A stretch of DNA of 64,000 nucleotides, from contig NC_092677.1 of the NCBI RefSeq assembly GCF_964355755.1, positions 26,399,175-26,463,174 on the forward strand. Reading direction: 5' to 3'. Position 1 is the stretch's first letter. Each line of letters opens with the position of its first letter. Positions 1 through 64,000 of the stretch are shown here, piece by piece. Made by a program: the position numbers and the translations under genes. This DNA is from Antedon mediterranea (lineage: Eukaryota > Animalia > Echinodermata). The notes beneath the pieces were generated by a model, which did no database searches, was not told where the DNA came from, and worked only from the letters and a program-made list of their open reading frames with translations.

Positions 1-412
1 CTCCTAAAGAACGCTAGGTCATACAACGGAACACTTTTAGATAGTGATCACAGAATAGTAATCACAATATTCAACTTAAAATGGCATCGCGTCAACAAAC
101 AAAACACTAACAAAAACATTAACTTATTTGCATGTGAAAAGCTAGTGACAAGCGAAGAAACTAGGAATTTATACGTAGAAAAACTGAAAGAATGCATAGA
201 TGTTGTTGTGAAACCGGATCAGCCAGCCGTTACATGGCAGAAATTGAAAAGCGTCGTGAAGGCAGCTGCAAAACATACAATAGGACCAAAACAAAAGGTC
301 GGCTACAACAAAAGGACATACGACGACACTTGAACTCAACGCCTATCAACGCACCAAAAAGAACTTAGACAACAAAAAGCTAACTGCAAGTCGGAAATCG
401 AACGTACATCAT
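1..412 (+). mobile_element. Decayed non-LTR retrotransposon (RTE-like) ORF fragment, end of endonuclease domain plus linker
   Basis: Reads ..RSYNGTLLDSDHRIVIT.. (AP-endonuclease SDH motif), then a helical linker with a stop at 331-333. The reading resumes at 1365 after an insertion. Confidence 0.7.
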
Positions 413-1364
413 TAGTCTAGTGGGCTCCAGACGTTGTTTTTTCTTAATATTAGTAAAAATATAAATATTTTTGCACATATGGCGTTTCATACGTGTATTA
501 CTTGAGTTTGGATACTCCGCCTGGGGAAACACGCACAAGTCACGTGGTTTGACACCAAGAATTCGTGGTGCATACGATTATCCGGTTGACTAGTTTCAGC
601 TGCATGCGATTGGCTACTCACTCGTACACCGTTTTAATATTCATGTTTCAGAATTTCAAAGACTCAACAACTAAGAAGGTACGCATGCGCTATGTTACGT
701 TTAGAAAATGTGTACTTGGGAACATTAATGAAAGTTTCTGAAGGCTAGAAATGATTTTATATTACCGTATGCCTAGTAGTAGTCTGGTAAACATTTGATG
801 GGATTTTTCCCATGAAAACTCGTCTTGCTTCTCCGCAAATCAAACATTGAATGGATCATTTAATATTACGCGGAGATAATTTGATTTAATTCCCACCCAG
901 ACCCTGTCCTGTTCTGTGTAGTGGTGTAGCCCTGTCTGCCTGCCGGTGGTGGTATGTAGGCCTACCTTATTGGCGCGCGTTTTATTTGGCAGGTCATACG
1001 TGCGAATTGAGTAGGACCTACGAAGGAGGCCTAGGCTAAGGACTAAACAATTAATAAACAAAACAACTTGGCAACACGATTTCATATTTCAACAGTCTCG
1101 ATCGTACATTCAGCACTGTACGTACTCGATCTTTTTCATTTTGAAACAAAATGATTATTGGTTGATTCGAAATCCATATTTACATACCGTCCGCCCCATA
1201 TAGCCAAATACGGTATGATAACCTACGTCATTTATCGGATGTTTGCGGTCTGCAAATCGATTTCTATACGTGTTTCACAAGTCTGTATTTTCAGACAAAA
1301 ATCGCAGTCGAAATAAAAACAAATAAATAAAAATAAAAAACAATACAGACTTGGGGCAAGCTTA
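413..1364. mobile_element. Non-autonomous DNA transposon (AcademH-like) nested in the LINE
   Basis: Direct repeat GTACATCAT(TA) at 404-414 and 1365-1375. Termini are TAGTCTAG..CCAGAC and CAGACTTGGGGCAAGCTTA. Removing the element rejoins the LINE reading (..EIERTSLKQKRNK..). Family assignment is inference. Confidence 0.65.
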
Positions 1365-1713
1365 GTACATCATTAAAGCAAAAAAGAAACAAAATCATGC
1401 ATGATATTAAAAAAAAAAGTAATTGAAACACGCAACAACAAAGAACTTGATCAGAAAAGTTTGGATATCGACAAAGCGATAAGGGGCGCCCAAATGTTTA
1501 AAGCAGTGAAAGATCTTAATAGAAAACCATTCGAAAATCCAAAAGTGTTTGATGCTAACAAAAAGTTTATTGCCTCACCAAATGGAATAGCGAAAGTAAT
1601 TGGCAATCACTTCGAAAACAAATTTTACGACGGAAGCAAACGAAATATAGATTCATTTTAGGGAAATCCTAGGCCATTAAATAAAGAAATCAGTGAAGAG
1701 GAAGTAACCAAGT
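1365..1713 (+). mobile_element. Continuation of the RTE-like LINE fragment (pre-RT region), truncated
   Basis: ..AQMFKAVKDLNRKPFENP...GNHFENKF..GNPRPLNKEISEEEVTK, with a frameshift and a stop. It ends where homology to the X-array intron (cf. 18435, 28763) resumes. Confidence 0.65.
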
Positions 1714-1758
1714 GTCTTTTGCTATATTTGACTTTAAAGTATTGGAATTTATAACATA

Positions 1759-1876
1759 GATTTAAATTTGTATCCGTGTTTGTCGACAGGACCACAATGT
1801 AAAACAGGTATATTTCTACTTGATTGTGTATAATCCTGTATAAATATGTTGTTAAATAAAAAATAAATAAATAAAA
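1759..1876 (+). mobile_element. 5'-truncated LINE/SINE 3' end with (AAAT)n tail
   Basis: Near-identical to 62380-62503. AATAAA-rich tail flanked by AACATA repeats; absent from the paralogous introns at 18470 and 28800. Confidence 0.55.
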
Positions 1877-1941
1877 AACATAAAACACACATTATTTGTA
1901 TATACTATACTAACATAATGACGCAAATTGTTTTAATTCAG

Positions 1942-2202
1942 AAAGTTAATTGTGGAAGTGAGATTACACTTAAAGATGTTCAAGATTTACAATTTGAAAC
2001 AAATGACGATGATAAAGATTTCTTAGATGCTGCTAAAAGACTGGTCTGCGAGACACCAGCGGGGGTTCTTAAAGATGCAGAAATTGAAATACCGACTTAT
2101 TATTCAACATACTCCCTGTATGCAGGAAACAAGACTAATAAATTTGTAGTGTTTAGAGAAGAAGATGGGTCAATTAAGATTAACAAGAGAACAGGAAAAA
2201 AG
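1942..2202 (+). CDS. Paralog A, penultimate exon: one X-domain repeat (87 aa)
   Basis: ttttaattcAG|AAAGTT acceptor and AAG|GTAATC donor, phase 0/0. KVNCGSEITLKDVQDL...GSIKINKRTGKK aligns to the other X exons. Confidence 0.8.
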
Positions 2203-2444
2203 GTAATCAGGTATTTTGTTTTATAGCATGGCAGAATGTTAACTAAAATGTCCATCGTCATCAACTGTGAATGAATTATGGTTTAATAATACATTGTTTG
2301 TTTTAATCAATTAAATTAAATGAATTGATATTGTTGTTTCACCATCCTATCGATAAAATATAAAAATATGAAGTATATATAATATCACAACTTGTATACT
2401 ACCATAATCGTTGTACATAAACAATAATTATGGTTTTAAAACAG

Positions 2445-2825
2445 GAGCCGGTCAAGATTGATTGTGGAAGTGTGATTACACTTAAGGATGTTCAACAATT
2501 AAACGCTAAAATAAATGACGATGAGAAAGATTTCGTTGATGCTACAAAAAGACTGATTTGCGAGACAGAAAATTGGGTTCTGAGAGATGCGGAAATTGAA
2601 ATAACGACTAAGGATCATAGTATATACAAATTGTACGCAGGGAACAAGACTAATAGGTTTGCAGTGTTTAGAGACGAAAATGGGTCAATTAAGACCTCAC
2701 AAAAGGAACGGAGTTGGTGGAAGTTGATTTATGACGGGGGTCGTTGGGTTAGAGATAAGATCACCCCGCTTGCACAGCTGCTTAGTGATACTACTAGATT
2801 AGCTATCCAGTGGATAAGTATTTGA
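2445..2825 (+). CDS. Paralog A, terminal exon: X domain plus Trp-rich amphipathic tail
   Basis: ttttaaaacAG|GAGCCG acceptor, phase 0, open to TGA at 2825. Close paralog of 19303-19680. The 5' part of the gene lies upstream of the window. Confidence 0.8.
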   Translation, partial: EPVKIDCGSVITLKDVQQLNAKINDDEKDFVDATKRLICETENWVLRDAEIEITTKDHSIYKLYAGNKTNRFAVFRDENGSIKTSQKERSWWKLIYDGGRWVRDKITPLAQLLSDTTRLAIQWISI

Positions 2826-3112
2826 GCCACATATTTAAATCCGCGCCTGGCTACGAAAGCGGTTTTGTGGTTTTAAGAAGTAATTCCCAGTGGTTTTCCT
2901 TGTCTTTGCGAGTTTTGTCGCTTACATATTCTTTTTTTAGTTTTTAAATCGCCCATGATAATAATGACCTCTTTTTCTTTTTTTTTAAATTAATGAGTTT
3001 TATTTTTATTATAATCTAAAATGTTTATGGAATTGAAAAAAATAACCACCATTCTAAACCCCCATTGACGAATTCTATAGTCATTAGAATAACATGAGCT
3101 GTACAGTTGAAA

Positions 3113-4396
3113 ATATATAAATTTACGTAAGGACAAAATTCGGTAAATCGCGCCTTACTTCTAGAATTTTTACTCGATGGTATATAAAGTTGGTTCGTAC
3201 TTTCGGTACTGATTTTAACCACCTGATGTAACCCTGTTTACTAATTAAATTAAGTTAGATAATTAGTTATTGACGATTAAAACGAATTTAGGTTCAACGA
3301 TTTGCCCCAAATAGGGTGTTTTCCGATCGTGGTATACACTGTCTAATGGATGTCCATCTTGAAAAATACCCGCCACAAAAATGCGAGGAGGCTTCGCATT
3401 TTCCTATCTCCTCCTACGATAATTGTTTTTAATAGCTGAAAACCGGTTGAACAGTTCGAGTACAGCATCATAATGTTGAAGACAGGCCGATTTTCTTTAA
3501 AAAATACTATTTTGATACATTTAATATACGTTTTTACAAATGTATTGATTTGTGATGAATGGAACATTCCAAATTATTTGGTTTAACCATACAGGTATAG
3601 ATTTAGATTTATGGGCCCCCTTGGAGAATAAACATAAATAGTATTGCAATGCTGTACAATACTGTTAAGGTATTACCACTTTTGATCGCAATTTGAATCG
3701 CAAATTTCTTACTGTGAGTGTTGGTACTGTTAGATGTAATATAAAAATATATACAAATAAACTTTATTACTGTGAGTGTGGGTAGGCCCTACTGTTAGAT
3801 TATAAACATATAATATACAAATAAATAAACGTTATTACTGACAGTTGCTTCTCAACGTTTGTATTAATTAATAATTTAAAAATATATAAACGTCGTAGTG
3901 GTGTACTTTACTATTTCAATCGACTATGACAGTGAGAGTTTTAACAAAGTACCGTATTAAATCGTAAATGTTTTACTGTATTTAGTGGTATATTATTTAT
4001 AGGCCTATAAAACATTAAAAACAATATTTCGTTACTGAGTGGATAAGAATATATTTTAAAATGTTTCCTCTTTGTACCTATCTTCTTCCCCCATCCCTCA
4101 ACCCTTAATGTTACATACAAAACACAAATTGGGTTTGTTTAAATGAGTCCAAATAAAAAAATTTGACTCATTTTGTTTTTCTCTCGGAAGTAATTCCCAG
4201 GGTGCTAATTTTGGTTGACTACATAAATCATTGTGTATATTTATTTGTTTCTGTAAACGACAATATGTATTATAGTCCTGCGGTACGTACACTGTTTGAA
4301 ATCTCCATTTTTTCCTCGCTGGAAATACTGTTTATTCGAGAACCATCTGTGGGCACGACCTAGATGGTACGCGAGCGAAGCGAGCGTGCCATCTAG
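3113..4396 (+). mobile_element. Non-autonomous Helitron-like element, copy 1
   Basis: Ends in a GC-rich hairpin plus CTAG. No TSD. The empty site GTTGAAA|TACACTATAAT is visible in the duplicate at ~21820-21838. Homologous to 5386-6735. Confidence 0.75.
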
Positions 4397-5385
4397 TACA
4401 CTATAATTTATCTATGGCATGTTATATTTCATTAGAATGGAAAGTAGAGATATACTGTATATATACGCAAAATATGTAAATTGTGATGTATTTGTAATTA
4501 TAATGTGTATTCAATACCGTACATTGTCAGTGATTTAATAATTATATGTTAGGTCGTTCATAACATTGTTAAATTATATAGTCACCATTCACAAGTAAAA
4601 ATTGTTATAAATTCCATGTAATTATGTAGTCAGTATTACGGTGTTTAATAACTTTACGTTCAATCGATAGTTTTCGTAAACCTACATAAATTTGTTCTTT
4701 TTATGGTATAATATTGTTTATTCTATAGGCCCTAAGTTTATTCTTCTTGGACACGTGACACAACACGTTACGTGACACGAGTATTGTAAGTCTTATTAGT
4801 ATGTTGCTGTTTGTTACATATTTAGAAATTAGCCCTGCAATAAGCTTAATGTGGTTGAATAAATTGTTGCAAAAAACATAGCCTATTACTTCTACTAAAT
4901 TAATTGTGTATACACTGAGTTCCATACGCTATAGCACATAGGAAAAACAGGCCATAGAAGGGATGAAAAGCGAGACAGTTGGAATCTATGCAATAGCATC
5001 AGCTTTTTTGTTATCCACTTTGAAGAAGCCTATTCATTTGTTGTTTATATTTGATTTCTCATCATTCAGTTAATAATTGTATTACTGCGTTGAGTCTGTG
5101 CAGCAGACATTCCAAAATAAATTGGGGAGGGGAACAATAACTCTAAAGTCCACCACTTAGAATGGTTAGACACAACAAACCCTATTGCCTCCTATATAAT
5201 AATACAAGGCCTCGTCAAGGGTTCAGGAGTTGGAGCTAGGGGTAGAAAGATTCACTGATGTACGTGAACTAATGATCTGATGGATATTTGTACGAATTCA
5301 ATCGCTTTTATTGAGACTAATTCGCGTAAAAAACAACAACAAATAAAAACAAACAAAATAGGAAGATTTAGGAATGATACGATCT

Positions 5386-6735
5386 TCTATATATAAATTT
5401 ACGTAAGGGCAAAATTCGGTAAATCGCGCGTTATTTCTAGAATGTTTACTCGATGGTATATAAAGTTGGTTAGAATCTCAGTAATGATTTTAAGCGCCTG
5501 ATGTAACCCTGTTTACTAATTAAATTTAGTTAGATAATTAGTTATTGACGATTAAAACGAATTTAGGTTCAACGATTTGCCCCAAATAGGGGTGTTTTCC
5601 GATCTTGGTATACACTGTCTAATGGATGTTCTCATGAAAAAATACCTGCACACAATAAACGAGGATACTTCGCATTTTCCTATCTCCTCCTACGATAATT
5701 GTTTTTAATAGCTGAAAACCGGTTGAACAGCTCGAGTACAGCATAATGTTGAAGACAGGCCGATTTTCTTTAAAAAAATACTATTTTGATAGATTTAATA
5801 TACGTTTATACAAAATAATGTATTGATTTGCGATGAATGGAACATTCCAATCTATCAGACTCCCAGTTTGTAGATAAATTTATAAGCCCATGGTTTAACA
5901 CAAATAGGTAAATGTATGGGCCCTTGGAGAATAAAACTTACATATAATATTGCAATACTTTGACAATATTGTAAATACTGTACATATTAACCATTTTGCT
6001 TGCCATTTGAATCAAAATTGTCTTACTGTGAATGTGGTTACTGTTAGATATATAAACAAAATATACAAAGAACATTTATTACTGTGACTGTTACTGACAG
6101 TTGCTTCTCAGCGTTTGTATTAATTAATAATTTAAAAAAAATATAAACGTCGCAGTAGTGTATCGTTTAGGCCTATATGTACTTTACTATTTCAATCGAC
6201 TATAACAGGGACAGTTTTAAAAAGGGATTATAAATCGTACTTCTTTACTGTGTTTAGTGGTATATTATTGATAGGCCTATGAAACATTTAATATTAAAAC
6301 AATATTTCGTTACTAAGTGGATAGAGAATATATTTAAAAATTGTTCTTCCCATCCTCTTCCCAATCCCTCAACTCTAATGTTATATACAAAATACAAATT
6401 AGGTTTGTTCAGATAAAACAAGGCCAACAGCCATAAGTCGCGTGCTAAAACGCATAGTGATACCGGACCGACAGACAGACCGACAGACCGGCCGACCGAC
6501 ATAGTGAACTATAGAGTCGCGTCCACGCCACTAAAAATTGGACTCATTTTAAAGACAAGGCCTAATTCCCAGGGTGCTAATTTTACATAAATCATCGTGT
6601 CTATTTATTTGTAAACGGCAATGTACTATTAGTCCTGCGGTACGTACATTTTTTACGCTGAAATTACTGTGTATTAGAGAACCATCTGTGGACACGACCT
6701 AGATGGTACGCTCGCTTCGCTCGCGTACCATCTAG
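5386..6735 (+). mobile_element. Non-autonomous Helitron-like element, copy 2
   Basis: Starts TCTATATATAAA and ends hairpin+CTAG. Empty site GATCT|TTATG at ~22840-22849. Carries a nested microsatellite element at 6417-6537. Confidence 0.75.
6417..6537 (+). repeat. Short interspersed element with (GACA/GACC)n core (Helentron/HINE-like)
   Basis: AACAAGGCC..AGTCGCGTG..(CCGA/CAGA)n..AGAGTCGCGTCCACGC.ACTAAAA. Other copies at ~9495-9580, 14665-14827, 16230-16943(-), 20586-21321, 23913-23995, 44187-44287(-), 60535-60641(-). Confidence 0.7.
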
Positions 6736-6948
6736 TTATGATAATTAATTCAGTCTTGTGAATTATTGCGACAACCAACTTCGGCTAAAATTTTGCGTTG
6801 AGTCGATACCGGTATAATTAACATAATAACATAGTGTGCAACCTTTTTCGTTAATTTGTACAAGGGTCCGGTCGTGGAGCAAAAGTAATAGGGACTTTAC
6901 AAAACTGCTATAATATACAAATAATAATGAATGTTTATGAGTGTAGCC

Positions 6949-7065
6949 TAATGGTACAAAATAAAGGCATGAGATGAATGGTGAAAGGTTATATATCAAC
7001 GAGGCGACAGCCGAGTTGATATTTAATTTTTCATCATTCACCAAATGCCATTATTTGTACCATTA
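6949..7065. repeat. ~115-bp imperfect palindromic element
   Basis: Arms TAATGGTACAAA..TTTGTACCATTA around the central CGAGGCGACAGCCGAG; similar centre to 32876-33017. Confidence 0.55.
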
Positions 7066-9934
7066 CACGAATATACAACATTCATTATATATAACATCTA
7101 AATAGATTCCTGTCATTTGCATAAAATAAAAGGTAGGCTAGCCAATGCCTACATTGATTAAAAAAGTAACATTTGGTTAATTAACAGGACCCCGTGACAC
7201 AACCGTAGGATTAACGAGAGGGGGTTTCCACGAAACACTGAGAATTTGAGCCACAGCCAAAACATTCACACCTCCCACTATAATCTAGTTGTCCCCGGAA
7301 ATGACACTCGTCATGTATAGCAGCAATCAGCAAAACGATTGTACCTTTTCTGCTGACATTGTTTTGTTTTGATTTGCGTTCAATGCGTAGTCAGTACTGT
7401 TATATATTGTTTTAAAAAGAGGTTTAAAAAAGACGCTAAAGCCTTATTAGCACACGCCTAAACCCGCGCCTCCTGACGCCACGAAAGTGGCAATCGAGTT
7501 GCGTAGCACCGACGACAGCGTTGAGTTTGAAGAGGGTTTAGAAAGGGTTTCTCCATCCCGAACGTAAGACAATATTGAAAAAAAAACCACGAAGTGCTTA
7601 CAAACTGTTATAGTGCAATCTTAATTGCAAGATATTGTTTTCATTACAAATGTTACACAATGTAGTGTGTTTATTGTTTTATGTTTTATGTGTAAAAGGG
7701 TCCTGCGAAAACAGAAGTGTAAACTTCTCTATGCAGGATCCTTGCCATCATTTATGCTATGAAACTGTATTTATAAACGATGAGTAAATAAATGTGAATT
7801 GAATTGAATTGAATTGAATGTATATTTAGAAAACTCCTCCTTACGGATCTTTTTCGACGAACTTTGATCAGAACGCTCGAAATGAACATCTGACCCCGCA
7901 GTAGATGCACGTGCGGAAAACGTACGTGGTACTATGTTGTATCAACCTGAGATATACACTCTACAGCCGGGTGAATACCTCAATGTAAACAGTGGTTGCA
8001 GTGATCGCCGTGTCTATAACACATTTCACAATGGCCGCCATTATGGACAATTTTCTTTTATGTTTATGGCATTAAAAGATGTTATCGAGATAGAAATTCA
8101 ATCATAAGTAACAATAAATGTTCAACTAATATTTCACATCATTTGTGTAACAGAACAAGTTTAACGTTAGAAAATGTCGACCCAATATAGTCATTTGTCT
8201 CAGGTTGCACCAACAAATGCTAAACCCAATGATCCGGTAATTTCTATTGTCATATTGGAATAACATGAGTTGAAATAAACATAATATCTAGAAGACTTGC
8301 ATTGTAAATGTTATGCTTCATTTAGAATAGAAAGTACACACACACAATACGTGCGATGGTTGATTTCTTTATAATGTGTATATCGGACATTGTTAATAAT
8401 ACAGACAGATATTTGTAAAGAATCGCTCACAACCTAGTAACGGTTCATTACTATTATTATTTCAATATAGACACATAACTACACGATTTAGGAATGATAC
8501 GTAATTTATAGTAATTATTTAATTTGATCATGTTATAAAACCGACTTCGGCTAAAATCTTGCGGTGGAGCTAATACCGATATGAACAAAAAAATAAATAA
8601 ATAAAATGGTACCTACTTGTTTATTAATTCTATAACTGGGTCGTGGAGCAAAAGTACTGATGATTTTCTAAGCAATTTTTTATTCTAGGGCACCGGAGGT
8701 ATAGTAGAGCGATTGATTACAGTTTTGTTAATAACAAATAAGTTTGATTTTGATGATGATATGATGGTAACAGGTAAGTTTACAGATACGTTGATATAAC
8801 GTTTGTTGTACAGCACGACGTTTCTTTTTAGAACTATATATACGTGTTGTGCCGCAAACTTTATATCAACATATTGATTTCAAAGTGTCAATTCAAACAA
8901 TATGTAGATACGGTAACAATCTATAGAAAAACTAAAATGTTGTTTTTTTGTCCTATCTATTTTATTTGTCCATTTTTCATTAAATTCAAAACTAATAAAT
9001 CACTAAAAAAAAATATTCAACTATTGTTGTAAAGTTCGATTTCCTGAGAGAATTGAAAATAAATAAGATACATGCTGTTTGATGACGCTTTCGGGCCTTT
9101 TGTAGCGTGCCGCTTGAATTTAAAAGACAACAGTTATATTGTGAAACCTTTAAAATCGACAACAACAAAACATACATAATTCCAATAATAAAAGGAATGT
9201 TTGCAGAAAGCATACTTAATTGACTACAACGTTTCACGATCCGTAACTAAAGTGATATACCTATTTTATCACTGTTATTCACAACTTCTTTTTTTGAAAT
9301 TCTAACAATTATACATTCTTTAAACCCATAAAAGTACCGTAGTTACCAAACACTAATTGCCAACAGCAAATTTCAGTTTTAGAAATATTTCCTGAAAGTC
9401 TTTATTCACAATACTAAAATACAACGTTGCAACATCTATTATAATGATTTCTGAATAGATTATTCAGAAAGGTGAGTAATATGAAAATTATTTAACAAGG
9501 CCATATATAACAAGTCGCGTGCTCAAGTTTTTACCGACCAACCGACCAACCGACTGACCGACCGACATAGTAAGCTGCAGAGTTAACTTGTTTTACTAAA
9601 GCGTTATCAATATGGAGCAATGAACAAAATGACACACTGACTAGCTGTATATCTTTCATTTTATATGTATATTCTCGATAACCACTACCACCTTAGTAAT
9701 GTCTTCTGCCTATATCGCCCCGCAAATACTCACAGAAGAAGCACATGCGAAATGCAAATCGCACTTACCGAACCGTGCGCCGCCAACGAGGAGAGAAATA
9801 TTACAAACAAACGAATAGATAAACGAGAAGAGAAATAATAGTAATACAAACCAACAAACAAACTAACGCACTGGGCCATGACAATAAAATATATAGCATT
9901 ATTTATATAATAGAAATATTGATTTCCATTGGCG

Positions 9935-10083
9935 TGCGTCACTTCCTTTGCAATTTGTATTGATTATTGAAGAGCGTATATGCAAGAGAAATATGAAATG
10001 GAAATTCCAACTGTCTAATCTTACAACAAACCTATTATTTAAGTGAAACGCAAACATGGGCTTCAAGCTTCTGGTGGGTAAGT
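9935..10083 (+). promoter_or_regulatory. Putative promoter and non-coding first exon of gene B
   Basis: TGCGTCACTTCC (CRE/ETS-like) 9935-9946; TGGAAATTCCA (kB-like) 9999-10009; GAAACGCAAAC..TCAAGC..TGG|GTAAGT donor at 10077/10078. The same layout recurs before genes E and F. Confidence 0.6.
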
Positions 10084-10661
10084 ATTTATTCTCAGTTAAA
10101 TCCAATTCATTTATTTCCTAAATAAAGTTCTCACCAACATACTATTGCGAATTTTGCCGAAAACAATAAATCTTAGGTGGTTTGATGCAGTAGTAAAAAA
10201 TGGCTAAAAAGTGACACACGATCATCAATACATGCGTAGAAATTTGGGTGGTGGCTGGTCCTAGTTTTACATGCATTTCAAGGCTATACTTGGTTGAAAA
10301 AGAGAATAGTAAAACTTAAGTTTTTACAACTGTAAGTTTGAAAATTGACATGTACGATTTTATACATTCTTTAGACAAAAACAAGTCAACATACCAAGTA
10401 AACATATACCACAGACAAATTTTCCGAGGTGGGTAAATTTTGTTTGGTGATCATTTAATCTATTTCAAGATTTGTAGAATATGCAATGTAAAATCTGCAA
10501 TATTTATTATTAACGTGTTCAGTGTAACAATGGTCTACATTAAAAACACGGTTTTAAATAATGTGGGTGTTGAAAGTGATGAGAGTTAGGGTTGTTTTAT
10601 ATTAGATGTATTTTCCCGCTTTTTAAATTTATTTATTATTTATTTTTGTAGAAAATGTCAA

Positions 10662-11193
10662 ATGGCATCCTTTGAAACAAACACACAATTACGCGACCTT
10701 AAATTTAGGCTCGGTGAATTTTATAAAGGTGAAAGATATGATTGGTTGAAATTGTGCCTCTTCTATTGTAGGGATATACCTATGGGGTCATTTCATCCAA
10801 ATTATATAGCAAATGATTTATTTAATTTGCTCCAAGAAAGAGGCTTTATCTCTGCTGATGATGTTTCGCTTCTGTTGGAAGTAGCCGAGCTGTCTGGAAA
10901 TGAAAAGGCGAAAGATCTTGTAAATCAGTACATCAAAGATAACAATCTTGCTACTGAAACACAACCATTGTCACCAGAACGAAAACGATTGTTAAAGGCC
11001 TTAGAGGAAGTTGGAAAAAGTACGTTAGAAAAGATAATTGCTTACTATGAGCTGAGAAACCATAGGCCTACGTTTCAAAATATTTGGGATATTGTTTTTT
11101 ATCTGGAAAGCGAATCACATTTACAAGAAGACAAAATAAAATCGTTTGCAAATCTTCTTCCGGAGCGTGCAAGTAATACATTACTTGATAATG
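10662..11193 (+). CDS. Gene B coding exon 1: tandem death effector domains
   Basis: Acceptor tttttgtAG at 10651, ATG 10662, donor G|GTAATT. DED-like motifs ..DLFNLLQERGFISADDVSLLLEV.. and ..RKRLLKALEEV..NIWDIVFYLES.. Confidence 0.75.
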
Positions 11194-14100
11194 GTAATTA
11201 TTCAATTTTAATAAAGTTTAATGATTTGTATACTTGTAATGAAACATTGATTTAAATGGTGACTGCACTTGGTTGATGATTGGGCTGTTGATTTGTTGAT
11301 TAAACTGAAATCTCATTTTTTCAAGCCCCACCAAAGTGTGTTTTTAAATAAATGAGTGCATTTTCGCTATGCACACAATGTGTATGATAATTATGATTAT
11401 TTTACATGTTTGGCCAGTATAGTAATTTGTTTTATAACACAACATCAGTTATGTATAAAATGCAACCGTCCGTTTTTAAATTTTAATTTGAAAACATTTC
11501 TTTTTAAAGGTGTTGAAATTGAAGTGATCGCCGAATTTCATAAAGACAAAGTATCAATAAAATTAGCTGGGGAAATTTATAAATATTGCAAGGAAATGTT
11601 CACAAAGATTAGTGAATATTTTGAAAGTGTCAACCCCTCTCTCAGTTTAAGTGACATCAAAACCACAGTAAATCCCAATACATCGCTAGAGTTCTTTCTA
11701 GATACAGGTAATAAATCTGCTTGGACACATTTGAAGAACATACAGTCGAATGGAAAGCTTATTAAAGGTTTAGCAACAGTATTTGTTAATAAAAGTGAAC
11801 AATCGATGTTTTTAGAAAACTGGGAAACATTAATTGACCACCAAAAAGGTAATTTTAGTACAAACACTAATTCACAAGTCAACAAGTACTTTAATTAACA
11901 GCATACTCCACTATTTTCAAGCTTATAATGAATGTTACGTGTTGGTTTTTTTTTATAATCAATACCCTTTTTATCATTTTATATAGTCAATTTTACTCAT
12001 TATAACAAGAAAAAAAAACCTTTAGTTTATGAGGTAAAACATGATATACCATACACGCAATGAATGGTTACACACAGAGATTGGAAAATAAGAAGAGAAA
12101 AACTTTTAACAAAAGTTCCTATAACATGAGATCTAAAAACAAATTAATAATACCTGATGATATGTTAAAGAGAAAATCTTGAAGACTTGAGTCATTTTGT
12201 CAACGAATATTTTGGGTTTTCAACAAGTTTTTTTTTCTGCCCTGTCCAATTGCCTTAACGTTCTGTCTGAAATAGGGACACTGATTGATTTCAAATCTAA
12301 CACCTAATTGCATATTTCCTTTAGGTTATGTGGAACTAAAGAAAGCGTCTTCGCCATTGACAGGCAGAAACCAACCACATGTTCTAGAAATATTTTTTAC
12401 CAAGCTTGTAACACAAAACAAAACATCTACCAAACACTGTAGTAATATTATGAAAGCTCTTACTACCTATTACAAGAGTTTTCATTTATATTTCACGAAA
12501 GTAGGAACGGGATCTTTAGTGTTATATCTAACTGCGTATGACTCTAACGCATTAGATAACTTATGGAAAGCATATTCCAGTGAGACGCTGCACAAGGCTT
12601 TGGCAAAAATAGTAGCAGATGAGTTCCAGCAAGAATTTCAACCAGAATCACTTTGTGTAAAAATAGATGAACAGGACTTTAGATCTGCAATGCAAAAGAT
12701 AAAGACAACAGGTACAGGCAGAAATTGTTATTATTATTTTATTTATTTCTTTATATACATATTTTTTATATTATTGACCGATTATACTCAGTGTTAATGA
12801 TTTTCTAATTTTAAATTATCACACGTGTTTTACCTATATTTATTATCCACTGTTTTATTCATTTCTTACATACATATTTTCTTATAATTGCATCAATTTT
12901 ATTACAAAAATGTCATTAATATATCAGGTCAGTTTAACAACCGTATGTTAAAATGGCTATTTATAGGCTACTATTGTATTATTCTCAATGACATTAAGGT
13001 CATATACTTGTAAATGTGATTCTGTGTGTGTCATTTACAGCTACTTCTGAAAAAACATCAAAGAACACTGTTTCAGCTTCAGAAAAATCAGAAAGCCAAA
13101 TTAAGGTAAGCATCAAATCAAAGTACACAAATTATAAGAATAAGACTTAGGCCTAAATAAAAGAAATTTCATGTTGGCGGATAATTTGTAATAAAGTATA
13201 AGACGTGGCTAGTTTAGTTACTCTTCAATGGTGACGTTTTTTCCGAGAAGGTTGCATATACCGTACTACCATTATAATGATTACTTTATGTTAAGTTCAT
13301 TCTTTCTGGACGCACCGTTACACCAGAGTACCACTGTCATTTTTCGAATAACGTTTATAATTATTAAAGCCATAACTTAATAGGCCTACATAAGCTTAAT
13401 GTGGTTAAATAAATTGTTGCAAAAAATAGCCTGAGTTAATACAGGCATAGTGATTGTCTCCAACGTTGAAAATCCCTAATACGATTATAAAGTGCTGTAA
13501 GCACTAAAAAGTAGAATTAAAACAATGTTTCATTAAATGATTTACAAATAAAATATGGTATCAAAGTATTCTTTTCGATACTTAACTATGAAATTAAAAT
13601 GCATTTACATACTTTGATTTCGAATTAGGAAATCTAAAGTAAACAACGTACTGTATGTAGGCACTAAAGTAATGCTAATTAAATACTGGACGTTATGTAA
13701 ATTGAACAGGCTACATAAAAGTGCACCCCAATCGCCAATGTAAAATTGATTTGATTTATCTGTACCGATAAGATGGTAATTATTCGGAGAATTCGTAGAA
13801 TAAAGAACAGTGGGCTACTTCGTTTAAACCCTCACAATTGTGTAGGGACGCTCAGGGCTAGAGTATGTCTAGAATAAAAACGTAGCATAATGTTATAGTA
13901 ATGATCACCTTAAATGAATAATTCGCTGAAAATTATTCCCATTGTAAAAGTAATTACTACGTTCTAAGCTGCAGGTGTACTATTTTGAACACACGCTAAA
14001 GCTCTGTCTACACTATCAAAAAAATGTCATGTGCCCATATATGGACATGATGATGTCATATCACTACCATATTTAGGCATATCACTACCATATTTAAGCA

Positions 14101-17100
14101 TATCACTACCATATTTGGGCATATCACACTTTTTTTTTGTCAAATTAGTTTGATAGTGTAGGCAGAATTTAAGAATATGGAAAGAAACGAATAACGAATA
14201 ACCTTACCGTCGAAGATATAACACTATAGTTATAAAGCCTACATAAATCATTCTATAAATGTTTATTATTAAATGGAAATTATTAAAAAAAAATATTTAG
14301 TAAGTCATAATTCAGTAAATTATTTGGTTTACAAACTTTTCACATGATAGACAGGTTCCATTTCTCAAAAAACGGCCTAGAAAACGAATCAAGAAGCATT
14401 TTTGGGTAGAAGCTGGGATCCACTTGATTTAGGATATTTCGACCTCGCTGATTACGAATATGGCGGATCCCAAGCGAAATTCGGCCATCTAAGCCCTTAA
14501 TTTGCATAATTAAAAATGGCGGCCATTTTTTATAATTACCCTATATCTCGAGAACCACTAGTCACAAATAATTATTTTTGGTCTCAAAATGTTTTAAATA
14601 TATGTTTTTATATTCACTTTAATGACACATTTTCTCAAAAAATGGATGCAAGTCTTATTTATATATACTGTGAAAAATTGACCTAGCTAGATTAAACTGA
14701 TATCAAGATAAGGTCAGAAAGCGATAAAACGCATAGTGATACCGGACCGACAGACAGACAGACAGACCGACAGACAGACCGACCGACCGACATAGTGAAC
14801 TATAGAGTCGCTTCCACGCGACTAAAAATGGCGGTCATTTTTTATAATTACCCTATATCTCGAGAACCACTAGTCACAAATAATTATTTTTGGTCTCAAA
14901 ATGTTTTAAATATATGTTTTTATATTCACTTTAATGACACATTTTCTCAAAAAATGGATGCAAGTCTTATTTCTGACATTTTGACCTTTGACCTTTATTT
15001 ATCGTATCTCAATAACCAATAATCGGAGAGACACGAAATAGGGCTCAAATTGTTCAGAAACTATACATTCATATTTATTATAATGAAATGTTTTTACAAA
15101 AAATGGCCGATTCTACAACTATTGATCTTTGAACTGTTAGACAAATAAAATAATATAATAATAATATAACTTTGAAAATTGTGGTCTTATGAATTGTTTT
15201 TTCTTTTTAAATTGTTTAAAACATGTGTGTTTCTATCCAGTCTAATGGCACATTTTGTACAAGAATGGCCGATAGTATGGTTATTGACCTTTAAACTACA
15301 GCATAGGCCTACTGTATACTAAATATAATATAATTGCATAACTATGAAATTATTTATACACAATAATAATTAGTAAAATTATAAAATTCACTGCCATCAA
15401 ATATGATGTGTTATGATTTATATAGATTTAAAAAAAAATTTGAACACGCAAGTTACATTTGTTGAAATTTGAAATTGGAAATTACCTGCCATCAATATGA
15501 TGGAGTATGATTATAGATTTTTTAAAATGTGAACATGTCAGCTACATTTGGAAATTACCTGCCATTAATATGATGGATTATGATTATAGATTTAAAAAAG
15601 AATTTGAACACGTAAGCTGCATTTGAAAATTACCTGCCATCAATATGATGGATTATGATTATAGATTTAAAAAAGAATTTGAACACATCAGCTACATTTG
15701 GAAATTTGGAAATTACCTGCCATCAATATGATGGATTATGATTGTATAGTACCTGCCATCAATATGATGGATTATGATTATAGACTTAAAAAAGAATTTG
15801 AACACGTAAGCTAAATTTGAAAATTATCTGCCATAAATATGATGGATTATGATTGTATAGATTTAAAAGAAAATGTGAACACGTAAGCTACATTTGGAAT
15901 GAACATGTTAAGGGCATCTAATCAGTTTAAGATCATTCATGCAAAGGTTTCCGTCATCTTTAGCGTTGTTACAGCGGCATAAAGCTGCACATGGTAGTTT
16001 TGACTTCTTGCACCTACATCTATTGGTTATGCATCGTGTCTTGCATCCACAATAAATCATCTCTAACGAAGCAGTAGGAATAGCTTCATTTTTCAGAAGC
16101 ACTGGTTGAAGTTTACCATTAGATAGCTCCAAACCATAATCTGTTGGTGATGGCAAATGCTGGATTGGCGATACAGCTTTTTTCCATACGAGTGCTTGGA
16201 AGTGTGCTCTTTTTATATGTTGGTGCACTTTCACTATGTCGGTCGGTCGGTCTGTCTGTCGGTCTGTCTGTCTGTCTGTCGGTCCGGTATCACTATGCGT
16301 TTTATCGCTTTCTGACCTTATCTTGATATCAGTTTAATCTAGCTAGGTCAATTTTTCACAGTATATTCCTTATGGCCAGGAATCAATGTGGTTATGTTTT
16401 CACGGTGCGCAATAAAAAATTACGCGGTCTACGCACGATTTAACGAAATCACGTTTGTAATCATATCTTCACAACCATGAATCACAATTAAATAAAATTT
16501 GGTACTCATAAATTTCAGGGCATAAATCATCATATGGCAATACAATTACGTGCGTAGCGCATGTAACGCATGCGTACGCGCGCTTTACATTTTCAAAATT
16601 TATTTTCGATGAAATAAGAGTACATTTCAGGCAATTTTAAGCGTTTACAAAATTGCCATGAGTGCGCATATTTTTGCGCGCGCACTGCGCGTTAAATGTT
16701 TTTGCGCACTCTTTTTGCCCGATTTCTGTTTTCTTGACTTACTTTTCAACTCGAAATTACGTTATACGAGCACGTCGAAAGTGACAGGCTACGCACGTGT
16801 AAATTAAAAAAAATAAATGTTTTTAAACATGTTCAGTGATTTCGGTCAGTATAGTTCACTATGTCGGTCGCTCTGTCTGTCTGTCTGTCGGTCCGGTATC
16901 ACTATGATTTGTAGCACGCGACTTAATGGCTGTTGGCCTTGTTAATTATGCATATTGAGGCCTTAGATGACCGAATTTCGCTTGGGATCCACCATATTCG
17001 TAATCAGCGAGGTCAAAATATCCTAAATCAAGAGGATCCCAGCTTCTACCCAAAAATGCTTCTTACATCATATTTCAGAGGAAATAGAACTTGTCTATGA

Positions 17101-19680
17101 CCACCACCGTAGTCAGATGGATCGGATGTCACACGGCGGCGTGCATACCGGACACACTCTTCATGTTTGCCTTTTATAGATAAAATTAATTATCATTTAG
17201 ATAAGAAGATGAATAAAAGTGATTGTTGAAACTTATTAATACGTCTTGGTTAGTTTTAGTTAAATATATATTCCTTTTGGATCTTTTTTCTGGGTCCTAC
17301 CGAGAAAAACGTTTACTTCTTTATATACTTTGTACTCATATGGTTTTTATTTCAATATTAGCTAAATAGTGTTCAAGAAATTAAATAAAATACTACCATA
17401 ATCGACGTACTTATTACATTGTGTTAACACAGGTGATTGATTGTGGGAGTGAGATTACACCTGAAGATGTTTACAGTTTAAAGGCTAAAATAAATTATGC
17501 TGAGTTTGTTCATGCTACTATGAGACTGATCTGCGAGACATCAGTGTGTGTTCTTAGGAATGCAGAGATTCGTATAGCATCTGATCCACCATACTCATTG
17601 TGCGCAGGGAACAGGGATAATAAAATTGCATTGTATAGAGGAGAAGATGGATCAATTAAGACTAAAAAGGAAAGCCACAAGGTAATCAGGGGTTTTGTTT
17701 TATTTAACATTTTAAAGTGTACCGGAATGACAACATAAAACCGTACAACAGGCCCACATTACTTGTAATTATAATACCATAATGATGCATATTGTTTTAA
17801 CACAGGTAGTTGACTGTGGAAGTGAGATTACACTTCAACATCTTCAAAGTTTAAAATCTGAAACAAAGGATGAGGATAAAGATTTGTTTGATGCTACTAA
17901 AAGACTGATCAGCGAGACACCAAAACGGGTTCTTAAAGACGCAGGCATTGTCATATTGACTGATGATTCAACATACTCACTGTATGCAGGGGACAAGAAT
18001 TATGAATTTGTAGTGTTTAGAGACAAAGATGGGTCAATTAAGACTAAAAAGAAGGCAGGAAAAAAGGTAATCAGACTTTAAATTACCGGAATGACAACAT
18101 AAAATCATACTCTTTTATTATAATACCATAAGCAATGTACTTAAAATATATTGTTTTAACACAGGTACAGGTAATTGATTGTGAAAATGAGATTACACTA
18201 GGAGATGTTCAAAGTTTGGAAACAAATGATGATGATGATAAAGATTTTATTCAAGTTACAAAAATGCTGGTCCGCAAGACACCAGCGTGGGCTCGTCAAG
18301 ATGCAGAAATTGTTATAGCATCTGATTCACCATACTCATTGTGTGTAGGGAACAGGGCTAATAAATTCAACGTGTATAGAGAGGACGATGGGTTAATTAA
18401 GATAATAAAGGAGATACCGAAGGTACGTAATCAAGTCTTTTACTATATTTGACGTTAAAGTATTGGAATTTACAACATAAAACACACATTATTTGTATAT
18501 ATAATACACTTTTTTAACACAGGTAGTTGATTGTGGAAGTGAGATTACACTTCAACATGTTCAAAGTATACAATTTGGAATAGATGATGATGATAACGAT
18601 TTTTTAGATGCTACTAAAAGACTGGTCTGCAAGACACCAACGTCGGTTCTTAAAGATGCAGAAATTGAAATAGCCACTAAGGATTCAACATACTCACTGT
18701 ATGCAGGGGACAAGAATAATACATTTGTAGTGTTTAGAGACGAAGATGGACAAATTAAGACCAAAAAGAAGGAAAGAAACCAGGTAACTTAACTTACTTA
18801 ACTTAATGTTTGATGGAAATAGTTTAGGCTAGTACCTATTAGATTCCATTTATAGCCGAAAATAGTCCAGACTTAAAGATGTTCAATGAAGAGGCTTAAA
18901 CCTTTAAGGCTTAAAGGTAATCAGATCTTTTGTTTTATAGGGGGTTTCATGTTAACTAAAAATGTCCATCGTCTATCAACTGGTATGAAAATTAATGGTT
19001 TAATAATACACTGTTTGTTTTACTCAATTAAATTAAATGAATTTATATTGTTGTTTCACCATCGTATCAATAAAATTAATATTACAACTTAATAAAATTG
19101 TATATTTCCATAATCGATGTACATAAAGAAGTATTTTTAAATATGTTGCCTGGACCCCACATTTTAAAGCTTAAGCTTCCAGTGGGGTACCCTTTTTCTC
19201 ATTTATTATCTATTATTTCTAGCAAATGTAACTGTATTTTGTTTTTATTTGAGAAATAAATGTATTGATTTATTGATTGATTGAATTATGGTTTTAACAC
19301 AGGAACCGGTCAAGATTTATTGTGGGACTGAGATTACACTTGTGGATGTTCAACGATTAAACGCTAAAATAAAAGATGAGGAAAAAGATTTAGTTGATGC
19401 TACAAAAAGACTGATTTGCGAGACAGAAAATTGGGTTCTGAAAGATGCAGAAATTGAAATAACGACTAAGGATCATAATATATACAAATTGTATGCAGGG
19501 AACAAGAGTAATGGGTTTGCAGTGTTTAGAGACAAGAATGGGTCAATTAAGACCCAACAAAGGAAACGGAGTTGGTGGAAGTTGCTGTATGACGGGCTTT
19601 GTTGGGTAGAAAGAGATAACACCCCGCTAACACAGCTAATGTTTGGTCCTAGATTAGCTGCTATCCAGTGGCGGCTCTAG
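10662..19680 (+). CDS. Gene B: tandem DED, 2x TRADD-N-like, linker, 5x X-domain, amphipathic tail; putative innate-immune/cell-death adaptor, 909 aa. join(10662..11193,11510..11848,12325..12711,13041..13105,17433..17681,17806..18066,18165..18422,18523..18783,19303..19680)
   Basis: All eight introns are GT-AG with consistent phases (1,1,1,0,0,0,0,0), giving 2730 nt open to TAG at 19680. Domain calls are by motif resemblance. Confidence 0.8.
11510..11848 (+). CDS. Gene B coding exon 2: divergent TRADD-N-like domain
   Basis: Phase 1/1 exon. SLEFFLDTGNKSAWTHLKNIQSNGKLIKGL parallels the strand/helix pattern of exon 3. Confidence 0.6.
12325..12711 (+). CDS. Gene B coding exon 3: TRADD-N-like domain
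   Basis: Phase 1/1 exon. GSLVLYLTAYDSNALDNLWKAYSSETLHKAL...LCVKIDEQDF fits the GS-hydrophobic strand / ALDxLW..Y.S..L / VxIxExD pattern of TRADD-like N domains in invertebrate death-domain proteins. Confidence 0.7.
13041..13105 (+). CDS. Gene B coding exon 4: 65-nt Ser/Lys-rich linker (phase 1 to 0)
   Basis: catttacAG|CTACTTCT...ATTAAG|GTAAGC, encoding (A)TSEKTSKNTVSASEKSESQIK. Identical copy at 25554-25618. Confidence 0.75.
13997..14171. mobile_element. MITE with ~24-bp TIRs
   Basis: TAAAGCTCTGTCTACACTATCAAA ... TTTGATAGTGTAGGCAGAATTTA, internal CATATCACTACCATATTT repeats. Duplicate at 26522-26674. Confidence 0.65.
15390..15900. repeat. ~70-bp minisatellite inside the Academ element
   Basis: About 7-8 copies of CTGCCATCAATATGATGGATTATGATTATAGATTTAAAAAAGAATTTGAACACGTAAGCTACATTTGGAAATTAC. 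Confidence 0.8.
15908..16234 (-). pseudogene. Transposase C-terminal fragment with CXC-like Cys cluster
   Basis: HIKRAHFQALVWKKA..LPSP..YG...CGCKTRCITNRCRCKKSKLPCAALCRC; cut on its 5' side by a HINE-like insertion. Confidence 0.75.
17433..17681 (+). CDS. Gene B X-repeat exon 1 (83 aa)
   Basis: gttaacacAG|GTG ... AAG|GTAATC, phase 0/0. Confidence 0.8.
17806..18066 (+). CDS. Gene B X-repeat exon 2 (87 aa)
   Basis: ttttaacacAG|GTA ... AAG|GTAATC, phase 0/0. Confidence 0.8.
18165..18422 (+). CDS. Gene B X-repeat exon 3 (86 aa; alternative in-frame acceptor 6 nt downstream)
   Basis: ttttaacacAG|GTACAG|GTA ... AAG|GTACGT, phase 0/0. Confidence 0.8.
18523..18783 (+). CDS. Gene B X-repeat exon 4 (87 aa; not in the ORF track)
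   Basis: tttttaacacAG|GTAGTTGATTGT ... CAG|GTAACT. VVDCGSEITLQHVQSIQFGIDDDDNDFLDATKRLVCKTP...DGQIKTKKKERNQ is fully open. Confidence 0.8.
19303..19680 (+). CDS. Gene B terminal exon: X repeat 5 plus amphipathic tail
   Basis: ttttaacacAG|GAACCG; ..RKRSWWKLLYDGLCWVERDNTPLTQLMF..QWRL*. Confidence 0.8.
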   Translation, partial: EPVKIYCGTEITLVDVQRLNAKIKDEEKDLVDATKRLICETENWVLKDAEIEITTKDHNIYKLYAGNKSNGFAVFRDKNGSIKTQQRKRSWWKLLYDGLCWVERDNTPLTQLMFGPRLAAIQWRL

Positions 19681-20585
19681 GATTTGACAAGAGGGGCGAC
19701 TACTAAACTCTAAGTATTTGAGCCACAAATGTTAAATTTAAATCCGCGCCTGGCCACGAAAGTGGCAGTCGAGTTGCGTAGCACCGAGCGGGTATGGGTT
19801 TAGAAGGTACATCGAATCTACGTCTAGTGGCGGTCGCGGGTTGGTTGAATCAATTTTTTTTTTTTTAGAATTAAGGTGGAAGGGGGTGGCTAGCCAATTG
19901 AAAGTCACATTTTGGAAACATGTATTAGAAAAAATATTAATAATTTAATATAATATTACATAATTAATACTCAAGTACAAAACTGCTACGCAATTACAAT
20001 AGCAAAGGAATTCAAACCACTGGTCGTTCAAAGCGACACTTTTTGGTTCTAAAGCGGTAAATTCTAATACGTGGACGTGATTAGTTGAAATGGCAGCACA
20101 TAACCGCTTCGAGGATAAAACATTTTATGATTGGCCAATACTCACGCCCGCCAGCTAGCTAGTAGTACGCGCGGCGCGTCAAACATCCGGCGATTCGGCT
20201 TGAAGAAGAAGACTAGTTATTTTAGTAGGCCTAATATTAATAAAATACTGGAAACTGTAGAATTATTGACGGAGTTTCTTTGGTTAATGTAGGCTACTAG
20301 GCCTATATATTTACCTTTATACGGCCGGTTATTATTCTTCGGCAATGTAAAAAAAGGGAAAAAAATCCTATTTTTAAACATCGTTAAATAGTGCGTAATT
20401 TCCACGCCATGTGACCCACAATCGTCCCAATCAAATGAAAGGAATTTATTTTGGTGTCAAATAATATTAATAACTATTACTTAATTTTTGGTATAGATGT
20501 TTATTGACGAACTGATTAAATACAAAACTAGACTAGATAAAAATATTTAATGTTCTAACATCATAGTGAATACATTTGTTTTTAT

Positions 20586-21321
20586 AACAAGGCCATATAG
20601 ATGGCTGCAGTCGCGTGCTTAGTGTTTACCGACCGACCGACCGACCAACCTACCAACTGACCGAAATTACTGAACATGTTTAAAAATGTTGAAATGTTTA
20701 AAAACAGTTATATTTTTTTTAATTTACACGTGCGTAGCCTGTCACTTTTGACGTGCTCGTATAACGTAATTTCGAGTTGAAAAGTAAGTCAAGAAAACAG
20801 AAATCGGGCAAAAAGAGTGCGTTGTAACATTTAACGCGCAGTGCGCGCGCAACAATCTGCGCACTCATGGCAATTTTGTAAACGCTTAAAATTGCCTGAA
20901 ACGTACTCTTATTACATCGAAAATAAATTTTGAAAATTTTAAGCGCGCGTACGCATGCGTTACATGCGCTACGCACGTAATTGTATTGCCATATGATGAT
21001 TTATGCCCTGAAATTTATGAGTACCAAATTTTATTTAATTGTGATTCATGGTTGTGAAGATATGATTACAAACGTGATTTCGTTAAATCGTGCGTAGACC
21101 ACGTAATTTTTTATTGCGCACCGTGAAAACATAACCACATCGATTCCTTGCCATAAGCAATATACTGTGAAAAATTGACCTAGCTAGATTAAACTGATAT
21201 CAAGATAAGGTCAGAAAGCGATAAAACGCATAGTGATACCGGACCGACAGACAGACCGACAGACCGACAGACCGACCGACCGACATAGTGAACTATAGAG
21301 TCGCTTCCACGCGACTAAAAA
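20586..21321 (+). mobile_element. Longer Helentron/HINE-like non-autonomous element
   Basis: Same ends as the short GACA-core element; near-identical inverted copy at ~16230-16943. Confidence 0.65.
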
Positions 21322-21618
21322 TGTATATACAGAAATGAAAGTTATTATCTTTAGTATAAATACCCATTACCAATAGATATAGCATTCATTTTAGATGATA
21401 TTGTTGTAGTCACGTAGTCGTAACGTAGGCTTGGTGTTTAAAATTAATATTAAGATGTGTTATATCTAATTCGTACAATTTTGGTAACTATTTAATTTAT
21501 TTAGTTGTTTTTTTAACTGCTTAATAATATGTCTTATTTATTTTTATTTTCTTTTTTAAAGAAGCAAATTACACCTAATCATTTAACATAATTTTTATAG
21601 TGTTAGTTAAATTTAAAT

Positions 21619-24060
21619 TTACATATTCTTTTTGATTAGTTTTTAAATCGCCCATGATAATAATGATCTCTTTTACATTAAAAAAAAATTAATGTTTTTT
21701 ATTTTCATTATTATCTAAAATGTTTATGAAATTGAAAAAAACCACCATTCTAAACCCAGATAAAATGCTAACCCATTGATAAATGCTATACTAGTCATTA
21801 GAATAACATGAGCTGTAGAGTTGAAATACACTATAATTTATCTATGGCATGTTATACTTTAGAATGGAAAGTAGAGATATAATATACACAAAATATTTTA
21901 ATTGTGATAGATTTGTTATGTATTCAATACCGTACATTGTCAGTGATATAATAGATATATGTTATGTCGTTCTTCACAACATTGTTAAATTATATAGTCA
22001 CCATTCACAAATAAAAATTGTTAGAAATTCCATGTAATTATGTAGTAAGTATTACGGTTTAATAATTTACGCTCAATTGATAGTTTTCGTAAACGTACAT
22101 TAATTTGTTCTTTTTATGGTATAATATTGTTTATTCTATAAGTTTATTCTTCTTGGACACGTGACACGACACGTTACGTGACACGAGTATTGTAAGTCTT
22201 ATTAGTATGTTGCTGTTTGTTACATATTTAGAAATTAGCCCTACAATAAGCTTAATGTGGTTGAATAAATTGTTGCAAAAAACATAGCCTATTACTTCTA
22301 CTAAATTAATTGTGTATACACTGAGTTCCATACGTAGCACATAGGAAAAACAGGCCATAGAAGGGATGAAAAGCGAGACAGTTGGAATCTATGCAATAAC
22401 ATCAGCTTTTTTGTTATCCATTTTGAAGAAGCCTATTCATTTGCTGTTTATATTTGATTTCTCATCATTCAGTTAATAATTGTATTACTACGTTGAGTCT
22501 GTGCAGACATTCCAAAATAAAGTTGGGGAGGGAAACAATAACCCTACCCTAGACACATGCTAACCCTGTTGTTGCCGCCTATATAATAATACAAGACCTC
22601 ATCAAGGGTTCAGGCGGTAGGGGTAGAAAGATTCACTGATGTACGTGCACTAATGATCTGAGGATATTTGTACGAATTCAATCGCTTTTATTGAGATTAA
22701 TTCGCGTAAAAAAACAACAACAAATAAAAACAAACAAAATAGGAAGATTTAGGAATGCACCCGATTCTGCTACTGTCCACAGGTGCTATCTGTAAAACTA
22801 TAGCAAGTTATACACGTTGCTGTCTGCTATAAATGATACGATCTTTATGGTAATTATTTGGGTCATGTGAATTATTGCGACAACCATCTTCGGCTAAAAT
22901 TTTGCGTTGAGTCGATACCGGTATAATTAACATAATAACATGGTGTGCCACCTTTTTCGTTAATTTGTACAAGCAAAAGTAATGATAACGATCACGACGA
23001 TCAGTTAATTTTCTAATCCATCTTTTTCATACGCATGCAACAGCGAGTAACTCGCCAATTACAGGATATTACAGGATAGATTTAGTAATAATAATAATAA
23101 TTTATCATGCTTATAAACTAAGTCTCATTTTAGTTGAGTCGTGAGTTGCAACCCTGGCACTAGGTCAGAATTGAACCCCAGAATTTGGCACGTTAACCAC
23201 CAAGCTAAACAGCTCCACTATATTATGCCTATCTACAGTACTGCAGTATGAGAGATTAATACGGTAACTATCAATTTTGAAAAACTTAAATGTTGCTTTG
23301 TTTGTCAATATCATTTTTTCATTAAATTCAAAACTATAAAATTATTAACTATTCTACTATTGTTGTAAAGTTCGATTTCCTGATCAAAATGAATTGATAA
23401 TAAACATAAAAGGATACTTTATGTCTGATGACGCATATGCGTCTTTTGTAGTGTGCCATTTGAATTTTGTAAAACATAGTTATATTCAATATTTATTAAC
23501 TTCTAACAAAAACATTCATAACCCAATAATGAAAGGAAGGTTAATGCTTGCAGAAAGCATAATAAATTGGCTATAATGTTTTATGGTCTCTAACTAATGT
23601 GGTATATCCATTTTATTACTGTTATTCGATATCATGAATATTGACAACTTCTTTTTTAAAGTTATTCTTTTGAAATTCTAACAATTATAATTTCTTTAAA
23701 CCCATAAAAGTCCGTAGTTGCCTAATAGCCTATTAATTGCAACAGCGAAGTTCAGTTCACAAATTTTTAAAATGGATATTCATTTATAAATATTTCCAGA
23801 CAGTCTTTATTTACAATGCTAAAATATAACGTTGCAAATTAAATCTATTAAATTATTTCTCAATGGATTATGCAGGAAGGTTAGTAATATGAAAATTTCT
23901 CCACCCTTATTTAACAAGGCCATACACATGGATGCAGTCGCGTGCTCAAGTTAGTGTTTACCGACCAACCGACCGACCGACATAGTAAGCTGTAGAGACA
24001 CATCGACTTTTTTACTAAAGCGTTATCAATATGGAGCAATGAACAAAATGACACACTGAA
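21619..24060 (+). repeat. Segmental duplicate of the A-B intergenic region
   Basis: Colinear with 2922-3112, 4397-5376, ~6736-6890 and ~8910-9640, but without the two Helitrons. Confidence 0.8.
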
Positions 24061-24750
24061 TTGGTTTCTAAACATTTTTCTTGACTTGAAGCTATGGTGA
24101 AAGAGCAAGGTCCGTTAGACAAATTATTAGATCTAATAAAAAATTATTTATAATTATTAAAATTACTGACATTTTAACAGCTGTTTTCAAGGAATGTAGT
24201 TAATGATTCGTGTATTTCTTAGTTAACAAAACGCCTAAAGGATTATAAACATGGATCTCAGAATTATATGCAATGGTTTATGCATCTTTTGTATTACAAC
24301 AAAATCATAGGTACAGTAAGAAATTATTATTATTGTATTTATTTCTTTATATACATATTTTTTATATTATTGACCGATTATCCAAAATAGTTCAGTGTTA
24401 ATGATTTCCAAATTTCAAATTTACCTTTTAGTGAGATCTAACTTATCCAATATAGGCCTACTGTGTTGTGAGAGCATGTGGTCCAAATATTGTCAGTAGC
24501 TTCTTATTTGGCTCCGTAATTATAGACATATATTCTGGTAACATTGATTCTTCTGTACATGGATACGCAAAGTTTCTTAAGTTAAACAAACAACGGTAGG
24601 TAAAACAAATACGTCCTGCTTGTTCGACGGTCAGTAGTTGAGAGACAGACCAAGAAAAAAGGTTTGCATGCCGTAAATAACACCTGCTAATTGATATGCA
24701 AATTGCCTCTACAACCTTATATTTATTAATAGTTTATTAACGTACTTTCT

Positions 24751-25316
24751 TATTACCTCCACCAAGGAGGTTATATTTTCACCCCTGTATGTTTGTGTGC
24801 ATTGTGTGTGTGTCTGTCTGTCTGTGAACAGCCTTGAGTTCACAGTTTTTTTGCGATTCTCACCAAATTTGGCCACAATGATCTATGCCCCAAAGGCTCG
24901 GACGAGTTCGAATTTGAGGGGAAAGGTCATAACTAACAAAAAACTATTTTCCTGTCTAGAGACCACAGTTTTTATCCGATTCTCACCAAACTTAGCCACA
25001 ATGATCAATGACTCATCATATAATTGTGGTTAAATTTTGAAGGGTCAGGGTCAAAGATCAAGGTAAAAAAATAATAATAATAAAAAAAAACCTCAGCGGG
25101 ACTTGAACCAGCGATCTCAACTGTGAGAGGCTGGATACATAACCATTACACCAAACTCTCCTCAACAACTTTGTAGTGTGCAGTTAGCCTATTTACACTT
25201 ATAACTATAATACAAAAAAAATATATAATATATATATATCCAATCTTTTCCGGGGACATTTTATGTAGGGGAACTTTACAGTAGGCGGAGGTTTGCACTC
25301 TCGGAGTAACCTCTAG
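24751..25316 (+). mobile_element. Helentron-type non-autonomous element carrying a tRNA-like segment
   Basis: TATTACCTCC..GGAGG start, TG-rich microsatellite, GGCGGAGG..hairpin..CTAG|TT end. tRNA-like A/B boxes on the minus strand at 25091-25157. Related copy at 27030-27571. Confidence 0.65.
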
Positions 25317-25553
25317 TTAACAATGTTTTTTTTTAATTAACACATTATTATTAATTATTCACTGTTGTTTTCATTTCTTTACATACATATTTTCTTATAG
25401 TTGCGTCAATTTTTGTACAAAAATGTCATTAACATATCAGGTCAGTTTAACAACCGTATGTTAAAATGGCTATTTATAGGCTACTATTGTATTATTCCAA
25501 ATGACATTAAGGTCATATACTTGTAAATGTGATTCTGTGTGTGTCATTTATAG

Positions 25554-28500
25554 CTACTTCTGAAAAAACATCAAAGAACACTGTTTCAGCTTCAGAAAAA
25601 TCAGAAAGCCAAATTAAGGTAAGCATCAAATCAAAGTACACAAATTATAAGAATAAGACTTAGGCCTAAATAAAAGAAATTTCATGTTGGCGGATAATTT
25701 TTAATAAAGTATAAGACGTGGCTAGTTTAGTTACTCTTCAATGGTGACGTTTTTTCCGCGAAGGTTGCATATACCGTACTACCATTATAATGATTACTTT
25801 ATGTTAAGTTCATTCTTTCTGGACGCACCGTTACACCAGAGTACCACTGTCATTTTTCGAATAACGTTTATAATTATTATAGCCATAACTTAATAGGCCT
25901 ACATAAGCTTAATGTGGTTGAATAAATTGTTGCAAAAAATAGCCTGAGTTAATACAGGTATAGTGATTGTCTCCAACGTTGAAAATCCCTAATACGATGA
26001 TAAAGTGCTGTAAGCACTAAAAAGTAGAATTAAAACAATGTTTCATTAAATGATTTACAAATAAAATATGGTATCAAAGTATTCTTTTCGATACTTAACT
26101 ATGAAATTAAAATGCATTTACATACTTTGATTTCGAATTAGGAAATCTAAAGTAAACAAAGTACTGTATGTAGGCACTAAAGTAATGCTAATTAAATACT
26201 GGACGTTATGTAAATTGAACAGGCTACATAATAGTGCACCCCAATCGCCAATGTAAAATTGATTTGATTTATCTGTACCGATAAGATGGTAATTATTCGG
26301 AGAATTCGTAGAATAAAGAACAGTGGGCTACTTCGTTTAAACCCTCACAATTGTGTAGGGACGCTCAGGGCTAGAGTATGTCTAGAATAAAAACGTAGCA
26401 TAATGTTATAGTAATGATCACCTTAAACGAATAATTCGCTGAAAATTATTCCCATTGTAAAAGTAATTACTACGTTCTAAGCTGCAGGTGGCCTCACCGA
26501 TGTACTATTTTGAACACACGCTAAAGCTCTGTCTACACTATCAAAAAAATGTCATGTGCCCATATATGGACATGATGATGTCATATCACCACTATATTTA
26601 AGCATATCACTACCATATTTGGGCATATCACCCTTTTTTTGTCAAAATACTTTTATGGTGTAGACAAAACTTAAGAACATGGAAAGAAACGAATAACCTT
26701 AAATCATCCTATAAATGTTGATTATTAAATGGAAGTGAATTAAAGTAATCCACGACCACGTGGCTTTTCTTTTACTTGAAACGTAACTATCGACCCACCT
26801 CTCTAAACGGTAATGATGCTGTTTACACGGTCAGCTTTTACATTTTACCTATCGGATGTCGCACGGCGGCGTGCATAGCGGACAAACTCTTCGTGTTTGC
26901 CTTTTATAGATAGACAACAGACCCCAAGATTATCTTTCAGATTATCATATATATATATATATATATATAATAGATAAGAAGATGAATAAAAGTGATTGTT
27001 GAAAATTAATACATCTTGGTTAGTTTTAGTTTACCTCAAGGAGGTATATGTAAGCGGTCGCGTGTGTTTGTTTGTTACTTGGCAAAATAAAATTTTGCCA
27101 AGTAGGCCTATAGTGTTTACTTTGTATGTTTGTTTGTTTGGAGACAATTTTCAAAAGCCGGCGAGCAGTCTTAAAGTAACAAGTGTACTGAAATTGCATT
27201 TTCTCGAGAACTACTTGTCCAAAAAACATCATTTTTGTACAAGAGGCAAGAGTTATAAATTGTGATTTGTAATTTTTAAAACATAATTTGATTTATTGTG
27301 CACCTTTGTTGATGCGAGTAGTTCAAAAAACCTATTTCTTTTCAAATTCCCTCGTTTGATTTTCGCGTTGCTGTTCTATTGTCAACTGAAGCTAATTGTT
27401 AATAACCATTACACCAAACTCGCATACACATGCTTGTAGTGAAATTAGCCTAAATCACAAACAGCATTAAGACACACACAAATATATATATGTATATATT
27501 TTCCCGGAGAAATCTTATGTAGGAGAATTTTACAATAGGCGGAGGTATGCATTCTCGGAGTGGCTTTCTAGTTTAATGTACATTCGTTTTGGATCTCTTT
27601 CCTGGGTCCTACAGAGAAAAAGGTTTAACTTCTTTATATACTTTGTACTCATATGGTTTTTATTTCAATATTAGCTAAATAGTGTTCAAGAAATTAAATG
27701 AAATACTACCATAATCGACGTACTTATTACATTGCGGTAATACAGGTGATTGATTGTGGGAGTGAGATTACGCTTGACGATGTTCACAGTTTAAAGGCTA
27801 AAATAAATGATGCTGAGTTTGTTAATGCTACAAAAAGACTGATCTGCGAGACATCACAGTGGGTTCTTAGGAATGCAGAGATTCGCATAGCATCTGATCC
27901 ACCATACTCATTGTGCACAGGGAACAATGCTAATAAATTGTCATTGTATAGAGGGGAAGATGGGTCAATTAAGACTGACAGATCAGGAGACAAGGTAATC
28001 AGAGGTTTTGTTTTATTTACAACTTTTAAGTGTACCGGAATGACAAAATAAAATCATACAGTAGGCCTACATTACTTGTAATTATAATACCATACTGATG
28101 CATATTGTTTTAACACAGACAGTTGACTGTGGAAATGAGATTACACTTCAACATCTTCAAAGTTTAAAACCTGAAACAAAGGATGAGGATAAATATTTGT
28201 TTGATGCTACTAAAAGACTGATCTGCCAGACACCAGAACGGGTTCTTAAAGACGCAGTTATTGTCATATTGACTGATGATTCAACATACTCACTGTATGC
28301 AGGGGACAAGAATTATGAATTTGAAATATGGGTCAATTAAGACTAAAAAGAAGGCAGGAAAAAAGGTTATCAGATGTTTTACTTTATTTATAACGTTAAA
28401 TTACTGGAATGGCTACATAAAACCATACTCTATTATTATACTACCATAATCGATGTACTTAAAGTATGATTGTTTTAACACAGGACGTACAGATGGTTGA

Positions 28501-29277
28501 TTGTAAAAGTGAGATTACACTTGGAGATGTTCAAAGTTTACAATTGGAAACAAATGATGCTGATAAAGATTTTATTCAAGTTACAAAAATGCTGGTCTGC
28601 AAGACACCAACGTGGGTTCTTAAAGATGCAGAAATCCTTATAGCATCTGATCCACCATACTCATTGTGTGCAGGGAACAGGGCTAATAAATTCAAAGTGT
28701 ATAGAGAGGACGATGGGTCAATTAAGATAATAAGGAAGGCGATAACGAAGGTACGTAATTAGGTCTTTTGCTATATTTGACTTTAAATCATTGGAATGAC
28801 AACATAAAACACACATTACTTGTATATAATACTACCATAATGACGTACATTGTTTTAACACAGAAAGTTGACTGTGGAAGTGAGATTACAATTGGAGATG
28901 TTCAAAGTTTGCAATTTGAAACAAGTGATGATGATAAAAATTTCTTAGATGCTACTAAAATACTGATCTACGAGACACCAAGGTGGGTTCTGGAAAATGC
29001 AGAAATTGAAATATCAACTGATGATTCAATATACAAAATGTATGCAGGGGACAAGACTCATGGATATGTAGTGTTTAGAGACAAAGATGGGTCAATTAAG
29101 TCCACCTCACAAAAAAAACGTGGTTGGAGGAATTTGCTATATAATTTATATATAGATGACTCGGATAGTTGGCTCCCGATTGCACCTCTAATGCTTTGTT
29201 CTAAATTAGCTATCGAGGGGCGGAATGTCAGAAGCGCAGCAAGCGATGAAATCAAGGGGGGATCATCCACTAATTGA
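25554..29277 (+). pseudogene. Cassette C: linker exon plus four X exons, join(25554..25618,27746..27994,[28119..28365],28484..28750,28864..29277); no DED/TRADD-N exons; pseudogene or alternative 3' cassette
   Basis: Duplicate of gene B from its exon-3 donor onward (24310 onward matches 12711 onward). The second X exon has a 14-nt deletion (stop at 28340) and a GTTATC donor. The other exons are open with intact splice sites. Confidence 0.7.
27030..27571 (+). mobile_element. Helentron-type non-autonomous element
   Basis: TTACCTC..GGAGG start, GGCGGAGG..CTAG|TT end; absent from the paralogous intron at ~17260. Confidence 0.6.
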
Positions 29278-29717
29278 GTATTTTGCGATGGGCTGGGGGA
29301 TTAATGGACCGCCAAGGGCCCCGGTCGGAGGCTTTGGCGTTCCAGGGCAACCTAGATCATTTGAATCGGTGTACGCGCACAAATATGACAATATTATTGT
29401 TAAGACTAATACACTTTAACAAAAAAACAACTCTCATTTTTATTACAGAACTTTTTATATTCCTACCAAACATACAACCAAATGTATTGATTTTTTTATT
29501 TTTAAATCAGTTTCCGGCTATAGACTTTGACCTGATTCACCCGCGTACCGTACCCCGAACCCGACTACGCGATGTACTATGTTGCTCCAGTGTTCTTGCC
29601 TTGTGTTTGTGATTACGCAATACGGTACTTTGCAACGATATGTCGTTTGTTTAAAAAAAAATGCCATTTTACGATTCGTTGTGACAATTTTTTTTTTTGC
29701 TAAAACAAATAGGGGGC

Positions 29718-31100
29718 AGAACCCCGTGACACAACCGTAGGATTAACGAGAGGGGGTTTCCCCCAAACACTACAAATTTGAGCCACAGCCACCACATTCA
29801 TGGTAAATGGCACCCACCTCCCATCACTATAATCTAGTTGTCCCCGGAAATGACACTCGTACCTTTTCTGCCGACAGTGTTTTGTTTTGATTTGCGTACA
29901 ATGCGTAGTCAGTACTGTTATATATTGTTTAAAAAAGAGGTTAAAAAAAGCCTGATTAGCACACGCCTAAACCCGCGCCTCATGACCACGAAAGTGGCAA
30001 TCGAGTTGCGTAGCACCGACAGGGTTGAGTTTAAAGGGGGTTTAGAAAGGGTTTCTCTATCCCGAACGTAAGACAATTTTGAAGAAAAAAAACACGAAGT
30101 GCTTACAAACTGTTATAGTGCAATCTTAATTGCAAGATAACAGGATTTTTTTCGACGAACTTTGATCAAAACGCTCGAAATGAACATCTGACCCCGCAGT
30201 ATGCACGTGCGGAAAACGTGCGTGGTACTATGTTGTGTCAACTTGAGATATACACTCTACAGCCGGGCGAATAACTCAATGTAAAGAGTGGTTGCAGTGA
30301 TCGCCGTGTCTATAACACATTTCAAAATTGCCGCCATTTTGGACAATTTGTCTTTTCTGTTTATGGCATTAAAAGATGTTATCAAGATAGAAATAAATTC
30401 AATCATAAGTAACAATAAATGTTCAACTAATATTTCACATCATTTGTGTAACAGAACAAGTTTAACGTTAGAAAATGTCGACGCAATATAGTCATTTGTC
30501 TCGTTCCATCGACAAATGCTAAACCCAATGATCCGGTAATTTCTATTGTCATTGGAATAACATCAGTTGAAATAAACACAATATCTAGAAGACTTGCATT
30601 GTAAATGTTATGCTTCATTTAGAATAGAAAGTACACGCACACAATACGTGCGATGGTTGATTTCTTTATAATGTGTATATCGGACATTGTCAATAATACA
30701 GACAGATATTTGTAAAGAATCGTTCACAACCTAGTTACAATATTATTATTTCAATATAGACACATAACTACACGATTTAGGAATGATACGTAATTTATAG
30801 TAATTATTTAATTTGGTCATAAAACCGACTTTGGCTAAAATCTTGCTGCGGAGCCGATATGAACAAAAATATGGTACCGCCTTGTTAATTGTATACAACA
30901 GGGTCGCAATTTATTATTCTAGGGCACCGGAGTTATATTAGAGCGATTGATTACAGTTTCGTTAATAACAAATAAGTTTGATTTTGATTATGATGGTAAC
31001 AGGTAAGTTTAATGATACGTTGATATGAAGTTTGCGGTACACCACGACGTTTATTTTAGAACTATATATACGTGGTGTGCCGCAAACTTTATAACAACAT
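29718..31100 (+). repeat. Segmental duplicate of ~7188-8872
   Basis: Colinear match from ACCCCGTGACACAACCGTAGG to GCCGCAAACTTTATA..AACATAT. Confidence 0.8.
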
Positions 31101-31363
31101 ATGAATTGGTTTCTAAACATTTTTTTGACTTCATGCTATGGTGAAAGAACAAGGTCCGTTAGACAAATTATTAGGTCTAATCAACAATTATTTATAATTA
31201 TTACAATTACTGACATTTTAACAGCTGTTTTCAAGGAATGTAGTTAATGACTCGTGTATTTCTTAGTTAACTAAACACTGAAAGGATTATAAACATGGAT
31301 CTCAGAATTATAGTGACGCAGAACATAATTCAACAGTTAATGTATCTTTTGTATTGGGCCGGT

Positions 31364-33330
31364 TTAAGATATTATACATCTAGATGTATATCTTTCATGT
31401 ATATGGAACTCTCCCTTCGAGTCAACATAACCTGTAACCTCTTTCTGCTGATCTGTTTCTCCAGATGAAATGTGAAATGAAGAATTACCCTGACCGTAAA
31501 GAGATAGTTTTACGTTCTTGTAACTGGTTGCTTTATCAGTCTCTAACTTGGTCATGAACGCTTGTAGTAGTCTTCGTAGTCCAGTCTGTTCTTTCGTTTG
31601 TTGAGCGCCCTCATTTCCACAAAGTTTGAGTATGATATTTGCAAGTGTACGTTTGTTTATTTCATCGACGCAAAACTGAAAGTTTATAACAATAATTAAA
31701 CTGATGAAAACAATTAGTAGTAGTTATGAATCATTTCAATGACAGTGACGTCACAGAACATTTTAGCCACATGGACCTATAATATCCATATATCAGATTG
31801 ATATTACTTTTTTAAATCCAGAAAATGTTCGTTGATAAAAGAGCAAATATAAGAAAGAGAAGTATTGCCTATAGAGGGGGTAAATATTTAGAATCGTTTG
31901 CCTGATCCCAAAAGTGTCAAACTAAAATTGGAAATTTAAAAAAAAAAATACAACAAAAATACTCACTCATGTAGAGTCCACTTATTATTATTTGTTATCA
32001 TTATTGTTATTTGATATTTTAACTTTTTTAATTGTTGTTTTTGCTAATTAGATATAATTTAAAAGGTAAAGTGTTTAAGAGCTTCGGCTCGTTACATAAT
32101 CCATTTTGTAGAAAGAAAAAAATAATTTTCACTGAGTAACATAAAATTACTTTATGTCTCAATTTTGCTTAATATAGACCTTTTCCAAAAGTCTTAAATA
32201 AAAAAAATCCTAAGACCTACCATGACTTCTTCGCGGTGTTTATCATTCAGGTGAACCATTACAGCAAACTTCTTCGCACAGCTGCTATTAAATGTAACTT
32301 GTTCTCCATTCAAGCCACAAAATATTAGCTTTAAGTTAGAAAACCCTTTTTCTCGAAACGAACTTGTGAAATCTTTCCAGTAGGATAGATGATTGGTCCA
32401 ATCTTGAACTGGTAGGTTTAATGTCTCAAAGTCGGGTTCAGAAGGCCTGTCACGTAGGTCAACAGAAGATAAATCTTCAAAAACACGAGATATACATCTG
32501 TGACTTTCTTCATTGGCAAGACAAGAACAATCTGGAAGGTCCACAATCCACTATAAAATACAATGTATATCAATTCAGAGAAACACTGATGAAGGGCTAG
32601 TGCAATTTTTCTCTCCGGCTGTTTCACTTTATCGTTTTGGTTTAGCATATTTTATTTGTATCTCCATTGAGGTTCAAACACATTTTTTCAGTAATATGTC
32701 TTTGAATTTAATTCAGAGAAACACATTTTAATATGTCATATGAAAAATGATCAATGTGATTAAAGTTAACTTTTAGTAGGCTTTGTATTCAACTTAACTA
32801 TTATCAATGTCGTGAAAAATAGTAGGCATAGTAATGTACTTATTAAATAATAAGTTCTTATAAGCCTTTTATATCGGTAAAATATAAGATTTGACAACCC
32901 TTTGAGAACAATATTATGTTCTCGAGAAATATATTTTCCTCAGCTAGCGCTTCGGGAAATATATATTCCCTCGAACAAAATATCATTCTCTCAGGGATGT
33001 CAAAACTTATATTTACCCTCTAAGCAGTCAATATCTGTATAATAATGTACTGTAAAAGAAGTATATTACATTGGTATTTACTCTCCATGTGTTTATCGTC
33101 ACCTTCAACGTATACTCGGCAACAGTAGCTTCACAACAACGGGGAGGCCTACTCCATTCAATGGTACCAACGCTCGTCTTTCCATGACTTTTTGTTGCAA
33201 GAAAATCTGCGCATGCGTTTGCAAATTGACGTTGTGTTTGTATGGCTTCATTATTCGTTTGAACGTTTGTTTGTTGAAATATATCATCTACAACAGATTT
33301 CAGTTTCTTGATACTGAATTCATTCTTTTG
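31364..33330 (-). CDS. Gene D: unknown protein of at least 296 aa ending in a CaaX motif; complement(join(31364..31675,32221..32550,33082..33330)); start exon not resolved
   Basis: Three open exons (249, 330, 312 nt), all phase 0. Acceptors ttttcccAG, ttttatAG, cttttcAG; donors GTAAAT, GTAGGT. Ends ..RYTSRCIIS*. Confidence 0.7.
32876..33017. repeat. ~140-bp imperfect palindromic element in a gene D intron
   Basis: GGTAAAATATAAG.TTTGACA.CCCT...AGGGATGTCAAAACTTATATTTACC around the centre CCTCAGCTAGCGCTTCGGG. Confidence 0.6.
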
Positions 33331-34063
33331 CTGGGAAAAAAGATGAATCGAATTTCATTACGCCTGAATGAAAATTCTATATACATTTTTACATACATCT
33401 TTTTTTTTAATTCGGTAGCATGACTGTTAATTAATTAAAATCATTGATAAAAACTCTTATGTTATAATGTAGAAACTAACACAAATTAGTATGTATTATA
33501 CATACATATTAATAAAACAGAATATCGCCATTTATAGTGAATATATAGTAGACCGTATATCCCCAGCATTTGATTCAGTCTCTGGAAAAACCGCTGACAA
33601 AAATATATAGCCATTATTATTATTGGGCCACCGGTACGTAAATCATGTTTTTTAACTGACCGAAGAAATATGATTATTTTTATAGACTAAATACTTTATT
33701 ATTGTTGAAATAAACATCCTACTACTCAAATCTCAAACTACCTATAAGCTCCATAAATATCTAACAGTAGCGCCTAATAAACAATTCATTTAAAAATGCT
33801 CATCTACCGATTTGGAACAGCAACCACACTAGCTATATATATCACACTGAATGAGTACTGTATTGATATTACCAGTACATGGACGTGACACATGGGCCGT
33901 TCGGACAGATTACCGGCTAAGTTCCGGCCGTTCCTATCCACTAAAGTTAGCCTAATGAAAGTGAGTAAATTATGAATAGGCCTACCATTGATTCGGTGTC
34001 TCCCGTGGAAATCCACCACTGACAAAAATGTGCTGCCATCATCTAGGCCTAGCCAGGTGCTGA

Positions 34064-34240
34064 ACTTACATACAAGAGATACAGTACACTACAATCAGAA
34101 AGAGTTGACTTGTTGAATGAAGTTGTGTGCACCACCAACAATAGGTTGACGTCACTTCATTTACATTTAAAGATTGGAAATTCCAATAAGAATATTTTAG
34201 AAAAGCAAACAGTCGGTTTCCAAGCATTTGGTTGGTAAGT
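34064..34240. promoter_or_regulatory. Putative bidirectional promoter between genes D (-) and E (+)
   Basis: Minus-strand GTAAGT donor at 34069-34064; CRE TGACGTCA 34147-34154; kB-like TGGAAATTCCA 34175-34185; plus-strand GTAAGT donor at 34235. Confidence 0.55.
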
Positions 34241-34627
34241 ATGGTTAATACCCTTGAAATATTTTAGGTTTACTTACCACCACTAAAATTTCACCGTATA
34301 AATATAAATCCTAGCTACTAGCTGCAGAATTTCGTAGTAAAAAAGGTGTCTTTGATGACAACAATTTAATATAACAAAACCTGGAATTACCAAGCCGACG
34401 AGAGAGCTTCGTACTGCTGGAACGATTGGTGTGTAGGCCAAATTACGTGTGCGTGGTTTGTTTCCGACCATCAGAATGGAAGGTGTTTCGTTGCAAAGTG
34501 AAACATGGTAGGCCTTAAAGGTTTTAAGTTTGGTGGAAATTAAAAAGAAAAGCTACTTCTTATTTTTGGTTTAGGTGAAGCCGCATATTTGGTTGGTGTT
34601 CTACATTCTCTATAACATAAACTCAAC

Positions 34628-35297
34628 ATGCCAAAGGAGGTACGGGTAAACATATTTTTGTAGTAAAATTATTGTCCACTATATATTATAATGTTTCGCA
34701 CTCGGTATTCATAACAACTAAAGTACGTAACAATGCTTTTAAAAAGGTTTAAGTTACCAGGGCATTAGGTACACCGGCAGGTTATTTAAGAAAAAAAGAT
34801 AACAGTGATTGTTTTTTTAAATTTGAAGTGAACAAATAAAATATTCATCATTCCAAATCCAAGGGAATATATAAAGGATATAATCGTATTAACAAAAATA
34901 CCATTTAATGTATTCAAATATTGTTTTTACACAGGTTGATATTGATTGTGGAAATGAGATTACCCTTGGAGATGTACAGAGTTTAATCTATAAAATAGAT
35001 GAAAATTTAGTTGATGGTACCAAGAGACTGGTTTGCAAGACAGAAAAGTGGGTTCTTAAAGATGCAAAAATAATTATAGCATCTGAGCCACTATACTCAT
35101 TGTTTGCAGGGGACAAGGCTAATGTATTCACAGTGTATAAAGAAAAAGACGGGTCAATTAAGACTGAAAAAAAGGCGCGTGGTTGGTTGAAATGGTTCTA
35201 TGATGCATGTGTCTGGGTTAAAGATAACGTTTCGATTAGAGAGATACTAAGCATCATACTTTTGTTTTCGTCTAGTAAGAGAGCTATCAAAAATTAA
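34628..35297 (+). CDS. Gene E: stand-alone single X domain plus amphipathic/hydrophobic tail, 124 aa; join(34628..34639,34935..35297)
   Basis: Acceptor at 34574, aacATGCCAAAGGAG|GTACGG micro coding exon, then tttttacacAG|GTTGAT exon open to TAA. AATAAA lies right at the stop. Confidence 0.75.
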
Positions 35298-38200
35298 TAA
35301 AAATAATAATAGAACAAACATCAACATATTTAATAATAAATCAATCATGGTTGTTATTATCGAAATAGGTTATACTTTTTTCAAAATTTCATGCTGAGAT
35401 AGATAAAAATAGTTTAAAAAATCAATGTGCAGGCCTACAATCAATATAACACAGGAAAATAATAATAGGCCTACATTACAAATTTACTCAATTATTTGTA
35501 AATATCATATCTTCACCATTTTTTGTATGGACAGTGTGGCTTGCTATATTTGGATTAAAGTACAATTTGATTACACTAGTTATTAGTTATAATGTATCAC
35601 CATTGATTCATTAATCATTATTGCGTCGCAAGCTCTGATGTTGTTTTCTTAACATGGTGAAAGAGCAAGGTCCATAGTTGAACTAATACTTCAGCTTATA
35701 AGGTGGAATATTATCTGATAACTGTATAGGCCTTTACATAGCCTTTTTAAACAATTTATAACCACCATTTTAGACATTTGCATTGTTTTAGATTGTTTAT
35801 AACATTTTTCCTTCTTTTTAATTGTGAGTCCGAAGTTTTAACTTTCTGTATTGTATGTTGATTATGACCGAATGAATGAATGAATGAATGAATAGTATTT
35901 AAAATGGATATTATATAAAAATGTAGTAACTTTAATAATAATCATTTAATTTCATTAATTAATTTTGTATTCATTCAAAAGAGAAATATCATTTAAAAAA
36001 ATATAAACGTTGATCAAACTGGTTCACTGACTTGTTTTCATTTACTTATAACAGTTGACATCAACGAATACAATAAACGATACATTCATATTTATTAGTT
36101 TATAGGCCACAATGTTGGGTTTTTATACAGATATGTTGTACCCCTAAACAAATTTTGTTTCAAATTTTTTTAATATGCCATTTTAATGTCACGTAATAGT
36201 TATTCACTTTGACCGAAAACTGGATCAAAAAAAAATTTACCTAAAAAAATGTAATTTAAAACAGAAATGCTGTCTGTCAGATTACTCAAACTCAAATGTT
36301 ACAGTAGGTGGAGGTATGCAACCTATTGTTTTGGTACCGAAACAAATTTAATGGGTCACGAAATGTACGTTATTGTTATTATTTATTTAAATAGATATCC
36401 TACTAAGTAGTAGTACACAAAGTACTGTATTATTAATTATTAATTTCATGAACTTCAAAATGCACTATGGTGAAAATAAACATTTAATATCAGGGGCGGT
36501 CGCATGAATATTTTAATGGGGTTGCCTAAAGAGTAGGCCTACAGAGCGGTAGACAGTAGTATTTGAGCCACAGTCCCCATGGTAATACACGAACAATAGA
36601 AATGTCTACATTCAACTGCAAACACAATGTAACAAACCAAAAAATATGTGTGAATGATTAAACTAATGGGACGAAGTTGAAACTAGATACAATATTTAGG
36701 TTGCCAGCAACAAGAGACCTCATATTTTACTCACTGTTTCAACAAACGCAAAGATTGTAACATTTAAGCACAATTAGCTTAGTATAATTGAACAATCTAA
36801 TTATTACAATGGATCAAATATATCATACACATTTATCTCTGATTAGATATGATCATATATCATGATACTACTTGACTGTCATTCAGTCAAGATTTAAAAA
36901 ATGGTTTTAGAACACAATTTCTGATTTCATCGCCGAAGGTTTTCAACCGGGGCCGCGGTAAAAGCAATTTTCAGGTCAGTGTTAATCACTTGCGACTTTC
37001 TGGTTTTGACTAAGTATTTGCTGCCCTCTTTAAGCCTAGGCGGCAACGTTGCCCGTTGGTGGCGATATTAATTACTAAATTTTAATTACTAGCAGTAACC
37101 CGTGCACGTGCTCCGCACGGTCGTTTCCTGCCTTATTATGTGGTTATACTTTGCATGTACAATAAAAGCACACTCCGATAAAAGTACTTTGACAAATTAT
37201 TAAAATAAAAACAAATTGTATCACGAATAAAATTCGGAACTACTGCCATTGACTTGTTATACACTATCTCTTCACTTTAAGAAATATGTAGGCTAAAAAA
37301 TTAAAGCAATAGTGCATATAGAACTATTTACTTTTGACTTTACGAAAACAAAAGACGCTAAAGAAAAATATGGGAGATTTGTTACCTACTTGCTACTTTT
37401 TTAATTAAATTGTGGTCTACTAGTAACCCATGCTCCGCATGGTTTGTCTGCCTTAATAATAATTCGCATGGCATGATTAAGTATATGCGAACTCTTCCCG
37501 GCCCCTGACAAATTATTTTAAAAAAAATTGTCAAGAATGCAATTCAGAACTATTTACGGCCATTGATTTTGTTCAATACTGGATATGGGACTTTGCTTTG
37601 TGAATGATTGATTGCGGAAATGCGATTACACTTAAAGATGCCGTGCGTCTGTGATCTTTGATTTCATAGTATCAACGGTGCAATCTACGACTTCTGTCAT
37701 TTTGGTATAACCTTTCAGAAGCTGACTGATATATAGCGTGCCATAGTCGGGTCTCTCTTATAATATTTTCTGAACGTGTTTCAGAGCGTTTCTAACAGTC
37801 ATCGCAAGTTTCACGCCTAAAAATAAAGAAATGTTTTACTTTATATCAAATCAACAGTATTTTACTTCTTTAAATTATGAAAACAATGAGCGAGCAATAA
37901 TTTTGGTATGACAATTGATGACAACCGTAATACGGAACACAATATAATAATTGAAAGTACTCAGAAACTGAGTGAAGTACTACTACTTGGCAAAATATAT
38001 CAGGGAAAACTATATTCGGAGAGAGAGAGAGAGGGCTCACTACTTGATATTTCAGCCCATCTTAAAATAATACAGAGGGCGTGCTATTTAATATTTCAGA
38101 TCATAATGAAGATACATGTTTTGTAAGTAAGTACCTATTAACACCCTAATATTCAGGACGATAATTAAAAAACTGTGGACGCTATCGTGCGAACAAATAA

Positions 38201-38559
38201 ATGAAAGCAGAGTGAAGGGAAAACCATTGGGAGAGAGGGCTCACTACTTGATATTTTTAATTGTTGTTCCATGTTAAAAGAATACAGAGGGCGTGCCATT
38301 TAATATCTCGTATGCAATTGTAATTATTGTAATTATGATGTACTGTAATTGATGACTAAATAAATGTGGAATAAAGTAAAGTAAAGTAAAGATACTGGCT
38401 TAAAAGAAGTAAAAAGTTAAAGAATGCACATTGTTCTTGTTTTTATTTGTGAAGTTATTAATCAACCGATTTTTTTAAAGTTCATGTTTTGTAAGTATAT
38501 GTAAATATATACCTATTTACACCGAAAATTTCAGAACGAAAACTTCAAAATTGGTGGAG

Positions 38560-38868
38560 TGAAGTACTACTGGGCTGAATTACGCACCGGTGTTTATGAC
38601 ACATACCACAACTTTATACTCCTCTAAGGGTTCCTTCGTGTCGAGTGCTGCCACCAGGGACAGAGGATGAATGGACCAGTACACTGGGGTAACCCCCAAA
38701 TCTTAAAAAGATGTACTGTTACTACTTTAAAGTACACATTAGCCAGATACGTAAACTGGGCCTCCAGCTTTAAGTCCTTATCCGAGAACAATGAACAATG
38801 GTGGAGGAGTGTCTTGAACCTGTGCCGATTGTATAATTACCCCTGCCTTAACCTCTCGGCCACTCGAC
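38560..38868 (-). mobile_element. tRNA-derived SINE (Nin/Deu-domain-like), degenerate
   Basis: Homologous to 41812-42122 (GGGGTAACCCCC..CTTTAAAGT.CACA..AGTCCTTATCCGAGAA..CTCGGCCACT). Confidence 0.6.
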
Positions 38869-40419
38869 TGATGTTTTTGGTCAAAGAATCCATGTTAAGA
38901 ATACAGAGGACATGCCATTTAATATCTCGTATGAAAGATAGATTATAAGTTAAAAGAATGCACTTTTTTCTTTTTATTTGTGAAGTTATTAATCAACTGA
39001 TTTGAATGAACTGAAGTATATACCTATCTACACCGATAAATTATTAATGAATGAATGAATGATAACTTCAAAATTGTAGGCCCTATCGTGCTAACATACA
39101 AACAAAGCAAGTACTAATACTACCTACTATAGTAATGAACAATCCTTCAATGAAACTATGCGGTTTGTCAACAGAGTAGATTTTAAATAACTCCACACGG
39201 TTTAATCGAAATAGATAAGTTTACAATCGATTGGGATTACATTATTTCTGTAACAATTAAATTAAGTTATGGATCAGAAATATTATATTTTGAATAACTA
39301 AAATGCTTAATTAGCAATAAAAAAAAACCTTCGGATAGAAACACATACCGGGTTACATGCTTTAAATATACATAATAAAATAGGACGTGACATCGCCAGC
39401 TCTGATGTTATCTTCTAAACATAGTGAAAGAGCAAGGTTTCACAGTTAAACTAATACTACTGTACAGCTTATAAGTTGAAAGTTGAAGATAATTGATACA
39501 GTTAAATATACAATATACTACCGTATTGGCGTACGCTTTAAAAATGAAATGTTAGTACAGTAGTATCAAAACAAAGCAATTGTTAATGAGAGAGATACGA
39601 CAGGTAGAAGTGATTCAATTTTTAGTAAAATGGTATAATATCTAATAAATAAATAAACCCAGTAGCCTTAACTTTGAAACAAATTATTTTCAAAAAAATC
39701 TAGAATAATTATACAATATCCAAATATAGCTCCTCCGAAAAATAAGTTTACACAAAAACAAAGCCAGTTTTCTTTAAAATATTTAAACATGTGGTGGGCG
39801 AAGTTAATTAACATTTATTTAGATTATGTTCACCTGCTTTACAACTGAACCTTCAGAAATGTTTTCATTCTAAACCTAATATAGTACAGTATAACAGTAT
39901 AATTTTATTTAAATAATTTCCACGAATATGATAATTAATTAAAGCATTCTTATAGTTACTGTATTTAATTGATCAATTAAATTTAATGGATGTCCCACTT
40001 CTAAAAGAAAAAAGAAGTGCTTGTTGAAGTGATATATTCTTTGTAGCCCATGTATATGTATCATAAAACCATAACCTCCAACTTCTTCTCCTTGTCTTTA
40101 TCGTAATTAAGCCATCTTTTTTATAAACTGCAAATGTATTAGTCTTGTCTCCTGAACGCAATGAGTATACTGGATTTGATGCTATTTCAATTTCTGCATC
40201 TTCAAGAGCCTATAGTGGTGTTTCAATAATCAGAAATATAGTATGATCAACAAAATCTGATCCGATTTTAGAGTTTATACTCCGAGCGTCCCCAATCGTA
40301 ATTGCACGTTTGCAATTAATTATCTGAGTTACAACAAAACAAGTAAACTATTAGTATTATAATGGTGGTCTGAAATTATGTGAATATTCAATCATAAATA
40401 GGCCTACAATTTATTACTA

Positions 40420-40883
40420 AAACTTCAACATCACCATCAATGGAGAAACTGTGAAAATGTAGAGATAGCAAAATATTTAGGAAACAAATTGGATATAACA
40501 GAAAGAAAACAAGAATTCAGCAGGAACGTGGGTGCTCTGTATCCTATTCGAAAAAAACAAACATGTACCTAAGAAAACCAATCAAATAATCTTTGATACA
40601 GTCTAGTCCCCTACATTGATGTATGGTACAGAAACATTGGCAATAACAACAAATTGAAGCAGCCCAGCAAAGATGGCTTGGTCATTTGGAAAGAACGGAT
40701 GATAAGAAAGTAGCAAAGAGATATGTTGGAATTGGAAACCATGTGGCAAGAGACCAAGAAAAGGGAATCCTAAATAGAAATAACATGCCCACATTACAAG
40801 AAGTGAGAAGTAGCGGAGAGAAAGAGGCTAGCATCACTGACAGGCGAAAGCCTACCTGAAAGCTGAAGTAAGAAGTAAGTAAG
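40420..40883 (+). mobile_element. RTE-clade LINE 3' fragment in the gene F intron
   Basis: Degenerate ..KYLG..PTLMYGTETLA..QRWLGHLER..WKPCGKRPR.. followed by an (AAGT)n-like tail. Confidence 0.7.
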
Positions 40884-41025
40884 AATTCCATCATAAATAC
40901 AATGTATTACTTGTACAGTTCTACTGATAACAAAGTGCAACCATAATACTAATTAAATAATAAATAAATAATCAAACATAGGAATTAAATAATAAAATAG
41001 TATAATGTAATTAACCCAGTACTAT

Positions 41026-41203
41026 TACTACTACCACTACCACTATTACCACCACCACCAATAAAACCACCTCCACTACCACCACCAATAAAAACCACCT
41101 CCACTACCACCACCAATAAAACCACCTGCACTACCACCACCAATAAAACCACCTCGACTACCACCACCAATAAAACCACCTCCACTACCACCACCAATAA
41201 TAA
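41026..41203. repeat. 27-bp minisatellite (ACCACCACCAATAAAACCACCTCCACT)n
   Basis: About five tandem copies visible directly. Confidence 0.85.
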
Positions 41204-41606
41204 TAAGATGGTGATTACCATATTATAATTAATAGCCCAACATTAGGCTATATTATACGATGACGAAGTTTTTGTTGTTGATGCTTACCTGTGTCATGTT
41301 CAGTCTTCGTTTCCGTAAAAATAATAAAGCACACAGTTTCTTCTAAATGTAGAAAACGGCATGTCAATTATCAAACTTTACAAGATCTCAAGTTCGGCCG
41401 CCGTCAATACTGACGATTGGCTACCATCTGTTCACATCTCACAAGATCTAAACTTTTCAAAACTAACAACTATGCCTACATAATTTTCGCCAGGCGCTAT
41501 AAGGCACTTTCCCCCGATTCATGGATGTAGGCCTACAAACATTTTATAACTTACTGCTACTATACAAACATAGTCACATATTTAACAGATAACAAATATA
41601 ATATAT

Positions 41607-41754
41607 ACTTACGAATCAAGTTTGAGAATGTTTGCGTTCGTTTTATATCACTCTTGTACTACAACTTTTGTAAAGTAAGGTAAAGTCAGAAATTTTGTTT
41701 TCTATTTAGAATTCTTTCTTGGAAGAGTGACGTCATTAAAAATAGACTGATTGG
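41607..41754 (-). promoter_or_regulatory. Putative promoter and first exon of gene F
   Basis: On the minus strand: CCAAT (41754-50), TGACGTCACTCTTCC (41735-41721), GAACGCAAACATTCTCAAACTTGATTC|GTAAGTAT donor at 41613/41612. Homologous to the B and E first exons. Confidence 0.55.
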
Positions 41755-41811
41755 TATTTTTCGCGCCGCGCCTTTAGGTAGCAGTATCACATACGAAGCT
41801 AAAGTATTGAA

Positions 41812-42122
41812 TTTAATTGAATTGAAATTTATATTTATACTGGGTAACCTCTTCAGTCAAAGACTGGTCTCCCAGAGGGCCCAGTTGGTGATCAGTGGCT
41901 GTGATGTACTAATACACCGGGGTAACCCCCTACTCGTCTCGAGATGTACTAGGTTCTTTAAAGTGCACACGAGCTAGATGTGTACACTGGACCTACGGTT
42001 TATAGTCCTTATCCGAGAAGACTCGTTCTACCACCAGAACCATGGAGTGAGTGAGCCTCGAACCCCTGCCGATGTTATGTACGTAATTACGGTTCCACTG
42101 TCTTAACCGCTCGGCCACTCAC
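41812..42122 (-). mobile_element. tRNA-derived SINE with Nin/Deu-like central domain
   Basis: Minus-strand head AGTGGCCGAGCGGTTAAG..GGTTCGAG (A/B boxes), central TCTCGGATAAGGACTATAAACCG..GTCC, (CAATT)n tail. Confidence 0.7.
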
Positions 42123-43209
42123 TTACTGAGTGAGTACTATGGCTTGTCTAATTTATAGGTCCATGCTCGACCCAAATTACGTCTAGGAAAAGAGAGTCAA
42201 TGAGATTTATGAAGCATAGCTGTCAAAATAAGCCTGGTATAATAAATACCATCAATTTATCATTGAATAATGTATGGTCAAAACATTACTTCTTCTATGA
42301 CAACAATTTTCTCGCGTGTGCCGTTGTCTGTCAGGACTGTCCAATTACACGGGAAAATAATGTATTGAAATTCCTTGAATGCCGTTAAATACACATTTTT
42401 TAATTTAATAAACATGTAATATCATTTTATCATCATGAATTTAACAATGTTGATATACAAAATATAGTACCAAAAACCGTAGTTTTATGTAATTATTTTT
42501 TTCCAAAAATGGCGTAGTTCATACATTGCCGACTGAGGGCGCAATTTGTTTATCGTTCGTTGCCGGCTAAAACGGTTATTTTCGGTGATGTTCTAGACCC
42601 TATATTTCGAAAACTACGTTAGATTTTCATAATTCTTTCGTTATTATAATATTGATACAAAATACTAACAAGAAATGTATAATTTGTTTGAAAAATATTA
42701 ACTTACGACCTTAGAGAATAATTCAGTATGCGTTTGTTCTTTGTGGCGAGCCAGTTACATAATAATATTTCGCTTTGTTTATTACATAGCACGAAGCGCA
42801 TCATGAATCGCGGCTTGTTTGATGTTAACGCCCCCACCCCAACTCCCCCCCCCTACCCCCCAAAAACCCCTAAATCTATAACCGGATTAGCAATTACATT
42901 GCTGACAAACTTATTTCGTATTTTATGAAGGATGGACAAACTGTTGTTAAGAAGAGTAGAGGCGTTAATTTGATATATAGTACCAAGAGTTTCAACATTC
43001 CAAAGATAAGATGGCAAGATATAGAAAGCAGTAGGCCTATTGGAAATGTATAATAAATAAAAAGGACATGTTCTGGAAGGGTACACACCATTTTTGGTGT
43101 TAGGGTATGTCATGGTTCATCTCGTAGAATCATAGAAGAAAGAAACTTTAAACTTGGCACTCTTGCCCCTACCAGCATAAATGTACAACTGATATATTTT
43201 GAACATTAA

Positions 43210-44149
43210 CGCCCGTATTCTTAAACCGGACTTTAGTCGTAGTTCGAAGTTCGACTTGAAAAAGTCGTAGTTCGAGCTATTACTTCAAATTCGATTAAAA
43301 AACGAAGTAGGCCTAGTCGAAGTTTGCAGTTCGACTTAATGAAGTCGAGCTTTTAGTCGAGTTGCACACGTCTGGGTAACAAAGGCTATACATTGGCCAA
43401 TGACAAGAGAGTATTTTGAGGAGCAGACGGAATTTTGCGCATTGATATCAATTTCCATTTTCTTACAAAACTTTTTACGCATCAGACTAGGACTATACAT
43501 GAAAAATAATTTTAATCGTTAATTATTAGAACAAGATCAGTATTAATTTAACAGTGAAGTACTTTTGATTAACAACAAACAAAATCTTCAAAATATATTT
43601 AGGAACCATGGCGGTACGGTAACTTTTATATTTTCTAGGCCCCCAACAAAGTATGATCGCGACGAACCACGCACTTCATATAGCGTGACAAGAAAGCGCT
43701 AGGCCCCCTAAACATTCCATCGCGTGGTGAATTTCCGCATCTGCCATTGTCACTATGGCGTGACGTATTTGAAGTCGGACTTGCGCGAAGAAAATTACGT
43801 AATTTGTATACAGTTGTAAATAAAGATGATTTTCATTATTATAACATATACCAATGTATATTTAATTAAGCTAATATAAAAATAGATATTTCATTCTTCA
43901 ATATCTGGCCAATATAACAACTCAATGACTGTTACGTTTTTCATAAACATCGTTTAAAAACCATTTAGTCGACCATTTAGCCTGCCCCCTCCAGGACTAA
44001 AAAAATCGATCAAAATCCGTCTCGATTTAGTCGAGGTTGGCCTGAATTAGTCGGCGATTTAGTTGAAGTTCGGTTTATGAATTAAAATGACGTCATTTTT
44101 TTAGTTTTAGCTCGAACTACGACTAAAGTCCGGTTTAAGAATACGGGCG
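43210..44149. mobile_element. PIF/Harbinger-type non-autonomous transposon
   Basis: Perfect TIRs of ~38 bp (CGCCCGTATTCTTAAACCGGACTTTAGTCGTAGTTCGA) with TAA TSD at 43207-09 and 44150-52. Confidence 0.8.
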
Positions 44150-46502
44150 TAATTTTACAAAAGACGTTCATAATGTTGCTTGTAGATTTTAGTCGCGCGC
44201 AAACGCGACTCAAGAGCTCACTTTGTCGATCGGTCGGTAAACACAAATTTGCGCACGCAACTGCATGCATCCATGTATATGGCCTTGGTTTTTTTTTGGA
44301 GGGTCTTGTTTTAGGTTTCCTGCTTTATAAGAAACTATTTCGGCATTGTACCCCTAGCTATTTTGGAGGCGTGTTTTTATAGATGTGTGTTGACATCTAG
44401 CTCCGCAGTGTTGTGAACGATTCTTTACATTATATTATTTTTAGTAGGTGAAAGAACCAACCAGCCCTACTGTATTATGTCACTAACAATGTACGGTACT
44501 GAATACACAATAACAAATCCATCTCCATTCAACTATTTTGTGTATGTACTTTTCATTCTAATGAAGCATAACAATGCAAGCTGCTATATAGATATTGTGT
44601 TTATTTCAACTGTACAGCTCATGTTATTCCAATTATTACCATAGAAATGATCAATGGTCTAGATTATTATCTGGGCTTAGAACGGTCCTTGTCGACTCCT
44701 CTCCAATTGAATATAGGTACTAGTTTAGTTTAAATTATTGTTCAGTACAGTATAGTTCAGTTCAGGCCGGACTATACTTAGGCTACGTCTCACAAAATGT
44801 ATACTGACTGATTGTTAAACAAAAATAATTGACAATAAATCATGATTTTTGAAGAAAGAACAATAATTAAAACCTGTGTGGCGCTTTTTGTAAGAAATAT
44901 TTCTTGTTTAACCATAATTATAACCTACTGTAAATGATTGTTCAGGTAAATCTATCGGGTAGTAACTAAAGTGCGAGGCCGGCAACGAGGCCGGCGAGGT
45001 AAGTCAAAGCGGGACGTCGTCTCACATACTTAGTTCAAACCAATGTTTGCTAATATACTTTTTTTTGGTATTTATTAAGTTTTTAAAGGTATTTGAACAA
45101 CCACTTAATAACATACTATATTGATATTGCAAATGTTGATATAATATATAAAATAAATTTAAAAAGACAGTAAGGCAAGTTATAAAAACGTGTAAAATTG
45201 TAAAAATTAAAAAATCAAGTTTAAGTTAAAATTAAGTTTTGCAACAGACGTTCATATGTTACTTGTTTTTTTGTTGTTGGAGGGCCTTGTTTTACTTTTT
45301 CTGCTCTATAAGCTAACTAATTTTGCATTGTACCCCTAGCTATTTTGGAGGCGTGTTTTTATAGATGTATAGGTATTATATCACTTTCGGTTACCACGTG
45401 AAAACTATTTCCAGGGCTTTCGTCACATCATGAATATTCATGTGTGGATTCAGGCGCTCTATAGTTTTTGCCTTAACCTAATACAAAAAAATAATTCCCC
45501 GGTATATACACTGATGAAACAGTGATTGCGGTTTTTGTTGTTTCATTTTGATCTATTGTATTGTAATATTGTATTTGTATAGTATTAAAATAATTCAAAT
45601 TGAAATAAAAATTACTTTTGCACCACGACCTAGTTGAATAATTAACGAAAAAGGCTGCACACCTTGTGTTTATGCCCGTATCGGCCTGCCGCAAGATTTT
45701 AGCCGAAGTCAGTTTTATGATCGAAATAATTCTCCCAATTACCATAAAGAACGTATCATCCCTAAATCGTCTACTGACCTAACGACACAATTTCCTTTTT
45801 TTTTGGTCCATTGTTGATTTTTGCGGTTTTCATGGGTGATAGGTTCGTTAGACTTAAGTACCCTTTAAAGAATGCATTGCGTTCATCTGTTTTAATAAAA
45901 TCGAGTTCAGAAATTATAATGTTTATGTGCGACAAAAAAAACTAGACCATTTACTTTAATTAGTAGGCCTCTATCTATTGCCATGATGCTAGTAATACAT
46001 ATGGCGTGGCGCGAGTGCAATTATTAACGCATTTTTTAATTGCTGGTCAGTTATTAACTCTACTTCATGAAATGGAATGACGTATCATCTTTACCATAGA
46101 GAGACAGTTTAGTGTTTTCTCTCTAGAGCACTTATACAAGCCTGGATAAGTCGTCTGAGGGCGGCCTGCTCAGTTGTTTGACTGGCGCCCTTATTACCGA
46201 GTAGCCAAAGCACGATTCGACACAAAGTGCGTTTATTAATTATTTAATTTTCATCAACTTCAAATTGTAGTTGAATTAGGCCTAAATTAACAAAACAATT
46301 GCATGTGTAAATGTCATAATTGTTTAGAAATAATAGAATTAGTTTTTTTAGTAATAATTATAGACCTTTTATGTCAACCAATGTTATGACAGTATGGAAA
46401 GGGCCGTTGATATGGGTTTATCATAGAAATGTGCGCTTAAGTGAATGCTAACTAACTAATTTAACTAATTTAATTAAAATAATTAGAATTAAAATAACTT
46501 AC

Positions 46503-47062
46503 AACAATCTCCCCTTGTTCTTTATCATTCAAAACTGCAGCAATAGTTGTTTTAATCGTCCCGCATTTTATCTTGATTCTTTCGTCATACTCTCCATATA
46601 ATATCAACTGTGCATGCAGTACGCATTGCTTCTGGTCTTACATTCTTGCTGAACTTTGACCAACTTTCCAGAAGTTCTTTCCAAGATAAACAATCCAGAC
46701 GCTGATAGTTTGTTTAAAAGTGATGGTATACGGCGTTCGCAAGCTGGATCAGAGAGTATATCAGTTACCTGTAATGAATAGTACAAAGCATGAATACATC
46801 ATGTAGGCCTAACCTGGTAATATTCAAAATTAAAACAATGGGAACTTTGACGTGTCCTTTGAAGGCGCTTCCATATCGCATGGATGATTTCACTATGTTA
46901 TGACATTTTATATATAAAAGTAATGACGATAATCTCTTTCCTTTTAATGAACTAGGAAGTCCCAAAGGAAGCTATTGGCAGCCAGAAGACTGAATTGGAA
47001 GTAACAGAAATTGGACATTCTTTAAAATGTTCATTGTTCGCCCCTTCCTTCTGTCGAAAAAC
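46503..47062 (-). pseudogene. Frameshifted paralog of gene D (exon 46768-46503; probable upstream exon 47062-46814)
   Basis: With two frameshifts it reads VTDILSDPACERRIPSLLNKLSA..LSWKELLESWSKFSKNVR..LILYGEYDERIKIKCGTIKTTIAAVLNDKEQGEIV|GTAAGT. This aligns to gene D's middle exon (..WTNHLSYWKDFTSSFR..LIFCG..VHLNDKHREEVM|GT) with the same phase. Confidence 0.6.
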
Positions 47063-48230
47063 CTAAACAGATATTTCATTTTGATAGATAGCCCTCTATC
47101 GGCAGATGTGCTGTATACAGTTATGTGATTACAACCTAAATAACAGGTCATGATTATAACAAAGATACTACACTATTTGATACCAGTAATTGTTTAGTTT
47201 AAAAGACGATCGTTTCGGTGCAGAGCCTCTTTTTCCGACATTTTATCAATTCGAAATAACGTTAATTTGAGATAGACCTGTCCGATAAAGTAATCATCCA
47301 TTTAAAAAATGATTTCCATGTTTTTTTCTTTTAGTTTTCCACAGATTTAACTATAACTATCATCGAAGCAAATTGATTCCAACAGAAGGGAGAATGTAGG
47401 CCACCGAAAATCTGTTATTATTATATATCTATATATCTGAAAGGCAAACACAAAAGTGGGATGTCACGAAAGCTAAGACCCTCTAAGACATAAGATTACA
47501 AATTATAAGATATACGACAGCTTAAAACGAATAATTTTAGTAGGTTGCATTTATTAATGCTTTTTACCATAAATATAATCAATATTTATCACAAACAGAA
47601 ATATAACTCACAATATTTTCGCTCGTTTCGTATGTATAAGCCTATACTTTTGTTTCACAAAACTAGCCTTGCCTTGTATTTTGACTTCAAATTAATTTAA
47701 CTACCTTTTAAATACCACACCTTAGAATTAGGCCTCATAAGTACTTTTATGAAGGAGAATCATATAAAAACAAATAAATCCCTTAAATTGGTGATTTTAC
47801 AGACGTGTTTCTTGCACACGCGAATTTCGTGTTCAATATTTTCGTTTCTATAGAGCGCCAAAAGAACAACAATAATAGAGGCTCAAAACTCGGTGTGGAA
47901 TGCGTCTACTTTTTTAATGCGTTTAATTTTAATATATTTTGTCAATTTGTCAATAAAAATGCTGTAATATATTACTGCTGATACTGTTCTGATTTCAAAT
48001 AATATCAATCGATCTTAAAATCAACATCACTACCTACCATAGGCCTAGTCATAATGGCGTCCTAACTAAGGGAGATATGATGAATTTTATTTTTACAGTA
48101 ATATTTCATGATTTATGTAGGATTTATAACTATATTGTTATATCTTTCTAAAATTGTGTAGGCCGTACGTTTATTTGTTTTCTTTCATTCTTAGCGTACA
48201 CAATCGCACATTGCCGATGCCACCTGTATT

Positions 48231-48641
48231 TTTACAATGTGGATAATTTTCAGCGAATTATTCCTTTAAGGTGATCATTACTATAATCTTATGCTACGTT
48301 TTTTATTCTAGACATTCTTTAGCTCCTTTTCTACACAATTCCACGTTGTAACTGACGTAATTATTCTTCATTATTCTACAAATTCGCGAATGATTACCAG
48401 CTTATCGTCGGTACAGAATCGTAATTATCATCTATTTTTTGACGCCTATCATAATTTGTTTACTTTGGGTTTCCTAATTTGTAATCAAAAAGTATGTAAT
48501 GCATTTTAATTTCACAGTTACATAAATAAATAAATGAAAAATTGTTTTAATTTTACTTTGTAGTGCTTAAATCAGTTTACATGAGGAATACTGAACCTAT
48601 AAGTCCCATTGTATCATCGTATTCGGGATTGTCAACGTTGG
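48231..48641 (-). repeat. Inverted, diverged copy of gene B/C intron sequence
   Basis: Reverse complement of ~13460-13950 (e.g. TTTTCAGCGAATTATTC.TTTAAGGTGATCATTACTATAA). Confidence 0.65.
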
Positions 48642-50779
48642 ACCACCCGACGAGTCTGCTTATTTCCAGTTTATTGATCAGTATAGTAACGTACTTGTTA
48701 TAACACGTTACATGTCTTAACATTTTGTCCTATACCTTATTTTAAGTAAACATTAATTTGTATTAATGAAAGTCCTACAGTTAAATAAGTGTATATAAGC
48801 CCATGGAGTAATCGATGATTCTTCCGTTAATTCAAATTACATGTAGGCCTACATGAAAAGTGTCGAATGTTCAGTATTATTAAATTAGAGTGAAATGTAA
48901 TTTAATTTCACTGGCATTATTAGTTTTGTGTATACGCATTGTATTTCAGTAATAAACGGCTAGGAAACATTTTTTGTACTGTATGGTAATCATTGATTGG
49001 AATAATATAATTATTTGAATATCTACGCATGTACCACCATTTTCAACACTCTTTTCAATATATTCTAGCAATTATAGTACTTAAGCTATTTATTTTTGGT
49101 AAAATGCATTTTACTGACAGCATAACATTACATAGTTATAATAAGCATTTAGCGTACCAGACGTATGTTATGTTATTTTTTATTTTAATTTGTTTTTTTT
49201 CAATTGATTTAAAACATAGAAAATAAGATTTCAATTGCAACTCTTGCATATTTTACATACGTTTGACAGGTTTTGTGGGTTGAGTTTGTTAATCAGCAGG
49301 TCTCCACGTGTACTAGGCTACTGCTAGTTTAGTATATAAACAAAACTAAAAGGATAAATCAAGAGACAATTTTATAAAATTGATTATATTGTTGATTGCA
49401 ATTAAATGAATGATTTCTTGGTAAATTTCTAGCATCTAGCATTTCGATTTGTAGTAGCGCGTGACTGTGTGGGGGCGCCGTGTGACTAGAATGGTCGATT
49501 GCTACAGACAGTCCGAAATGCGATAACACTGGAGTCCGCCCTCTACCGCCACCAAAACCGTGTGTTTTTGTCGGTTGCGAACTACCTTTCTTTTAGTTAC
49601 CTGTTATGTACTTGTTTGATCTTTCTTTGAAGTTTTGCAATTTCGCTGTGGAAATGCAATTATAGAGCCACCAATATTTTGCAAGGTTTTGGCATAAATC
49701 AGGTGAAAATAGAATTTAGTTGTACCATGAACATTCATTATTTGATTGAATATCACTTTGATCATAAAACAATGCCACGTGATACAATCATATCAGAGAA
49801 GAGTGAAATTGACCGTAAAAAGTACATTTCTTTCTATTCACCGCTACCATTGATTGTCATGGAGAATCTATAAGGGGTTTTTACTAATCTGAATCGACAT
49901 TGTACCAGACAAAATTGACTTCTCTGATTGTACTGTCATTAAAAACTAATTCAATAATAGGCCTTTTTTACAACTGCAGTTTTCGTCCAATATGACAATA
50001 ATGAACGATATTTATGAGAGAATTCATCTGGAGGACGCGGGCATGTAGGTTTCTGAACAAAATTATTCAGTCTAAAGTTGATGTTCCCCTTTATGGGGTA
50101 CTGTAAATAAGGGACTTTTTACCACCTTTAATAAACTGACAGATTATTACGTGCTAATACAGCTATTACCCAAAACGAGGGAAACCAGTAAACACATACT
50201 AGCTAACCTGTCACCCCGTACGTGAGCATATATCGAATACTGTTGACTAATGAGATATAATTTACAAAAGGTAGACGTGACCAAGGTGTCTTGGGGAAAA
50301 ATTATCTAAAAATTGATATTATTAATTGTTATTTTCTACTAGATGTCATTCACTATGGCATGCAATTAGTATAAAACACGAATCAATAATAACAGCCGTG
50401 AGAAATTGGGTATTGCGACACTTATAATCTTACACATTAAATAATGTGTAAGATTATTAAGACATTCTATAATTAGTAAGTCAATGTTTCGGTCATGTAA
50501 TTATTTGTTTTTTGATATTTTATAATTTACATGCCTATATCTCGTGACAAAAAATTCTTAAATTATGACAACAGTGATCTGTAGGCGTAAAAAGGCAATG
50601 ACCGTGTAATTAAAAATATCTCATCAATTTCTAGAAACAGATACCGTAGAGATCGTGGACGTGAAAAAGAACGTTAAACAAAATGACGATGGACAAAATA
50701 GACCAAAATATAGAAATTTAGATTGAAGAAAGAAAAATACCGTGGCACTTGGTCAGCAATGACTTGGTCAGCAATGCTA

Positions 50780-51330
50780 AATGTCTATAAAGCTTTGATT
50801 TTACCAGTTATTACATATTCCAAGTGAAAATTGTAATATTGGTAGACTTGAGAATATTCAGAAAAAGGCTACAGGTCTGTATTTATTTTATATCAAAAAG
50901 AAAGGAATTGGATATATATTAAAGACCTTACATATTTTACGTATAGAAAATATCTTTATAGACTAAACCAAGTGAAAGGTGTGGAGGACGATTGTAACTG
51001 GAAGGCAAAAACCAACACTTTTCTAAACTCCTCTTTTGTAATTTTTCCTAGTCTATGGGAAAATGTTCCACAGGATATTAAAAAATGCACTTCGGTTACC
51101 AACTTTAAAGCTCAAATTATTGATCACCTGATTTCATTATACTAACTTTGACAATTATTATGACTTTTTAGTTTTAATTTTCATTACAATTTTTTTGTAT
51201 ATTTACTTAATGTATTGTGTTTAAGTCATTTTAATTAATCTGTTAAATTCGTTTTTAAATAATTGCTGTGTTGACGTTGGAGCAAACAGTAAATTCTGTT
51301 CAGGCCTGCTGTATGCCTATTAAATATTAT
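50780..51330 (+). mobile_element. CR1/L2-like LINE 3' remnant (also ~54000-54540, ~57930-58450)
   Basis: YKALILPVITYS..IGRLENIQKKAT.. RT C-terminal pattern followed by a T-rich 3' UTR. Confidence 0.55.
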
Positions 51331-54300
51331 ATCAATATAATATTGAGTGACATGCCCTGCTGTATTTTTAAAGTTTGTTAGGTAATATGGTTGTCAAAGT
51401 GACCTCTAAATTCTGTCAGATTATATGTGATGTGGGCATAAAAGGCAATGATCGTGCACATAATCTTACGCATTCAATACTGCCTAAGATTATATTAAGT
51501 ACCACAAGATATTTTCCTTTGAAACCAAACGATCACTATTTATTTCTAGATTATTAGGTAAATATTTTTTGAAATTTTATTATCTATAGGCCTTTCTCGT
51601 GACAAACATCTTAAATTATGACAACAGTGATCTGTGGGTGAAAGGTAATGACCGTGGACGATCACTATCTATTATTACTAGAAATATATAGGGATCGGTG
51701 GACATAAAAATATAAACCGTGCACTACAATTCCACGGGTAAATTTTTTCTATTTGACATGTTGAAAGAAGAAATCAAGAGTTAGGCCTATAATAAAAAGT
51801 GTTTAAAGTTAATCACAATAACGATGAAAAAAACAGACCTTAAAGAAATTATTGGAGAAAGTGTAAGATCATTCAAGTATCCGGTTTACCAGTTTTACCT
51901 CCACCAACCTCTATGTATTTCTAGAAATATTAAGTCAATTTGCTAAGGTGTTCTTTCTCATTTTGTACTTTTCTTACGCTAAAATGAAAATTAATTTGTC
52001 CAATTAATGTCGAGGTTCTACTAATAAAGGTTATAACAATGATAACTACATATTCATAAATAATGCAAATAAAAATAAAATCGGCTACATAGGCCTAAAA
52101 AATGTTAATAAAACCATCATTAATTAGCAGTCTGAACTACTGCCTCATCAATGAGGTCCATATTAGTTACCATTATGGATGATTTAAATTATTCAATTTA
52201 TATCCTCGTGTTTTGTATGTATGTTTTACATTACATCGCTGGAATTTTATATAATAATCTTTATTGTCTTTCTTTCTTGTTTGTTCTTTTTCACATACAT
52301 AAAATCAAAACTAAAGACAAAAGACCAAAAAAAAAAAGCTTTCGCTTATCGAGTTTTGGTCTTTTAAAATAAGTAAAACCTAAACTAGAACGTATATCAT
52401 TTCTGAGAAAGAAAAATCTGAAGAAAATTAATTACATAAATGAAAATTAATAACTCACTGGCATTATCAATATGAATATGAAATAAGTAATAGAAGAGTA
52501 TTATACACATTTTTTGTTTGTTTTTTAAATAGAAAAAACTAGAAACCTACTCGTCGTAAGCATAGCAACTTTGCTTTGCATGGGAGTCAATTATGCTTTT
52601 TTCAAAATGGTGAGTGTGATACTTTAGAAACTTTGCTGTGCAGTTTGAATGTTGTTATCAAATTAAAATAGTTGTACGGCACGGGATATAGGAGAACATC
52701 AAAACAATAATAGTTTGTCACATACCATGATTTTTAAAGTAGGAAGACGACTGTACCATTTCGATGAAAAGTTCTGTAGTAGGCCAAACAGTAACTAACA
52801 GTAGCTACACAAATGAAGTTTTGCAATTTCGCGGTGGAAATGCAATTATAGAGCCACCAATATTTTGCATGGTTTTGGCATAAATCAGGTGAAAATAGAA
52901 TTTATTTCTACCATGAACATTCATTACTTGATTGAATATCACTTAGATCATAAAACAATGCCACGTGATACAATCATATCAGGAAAGAGTGAAATTGACC
53001 GTAAAAAGTAAATTTCTTTCTATTCACCGCTACCATTGATTGAATCTATAAGGAGTTTTTACTAATCTGAATCGACATTGTACCAGACAAAATTGACTTC
53101 TCTGATTGTACTGTCATTAAAAACTAAATCAACAATAGGCCTTTTTTCAAAATTGTATGAATTTAAGTTTTACAACTGCAGTTTTCGTCCAATATGACAA
53201 TAATGAACGATATTTATGAGAGAATTCATCTGGAGGACGCGGGCATGTAGGTTTCTGAACAAAATTATTAAGTCTAAATTTGATGTTGCCCTTTTATGGG
53301 GTACTGTAAATAAGGGACTTGATACCGTCTTTAATAAACTGACAGATTATTACGTGCTATACAGTTATTACCCAAAACGAGGTAAACCAGTAAACACATA
53401 CCGGTACTAGCTAACCTGTCACCTTGTACGTGTGCATATCGAGTACTGTTGACTAATGAGATATAATTTACAAAAGGTAGACGTGACCAAGTCTTGGGGA
53501 AAAATTATCTAAAAATTGCTATTATTAATTGTTATTATCTACTAGATGTCATTCACTATGACATGCAATTGATGACAGCCGTGAGAAATTGGGTATTGCG
53601 ACACTTATAATCTTACACATTAAACAATGTGCAAGATTATTAAGACATTTGCTTTTTAAGCCAACCGACCACTGTTTATTTCTATCTATTCTATAATTAG
53701 TAGGTCAATGTTTCGGTCATGTAATTATTAGTTTTTTGATATTGTATAATTTATATGCCTATATCTCGTGACAAAAATCTCAAATTATGACAGTGATCTG
53801 TAGGCGTAAAAAGGCAATGACCGTGTACTTAAAAATATCTCATCAATTTCTAGAAACAGATACCGTAGAGATCGTGGACGTGAAAAAGAACGTTAAACAA
53901 AATGACGATGGACAAAATAGACCAAAATATAGAAATTTAGATTGAAGAAAGAAAAATACCGTGGCACTTGGTCAGCAATGACTTGGTCAGCAATGCTAAA
54001 TGTCTATAAAGCTTTGATTTCACCAGTTATTACATATTCCAAATGAAAATTGTAATATTGGTAGACTTTAGAATATTCAGAAAAAGGCTACAGGATTTGT
54101 ATTTATTTTATATAAAAAAGAAAGGAATTGAATATATATTAAAGAACTTACATATTTTAAGTATAGAAAATATCTTTATAGACTAAACCAAGTGAAAGGT
54201 GTGGAGGAAGATTGTAACTGGAAAGCAAAAACCAACACTTTTCTAAACTCCTCTTTTGTAATTTTTCCTAGTCTATGGGAAAATTTTCCACAGGATATTA

Positions 54301-55486
54301 AAAAATGCACTTCGGTTACCAACTTTAAACCTCAAATTATTGATCACCTGATTTCATTATACTAACTTTGACAATTATTATGACTTTTTAGTTTTAATTT
54401 TCATTACAATTTTTTTGTATATTTACTTAATGTATTGTGTTTAAGTCATTTTAATTAATCTGTTAAATTTGTTTTTAAATAATTGTTGTGTTAACGTTGG
54501 AGCAAACCGTAAATTCTGTTCAGACCTATGCCTATTAAAATATTATATCAATACAATATTGAGTAAGAGGCCCTGCTGTATTTTCAAAGTTTATGAGGTA
54601 ATATGGTTGTCAAAGTGACCTCTAAATTCTGTCAGATTATATGTGATCGGTGGGCATAAAGGCAATGATCGTGCACATAATCTTACGCATTAAATACTGC
54701 CTAAGATTATATTAAGTACCACAAGATATTTGCCTTTGAAACCAACCGATCACTATTTATTTCTAGATTATTAGGTAAATGTTTCGGTTATAATGCAATT
54801 ATCAGTTTTTTGATATTTTATTATCTATAGGCCTTTCTCGTGACAAAAAATCTCAAATTATGACAACAGTGATCTGTGGATGAAAGGTAATGACCGTGGA
54901 CGATCACTATCTGTTATTACTAGAAATATAGAGGGATCGGTGGACGTAAAAATTTAAACCGTGCACTACAATTCCGCTGGTAAATGTTATCTTTTTGACA
55001 TGTTGAAAGAAGAAATCAAGAGTTAGGCGTATAAAAAGTTTCGGAGTTAATCACAATAACGATGGGAAAATTATTATTATTGGAGAAAGTGTAAGATTAT
55101 TCAAGTGTCCGGTTTACCATTTTTACCTCCACCAACCTCTGTGTATTTCTAGATATATTAAGTCAATTTGTCAGTCATTATTGAGTAATAAACTTTAAAA
55201 CTATCATGCTCTCAGCGTATATGTGTAATTCAATGATTTAGATTGTTCATGTATTCCTTCTATTTTATTTGAAAATGATTCAAATATCCAGTCAATAGAC
55301 AACGAGATAAAACCAACTTGTGAAAAACAGTAATAATGTTTATACCGATATGTTTGATATTAGGCTATTATTTTTTTAAATCATGCAAATAAAAATTAAC
55401 ACGTACAATTTACGGTGGTACCGTACTAAAACAATACAAAGGCTGAACAAATGTTATTGAGTTTAGTGCAATTAGATGCTAAGGTG

Positions 55487-56372
55487 TGTGGAGCCGTGAA
55501 ATGTGCAAAAAGTCACATTTGTGCAAACAGCCACATTTTTGTAAACATTTTACCTTTAAATGTGCAAACAACCACATTTTGTGCAAACATTTCACCTTCA
55601 AATGTGCAAATCTGTAAAAATTCATTACCCGCAAATGTGCAAACATCTCGCCGTTAAATGTAAAAACGATCAGTTTTGACGTTAAATGTGCAAAAGGTAA
55701 TCTACAAATGTGCAAAGCATTTCTTCAACCAAACTCCTATTCCATTTTATATTTTTGGTTCGTAAGTCAACTCGGCCTCAAGTCAACTCGGCCTCACGTC
55801 AACTCGGCCAAAAACTAACTAACTAACATTCACATTCATTCTAATATTCATCCCTATAACATGCGTACTTCGTTTTTATTATTTTTCTTCTGTTCATTAG
55901 ACTTATTTTGTCCTATTCATTTGCACTTTTTGCGTTTCATACTTTAAGGTGGCCTAGTTGACGTGAGGCCGAGTTGACTTGTGGGCGAGTTGACTTGGGG
56001 TCGACTTGAATTTGACTGAGACGGGTTAAAGCCTTTGATCATAATAAAATACAACAGTATAACTAGTTATTATGATATTGAGCATTTTAAATTTATTAGA
56101 CTCTTTTTCCTATTGTTATTTCTACTCTGAAAGACCTACGAACCAAAAATATAAAATGTAATAGGAATTTGACTGAATAAATGATTTGCACATTTGTAGA
56201 ATACCTTTTGCACATTTAACGTCAAAACTGACCGTTTTTACATTTAACGGCGTGATGTTTGCACATTTGCGGTTAATGAATGTTTACAGATTTGCACATT
56301 TGAAGGTAAAATGTTTGCACAAATGTGGTTGTTTGCACAAATGTGACTTTTTGCACATTTCACGGCTCCACA
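55487..56372. mobile_element. Foldback non-autonomous DNA transposon, TGT...ACA termini, 5-bp TSD (Ginger2-like)
   Basis: About 270-bp TIRs made of AAATGTGCAAA subrepeats. TSD AGGTG at 55482-86 and 56373-77; empty site GCTAAGGTGTTC at 51942-51953. Family assignment is inference. Confidence 0.75.
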
Positions 56373-59082
56373 AGGTGTTCTTTCTCATTTTGTACTTTTC
56401 TTACGCTGAAATGAAAACTAATTTGTCCAGTTAAAGTCGTGGTTCTACTAATAAAGGTTATAACAATGATAACTACACATTCATAAATAACGCAAATAAA
56501 AATGAAATCGGCTACGTAGGCCTAAAAATGTTAATAAAACCATCATTAATTAGCAGTCTGAACTACTGCCTCATGAGGTCTATATTATAGTTACCACCAT
56601 GGATGATTTAGATTATTCATATTTTATAATAATGTATAATATGATAATTATATAGCCTGTTGCTGAAATTGCATTACTCGTCGTAAGCATAAACACATTG
56701 TTATACTTATTGCATTCGAGTCAATGATGGGCCTTTTTTCAAAATTGTATAAAGTAAAGATGTTTTACAACTGCAGTTTTCATCAAATATGACAATGCTA
56801 TATGAACGAGATATGACAGGATTAATCGGCGCGGGGAAATTTGTTGTTGCCATTGCTATTTCTGTGGTGCTTTTATACCGTCTTTAATGAGTGTGAAACT
56901 TTGCTGTACAATCCACAGTATAAATGTCATTTGCAAATTAAAATAAATTGACCGCGTAGATAGTTATACAAATAGTTTGTCACATACCATTGTTACAGTA
57001 GCAGACAATGTGCTTGTTCTAGTGTGAAAAGTACCGTAGTAGGCATAAACAGTCCTACACAAGCTAATGGTAGCTACGTTACTGGAACTGTTCAAAAACA
57101 CAGCCTTTGCTCTCAGCGACGTGTTATCTTATTTCACTCAACAATTATGCAAGGCACGATACATGTGCACCTGTGCTTTTGCAATGTGTAATCCATCAAT
57201 TCTAGCAATTCACCATATTTGGAAGGGAAGCTGTTGTAAACGTAACGTCACAGAAAATAAATTTCAAAGGCAAAACACGAATAAAGAGTTAGGAAAATAT
57301 CAGAATAAATTTAACATGAAACATCTCCCAGACATTTTCGTGAATTTTTGTTTTCTTTTTTCCCCTTAAATCGTGGTTCCCACTAGGACGAACCAAGGAC
57401 GTAAGCGCGCCGCAAGTAAATTAACCAATCACAATGCGAAGGATCATTATTCATCGCGTCGTGATCGGGTCAAATTACTTGCGTCCTTGCGTTGCGAGAA
57501 CCAAGCTTAAAATAAAATCATATCGCTCCGGTATTGATTTTTTACTGCTGCGCATGCTGACGCTACGCGCGGTCTTCCGAGAACATAATACTTAATACAT
57601 GATTAACGAAGGTATTTTAGTTTAAAAACGCTATATTATAAGAATAATAATGGCTTTTTATATAGCCCCCTAATATGGTAAATGAATGATATTATTATTG
57701 AACTTATTAAATTGAAATTTGTTTCTTGTTTTTTGTTTTCTATACTTACGGCTACAGAATTTGAAAATTATTGTTAATATTGAGATTATGTATCGAATTG
57801 TGGAATTTTCTCTTCGAGTAAACGTGCTATAAAGTTTACTTTCAAACAAATAAGAAAAATATACATTATGTAAGTAATAAGAAAAGCAAACTTCTTGCTT
57901 TTGTTTCAATTCAAGCTTTAATTTTTCCAATTATTACATATTCCAAATGAAAATTGTAATATTGGTAGACTTGAGAATATTCGTAAAAAGGCTACTCGAT
58001 TCATTTTATACAGAAAAGAAAGAAATTGGATATGGATGAAAGACGTGTTAACGTCTTCTAAATCTTCTATATTAAAAATATTAAAAAATATAGAAGATAT
58101 GTGACAATCAAGTGAAAGGTGTGAAGGACGATTAATTCATTGGAAGGCAAAGACCAACACTTTTCTAAACTCCTCTTTTGTAATTTTTCCTAGTCTATGG
58201 GAAAATGTTCCACAAGATATTAAAAAATGCACCTCGGTCACCAACTTTTAAGCTCATATTACTGATCACCTGATTTCATCATACTAACTTTGACAATTAT
58301 TATGCCTTTTTAATTAAATTTTCATTTTAATTTTTTTGTATATTTACTTAATGTATTGTGTTTAAGTCATAATTAACCTGCTAACTTTGTTTTTAAATAA
58401 TTACTGTGGACGTTGGAGCAAACAGTAAATTCTGTTCAGGCCTATTAAATATTATATCAATATAATATTGAGTAACAGGCCCTGCTGTATTTTTAAAGTT
58501 TGTTAGGTGGTCAAAGTGACCTCTAAATTCTGTCAGATTATATGTGATCGGTGGGCATAAAAGGCAATGATCGTGCACATAATCTTACGCATTAAACACT
58601 GCCTAAGATTATATTAAGTACCACATATTTGCCTTTGAAACCAAACGATCACTATCTATTTCTAGATTATTAGGTAAATGTTTCGGTTATAATGCAATTA
58701 TTAGTTTTTTGATATTTTATTATCTATAGGCCTTTCTCGTGACAAAACATCTGAAATTATGACAACAGTGATCTGTGGGTGAAAGGTAATGACCGTGGAC
58801 GATCACTATCTGTTATTACTAGAATAAATAATTATACAAATTAGGCCTCCTCTACTAGACCTAGGCCTAGCTAGTAGGCCTAGGCCGCCTCGAAGTCTGA
58901 AGAAAAAGCAAATTAGTATTTTCACTATTACTATTACTCGCGAAATAAACTACAAACGTACAAGTACGCCAACAAAATCACCTATAAAGCTTGGTTCCCA
59001 CTAGAACGTAACGCAAGGACGTGAATTGGTCAATTCATTTGCGTTGCGTTACGTCGCTTTATGGACAACACAATGGATGGCG

Positions 59083-59260
59083 CACTACTCCAATAAAATC
59101 TCCTATTGTGGACAAAAAGTCACCTATTTTGGACAGTCAATTATGAAAGTTACCTATTATGGACAAACAACAACGCCCTCTAGTCCCTATTATGGACAGA
59201 AAGTAACCTATTAGGGACAGAAAAGTAACCTATTATGGACAGATTTCACCAACCCTATTG
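59083..59260 (+). mobile_element. Possible CACTA/EnSpm terminus with subterminal repeats
   Basis: CACTAC followed by about seven (A)CCTATT.TGGACA repeats; the other end was not found. Confidence 0.35.
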
Positions 59261-62200
59261 AACAATTACACTTCACTTGATTAATATGGCATATTGTCTT
59301 TTTGATTGTTAATGTTGGATATTTTATTTAAATTTATTAGAGGAAAATCATCATACAAATAAATAAAAAATGATAACATAAATTACTGACATTATTACAA
59401 ATAAATTTATTTATTATTATATTATCGCGTAACACAAAACGATTGTAAATTTAGTATATTTAAACAATCACATACATTTTACTGATCAATAATATCACCT
59501 GTGTGCAATACAGCTTACCCAAAACAGTATAACCAGTATAAACATGTGTATATAGGTACTAGCCTAACCAGTCACCCGTGGTCTATCGAATACTGTTGAC
59601 TAATGAAATACATAAAAACCAGACGTGGCCAAGGCGTCTTAAAGTGTTATTGGTCAATAGAAAATTATCTAAAAATTGTTATTACTAATTGTAATTATCA
59701 TTTGCGTTGACAAATATAATTTAGAAATTGGGGTATTTGTGACACTTATAATCTTACACATTAAACACAGTGCAAGATTATATTAAGTAGAACAAGACAA
59801 ACCAACTGATGACTATCTATTTCAAGAATTAATAGGTCAATTTTTCGGTAATAATACAAGTATTTTTGGGGTTTTGCCTTTCTCGTGACAAAAGTGATTT
59901 GTGGGCGTAATAGGGCAATGACCATGGAACACTATCTATTTCTAGAAATAGATAAAGATCGGTGGAAAAACAGATAAACCGGACACATCTGTTGGTCAAC
60001 CTTATCTGTTTGACTTAAAAAACAAATCAAGAGTATTATATAAACAGTTTGAAAGTTAAACACATTGAAGATGGACAAAATAGACAAATACCATGGCACT
60101 TGAATTGTAAAGTGTAAGATTATTCAAGTGTCCTGTTTACCCCTTTTCGTCCAACAATCTCTATCTATTCTAGAATAGAGTAATACAATTTAAAACTATC
60201 ATGCTTTCAGCGTATGTGTAATTCAATGATTTAGACTGTTCATGTAATTTAATAAAACCATTATTAATTAGCAGTCTGAACTACTGCCTCATCAATGAGG
60301 TCTAATATAGTTACCAGGATGATTTAAATTATTTAATTTATATCCTCGTGTATTTTGTATACTATTAGGCCTACATCCTCTTTCTGGAATTTGCACTACT
60401 CGTCGCAAGCATAGCCACTTTGATTACTATTGCATGACAACCAATTATGCTTTTGCTTACTTGATAAATGTCGTTAGCAAATTAAAATAATTGTACGGCA
60501 CGGGATATAGGAGGACATCACATACCACCATGGTTTTTAGTCGCGTGGACGCGACTCTATAGTTCACTATGTCGGTCGGTCGGTCTGTCGGTCTGGTATC
60601 ACTATGCGTTTTAGCACGCGACTTATGGCTGTTGGCCTTGTTAAAGTAGGCAGACAACTGTACCATTTCTATGAACAGTTCTGTAGTAAACCTAAACAGT
60701 ACTACACAAGTTACTTGTAGCTACGTTACTGTACACTGCACCGGGACGTGAATGGAACTGTTCAAAAACACATTATATATAATCCTTGGTCTGTGACGTG
60801 TCGTCTTATTCACTCAAAATATGTAAGGCACAATGCATGTGTGCACCTGTGCTTTTAAAGTGTGTACACCAGCAAACTACGTAATTCACCATTATTATTT
60901 GGAAGCTATTGTTAACCTAACATAAAATAAAGTTATAACATTCCGATGTTAATGTCTGACGCGGTCTTCCGGGATGGAAACAAAACGTCGATAATATAGG
61001 CCCCTAATATTGGTGAAATGAATGATATTGTTATTGAATAATATTAGGCCTAACGTAAAATTTGTTTCTTGTTTTTTGTTACATCGAAATGTATTGTCAG
61101 GAGATTATGTATCGAATGTGTTTTCCATTCTACTGTGGAATTTCCCCTTCAATCTTTTTATGGTTATCTTTACTTTCAAATGAAATATCATATAAATATA
61201 ATATTAAGTAACTTGTATATAAGTAAGTTTATTATGCAATGATGATGGCGGTCATGACCCAATATTTCTAGACATTATAGATAGTAATCGGTGGGAGTCG
61301 GTAATGATCGTGCAGTTAATAATCTTACACATTAAACAGTGTGAAAGATTATGGAGTAGCAAAGACATTGTTTGTCTTCAAGCCAAAAACCGATTACTAT
61401 CAAGTTCTTTCTATTCTATAATCATTAGGTCAATATTTCGGTAATAATGCAATTATTAGTTTTTTGATATTTTATTATCTATAGGCCTTTCTCGTGACCC
61501 AAAACATCTGAACAGTGATATGTGGTAAAAAGGTAATGACCGGACACTAGAAATCTGGTGGTCAAATTTGTCAGTCATATTGAGTAATAAACTTTAAAAC
61601 TATCATGCTTTCAGCGTATGTGTAATTCAATGATTTAGACTGTTCATGTATTTCTTTTGATTTATTTGAAAAGGATTCTAATATCCAGTCAATCGGCCAT
61701 AAGAATATAAAAACCAACTTATGAAAAACATTAATAAACGTTTGTACCAATATGTTAGATCTTTTTTCTTTATTATGCAAATTAATTGTTATTAAAACAA
61801 TTTTATTAGACAATCCAATTGATATTTTTCCAACCAGTACCGCTGATACTGATACTACTTTCTTCATGCTACAAAAAACATTTCGAAATTTGTTTAATAT
61901 TGTGGTTGATACTTATAGGCCTAAAAGCAATATTAATAACTAAGAATATGCCTAGCAATATTAAATATATACATTAGTACTAGTAAATTAAAGATAGTGT
62001 GTAAAATAATAGGTAACAAATTGAACTCACGATTATTATTCACAAACACAATATTACTGGTTGTATGAATTATAATTTCGATATGTCCACCGTTGCAAGT
62101 ATTTATATGTTTAATCGTAAATACATGGTTTGAAAAGTAATAATAATAGTTCAGGTGTGAATTCAATAACGTTGAAAAATAAATGGCGATGTTGTTTTAT

Positions 62201-62509
62201 AGTTTTAATCCCCTACCGACACACATCGATCAAATCATAAAAGCTGTGTTTATTTCTATAACATTTATTAATGCGGCAAGTAGTGATTGTAACAGAGTTC
62301 TTATATTATAGAATAAACACTGTGTGTTGTTTACTTATTCTTCCTTGGTTCTTCACTGTTTATTATATAGTTTATCATGTATGTATCCATTTTTGTCGAC
62401 AGGACCACAATGTAAAACAAGTAGGCCTATATTTCTACTTGATTGTGTATAATCCTGTATAAATATGTTGTTAAATAAATAAATAAATAAATAAAAAAAT
62501 AAAAGGGTA

Positions 62510-63213
62510 GTATTATATTGCCACTTTCCAAATTATTTACTGTGTAGGAGACACTTGTCCGATAGTTTCCAGAATTCATCTCGATTCCACAATCTAAAAT
62601 CTTTTCTTTAAAAAAAGTTGTTAATCACTTCGTTCAAAGAAATACCCTGGTCTGTGGTAGTAAACTTTCCTACGTAATAATTAGGTGCAAGGTTATTCAA
62701 TTCACACGTTATTTGCATTCTATACGGCCACCGATTACGAACGGTATCTATTTCTGGATTTTGTTCGTCAATATTGCGTAATAATCGTTAAAGCTCTTAG
62801 TTGACCCCCACAAATTTAAATGATATTTCTTTTCAACATAGTCTTTGCCCTTTTCGGTCAACAATACAAACATACAAGTCCAAAACAGCTTTAACGATAG
62901 GCTAATCTAGAACATTTTAATGCAAAAAGTATGTACATGTGACTTTCCGTTAACGAGTTAATGAATGTTTAAGTAAATTGGCCTCTGAAAATAATATGGT
63001 CGCCTTGCTATGTTTATTTGATTACTCTTTTCTCATTATTCATCCGTCAAAAGAAGATGTCTTCCATATCTTGAAAAAGGCGTATTCCAGTGGAACTATC
63101 CGCGACTCCGGGATGTTGAGTTCCTGGCCTTCCTATGTGCTTTGCATCTCATTAATTACTAATGTTCAAAGAAATGTGATAACAGAGCAACATATACATT
63201 TCATGCGAATGTG
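62510..63213 (-). pseudogene. Probable decayed DED-containing gene exon
   Basis: Acceptor gttttcAG, then EMYMLLCYHISLNISN**DAKHIGR/ELNIPESRI../LFQDMED.. and later ..YVEKKYHLNLWGQL..; DED-like pattern with several stops and frameshifts. Confidence 0.35.
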
Positions 63214-64000
63214 CTGAAAACACCAGACAGAAGTCTGAGCACTGTGTTTAAATTAAAATGTGTAGTTAAATTATGGTCATATGTAAATTTGTTACGCTTT
63301 TGTTTTCTTCAGTGCTGAATAACTGGCACACTTCAAAGTAAACAATATTACTTTATTGATATTTTACATATTTGACATTAAGATGAAATTTAGGGAACAT
63401 ACAAATAATGTATTTTAAATGTACCAAAGAACGTCTGAACCTCTATCATTTTATATCAAAGTATTTAGGTGGGGCGGATCCAGGGGTAGCGATTGCTTTG
63501 CGCTACCATTTTTGAAAGCCAAATTTAGATACGACAAAAAAATTAACACGCCTCCGTACAATGCTCCCCCCCCCCCCTCCTACCCTACTTAAAATCAAAG
63601 ATACACCCCTGACCCCACACTTTAAAAATCGTCTCCGCGCCGCTGGTAATTATAAGCAAACCTACAAATATCAACATTAATTGTATATGTTTTTTTATCA
63701 TTGTATATGAATAATATGATGGTTTGGACTCCAGTTTTTTTAATCATTGTATCAGAACTTAGCATACGTACAGGCAATAACAATTTCCAATAATGATGTT
63801 TTTTTTTTAATCTGGACTCCTTTTTAGGTATGTGAAATTCACCCTTCGAGTCAAGATATCCTGTAACTTCTTGGGTTATCTTTGTTTCCAGCTAAACTAT
63901 AGAATTGAGTAATTATAAAAGGTTGTTACACGTTTAGGCCTAATTACGGACAATTAAAGTGATCAATGTAGGCCTAATGCAAGATTTTTCAATTGCCGCA

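What the first reader, a model, noticed from the sequence alone, without database searches (positions are those of the whole stretch)
17433..19680. One-domain-per-exon array of symmetric phase-0 exons with homologous introns
Seen: X exons start at 17433, 17806, 18165 and 18523 (spacings 373, 359, 358). The ~100-125-nt introns are themselves homologous (GTA..., GGAAT.ACAACATAAAA, TTTTAACACAG), so exon plus intron is the amplified unit. Copy number differs among paralogs (B 5, C 4, E/F 1). Inference: any subset can be skipped or recombined in frame, giving combinatorial diversity by splicing and unequal crossover, as in other invertebrate immune receptor families.
Basis: partly seen in the sequence, partly recalled or inferred. 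Interest (0 to 1): 0.8.

Follow-up and report, generated by a model that had tools for sequence, protein, structure and literature searches.

The report
Death-domain gene grafted onto repeated exons
In what is likely a feather star genome, five diverged copies of an unnamed protein domain, each on its own duplicated exon, lie behind a likely grafted-on cell-death signalling module, and they would most likely be spliced together into one multi-part immune sensor rather than shuffled into many variants.

Summary
In detail: four internal 249-261-nt phase-0 exons and a terminal exon each encode one ~85-aa domain (X), and the three short introns are homologous, so exon plus intron was the duplicated unit. 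The window has 13 X exons. The array is the 3' part of a predicted 909-aa gene: tandem DEDs, two TRADD-N-like exons, linker, five X, tail. That gene looks like a graft: it shares exon 1 and upstream motifs with neighbouring stand-alone X genes and carries a dead copy of their start exon, while an Antedon mediterranea relative has the same front with a different end. X matches no named family but has relatives in crinoids, hemichordates (arrays of 2-10) and amphioxus (fused to CARD). Reading frames are preserved and site models indicate positive selection. Combinatorial splicing is frame-permitted (16 of 16 subsets) but unshown, and indirect signs are against it: long exons, short introns, no shared docking site, unit order conserved across paralogs and species. 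Best reading: a constitutively spliced, fast-evolving sensor array on a death-fold adaptor, diversified by duplication, loss and grafting. New variant of a known kind; the X family itself seems undescribed.

The parts
9930..10077 (+). Upstream motif block (CGTCACTTC at 9937, GGAAATTCC at 10000) and exon 1 of gene B, donor after 10077; holds an out-of-frame upstream ATG at 10056
   Evidence: Best non-self match of gene D's exon-1 block among 2532 windows (score 53, null 21.4 +/- 4.4); both motifs occur on + only here and before D; coordinates
10334..10407 (+). Relic of the X-gene start exon in B intron 1 (ATG reads ATA, donor lost)
   Evidence: Best non-self match of D's start-exon block (43; null 19.2 +/- 3.5) and of E's (51; null 20.4 +/- 3.9, next best 50 unrelated); alignment
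10652..11193 (+). Exon with start ATG (10662) encoding a tandem DED pair, 177 aa, ends phase 1
   Evidence: Pfam DED E 4e-5, below cut-off; 58% identical to P0002 1-177, which passes the DED cut-off and matches caspase-8 tandem DEDs
11510..11848 (+). Exon T1, phase 1-1, likely a diverged TRADD-N-like unit
   Evidence: 58% identical to P0002 178-290; no Pfam hit; weak likeness of the T1 region to T2, E 0.004
12325..12711 (+). Exon T2, phase 1-1, TRADD-N-like
   Evidence: Pfam TRADD-like_N E 0.026-0.054, below cut-off; 64% identical to P0002 304-421
13041..13105 (+). 65-nt Ser/Lys/Glu-rich linker exon, phase 1 to phase 0
   Evidence: Splice sites and frame; second copy before C at about 25554
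17433..17681 (+). X exon B1 (83 codons, phase 0-0)
17682..17805 (+). Homologous short intron, 124 nt
17806..18066 (+). X exon B2 (87 codons, phase 0-0)
   Evidence: AlphaFold model pLDDT 87
18067..18164 (+). Homologous short intron, 98 nt
18165..18422 (+). X exon B3 (86 codons, phase 0-0); a second in-frame AG lies 6 nt inside
18423..18522 (+). Homologous short intron, 100 nt
18523..18783 (+). X exon B4 (87 codons, phase 0-0)
18784..19302 (+). 519-nt intron; its part from about 18918 matches A's intron, with about 135 nt inserted at the donor
   Evidence: self-BLAST 2199-2424 vs 18913-19130, 82%
19303..19680 (+). Terminal exon B5: X domain plus 40-aa basic, Trp-rich tail, stop at 19678-19680
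   Evidence: model with core pLDDT 94-98 and a helix at residues 91-104
1942..2825 (+). Paralog A: one internal and one terminal X exon; upstream intron cut by repeat remains
25554..29277 (+). Paralog C: linker copy plus four X exons (27746, 28119, 28484, 28864); lacks exon 1, DED and T exons; exon 2 frameshifted
34147..35297 (+). Stand-alone X gene D: motif block, exon 1 (donor after 34234), start exon 34575-34639 (MPKE), X+tail exon 34935-35297; predicted 124 aa
   Evidence: P0001 also begins MPK
39973..41735 (-). Stand-alone X gene E: start exon (MTQ, 41297-41289), X+tail exon 40323-39973 with an in-frame stop

Best explanation
The array is five diverged copies of one unnamed domain, made by duplication of exon plus intron, and it is likely spliced whole behind a likely grafted-on tandem-DED/TRADD-N-like module to give a predicted 909-residue cytoplasmic innate-immune protein whose X copies would act as a multivalent, fast-evolving sensor. 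History (inferred from sequence relics): a small X gene of the D/E type (non-coding exon 1, start exon, X+tail exon) multiplied its X exon; a DED-DED-T1-T2 cassette, shared with an X-less relative, came to lie behind the start exon, which then died. Mechanism (inferred, untested): each X copy binds a different or overlapping pathogen-derived or damage ligand, the basic Trp-rich tail would hold the protein at a membrane, and clustering would nucleate DED assembly and recruit a caspase-8-like or TRAF-like partner. Diversity comes from germline duplication, deletion, pseudogenisation, point selection and grafting, with exon skipping at most a minor layer. Gene architecture about 0.8 likely, mostly constitutive splicing about 0.7, sensor role about 0.5.
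For: One open 909-aa frame over nine exons with canonical sites; its DED/T1/T2 part is 58-64% identical to A. mediterranea P0002, which ends in a second DED pair instead of X, and that end is absent from the window, so the X exons are the only coding exons found downstream. Exon-1 and start-exon relics tie B to stand-alone X genes. Frames are kept: 0 of 300 neutral simulations at each of three scales left all five B exons stop-free; 93 of 94 pairwise exon indels outside C2 are 3, 6 or 9 nt against 17 of 60 in introns (pairs are not independent). Site models: M1a vs M2a p 2e-5 (12 exons, 15% of sites omega 3.6, 30% omega 0.2), p 0.0015 after dropping indel-adjacent codons, p 0.0056 without C. 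X is fused to CARD in amphioxus and arrayed 2-10 times in hemichordates. Constant DED+TRADD-N with variable C-terminal modules is the pattern described for marine invertebrates (PMC8195603, section 11 read). No signal or transmembrane stretch in B (max 19-residue hydropathy 1.11). Order of units conserved in B, C and P0001.
Against: No transcript of this gene was seen, so the T2-linker-X1 junction across a 4.3-kb repeat-filled intron is predicted only. TRADD-like_N and DED hits in B are below Pfam cut-offs. B alone gives only p 0.068 (M1a/M2a) and 0.019 (M8a/M8), and gene conversion among paralogs can inflate such tests; a few of 847 triplets showed mosaic signal. Two of the neighbouring paralogs (C, E) are broken. 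Tail amphipathicity beat shuffles in only 2 of 15 tails. Nothing here identifies a ligand. The relic matches are short and AT-rich; E's block has an unrelated match of nearly equal score.
Confidence: 0.5

Rival explanations
1. One reading: internal X exons are skipped or mutually excluded, giving a combinatorial receptor repertoire as in Dscam or brown-algal ROCO genes.
For: 16 of 16 subsets in frame; homologous introns, as seen around mutually exclusive exons (PMC6071210, passages); introns differ less than exons in ungapped columns (0.17-0.22 vs about 0.35-0.39 between B neighbours), which could mean conserved regulatory elements; skipping C2 would rescue C's frame; weak pyrimidine tracts.
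Against: Long exons between ~100-nt introns, whereas skipping goes with short exons and long introns (PMC6142364); the three intron motif blocks pick three different best partners, none beyond shuffles (2, 2, 14 of 25 as good); no inverted repeat links them to upstream sequence; P0001 joins three types in tandem; no internal whole-domain loss in 5 of 5 Ptychodera isoforms (exon structure there unknown); at most 16 forms. The intron figure is biased low by dropping gapped columns.
Confidence: 0.2
2. X plus tail is an effector, not a sensor: DED or CARD assembly clusters X-tail units that then act on a membrane or a host target, and stand-alone X genes are inducible effectors.
For: Stand-alone X+tail proteins exist in Anneissia (5 proteins) and here; amphioxus CARD-X-X-tail; net positive charge in 13 of 15 tails; a helix is predicted after the domain; Kaur et al. 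describe many C-terminal partners as effectors.
Against: Only the last exon has the tail, so internal copies lack it; Ptychodera arrays P0009 and P0022 end otherwise; only one Gly is invariant and one Cys nearly so in 24 sequences, giving no catalytic set; hydrophobic moment unremarkable in 13 of 15 tails.
Confidence: 0.17
3. The DED cassette and the X array are not one working gene: the cassette is a stranded insertion that killed the X gene, and the cluster is now decaying.
For: C and E are broken; overall dN/dS is 0.8-1.0; the old start exon is dead; the intron before X1 is full of repeats.
Against: All nine B exons are open with intact splice sites and matching phases; neutral simulation rejects frame survival; a conserved site class with omega about 0.2 exists. 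These show long constraint but cannot exclude very recent loss.
Confidence: 0.08
4. X is a remote relative of the REDD1/RTP801 domain and B links death-fold signalling to mTOR or stress control.
Against: Z lies under the tool's stated background of 7-8 and within 1 of unrelated rows; the motif is not kept in the wider family.
Confidence: 0.05

Closest known systems
Marine-invertebrate TRADD-N expansions with constant DED+TRADD-N and variable C-terminal modules (Kaur et al. 2021, PMC8195603; section 11 and passages read)
   Same: Tandem DED and TRADD-N-like front shared by relatives with different ends (B: five X; P0002: DED pair); echinoderm host; repeat remains nearby; architecture changed by gene fusion.
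   Different: The C-terminal module is an unnamed domain in an exon-by-exon array; the graft left visible relics in an X gene; TRADD-N identity is below cut-off here.
Brown-algal ROCO/NB-ARC-TPR genes with one repeat per exon (PMC11378527, passages)
   Same: One unit per same-phase exon, tandem duplication, positively selected sites, proposed immune role.
   Different: Their units are 72-bp solenoid repeats with documented splice variants and shuffling; here units are ~255-nt globular domains in fixed order, with no splice variant seen.
Dscam-type mutually exclusive exon clusters (PMC6071210, passages)
   Same: Tandem homologous exons with similar flanking introns.
   Different: No shared docking/selector pairing found; a database model joins units in tandem; the protein is predicted cytoplasmic, not an Ig receptor.
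Caspase-8/cFLIP-type tandem DED proteins
   Same: N-terminal DED pair; relative P0002 matches caspase-8 DEDs at E 4.6e-4.
   Different: No caspase domain; X array instead.
REDD1/RTP801 (PDB 3lq9)
   Same: Top but weak structural neighbour of the X model.

Membership tests
DED/TRADD-N variable-architecture immune proteins | N-terminal death-fold domain (DED) | tested here: met
   B: Pfam DED E 4e-5 but under cut-off; 58% identical to P0002, which passes (59.9 bits) and matches caspase-8 DEDs
DED/TRADD-N variable-architecture immune proteins | TRADD-N domain next to the DED | tested here: inconclusive
   PF20694 E 0.026-0.054, 14-15 bits vs cut-off 23.7, for T2; none for T1; not folded
DED/TRADD-N variable-architecture immune proteins | Constant front with a C-terminal part that varies among relatives | tested here: met
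   P0002 has the same front and a DED pair in place of X; 1 relative found among 1437 candidates
DED/TRADD-N variable-architecture immune proteins | Role in immunity or cell death | not testable with these tools
   Inferred from domains, selection and upstream motifs only
Exon-shuffling repeat receptors (brown-algal ROCO type) | One unit per same-phase exon | tested here: met
Exon-shuffling repeat receptors (brown-algal ROCO type) | Diversifying selection on the units | tested here: met
   weaker for B alone, recombination not modelled
Exon-shuffling repeat receptors (brown-algal ROCO type) | Unit order shuffled among paralogs | tested here: not met
   Types 1-2-3 in the same order in B, C and P0001, bootstrap 94-100; only the last unit of C may be a chimera (p 0.008-0.20)
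Exon-shuffling repeat receptors (brown-algal ROCO type) | Splice variants with different unit subsets | not testable with these tools
   No transcript data could be laid on the gene
Dscam-type mutually exclusive clusters | Selector sequences all complementary to one docking site | tested here: inconclusive
   No common partner within 12712-19680; one motif block per intron tested, no cross-species covariation possible
REDD1/RTP801 | Alpha/beta sandwich with psi-loop and EPCG/KKK patch | tested here: inconclusive

The most novel reading that the evidence does not exclude
X is an undescribed, possibly new-fold innate-immunity domain of basal deuterostomes that has been independently multiplied (crinoids, hemichordates, amphioxus) and independently wired to death-fold adaptors (tandem DED/TRADD-N here, CARD in amphioxus); this locus records the wiring event itself, and its phase-0 exons let individuals vary the sensor array by haplotype and by splicing.
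Probability: 0.3. Interest if true: 0.75.

Novelty: new variant of a known kind. Interest (0 to 1): 0.55.

Why it matters
Domain grafting onto death-fold adaptors is inferred from catalogues of architectures in marine invertebrates but is rarely seen with its relics in place; here exon 1, the dead start exon, the stand-alone donor-type genes and an X-less relative are all at hand. The X family gives a small, confidently modelled, positively selected domain to test for ligands, and the gene gives a clean test of whether symmetric exon arrays are actually used combinatorially.

Full report
Observation. The four exon starts and spacings are exact. Exons 17433-17681, 17806-18066, 18165-18422 and 18523-18783 are 249, 261, 258 and 261 nt, phase 0 on both sides, with AG/GT sites; the fifth exon, 19303-19680, is terminal. 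The short introns (124, 98, 100 nt) align with one another and with C's; with the splice-site ends removed 14 of 15 pairs beat all 300 shuffles, and one pair (B intron 2 vs 3) did not. A profile of the exons finds 13 copies and one fragment in the window. All 16 subsets of the internal exons keep an open frame.

Host. The closest database proteins are from Antedon mediterranea (P0001, 77% identical to B2; P0002, 58% to the DED exon), so the window is likely from Antedon or a near crinoid. The species was not determined.

The gene. Upstream lie four exons in compatible phases: a tandem-DED exon, T1, T2 and a 65-nt linker; with the five X exons they give one open 909-aa frame. P0002 has the same DED-DED-T1-T2 front at 58-64% identity and reads across the DED/T1 junction as predicted here, but ends in a second DED pair that is not found in the window. 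DED identity rests on P0002 (Pfam 59.9 bits; caspase-8 E 4.6e-4); B's own hit is under the cut-off. TRADD-N identity is only suggestive (E 0.026-0.054). Kaur et al. 2021 (PMC8195603; passages and section 11 read) describe marine-invertebrate expansions with a constant DED+TRADD-N part and variable flanks; B fits that pattern.

The graft. Two single-X genes lie nearby. D has a non-coding exon 1, a start exon ending MPKE in phase 0, and an X+tail exon; E has a start exon MTQ and an X exon with a stop. P0001 begins MPK and five Anneissia proteins are X+tail alone. In whole-window scans the best non-self match of D's exon-1 block is B's exon 1 (53 vs 21.4 +/- 4.4, 2532 windows), and the best matches of D's and E's start-exon blocks are both B's intron 1 at about 10334-10407 (43 vs 19.2 +/- 3.5; 51 vs 20.4 +/- 3.9), where the ATG reads ATA and the donor is gone. 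Against this: E's block has an unrelated match at 50, and E's exon-1 block did not pick B. CGTCACTTC and GGAAATTCC occur on the + strand only before B and D; calling them CRE/Ets-like and NF-kappaB-like is from memory. I infer that the DED cassette entered an X gene behind its start exon; the direction rests on the wide spread of stand-alone X genes.

Evolution of the units. Trees group exons by position: B1/C1/P0001-1, B2/C2/P0001-2, B3/C3/P0001-3, A2/B5. Neighbours in B are 71-74% identical, B2-B4 84%, positional paralogs 86-96%. So the array is older than the paralogs and is not being homogenised or reordered. Number changed by other routes: C lost exon 1 through T2 and has a frameshift; its last exon may be a fusion of unit 4 and the terminal unit (p 0.0075 and 0.015 with A1 as parent, 0.19 and 0.20 with B4). 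Pairwise dN/dS is near 1 (1.04, CI 0.68-1.68, positional pairs; 0.87, CI 0.66-1.20, neighbours), yet frames are kept (0 of 300 neutral runs at each of three scales). My own codon site models resolve this as a conserved class plus a fast class: M1a vs M2a p 2e-5, 0.0015 trimmed, 0.00036 with an MG model, 0.0056 without C, 0.068 for B alone; site 40 recurs in all five runs. Branch lengths were fixed to M0 proportions and recombination was not modelled.

Splicing. Nothing here shows transcripts. For skipping: frame, homologous introns (PMC6071210 passages), a possible rescue of C. Against: across eukaryotes skipping goes with short exons and long introns (PMC6142364 passages); no shared docking site; RefSeq's P0001 joins three types in tandem (RNA support of that model not seen); four Ptychodera isoforms differ by 1-4 residues and a fifth only lacks the first 420 residues.

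Mechanism. Shown: exon anatomy, paralog states, relatives, family spread. Inferred: the graft, co-transcription of cassette and array, positive selection on some sites, cytoplasmic location (no hydrophobic segment). Conjectured: X copies bind invader ligands and cluster the DEDs. The tail is basic in 13 of 15 relatives but amphipathic beyond chance in only 2 of 15, so a lytic-effector reading is kept as a rival.

Verdict. A real exon array, mechanistically ordinary in how it arose, unproven as a combinatorial system, but attached to an apparently undescribed deuterostome domain and a visible grafting event. New variant of a known kind, interest 0.55.

Noticed in passing
window 31367-31723 (-), 46279-46069 (-, broken), 63891-63625 (-): A second small ORF family on the minus strand with a helix-helix-strand pattern like X; profile comparison gives E 0.0047, probability 7.5%, so possibly remote X relatives.
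   Followed up: partly
window 19303-19572 vs 2445-2714: In one search, contigs carrying A's terminal-exon letters (18 of 18 listed differences) have depth about 240-270 in run X2, contigs identical to B about 130-160. A hint that A's exon has a further copy or that B sits on one haplotype only; contig depth is not a copy number and no baseline was obtained.
   Followed up: partly
window 37604-37657 (+): 18-codon fragment of an X exon start, likely a decayed 14th copy.
   Followed up: no
window 1-1715: Broken reading frames resembling a LINE (label from memory; no Pfam support) end exactly inside A's upstream intron.
   Followed up: partly
window 18784-18917: About 135 nt inserted at B4's donor, with AGGTAA at both ends; it supplies a new GT so the exon stays intact.
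   Followed up: partly
window 10056-10077: ATG in B exon 1 opens a 39-codon out-of-frame ORF overlapping the DED start; absent in D; could damp translation.
   Followed up: no
window 49628-61763: A separate 2-3-copy segmental duplication (84-90% identical) with short broken ORFs and no Pfam hit.
   Followed up: no
window 15380-15900 and 41027-41200: A 75-nt tandem repeat (3.5 copies) in B's long intron and a 27-nt repeat (5.5 copies) in E's intron.
   Followed up: no
window 16230-16835 and 20690-21292: A 600-nt element in inverted orientation (96% identical) flanks the whole B array on both sides; it is a high-copy repeat.
   Followed up: no

Follow-up and report, generated by a model that had tools for sequence, protein, structure and literature searches.

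A single-domain gene of the deuterostome X family beside tandem X arrays and a predicted death-fold fusion in the crinoid Antedon mediterranea

In the crinoid Antedon mediterranea, gene E has an intact reading frame for a single-domain member of the X family, a group of deuterostome proteins that share a domain of ~85 aa, here called X. Tentatively, with a probability of roughly 0.48, we propose that its product is a small module without enzymatic activity, associated with membranes, that serves interaction or effector functions in innate immunity or the stress response. The link of X to immunity comes from one curated CARD match together with sub-threshold matches to DED and TRADD-N. In the proposed mechanism, X, a symmetric phase-0 exon, would have been copied with its flanking intron to form arrays, and such arrays would have been captured behind death-fold adaptors, either DED/TRADD-N or CARD. 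Judging from the behaviour of death folds in general, oligomerisation of DED or CARD would cluster X and its tail in the fusion proteins. X itself would be a non-enzymatic binding module, the tail would hold the terminal X at the membrane, and solo E would be an adaptor-free version doing the same job.

Gene E and the other X copies in the window

The window (the whole 64-kb stretch of DNA that was analysed) is AT-rich, with a GC content of 0.30-0.37, and contains 13 occurrences of X; a tblastn search of it with exon 2 of gene E returned the 12 other copies with E-values of 1e-15 to 1e-29. Gene E lies on the forward strand. It consists of a four-codon micro-exon of 12 nt (34628..34639, ATG at 34628), a GT-AG intron in phase 0 (34640-34934) and a second exon (34935-35297, phase 0) encoding domain X (~85 aa), a tail of ~35 aa and the stop codon. 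The two exons give a product of 124 aa with no internal stop, so that the earlier note's description of E as a micro-exon plus a single X exon with tail is borne out by an open 124-codon frame. A candidate poly(A) signal, AATAAA, is situated at 35335..35340 on the same strand, although this motif is common by chance in AT-rich DNA. At E-values up to 1, no Pfam family matched E.

The prospect, raised in the earlier note, that further coding exons upstream would make E multi-domain did not materialise. A TAA lies in frame at 34613, five codons 5' of the ATG, and a strict scan of 29300-34627 yielded no open phase-0 candidate of at least 60 nt (four control regions gave 0, 1, 0 and 0; short or weak exons would escape such a scan). 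An in-frame ATG at 34908 permits an alternative reading of E as a single exon of 129 aa. This reading is less likely than the two-exon model, because the acceptor is common to all copies and the N-terminus of P0001, an Antedon protein, has the same three residues as the start of the E micro-exon. Also upstream of the ATG are a strong donor, GTAAGT, at 34235 and an acceptor-like site at 34575, which could bound a non-coding first exon of E; a low-depth contig of the sequencing run X1 (34253-34419) sits between them and is at odds with that splice. Neither ISRE-like nor kappa-B-like motifs were found within 1 kb upstream of E or of pseudogene F with the two patterns tried.

Five sequencing runs contain the region, and three of them were mapped to it. 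In two DNA-like runs from one sample, the E locus is found on one contig with 2-3 differences. Run X1, guessed to be RNA, gave contigs over 34981-35746, also with 2-3 differences; this cover of E may be background, since X1 contigs of similar depth (3-4.5) occur on the non-coding stretches 29974-30372 and 34253-34419. X1 showed no cover of 34488-34859, which includes the micro-exon, and no joint across the E intron, a hole that proves nothing. An X1 contig of 1387 nt, aligned to 34942-35176, contains two X copies ~258 nt apart that are 85% like E. It matches no copy in the window (at most 10 of 17 differences are shared), its joint is also present in the DNA-like runs, and it may represent either a transcript after splicing or an array without introns at another locus.

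The other copies belong mostly to arrays. An internal X copy is 249-261 nt long and forms a symmetric exon in phase 0; terminal copies carry the tail besides. Array A (1942..2825, forward strand) comprises the final two X exons of a gene, the 5' portion of which did not turn up in the window. Array C (25554..29277, forward strand) has a copy of the linker exon of predicted gene B and four X exons, at 27746, 28119 (frameshifted), 28493 and 28864; no copy of the first three exons of B was found in it. A strong micro-exon start like that of E was found before none of the first X exons of B, C or A. Pseudogene F (39973..41297, reverse strand) has the same two-exon design as E, with a micro-exon of 9 nt or three codons (41297-41289), a GT-AG intron and an X-and-tail exon (40323-39973). 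Of its 119 codons, codon 41 is a TAG (40212-40210), and the earlier note was right to call it a pseudogene with only the terminal-type exon. At 37607..37651 on the forward strand, a relic of 15 codons corresponds to the beginning of an X exon (tblastn E-value 0.2; 34 nt at 85% identity, E-value 3e-4). Local turnover amounts to one stop, one frameshift and one relic around 13 copies, and the X cluster is best read as a fast-turnover immune gene cluster. Elsewhere in the window, an AT-rich unit of ~3.2-3.9 kb with no long ORF is repeated in tandem at 49628-61763, in three to four degenerate copies.

The last ~40 nt of the E intron are similar to the intron ends that precede array exons, which points to duplication of exons at the DNA level. 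The same resemblance, seen with the intron ends of internal array exons, would also be expected if E were a stray copy of the terminal exon of an array, drifting to decay like F and having no function of its own. The decaying neighbours (the stop in F, the frameshift in C2 and the 37607 relic) fit such a history, as does a contig from outside the window whose tandem X repeats show 21 differences from E in 142 nt, against at least 26 for the window copies. By a simple counting method, pooled dN/dS between E and 11 array copies was 0.67, with a CI of 0.41-1.10 that spans neutrality, and four matched repeats of B and C gave 1.30 (CI 0.86-2.17), not different from 1. However, 120 codons of E are open: under simulated neutral change with indels unmodelled, the E exon stayed stop-free in 46%, 23%, 11% and 5% of cases at 0.05, 0.10, 0.17 and 0.25 changes per site, respectively. 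Moreover, the micro-exon start matches that of P0001, solo genes persist in the crinoid Anneissia, and the one variant listed in the E tail, R to K, is conservative. We consider a stray copy unlikely.

The X family outside the window

Relatives of X were sought with a profile built from ten siblings of E (E itself excluded) among 1.84 billion representative proteins, in which relatives more than 50% identical are collapsed into one. Sibling copies and an Anneissia protein served as queries throughout, so that a nearer orthologue of E may have escaped. The search matched 18 proteins, 14 of which were judged credible; P0004, P0005, P0006 and P0017 were dropped as repeat-rich false positives that cover 26-64 profile positions and have unrelated domains or names. 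Eight of the 14 are solo X-plus-tail proteins, namely three unnamed records and five proteins of 132-141 aa from Anneissia japonica (XP_033107134, XP_033125084, XP_033110552, XP_033112281 and XP_033125101). These proportions support the earlier note's view of X plus tail as an independent unit, and because of them the solo form is taken as a real and old architecture. Like E, the Anneissia proteins have a short head, one X and a tail, whereas none of them is established as its one-to-one orthologue; exon 2 of E is 28-36% identical to four Anneissia proteins over ~85-115 residues. Members with several X domains come from the hemichordates Saccoglossus (two), Glandiceps (five) and Ptychodera (six) and from Antedon (three, in P0001). 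The remaining matches are an unnamed protein of 256 aa and C3YAM2/XP_002606760 (P0009) of Branchiostoma floridae, a CARD-X-X-tail protein (CARD E-value 2e-15); a death-fold domain is absent from the other 13 of the 14. The protein records of Anneissia and Antedon are computer annotations. In the two-X Saccoglossus protein (P0018), X is preceded by residues 1-76, to which no domain was assigned; they might represent a third type of fusion with an adaptor.

Conversely, a profile built from the 27 outside domains only scores E at 2.5e-21, the best of 578 reversed ORFs reaching 0.47. No catalytic-type residue is invariant among these 27 domains, the best kept being a G (25/27), a C (22/27) and an N (22/27). 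No Pfam family for X was found among the window ORFs and outside members scanned, and no paper on the domain was found, although the literature is difficult to query for a domain that has no name. A word-index search gave one match among 1506 candidates and none among 7993 and 7985 longer candidates; these blanks are weak because P0011 and P0013, which fall inside both length ranges, were missed. Within the searches made, the X family appears to be undescribed.

The best non-family match of the outside profile among the 578 ORFs is the last exon of gene D (31364-33288, reverse strand), with an E-value of 0.076 against 0.47 for the reversed control; hhalign gave this exon and X a probability of 0.6%. 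Gene D has at least three open exons encoding ~275 aa and a CaaX-like C-terminal motif; its product might be a prenylated and strongly diverged relative of X. One X1 contig skips 31669-32221, which is intron 2 of the D model, and run X2 is without this joint. X1 contigs of D paralogs, mapped to 31545-33101 at a depth of 71-91, skip the D introns, which suggests that the D family is multi-copy and expressed elsewhere in the genome. By eye, an ORF at 63622-63891 (reverse strand) contains a stretch like the end of the last exon of D and is probably a paralog fragment.

In a 40-row tree, the copies from the window, Antedon and Anneissia form one group with weak support (84/80), among which the position of E is not settled. 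XP_033107134 groups with the terminal copies of A and B (98/97), and the lancelet repeats fall, with weak support (bootstrap 83, not starred), beside P0010 and P0016, two unnamed solo proteins, apart from the crinoid copies. The solo or multi-X label changes seven times, at least two of the changes being forced by supported branches, and the mean for shuffled labels is 9.1; such a pattern would suit repeated switching between solo and array forms. The tree is midpoint-rooted, with long hemichordate branches, and gives no order of events. The earlier note had put E forward as a possible ancestor of the arrayed copies, and had looked to orthologues for the older form. With 44-59% identity to each of the 11 array copies and no settled place among them, on a tree where the label switches repeatedly, E cannot be taken for their ancestor. 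The orthologue search did reveal the solo proteins of Anneissia, but the midpoint-rooted tree leaves the two forms without an order.

Tail, fold and likeness to REDD1

The tail of E has a hydrophobic moment of 0.45 and a net charge of +4. The moments of 11 of 13 other tails are 0.40-0.68, those of F (0.24) and P0012 (0.26) being weak; these values were computed with no shuffle control. A tail-only profile was not significant, with an E-value of 0.73 for gene E. A membrane role of the tail is probable from its amphipathic, basic and tryptophan-rich composition, the only basis for it.

Structure models were built from sibling copies and an Anneissia protein. The best whole-core structural match of the X model is REDD1/DDIT4 (RTP801_C, PDB 3lq9), with two helices and a four-stranded sheet and 78-82 residues aligned. 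Neither RTP801_C nor 3lq9 is listed in the Pfam scans or PDB profile searches by sequence, whose filters drop weak matches, and no sequence match to X was obtained in the PDB. Foldseek found no X match at an E-value of 0.001 in the PDB or among viral models, and all Atlas matches stayed under 0.9 with a TM under 0.5. A homodimer prediction for an Anneissia solo protein scored 0.00, which is evidence neither for nor against.

REDD1 has a Psi-loop and a conserved EPCG/KKK surface patch (PMC4183088); it is induced by stress, sequesters a signalling partner and inhibits mTORC1 (PMC10545776; PMC4183088). It is doubtful, though conceivable, that X is an unrecognised, strongly diverged branch of the REDD1/RTP801 fold, which invertebrate deuterostomes would have recruited as a mobile module for immunity whose tail acts on membranes, and would have deployed solo, in arrays and in independent DED/TRADD-N (crinoid) and CARD (lancelet) fusions. 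The corresponding account of E, as a small stress-induced regulator that sequesters a partner, with the fusions putting a remote REDD1/RTP801 branch under death-fold control, seems to us slightly more doubtful still. If the REDD1-fold reading were true, death-fold signalling would be tied directly to a REDD1-like output; and should the weak likeness be borne out, a family of relatives would be added to a fold whose topology has been described as unique.

Fusion of X with death-fold adaptors

Predicted gene B (10662..19680, forward strand) has nine exons encoding 907 aa, with an open frame, GT-AG sites and compatible phases. Its exons are, in order, DED-like, unassigned, TRADD-N-like, a 65-nt linker, four internal X and a terminal X-and-tail exon, the linker switching the phase from 1 to 0 ahead of the five X exons. 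The E-value of B against Pfam DED is 5.9e-5 (23.7 bits, below the cut-off of 35.9) and against TRADD-like_N 0.054 (13.8 bits, below the cut-off of 23.7). The DED/TRADD-N-X fusion is thus only a phase-compatible gene model. The second exon (11510-11848, forward strand; 113 aa), which has no Pfam match, may be a second, diverged TRADD-N-like domain. The fourth intron is associated with nested repeats (14391-17064 and 20690-21323), which include a 583-nt inverted copy and are likely transposon debris; within them, an ORF at 15908-16333 is CXC-like and cysteine-rich (Pfam TCR E-value 0.11).

The claim of the earlier note that X is fused behind a death-fold region gains independent support from the lancelet P0009. 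Like B, it has a death-fold domain, a linker, tandem X and a tryptophan-rich tail, whereas the death-fold domain is a CARD instead of a DED, the repeats are two and TRADD-N is absent. For B itself the claim is tempered: P0001, the closest named Antedon protein, has three repeats that pair in order with B1/C1, B2/C2 and B3/C3, yet lacks a DED. X was likely joined to death-fold domains twice, separately, once to DED/TRADD-N and once to CARD.

Since E and B occur in one cluster, both end in the tail and E lacks the adaptor part, E might be a homotypic partner or dominant-negative of B that binds its X repeats without DED/TRADD-N. CARD-only and pyrin-only proteins are a precedent for short regulators; however, known short dominant-negatives retain the death-fold domain and not the cargo, which counts against this role. 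E resembles B no more than it does other copies, and Anneissia has solo forms with no fused X protein among its matches, a weak point given that relatives above 50% identity were collapsed. On balance such a regulator is improbable. Least probable is the guard or integrated-decoy logic of the earlier note, with X as a pathogen-effector target, E as the guarded protein or decoy and B bearing integrated decoy copies. Solo and fused forms do coexist and the B/C repeats have dN/dS near or above 1, and plant NLR integrated decoys likewise use a domain that occurs on its own as well as joined to a scaffold for death signalling. Of the 10 window ORFs that were scanned, however, none gave an NLR or LRR-type sensor domain (NACHT, NB-ARC and LRR gave no match in the three large head exons of B or the other ORFs among them). 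X also occurs in as many as six repeats, some arrays lack a death-fold altogether (P0001, P0011 and P0013), the outside family is small (14 credible members) with no named conserved protein for X to mimic, and the tested effector interaction that defines integrated-decoy logic is absent for X, which has no known effector target.

Reading E instead as an adaptor-free effector or interaction module, the deployment of X would fit a known kind, a death-fold/TRADD-N region joined to a variable domain. In invertebrates, constant regions of DED plus TRADD-N have been described that are joined to variable modules which elsewhere occur on their own (Kaur et al., 2021; PMC8195603), and domain shuffling has been described for lancelets (PMC2575513). 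The model of B resembles the DEDD2/NCOA6-clade expansions of DED and TRADD-N (PMC8195603) in its DED-like and TRADD-N-like exons, in a variable C-terminal part that also occurs solo, in coming from a marine deuterostome and in having repeats nearby. It differs in that section 11 of that paper does not list X as a partner domain, and E differs in having X plus tail only, without DED or TRADD-N; four X-family accessions were not found in the 12 supplementary files of the paper that were searched. The exon of E moved together with an intron end, which argues for DNA duplication and not for retrotransposition as proposed there.

X is an apparently undescribed domain family spread across crinoids, hemichordates and lancelets, and a candidate for an effector or adaptor new to the immunity of invertebrates. 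At 124 aa, the solo product of gene E is the simplest object for solving the structure of X and finding its partners.
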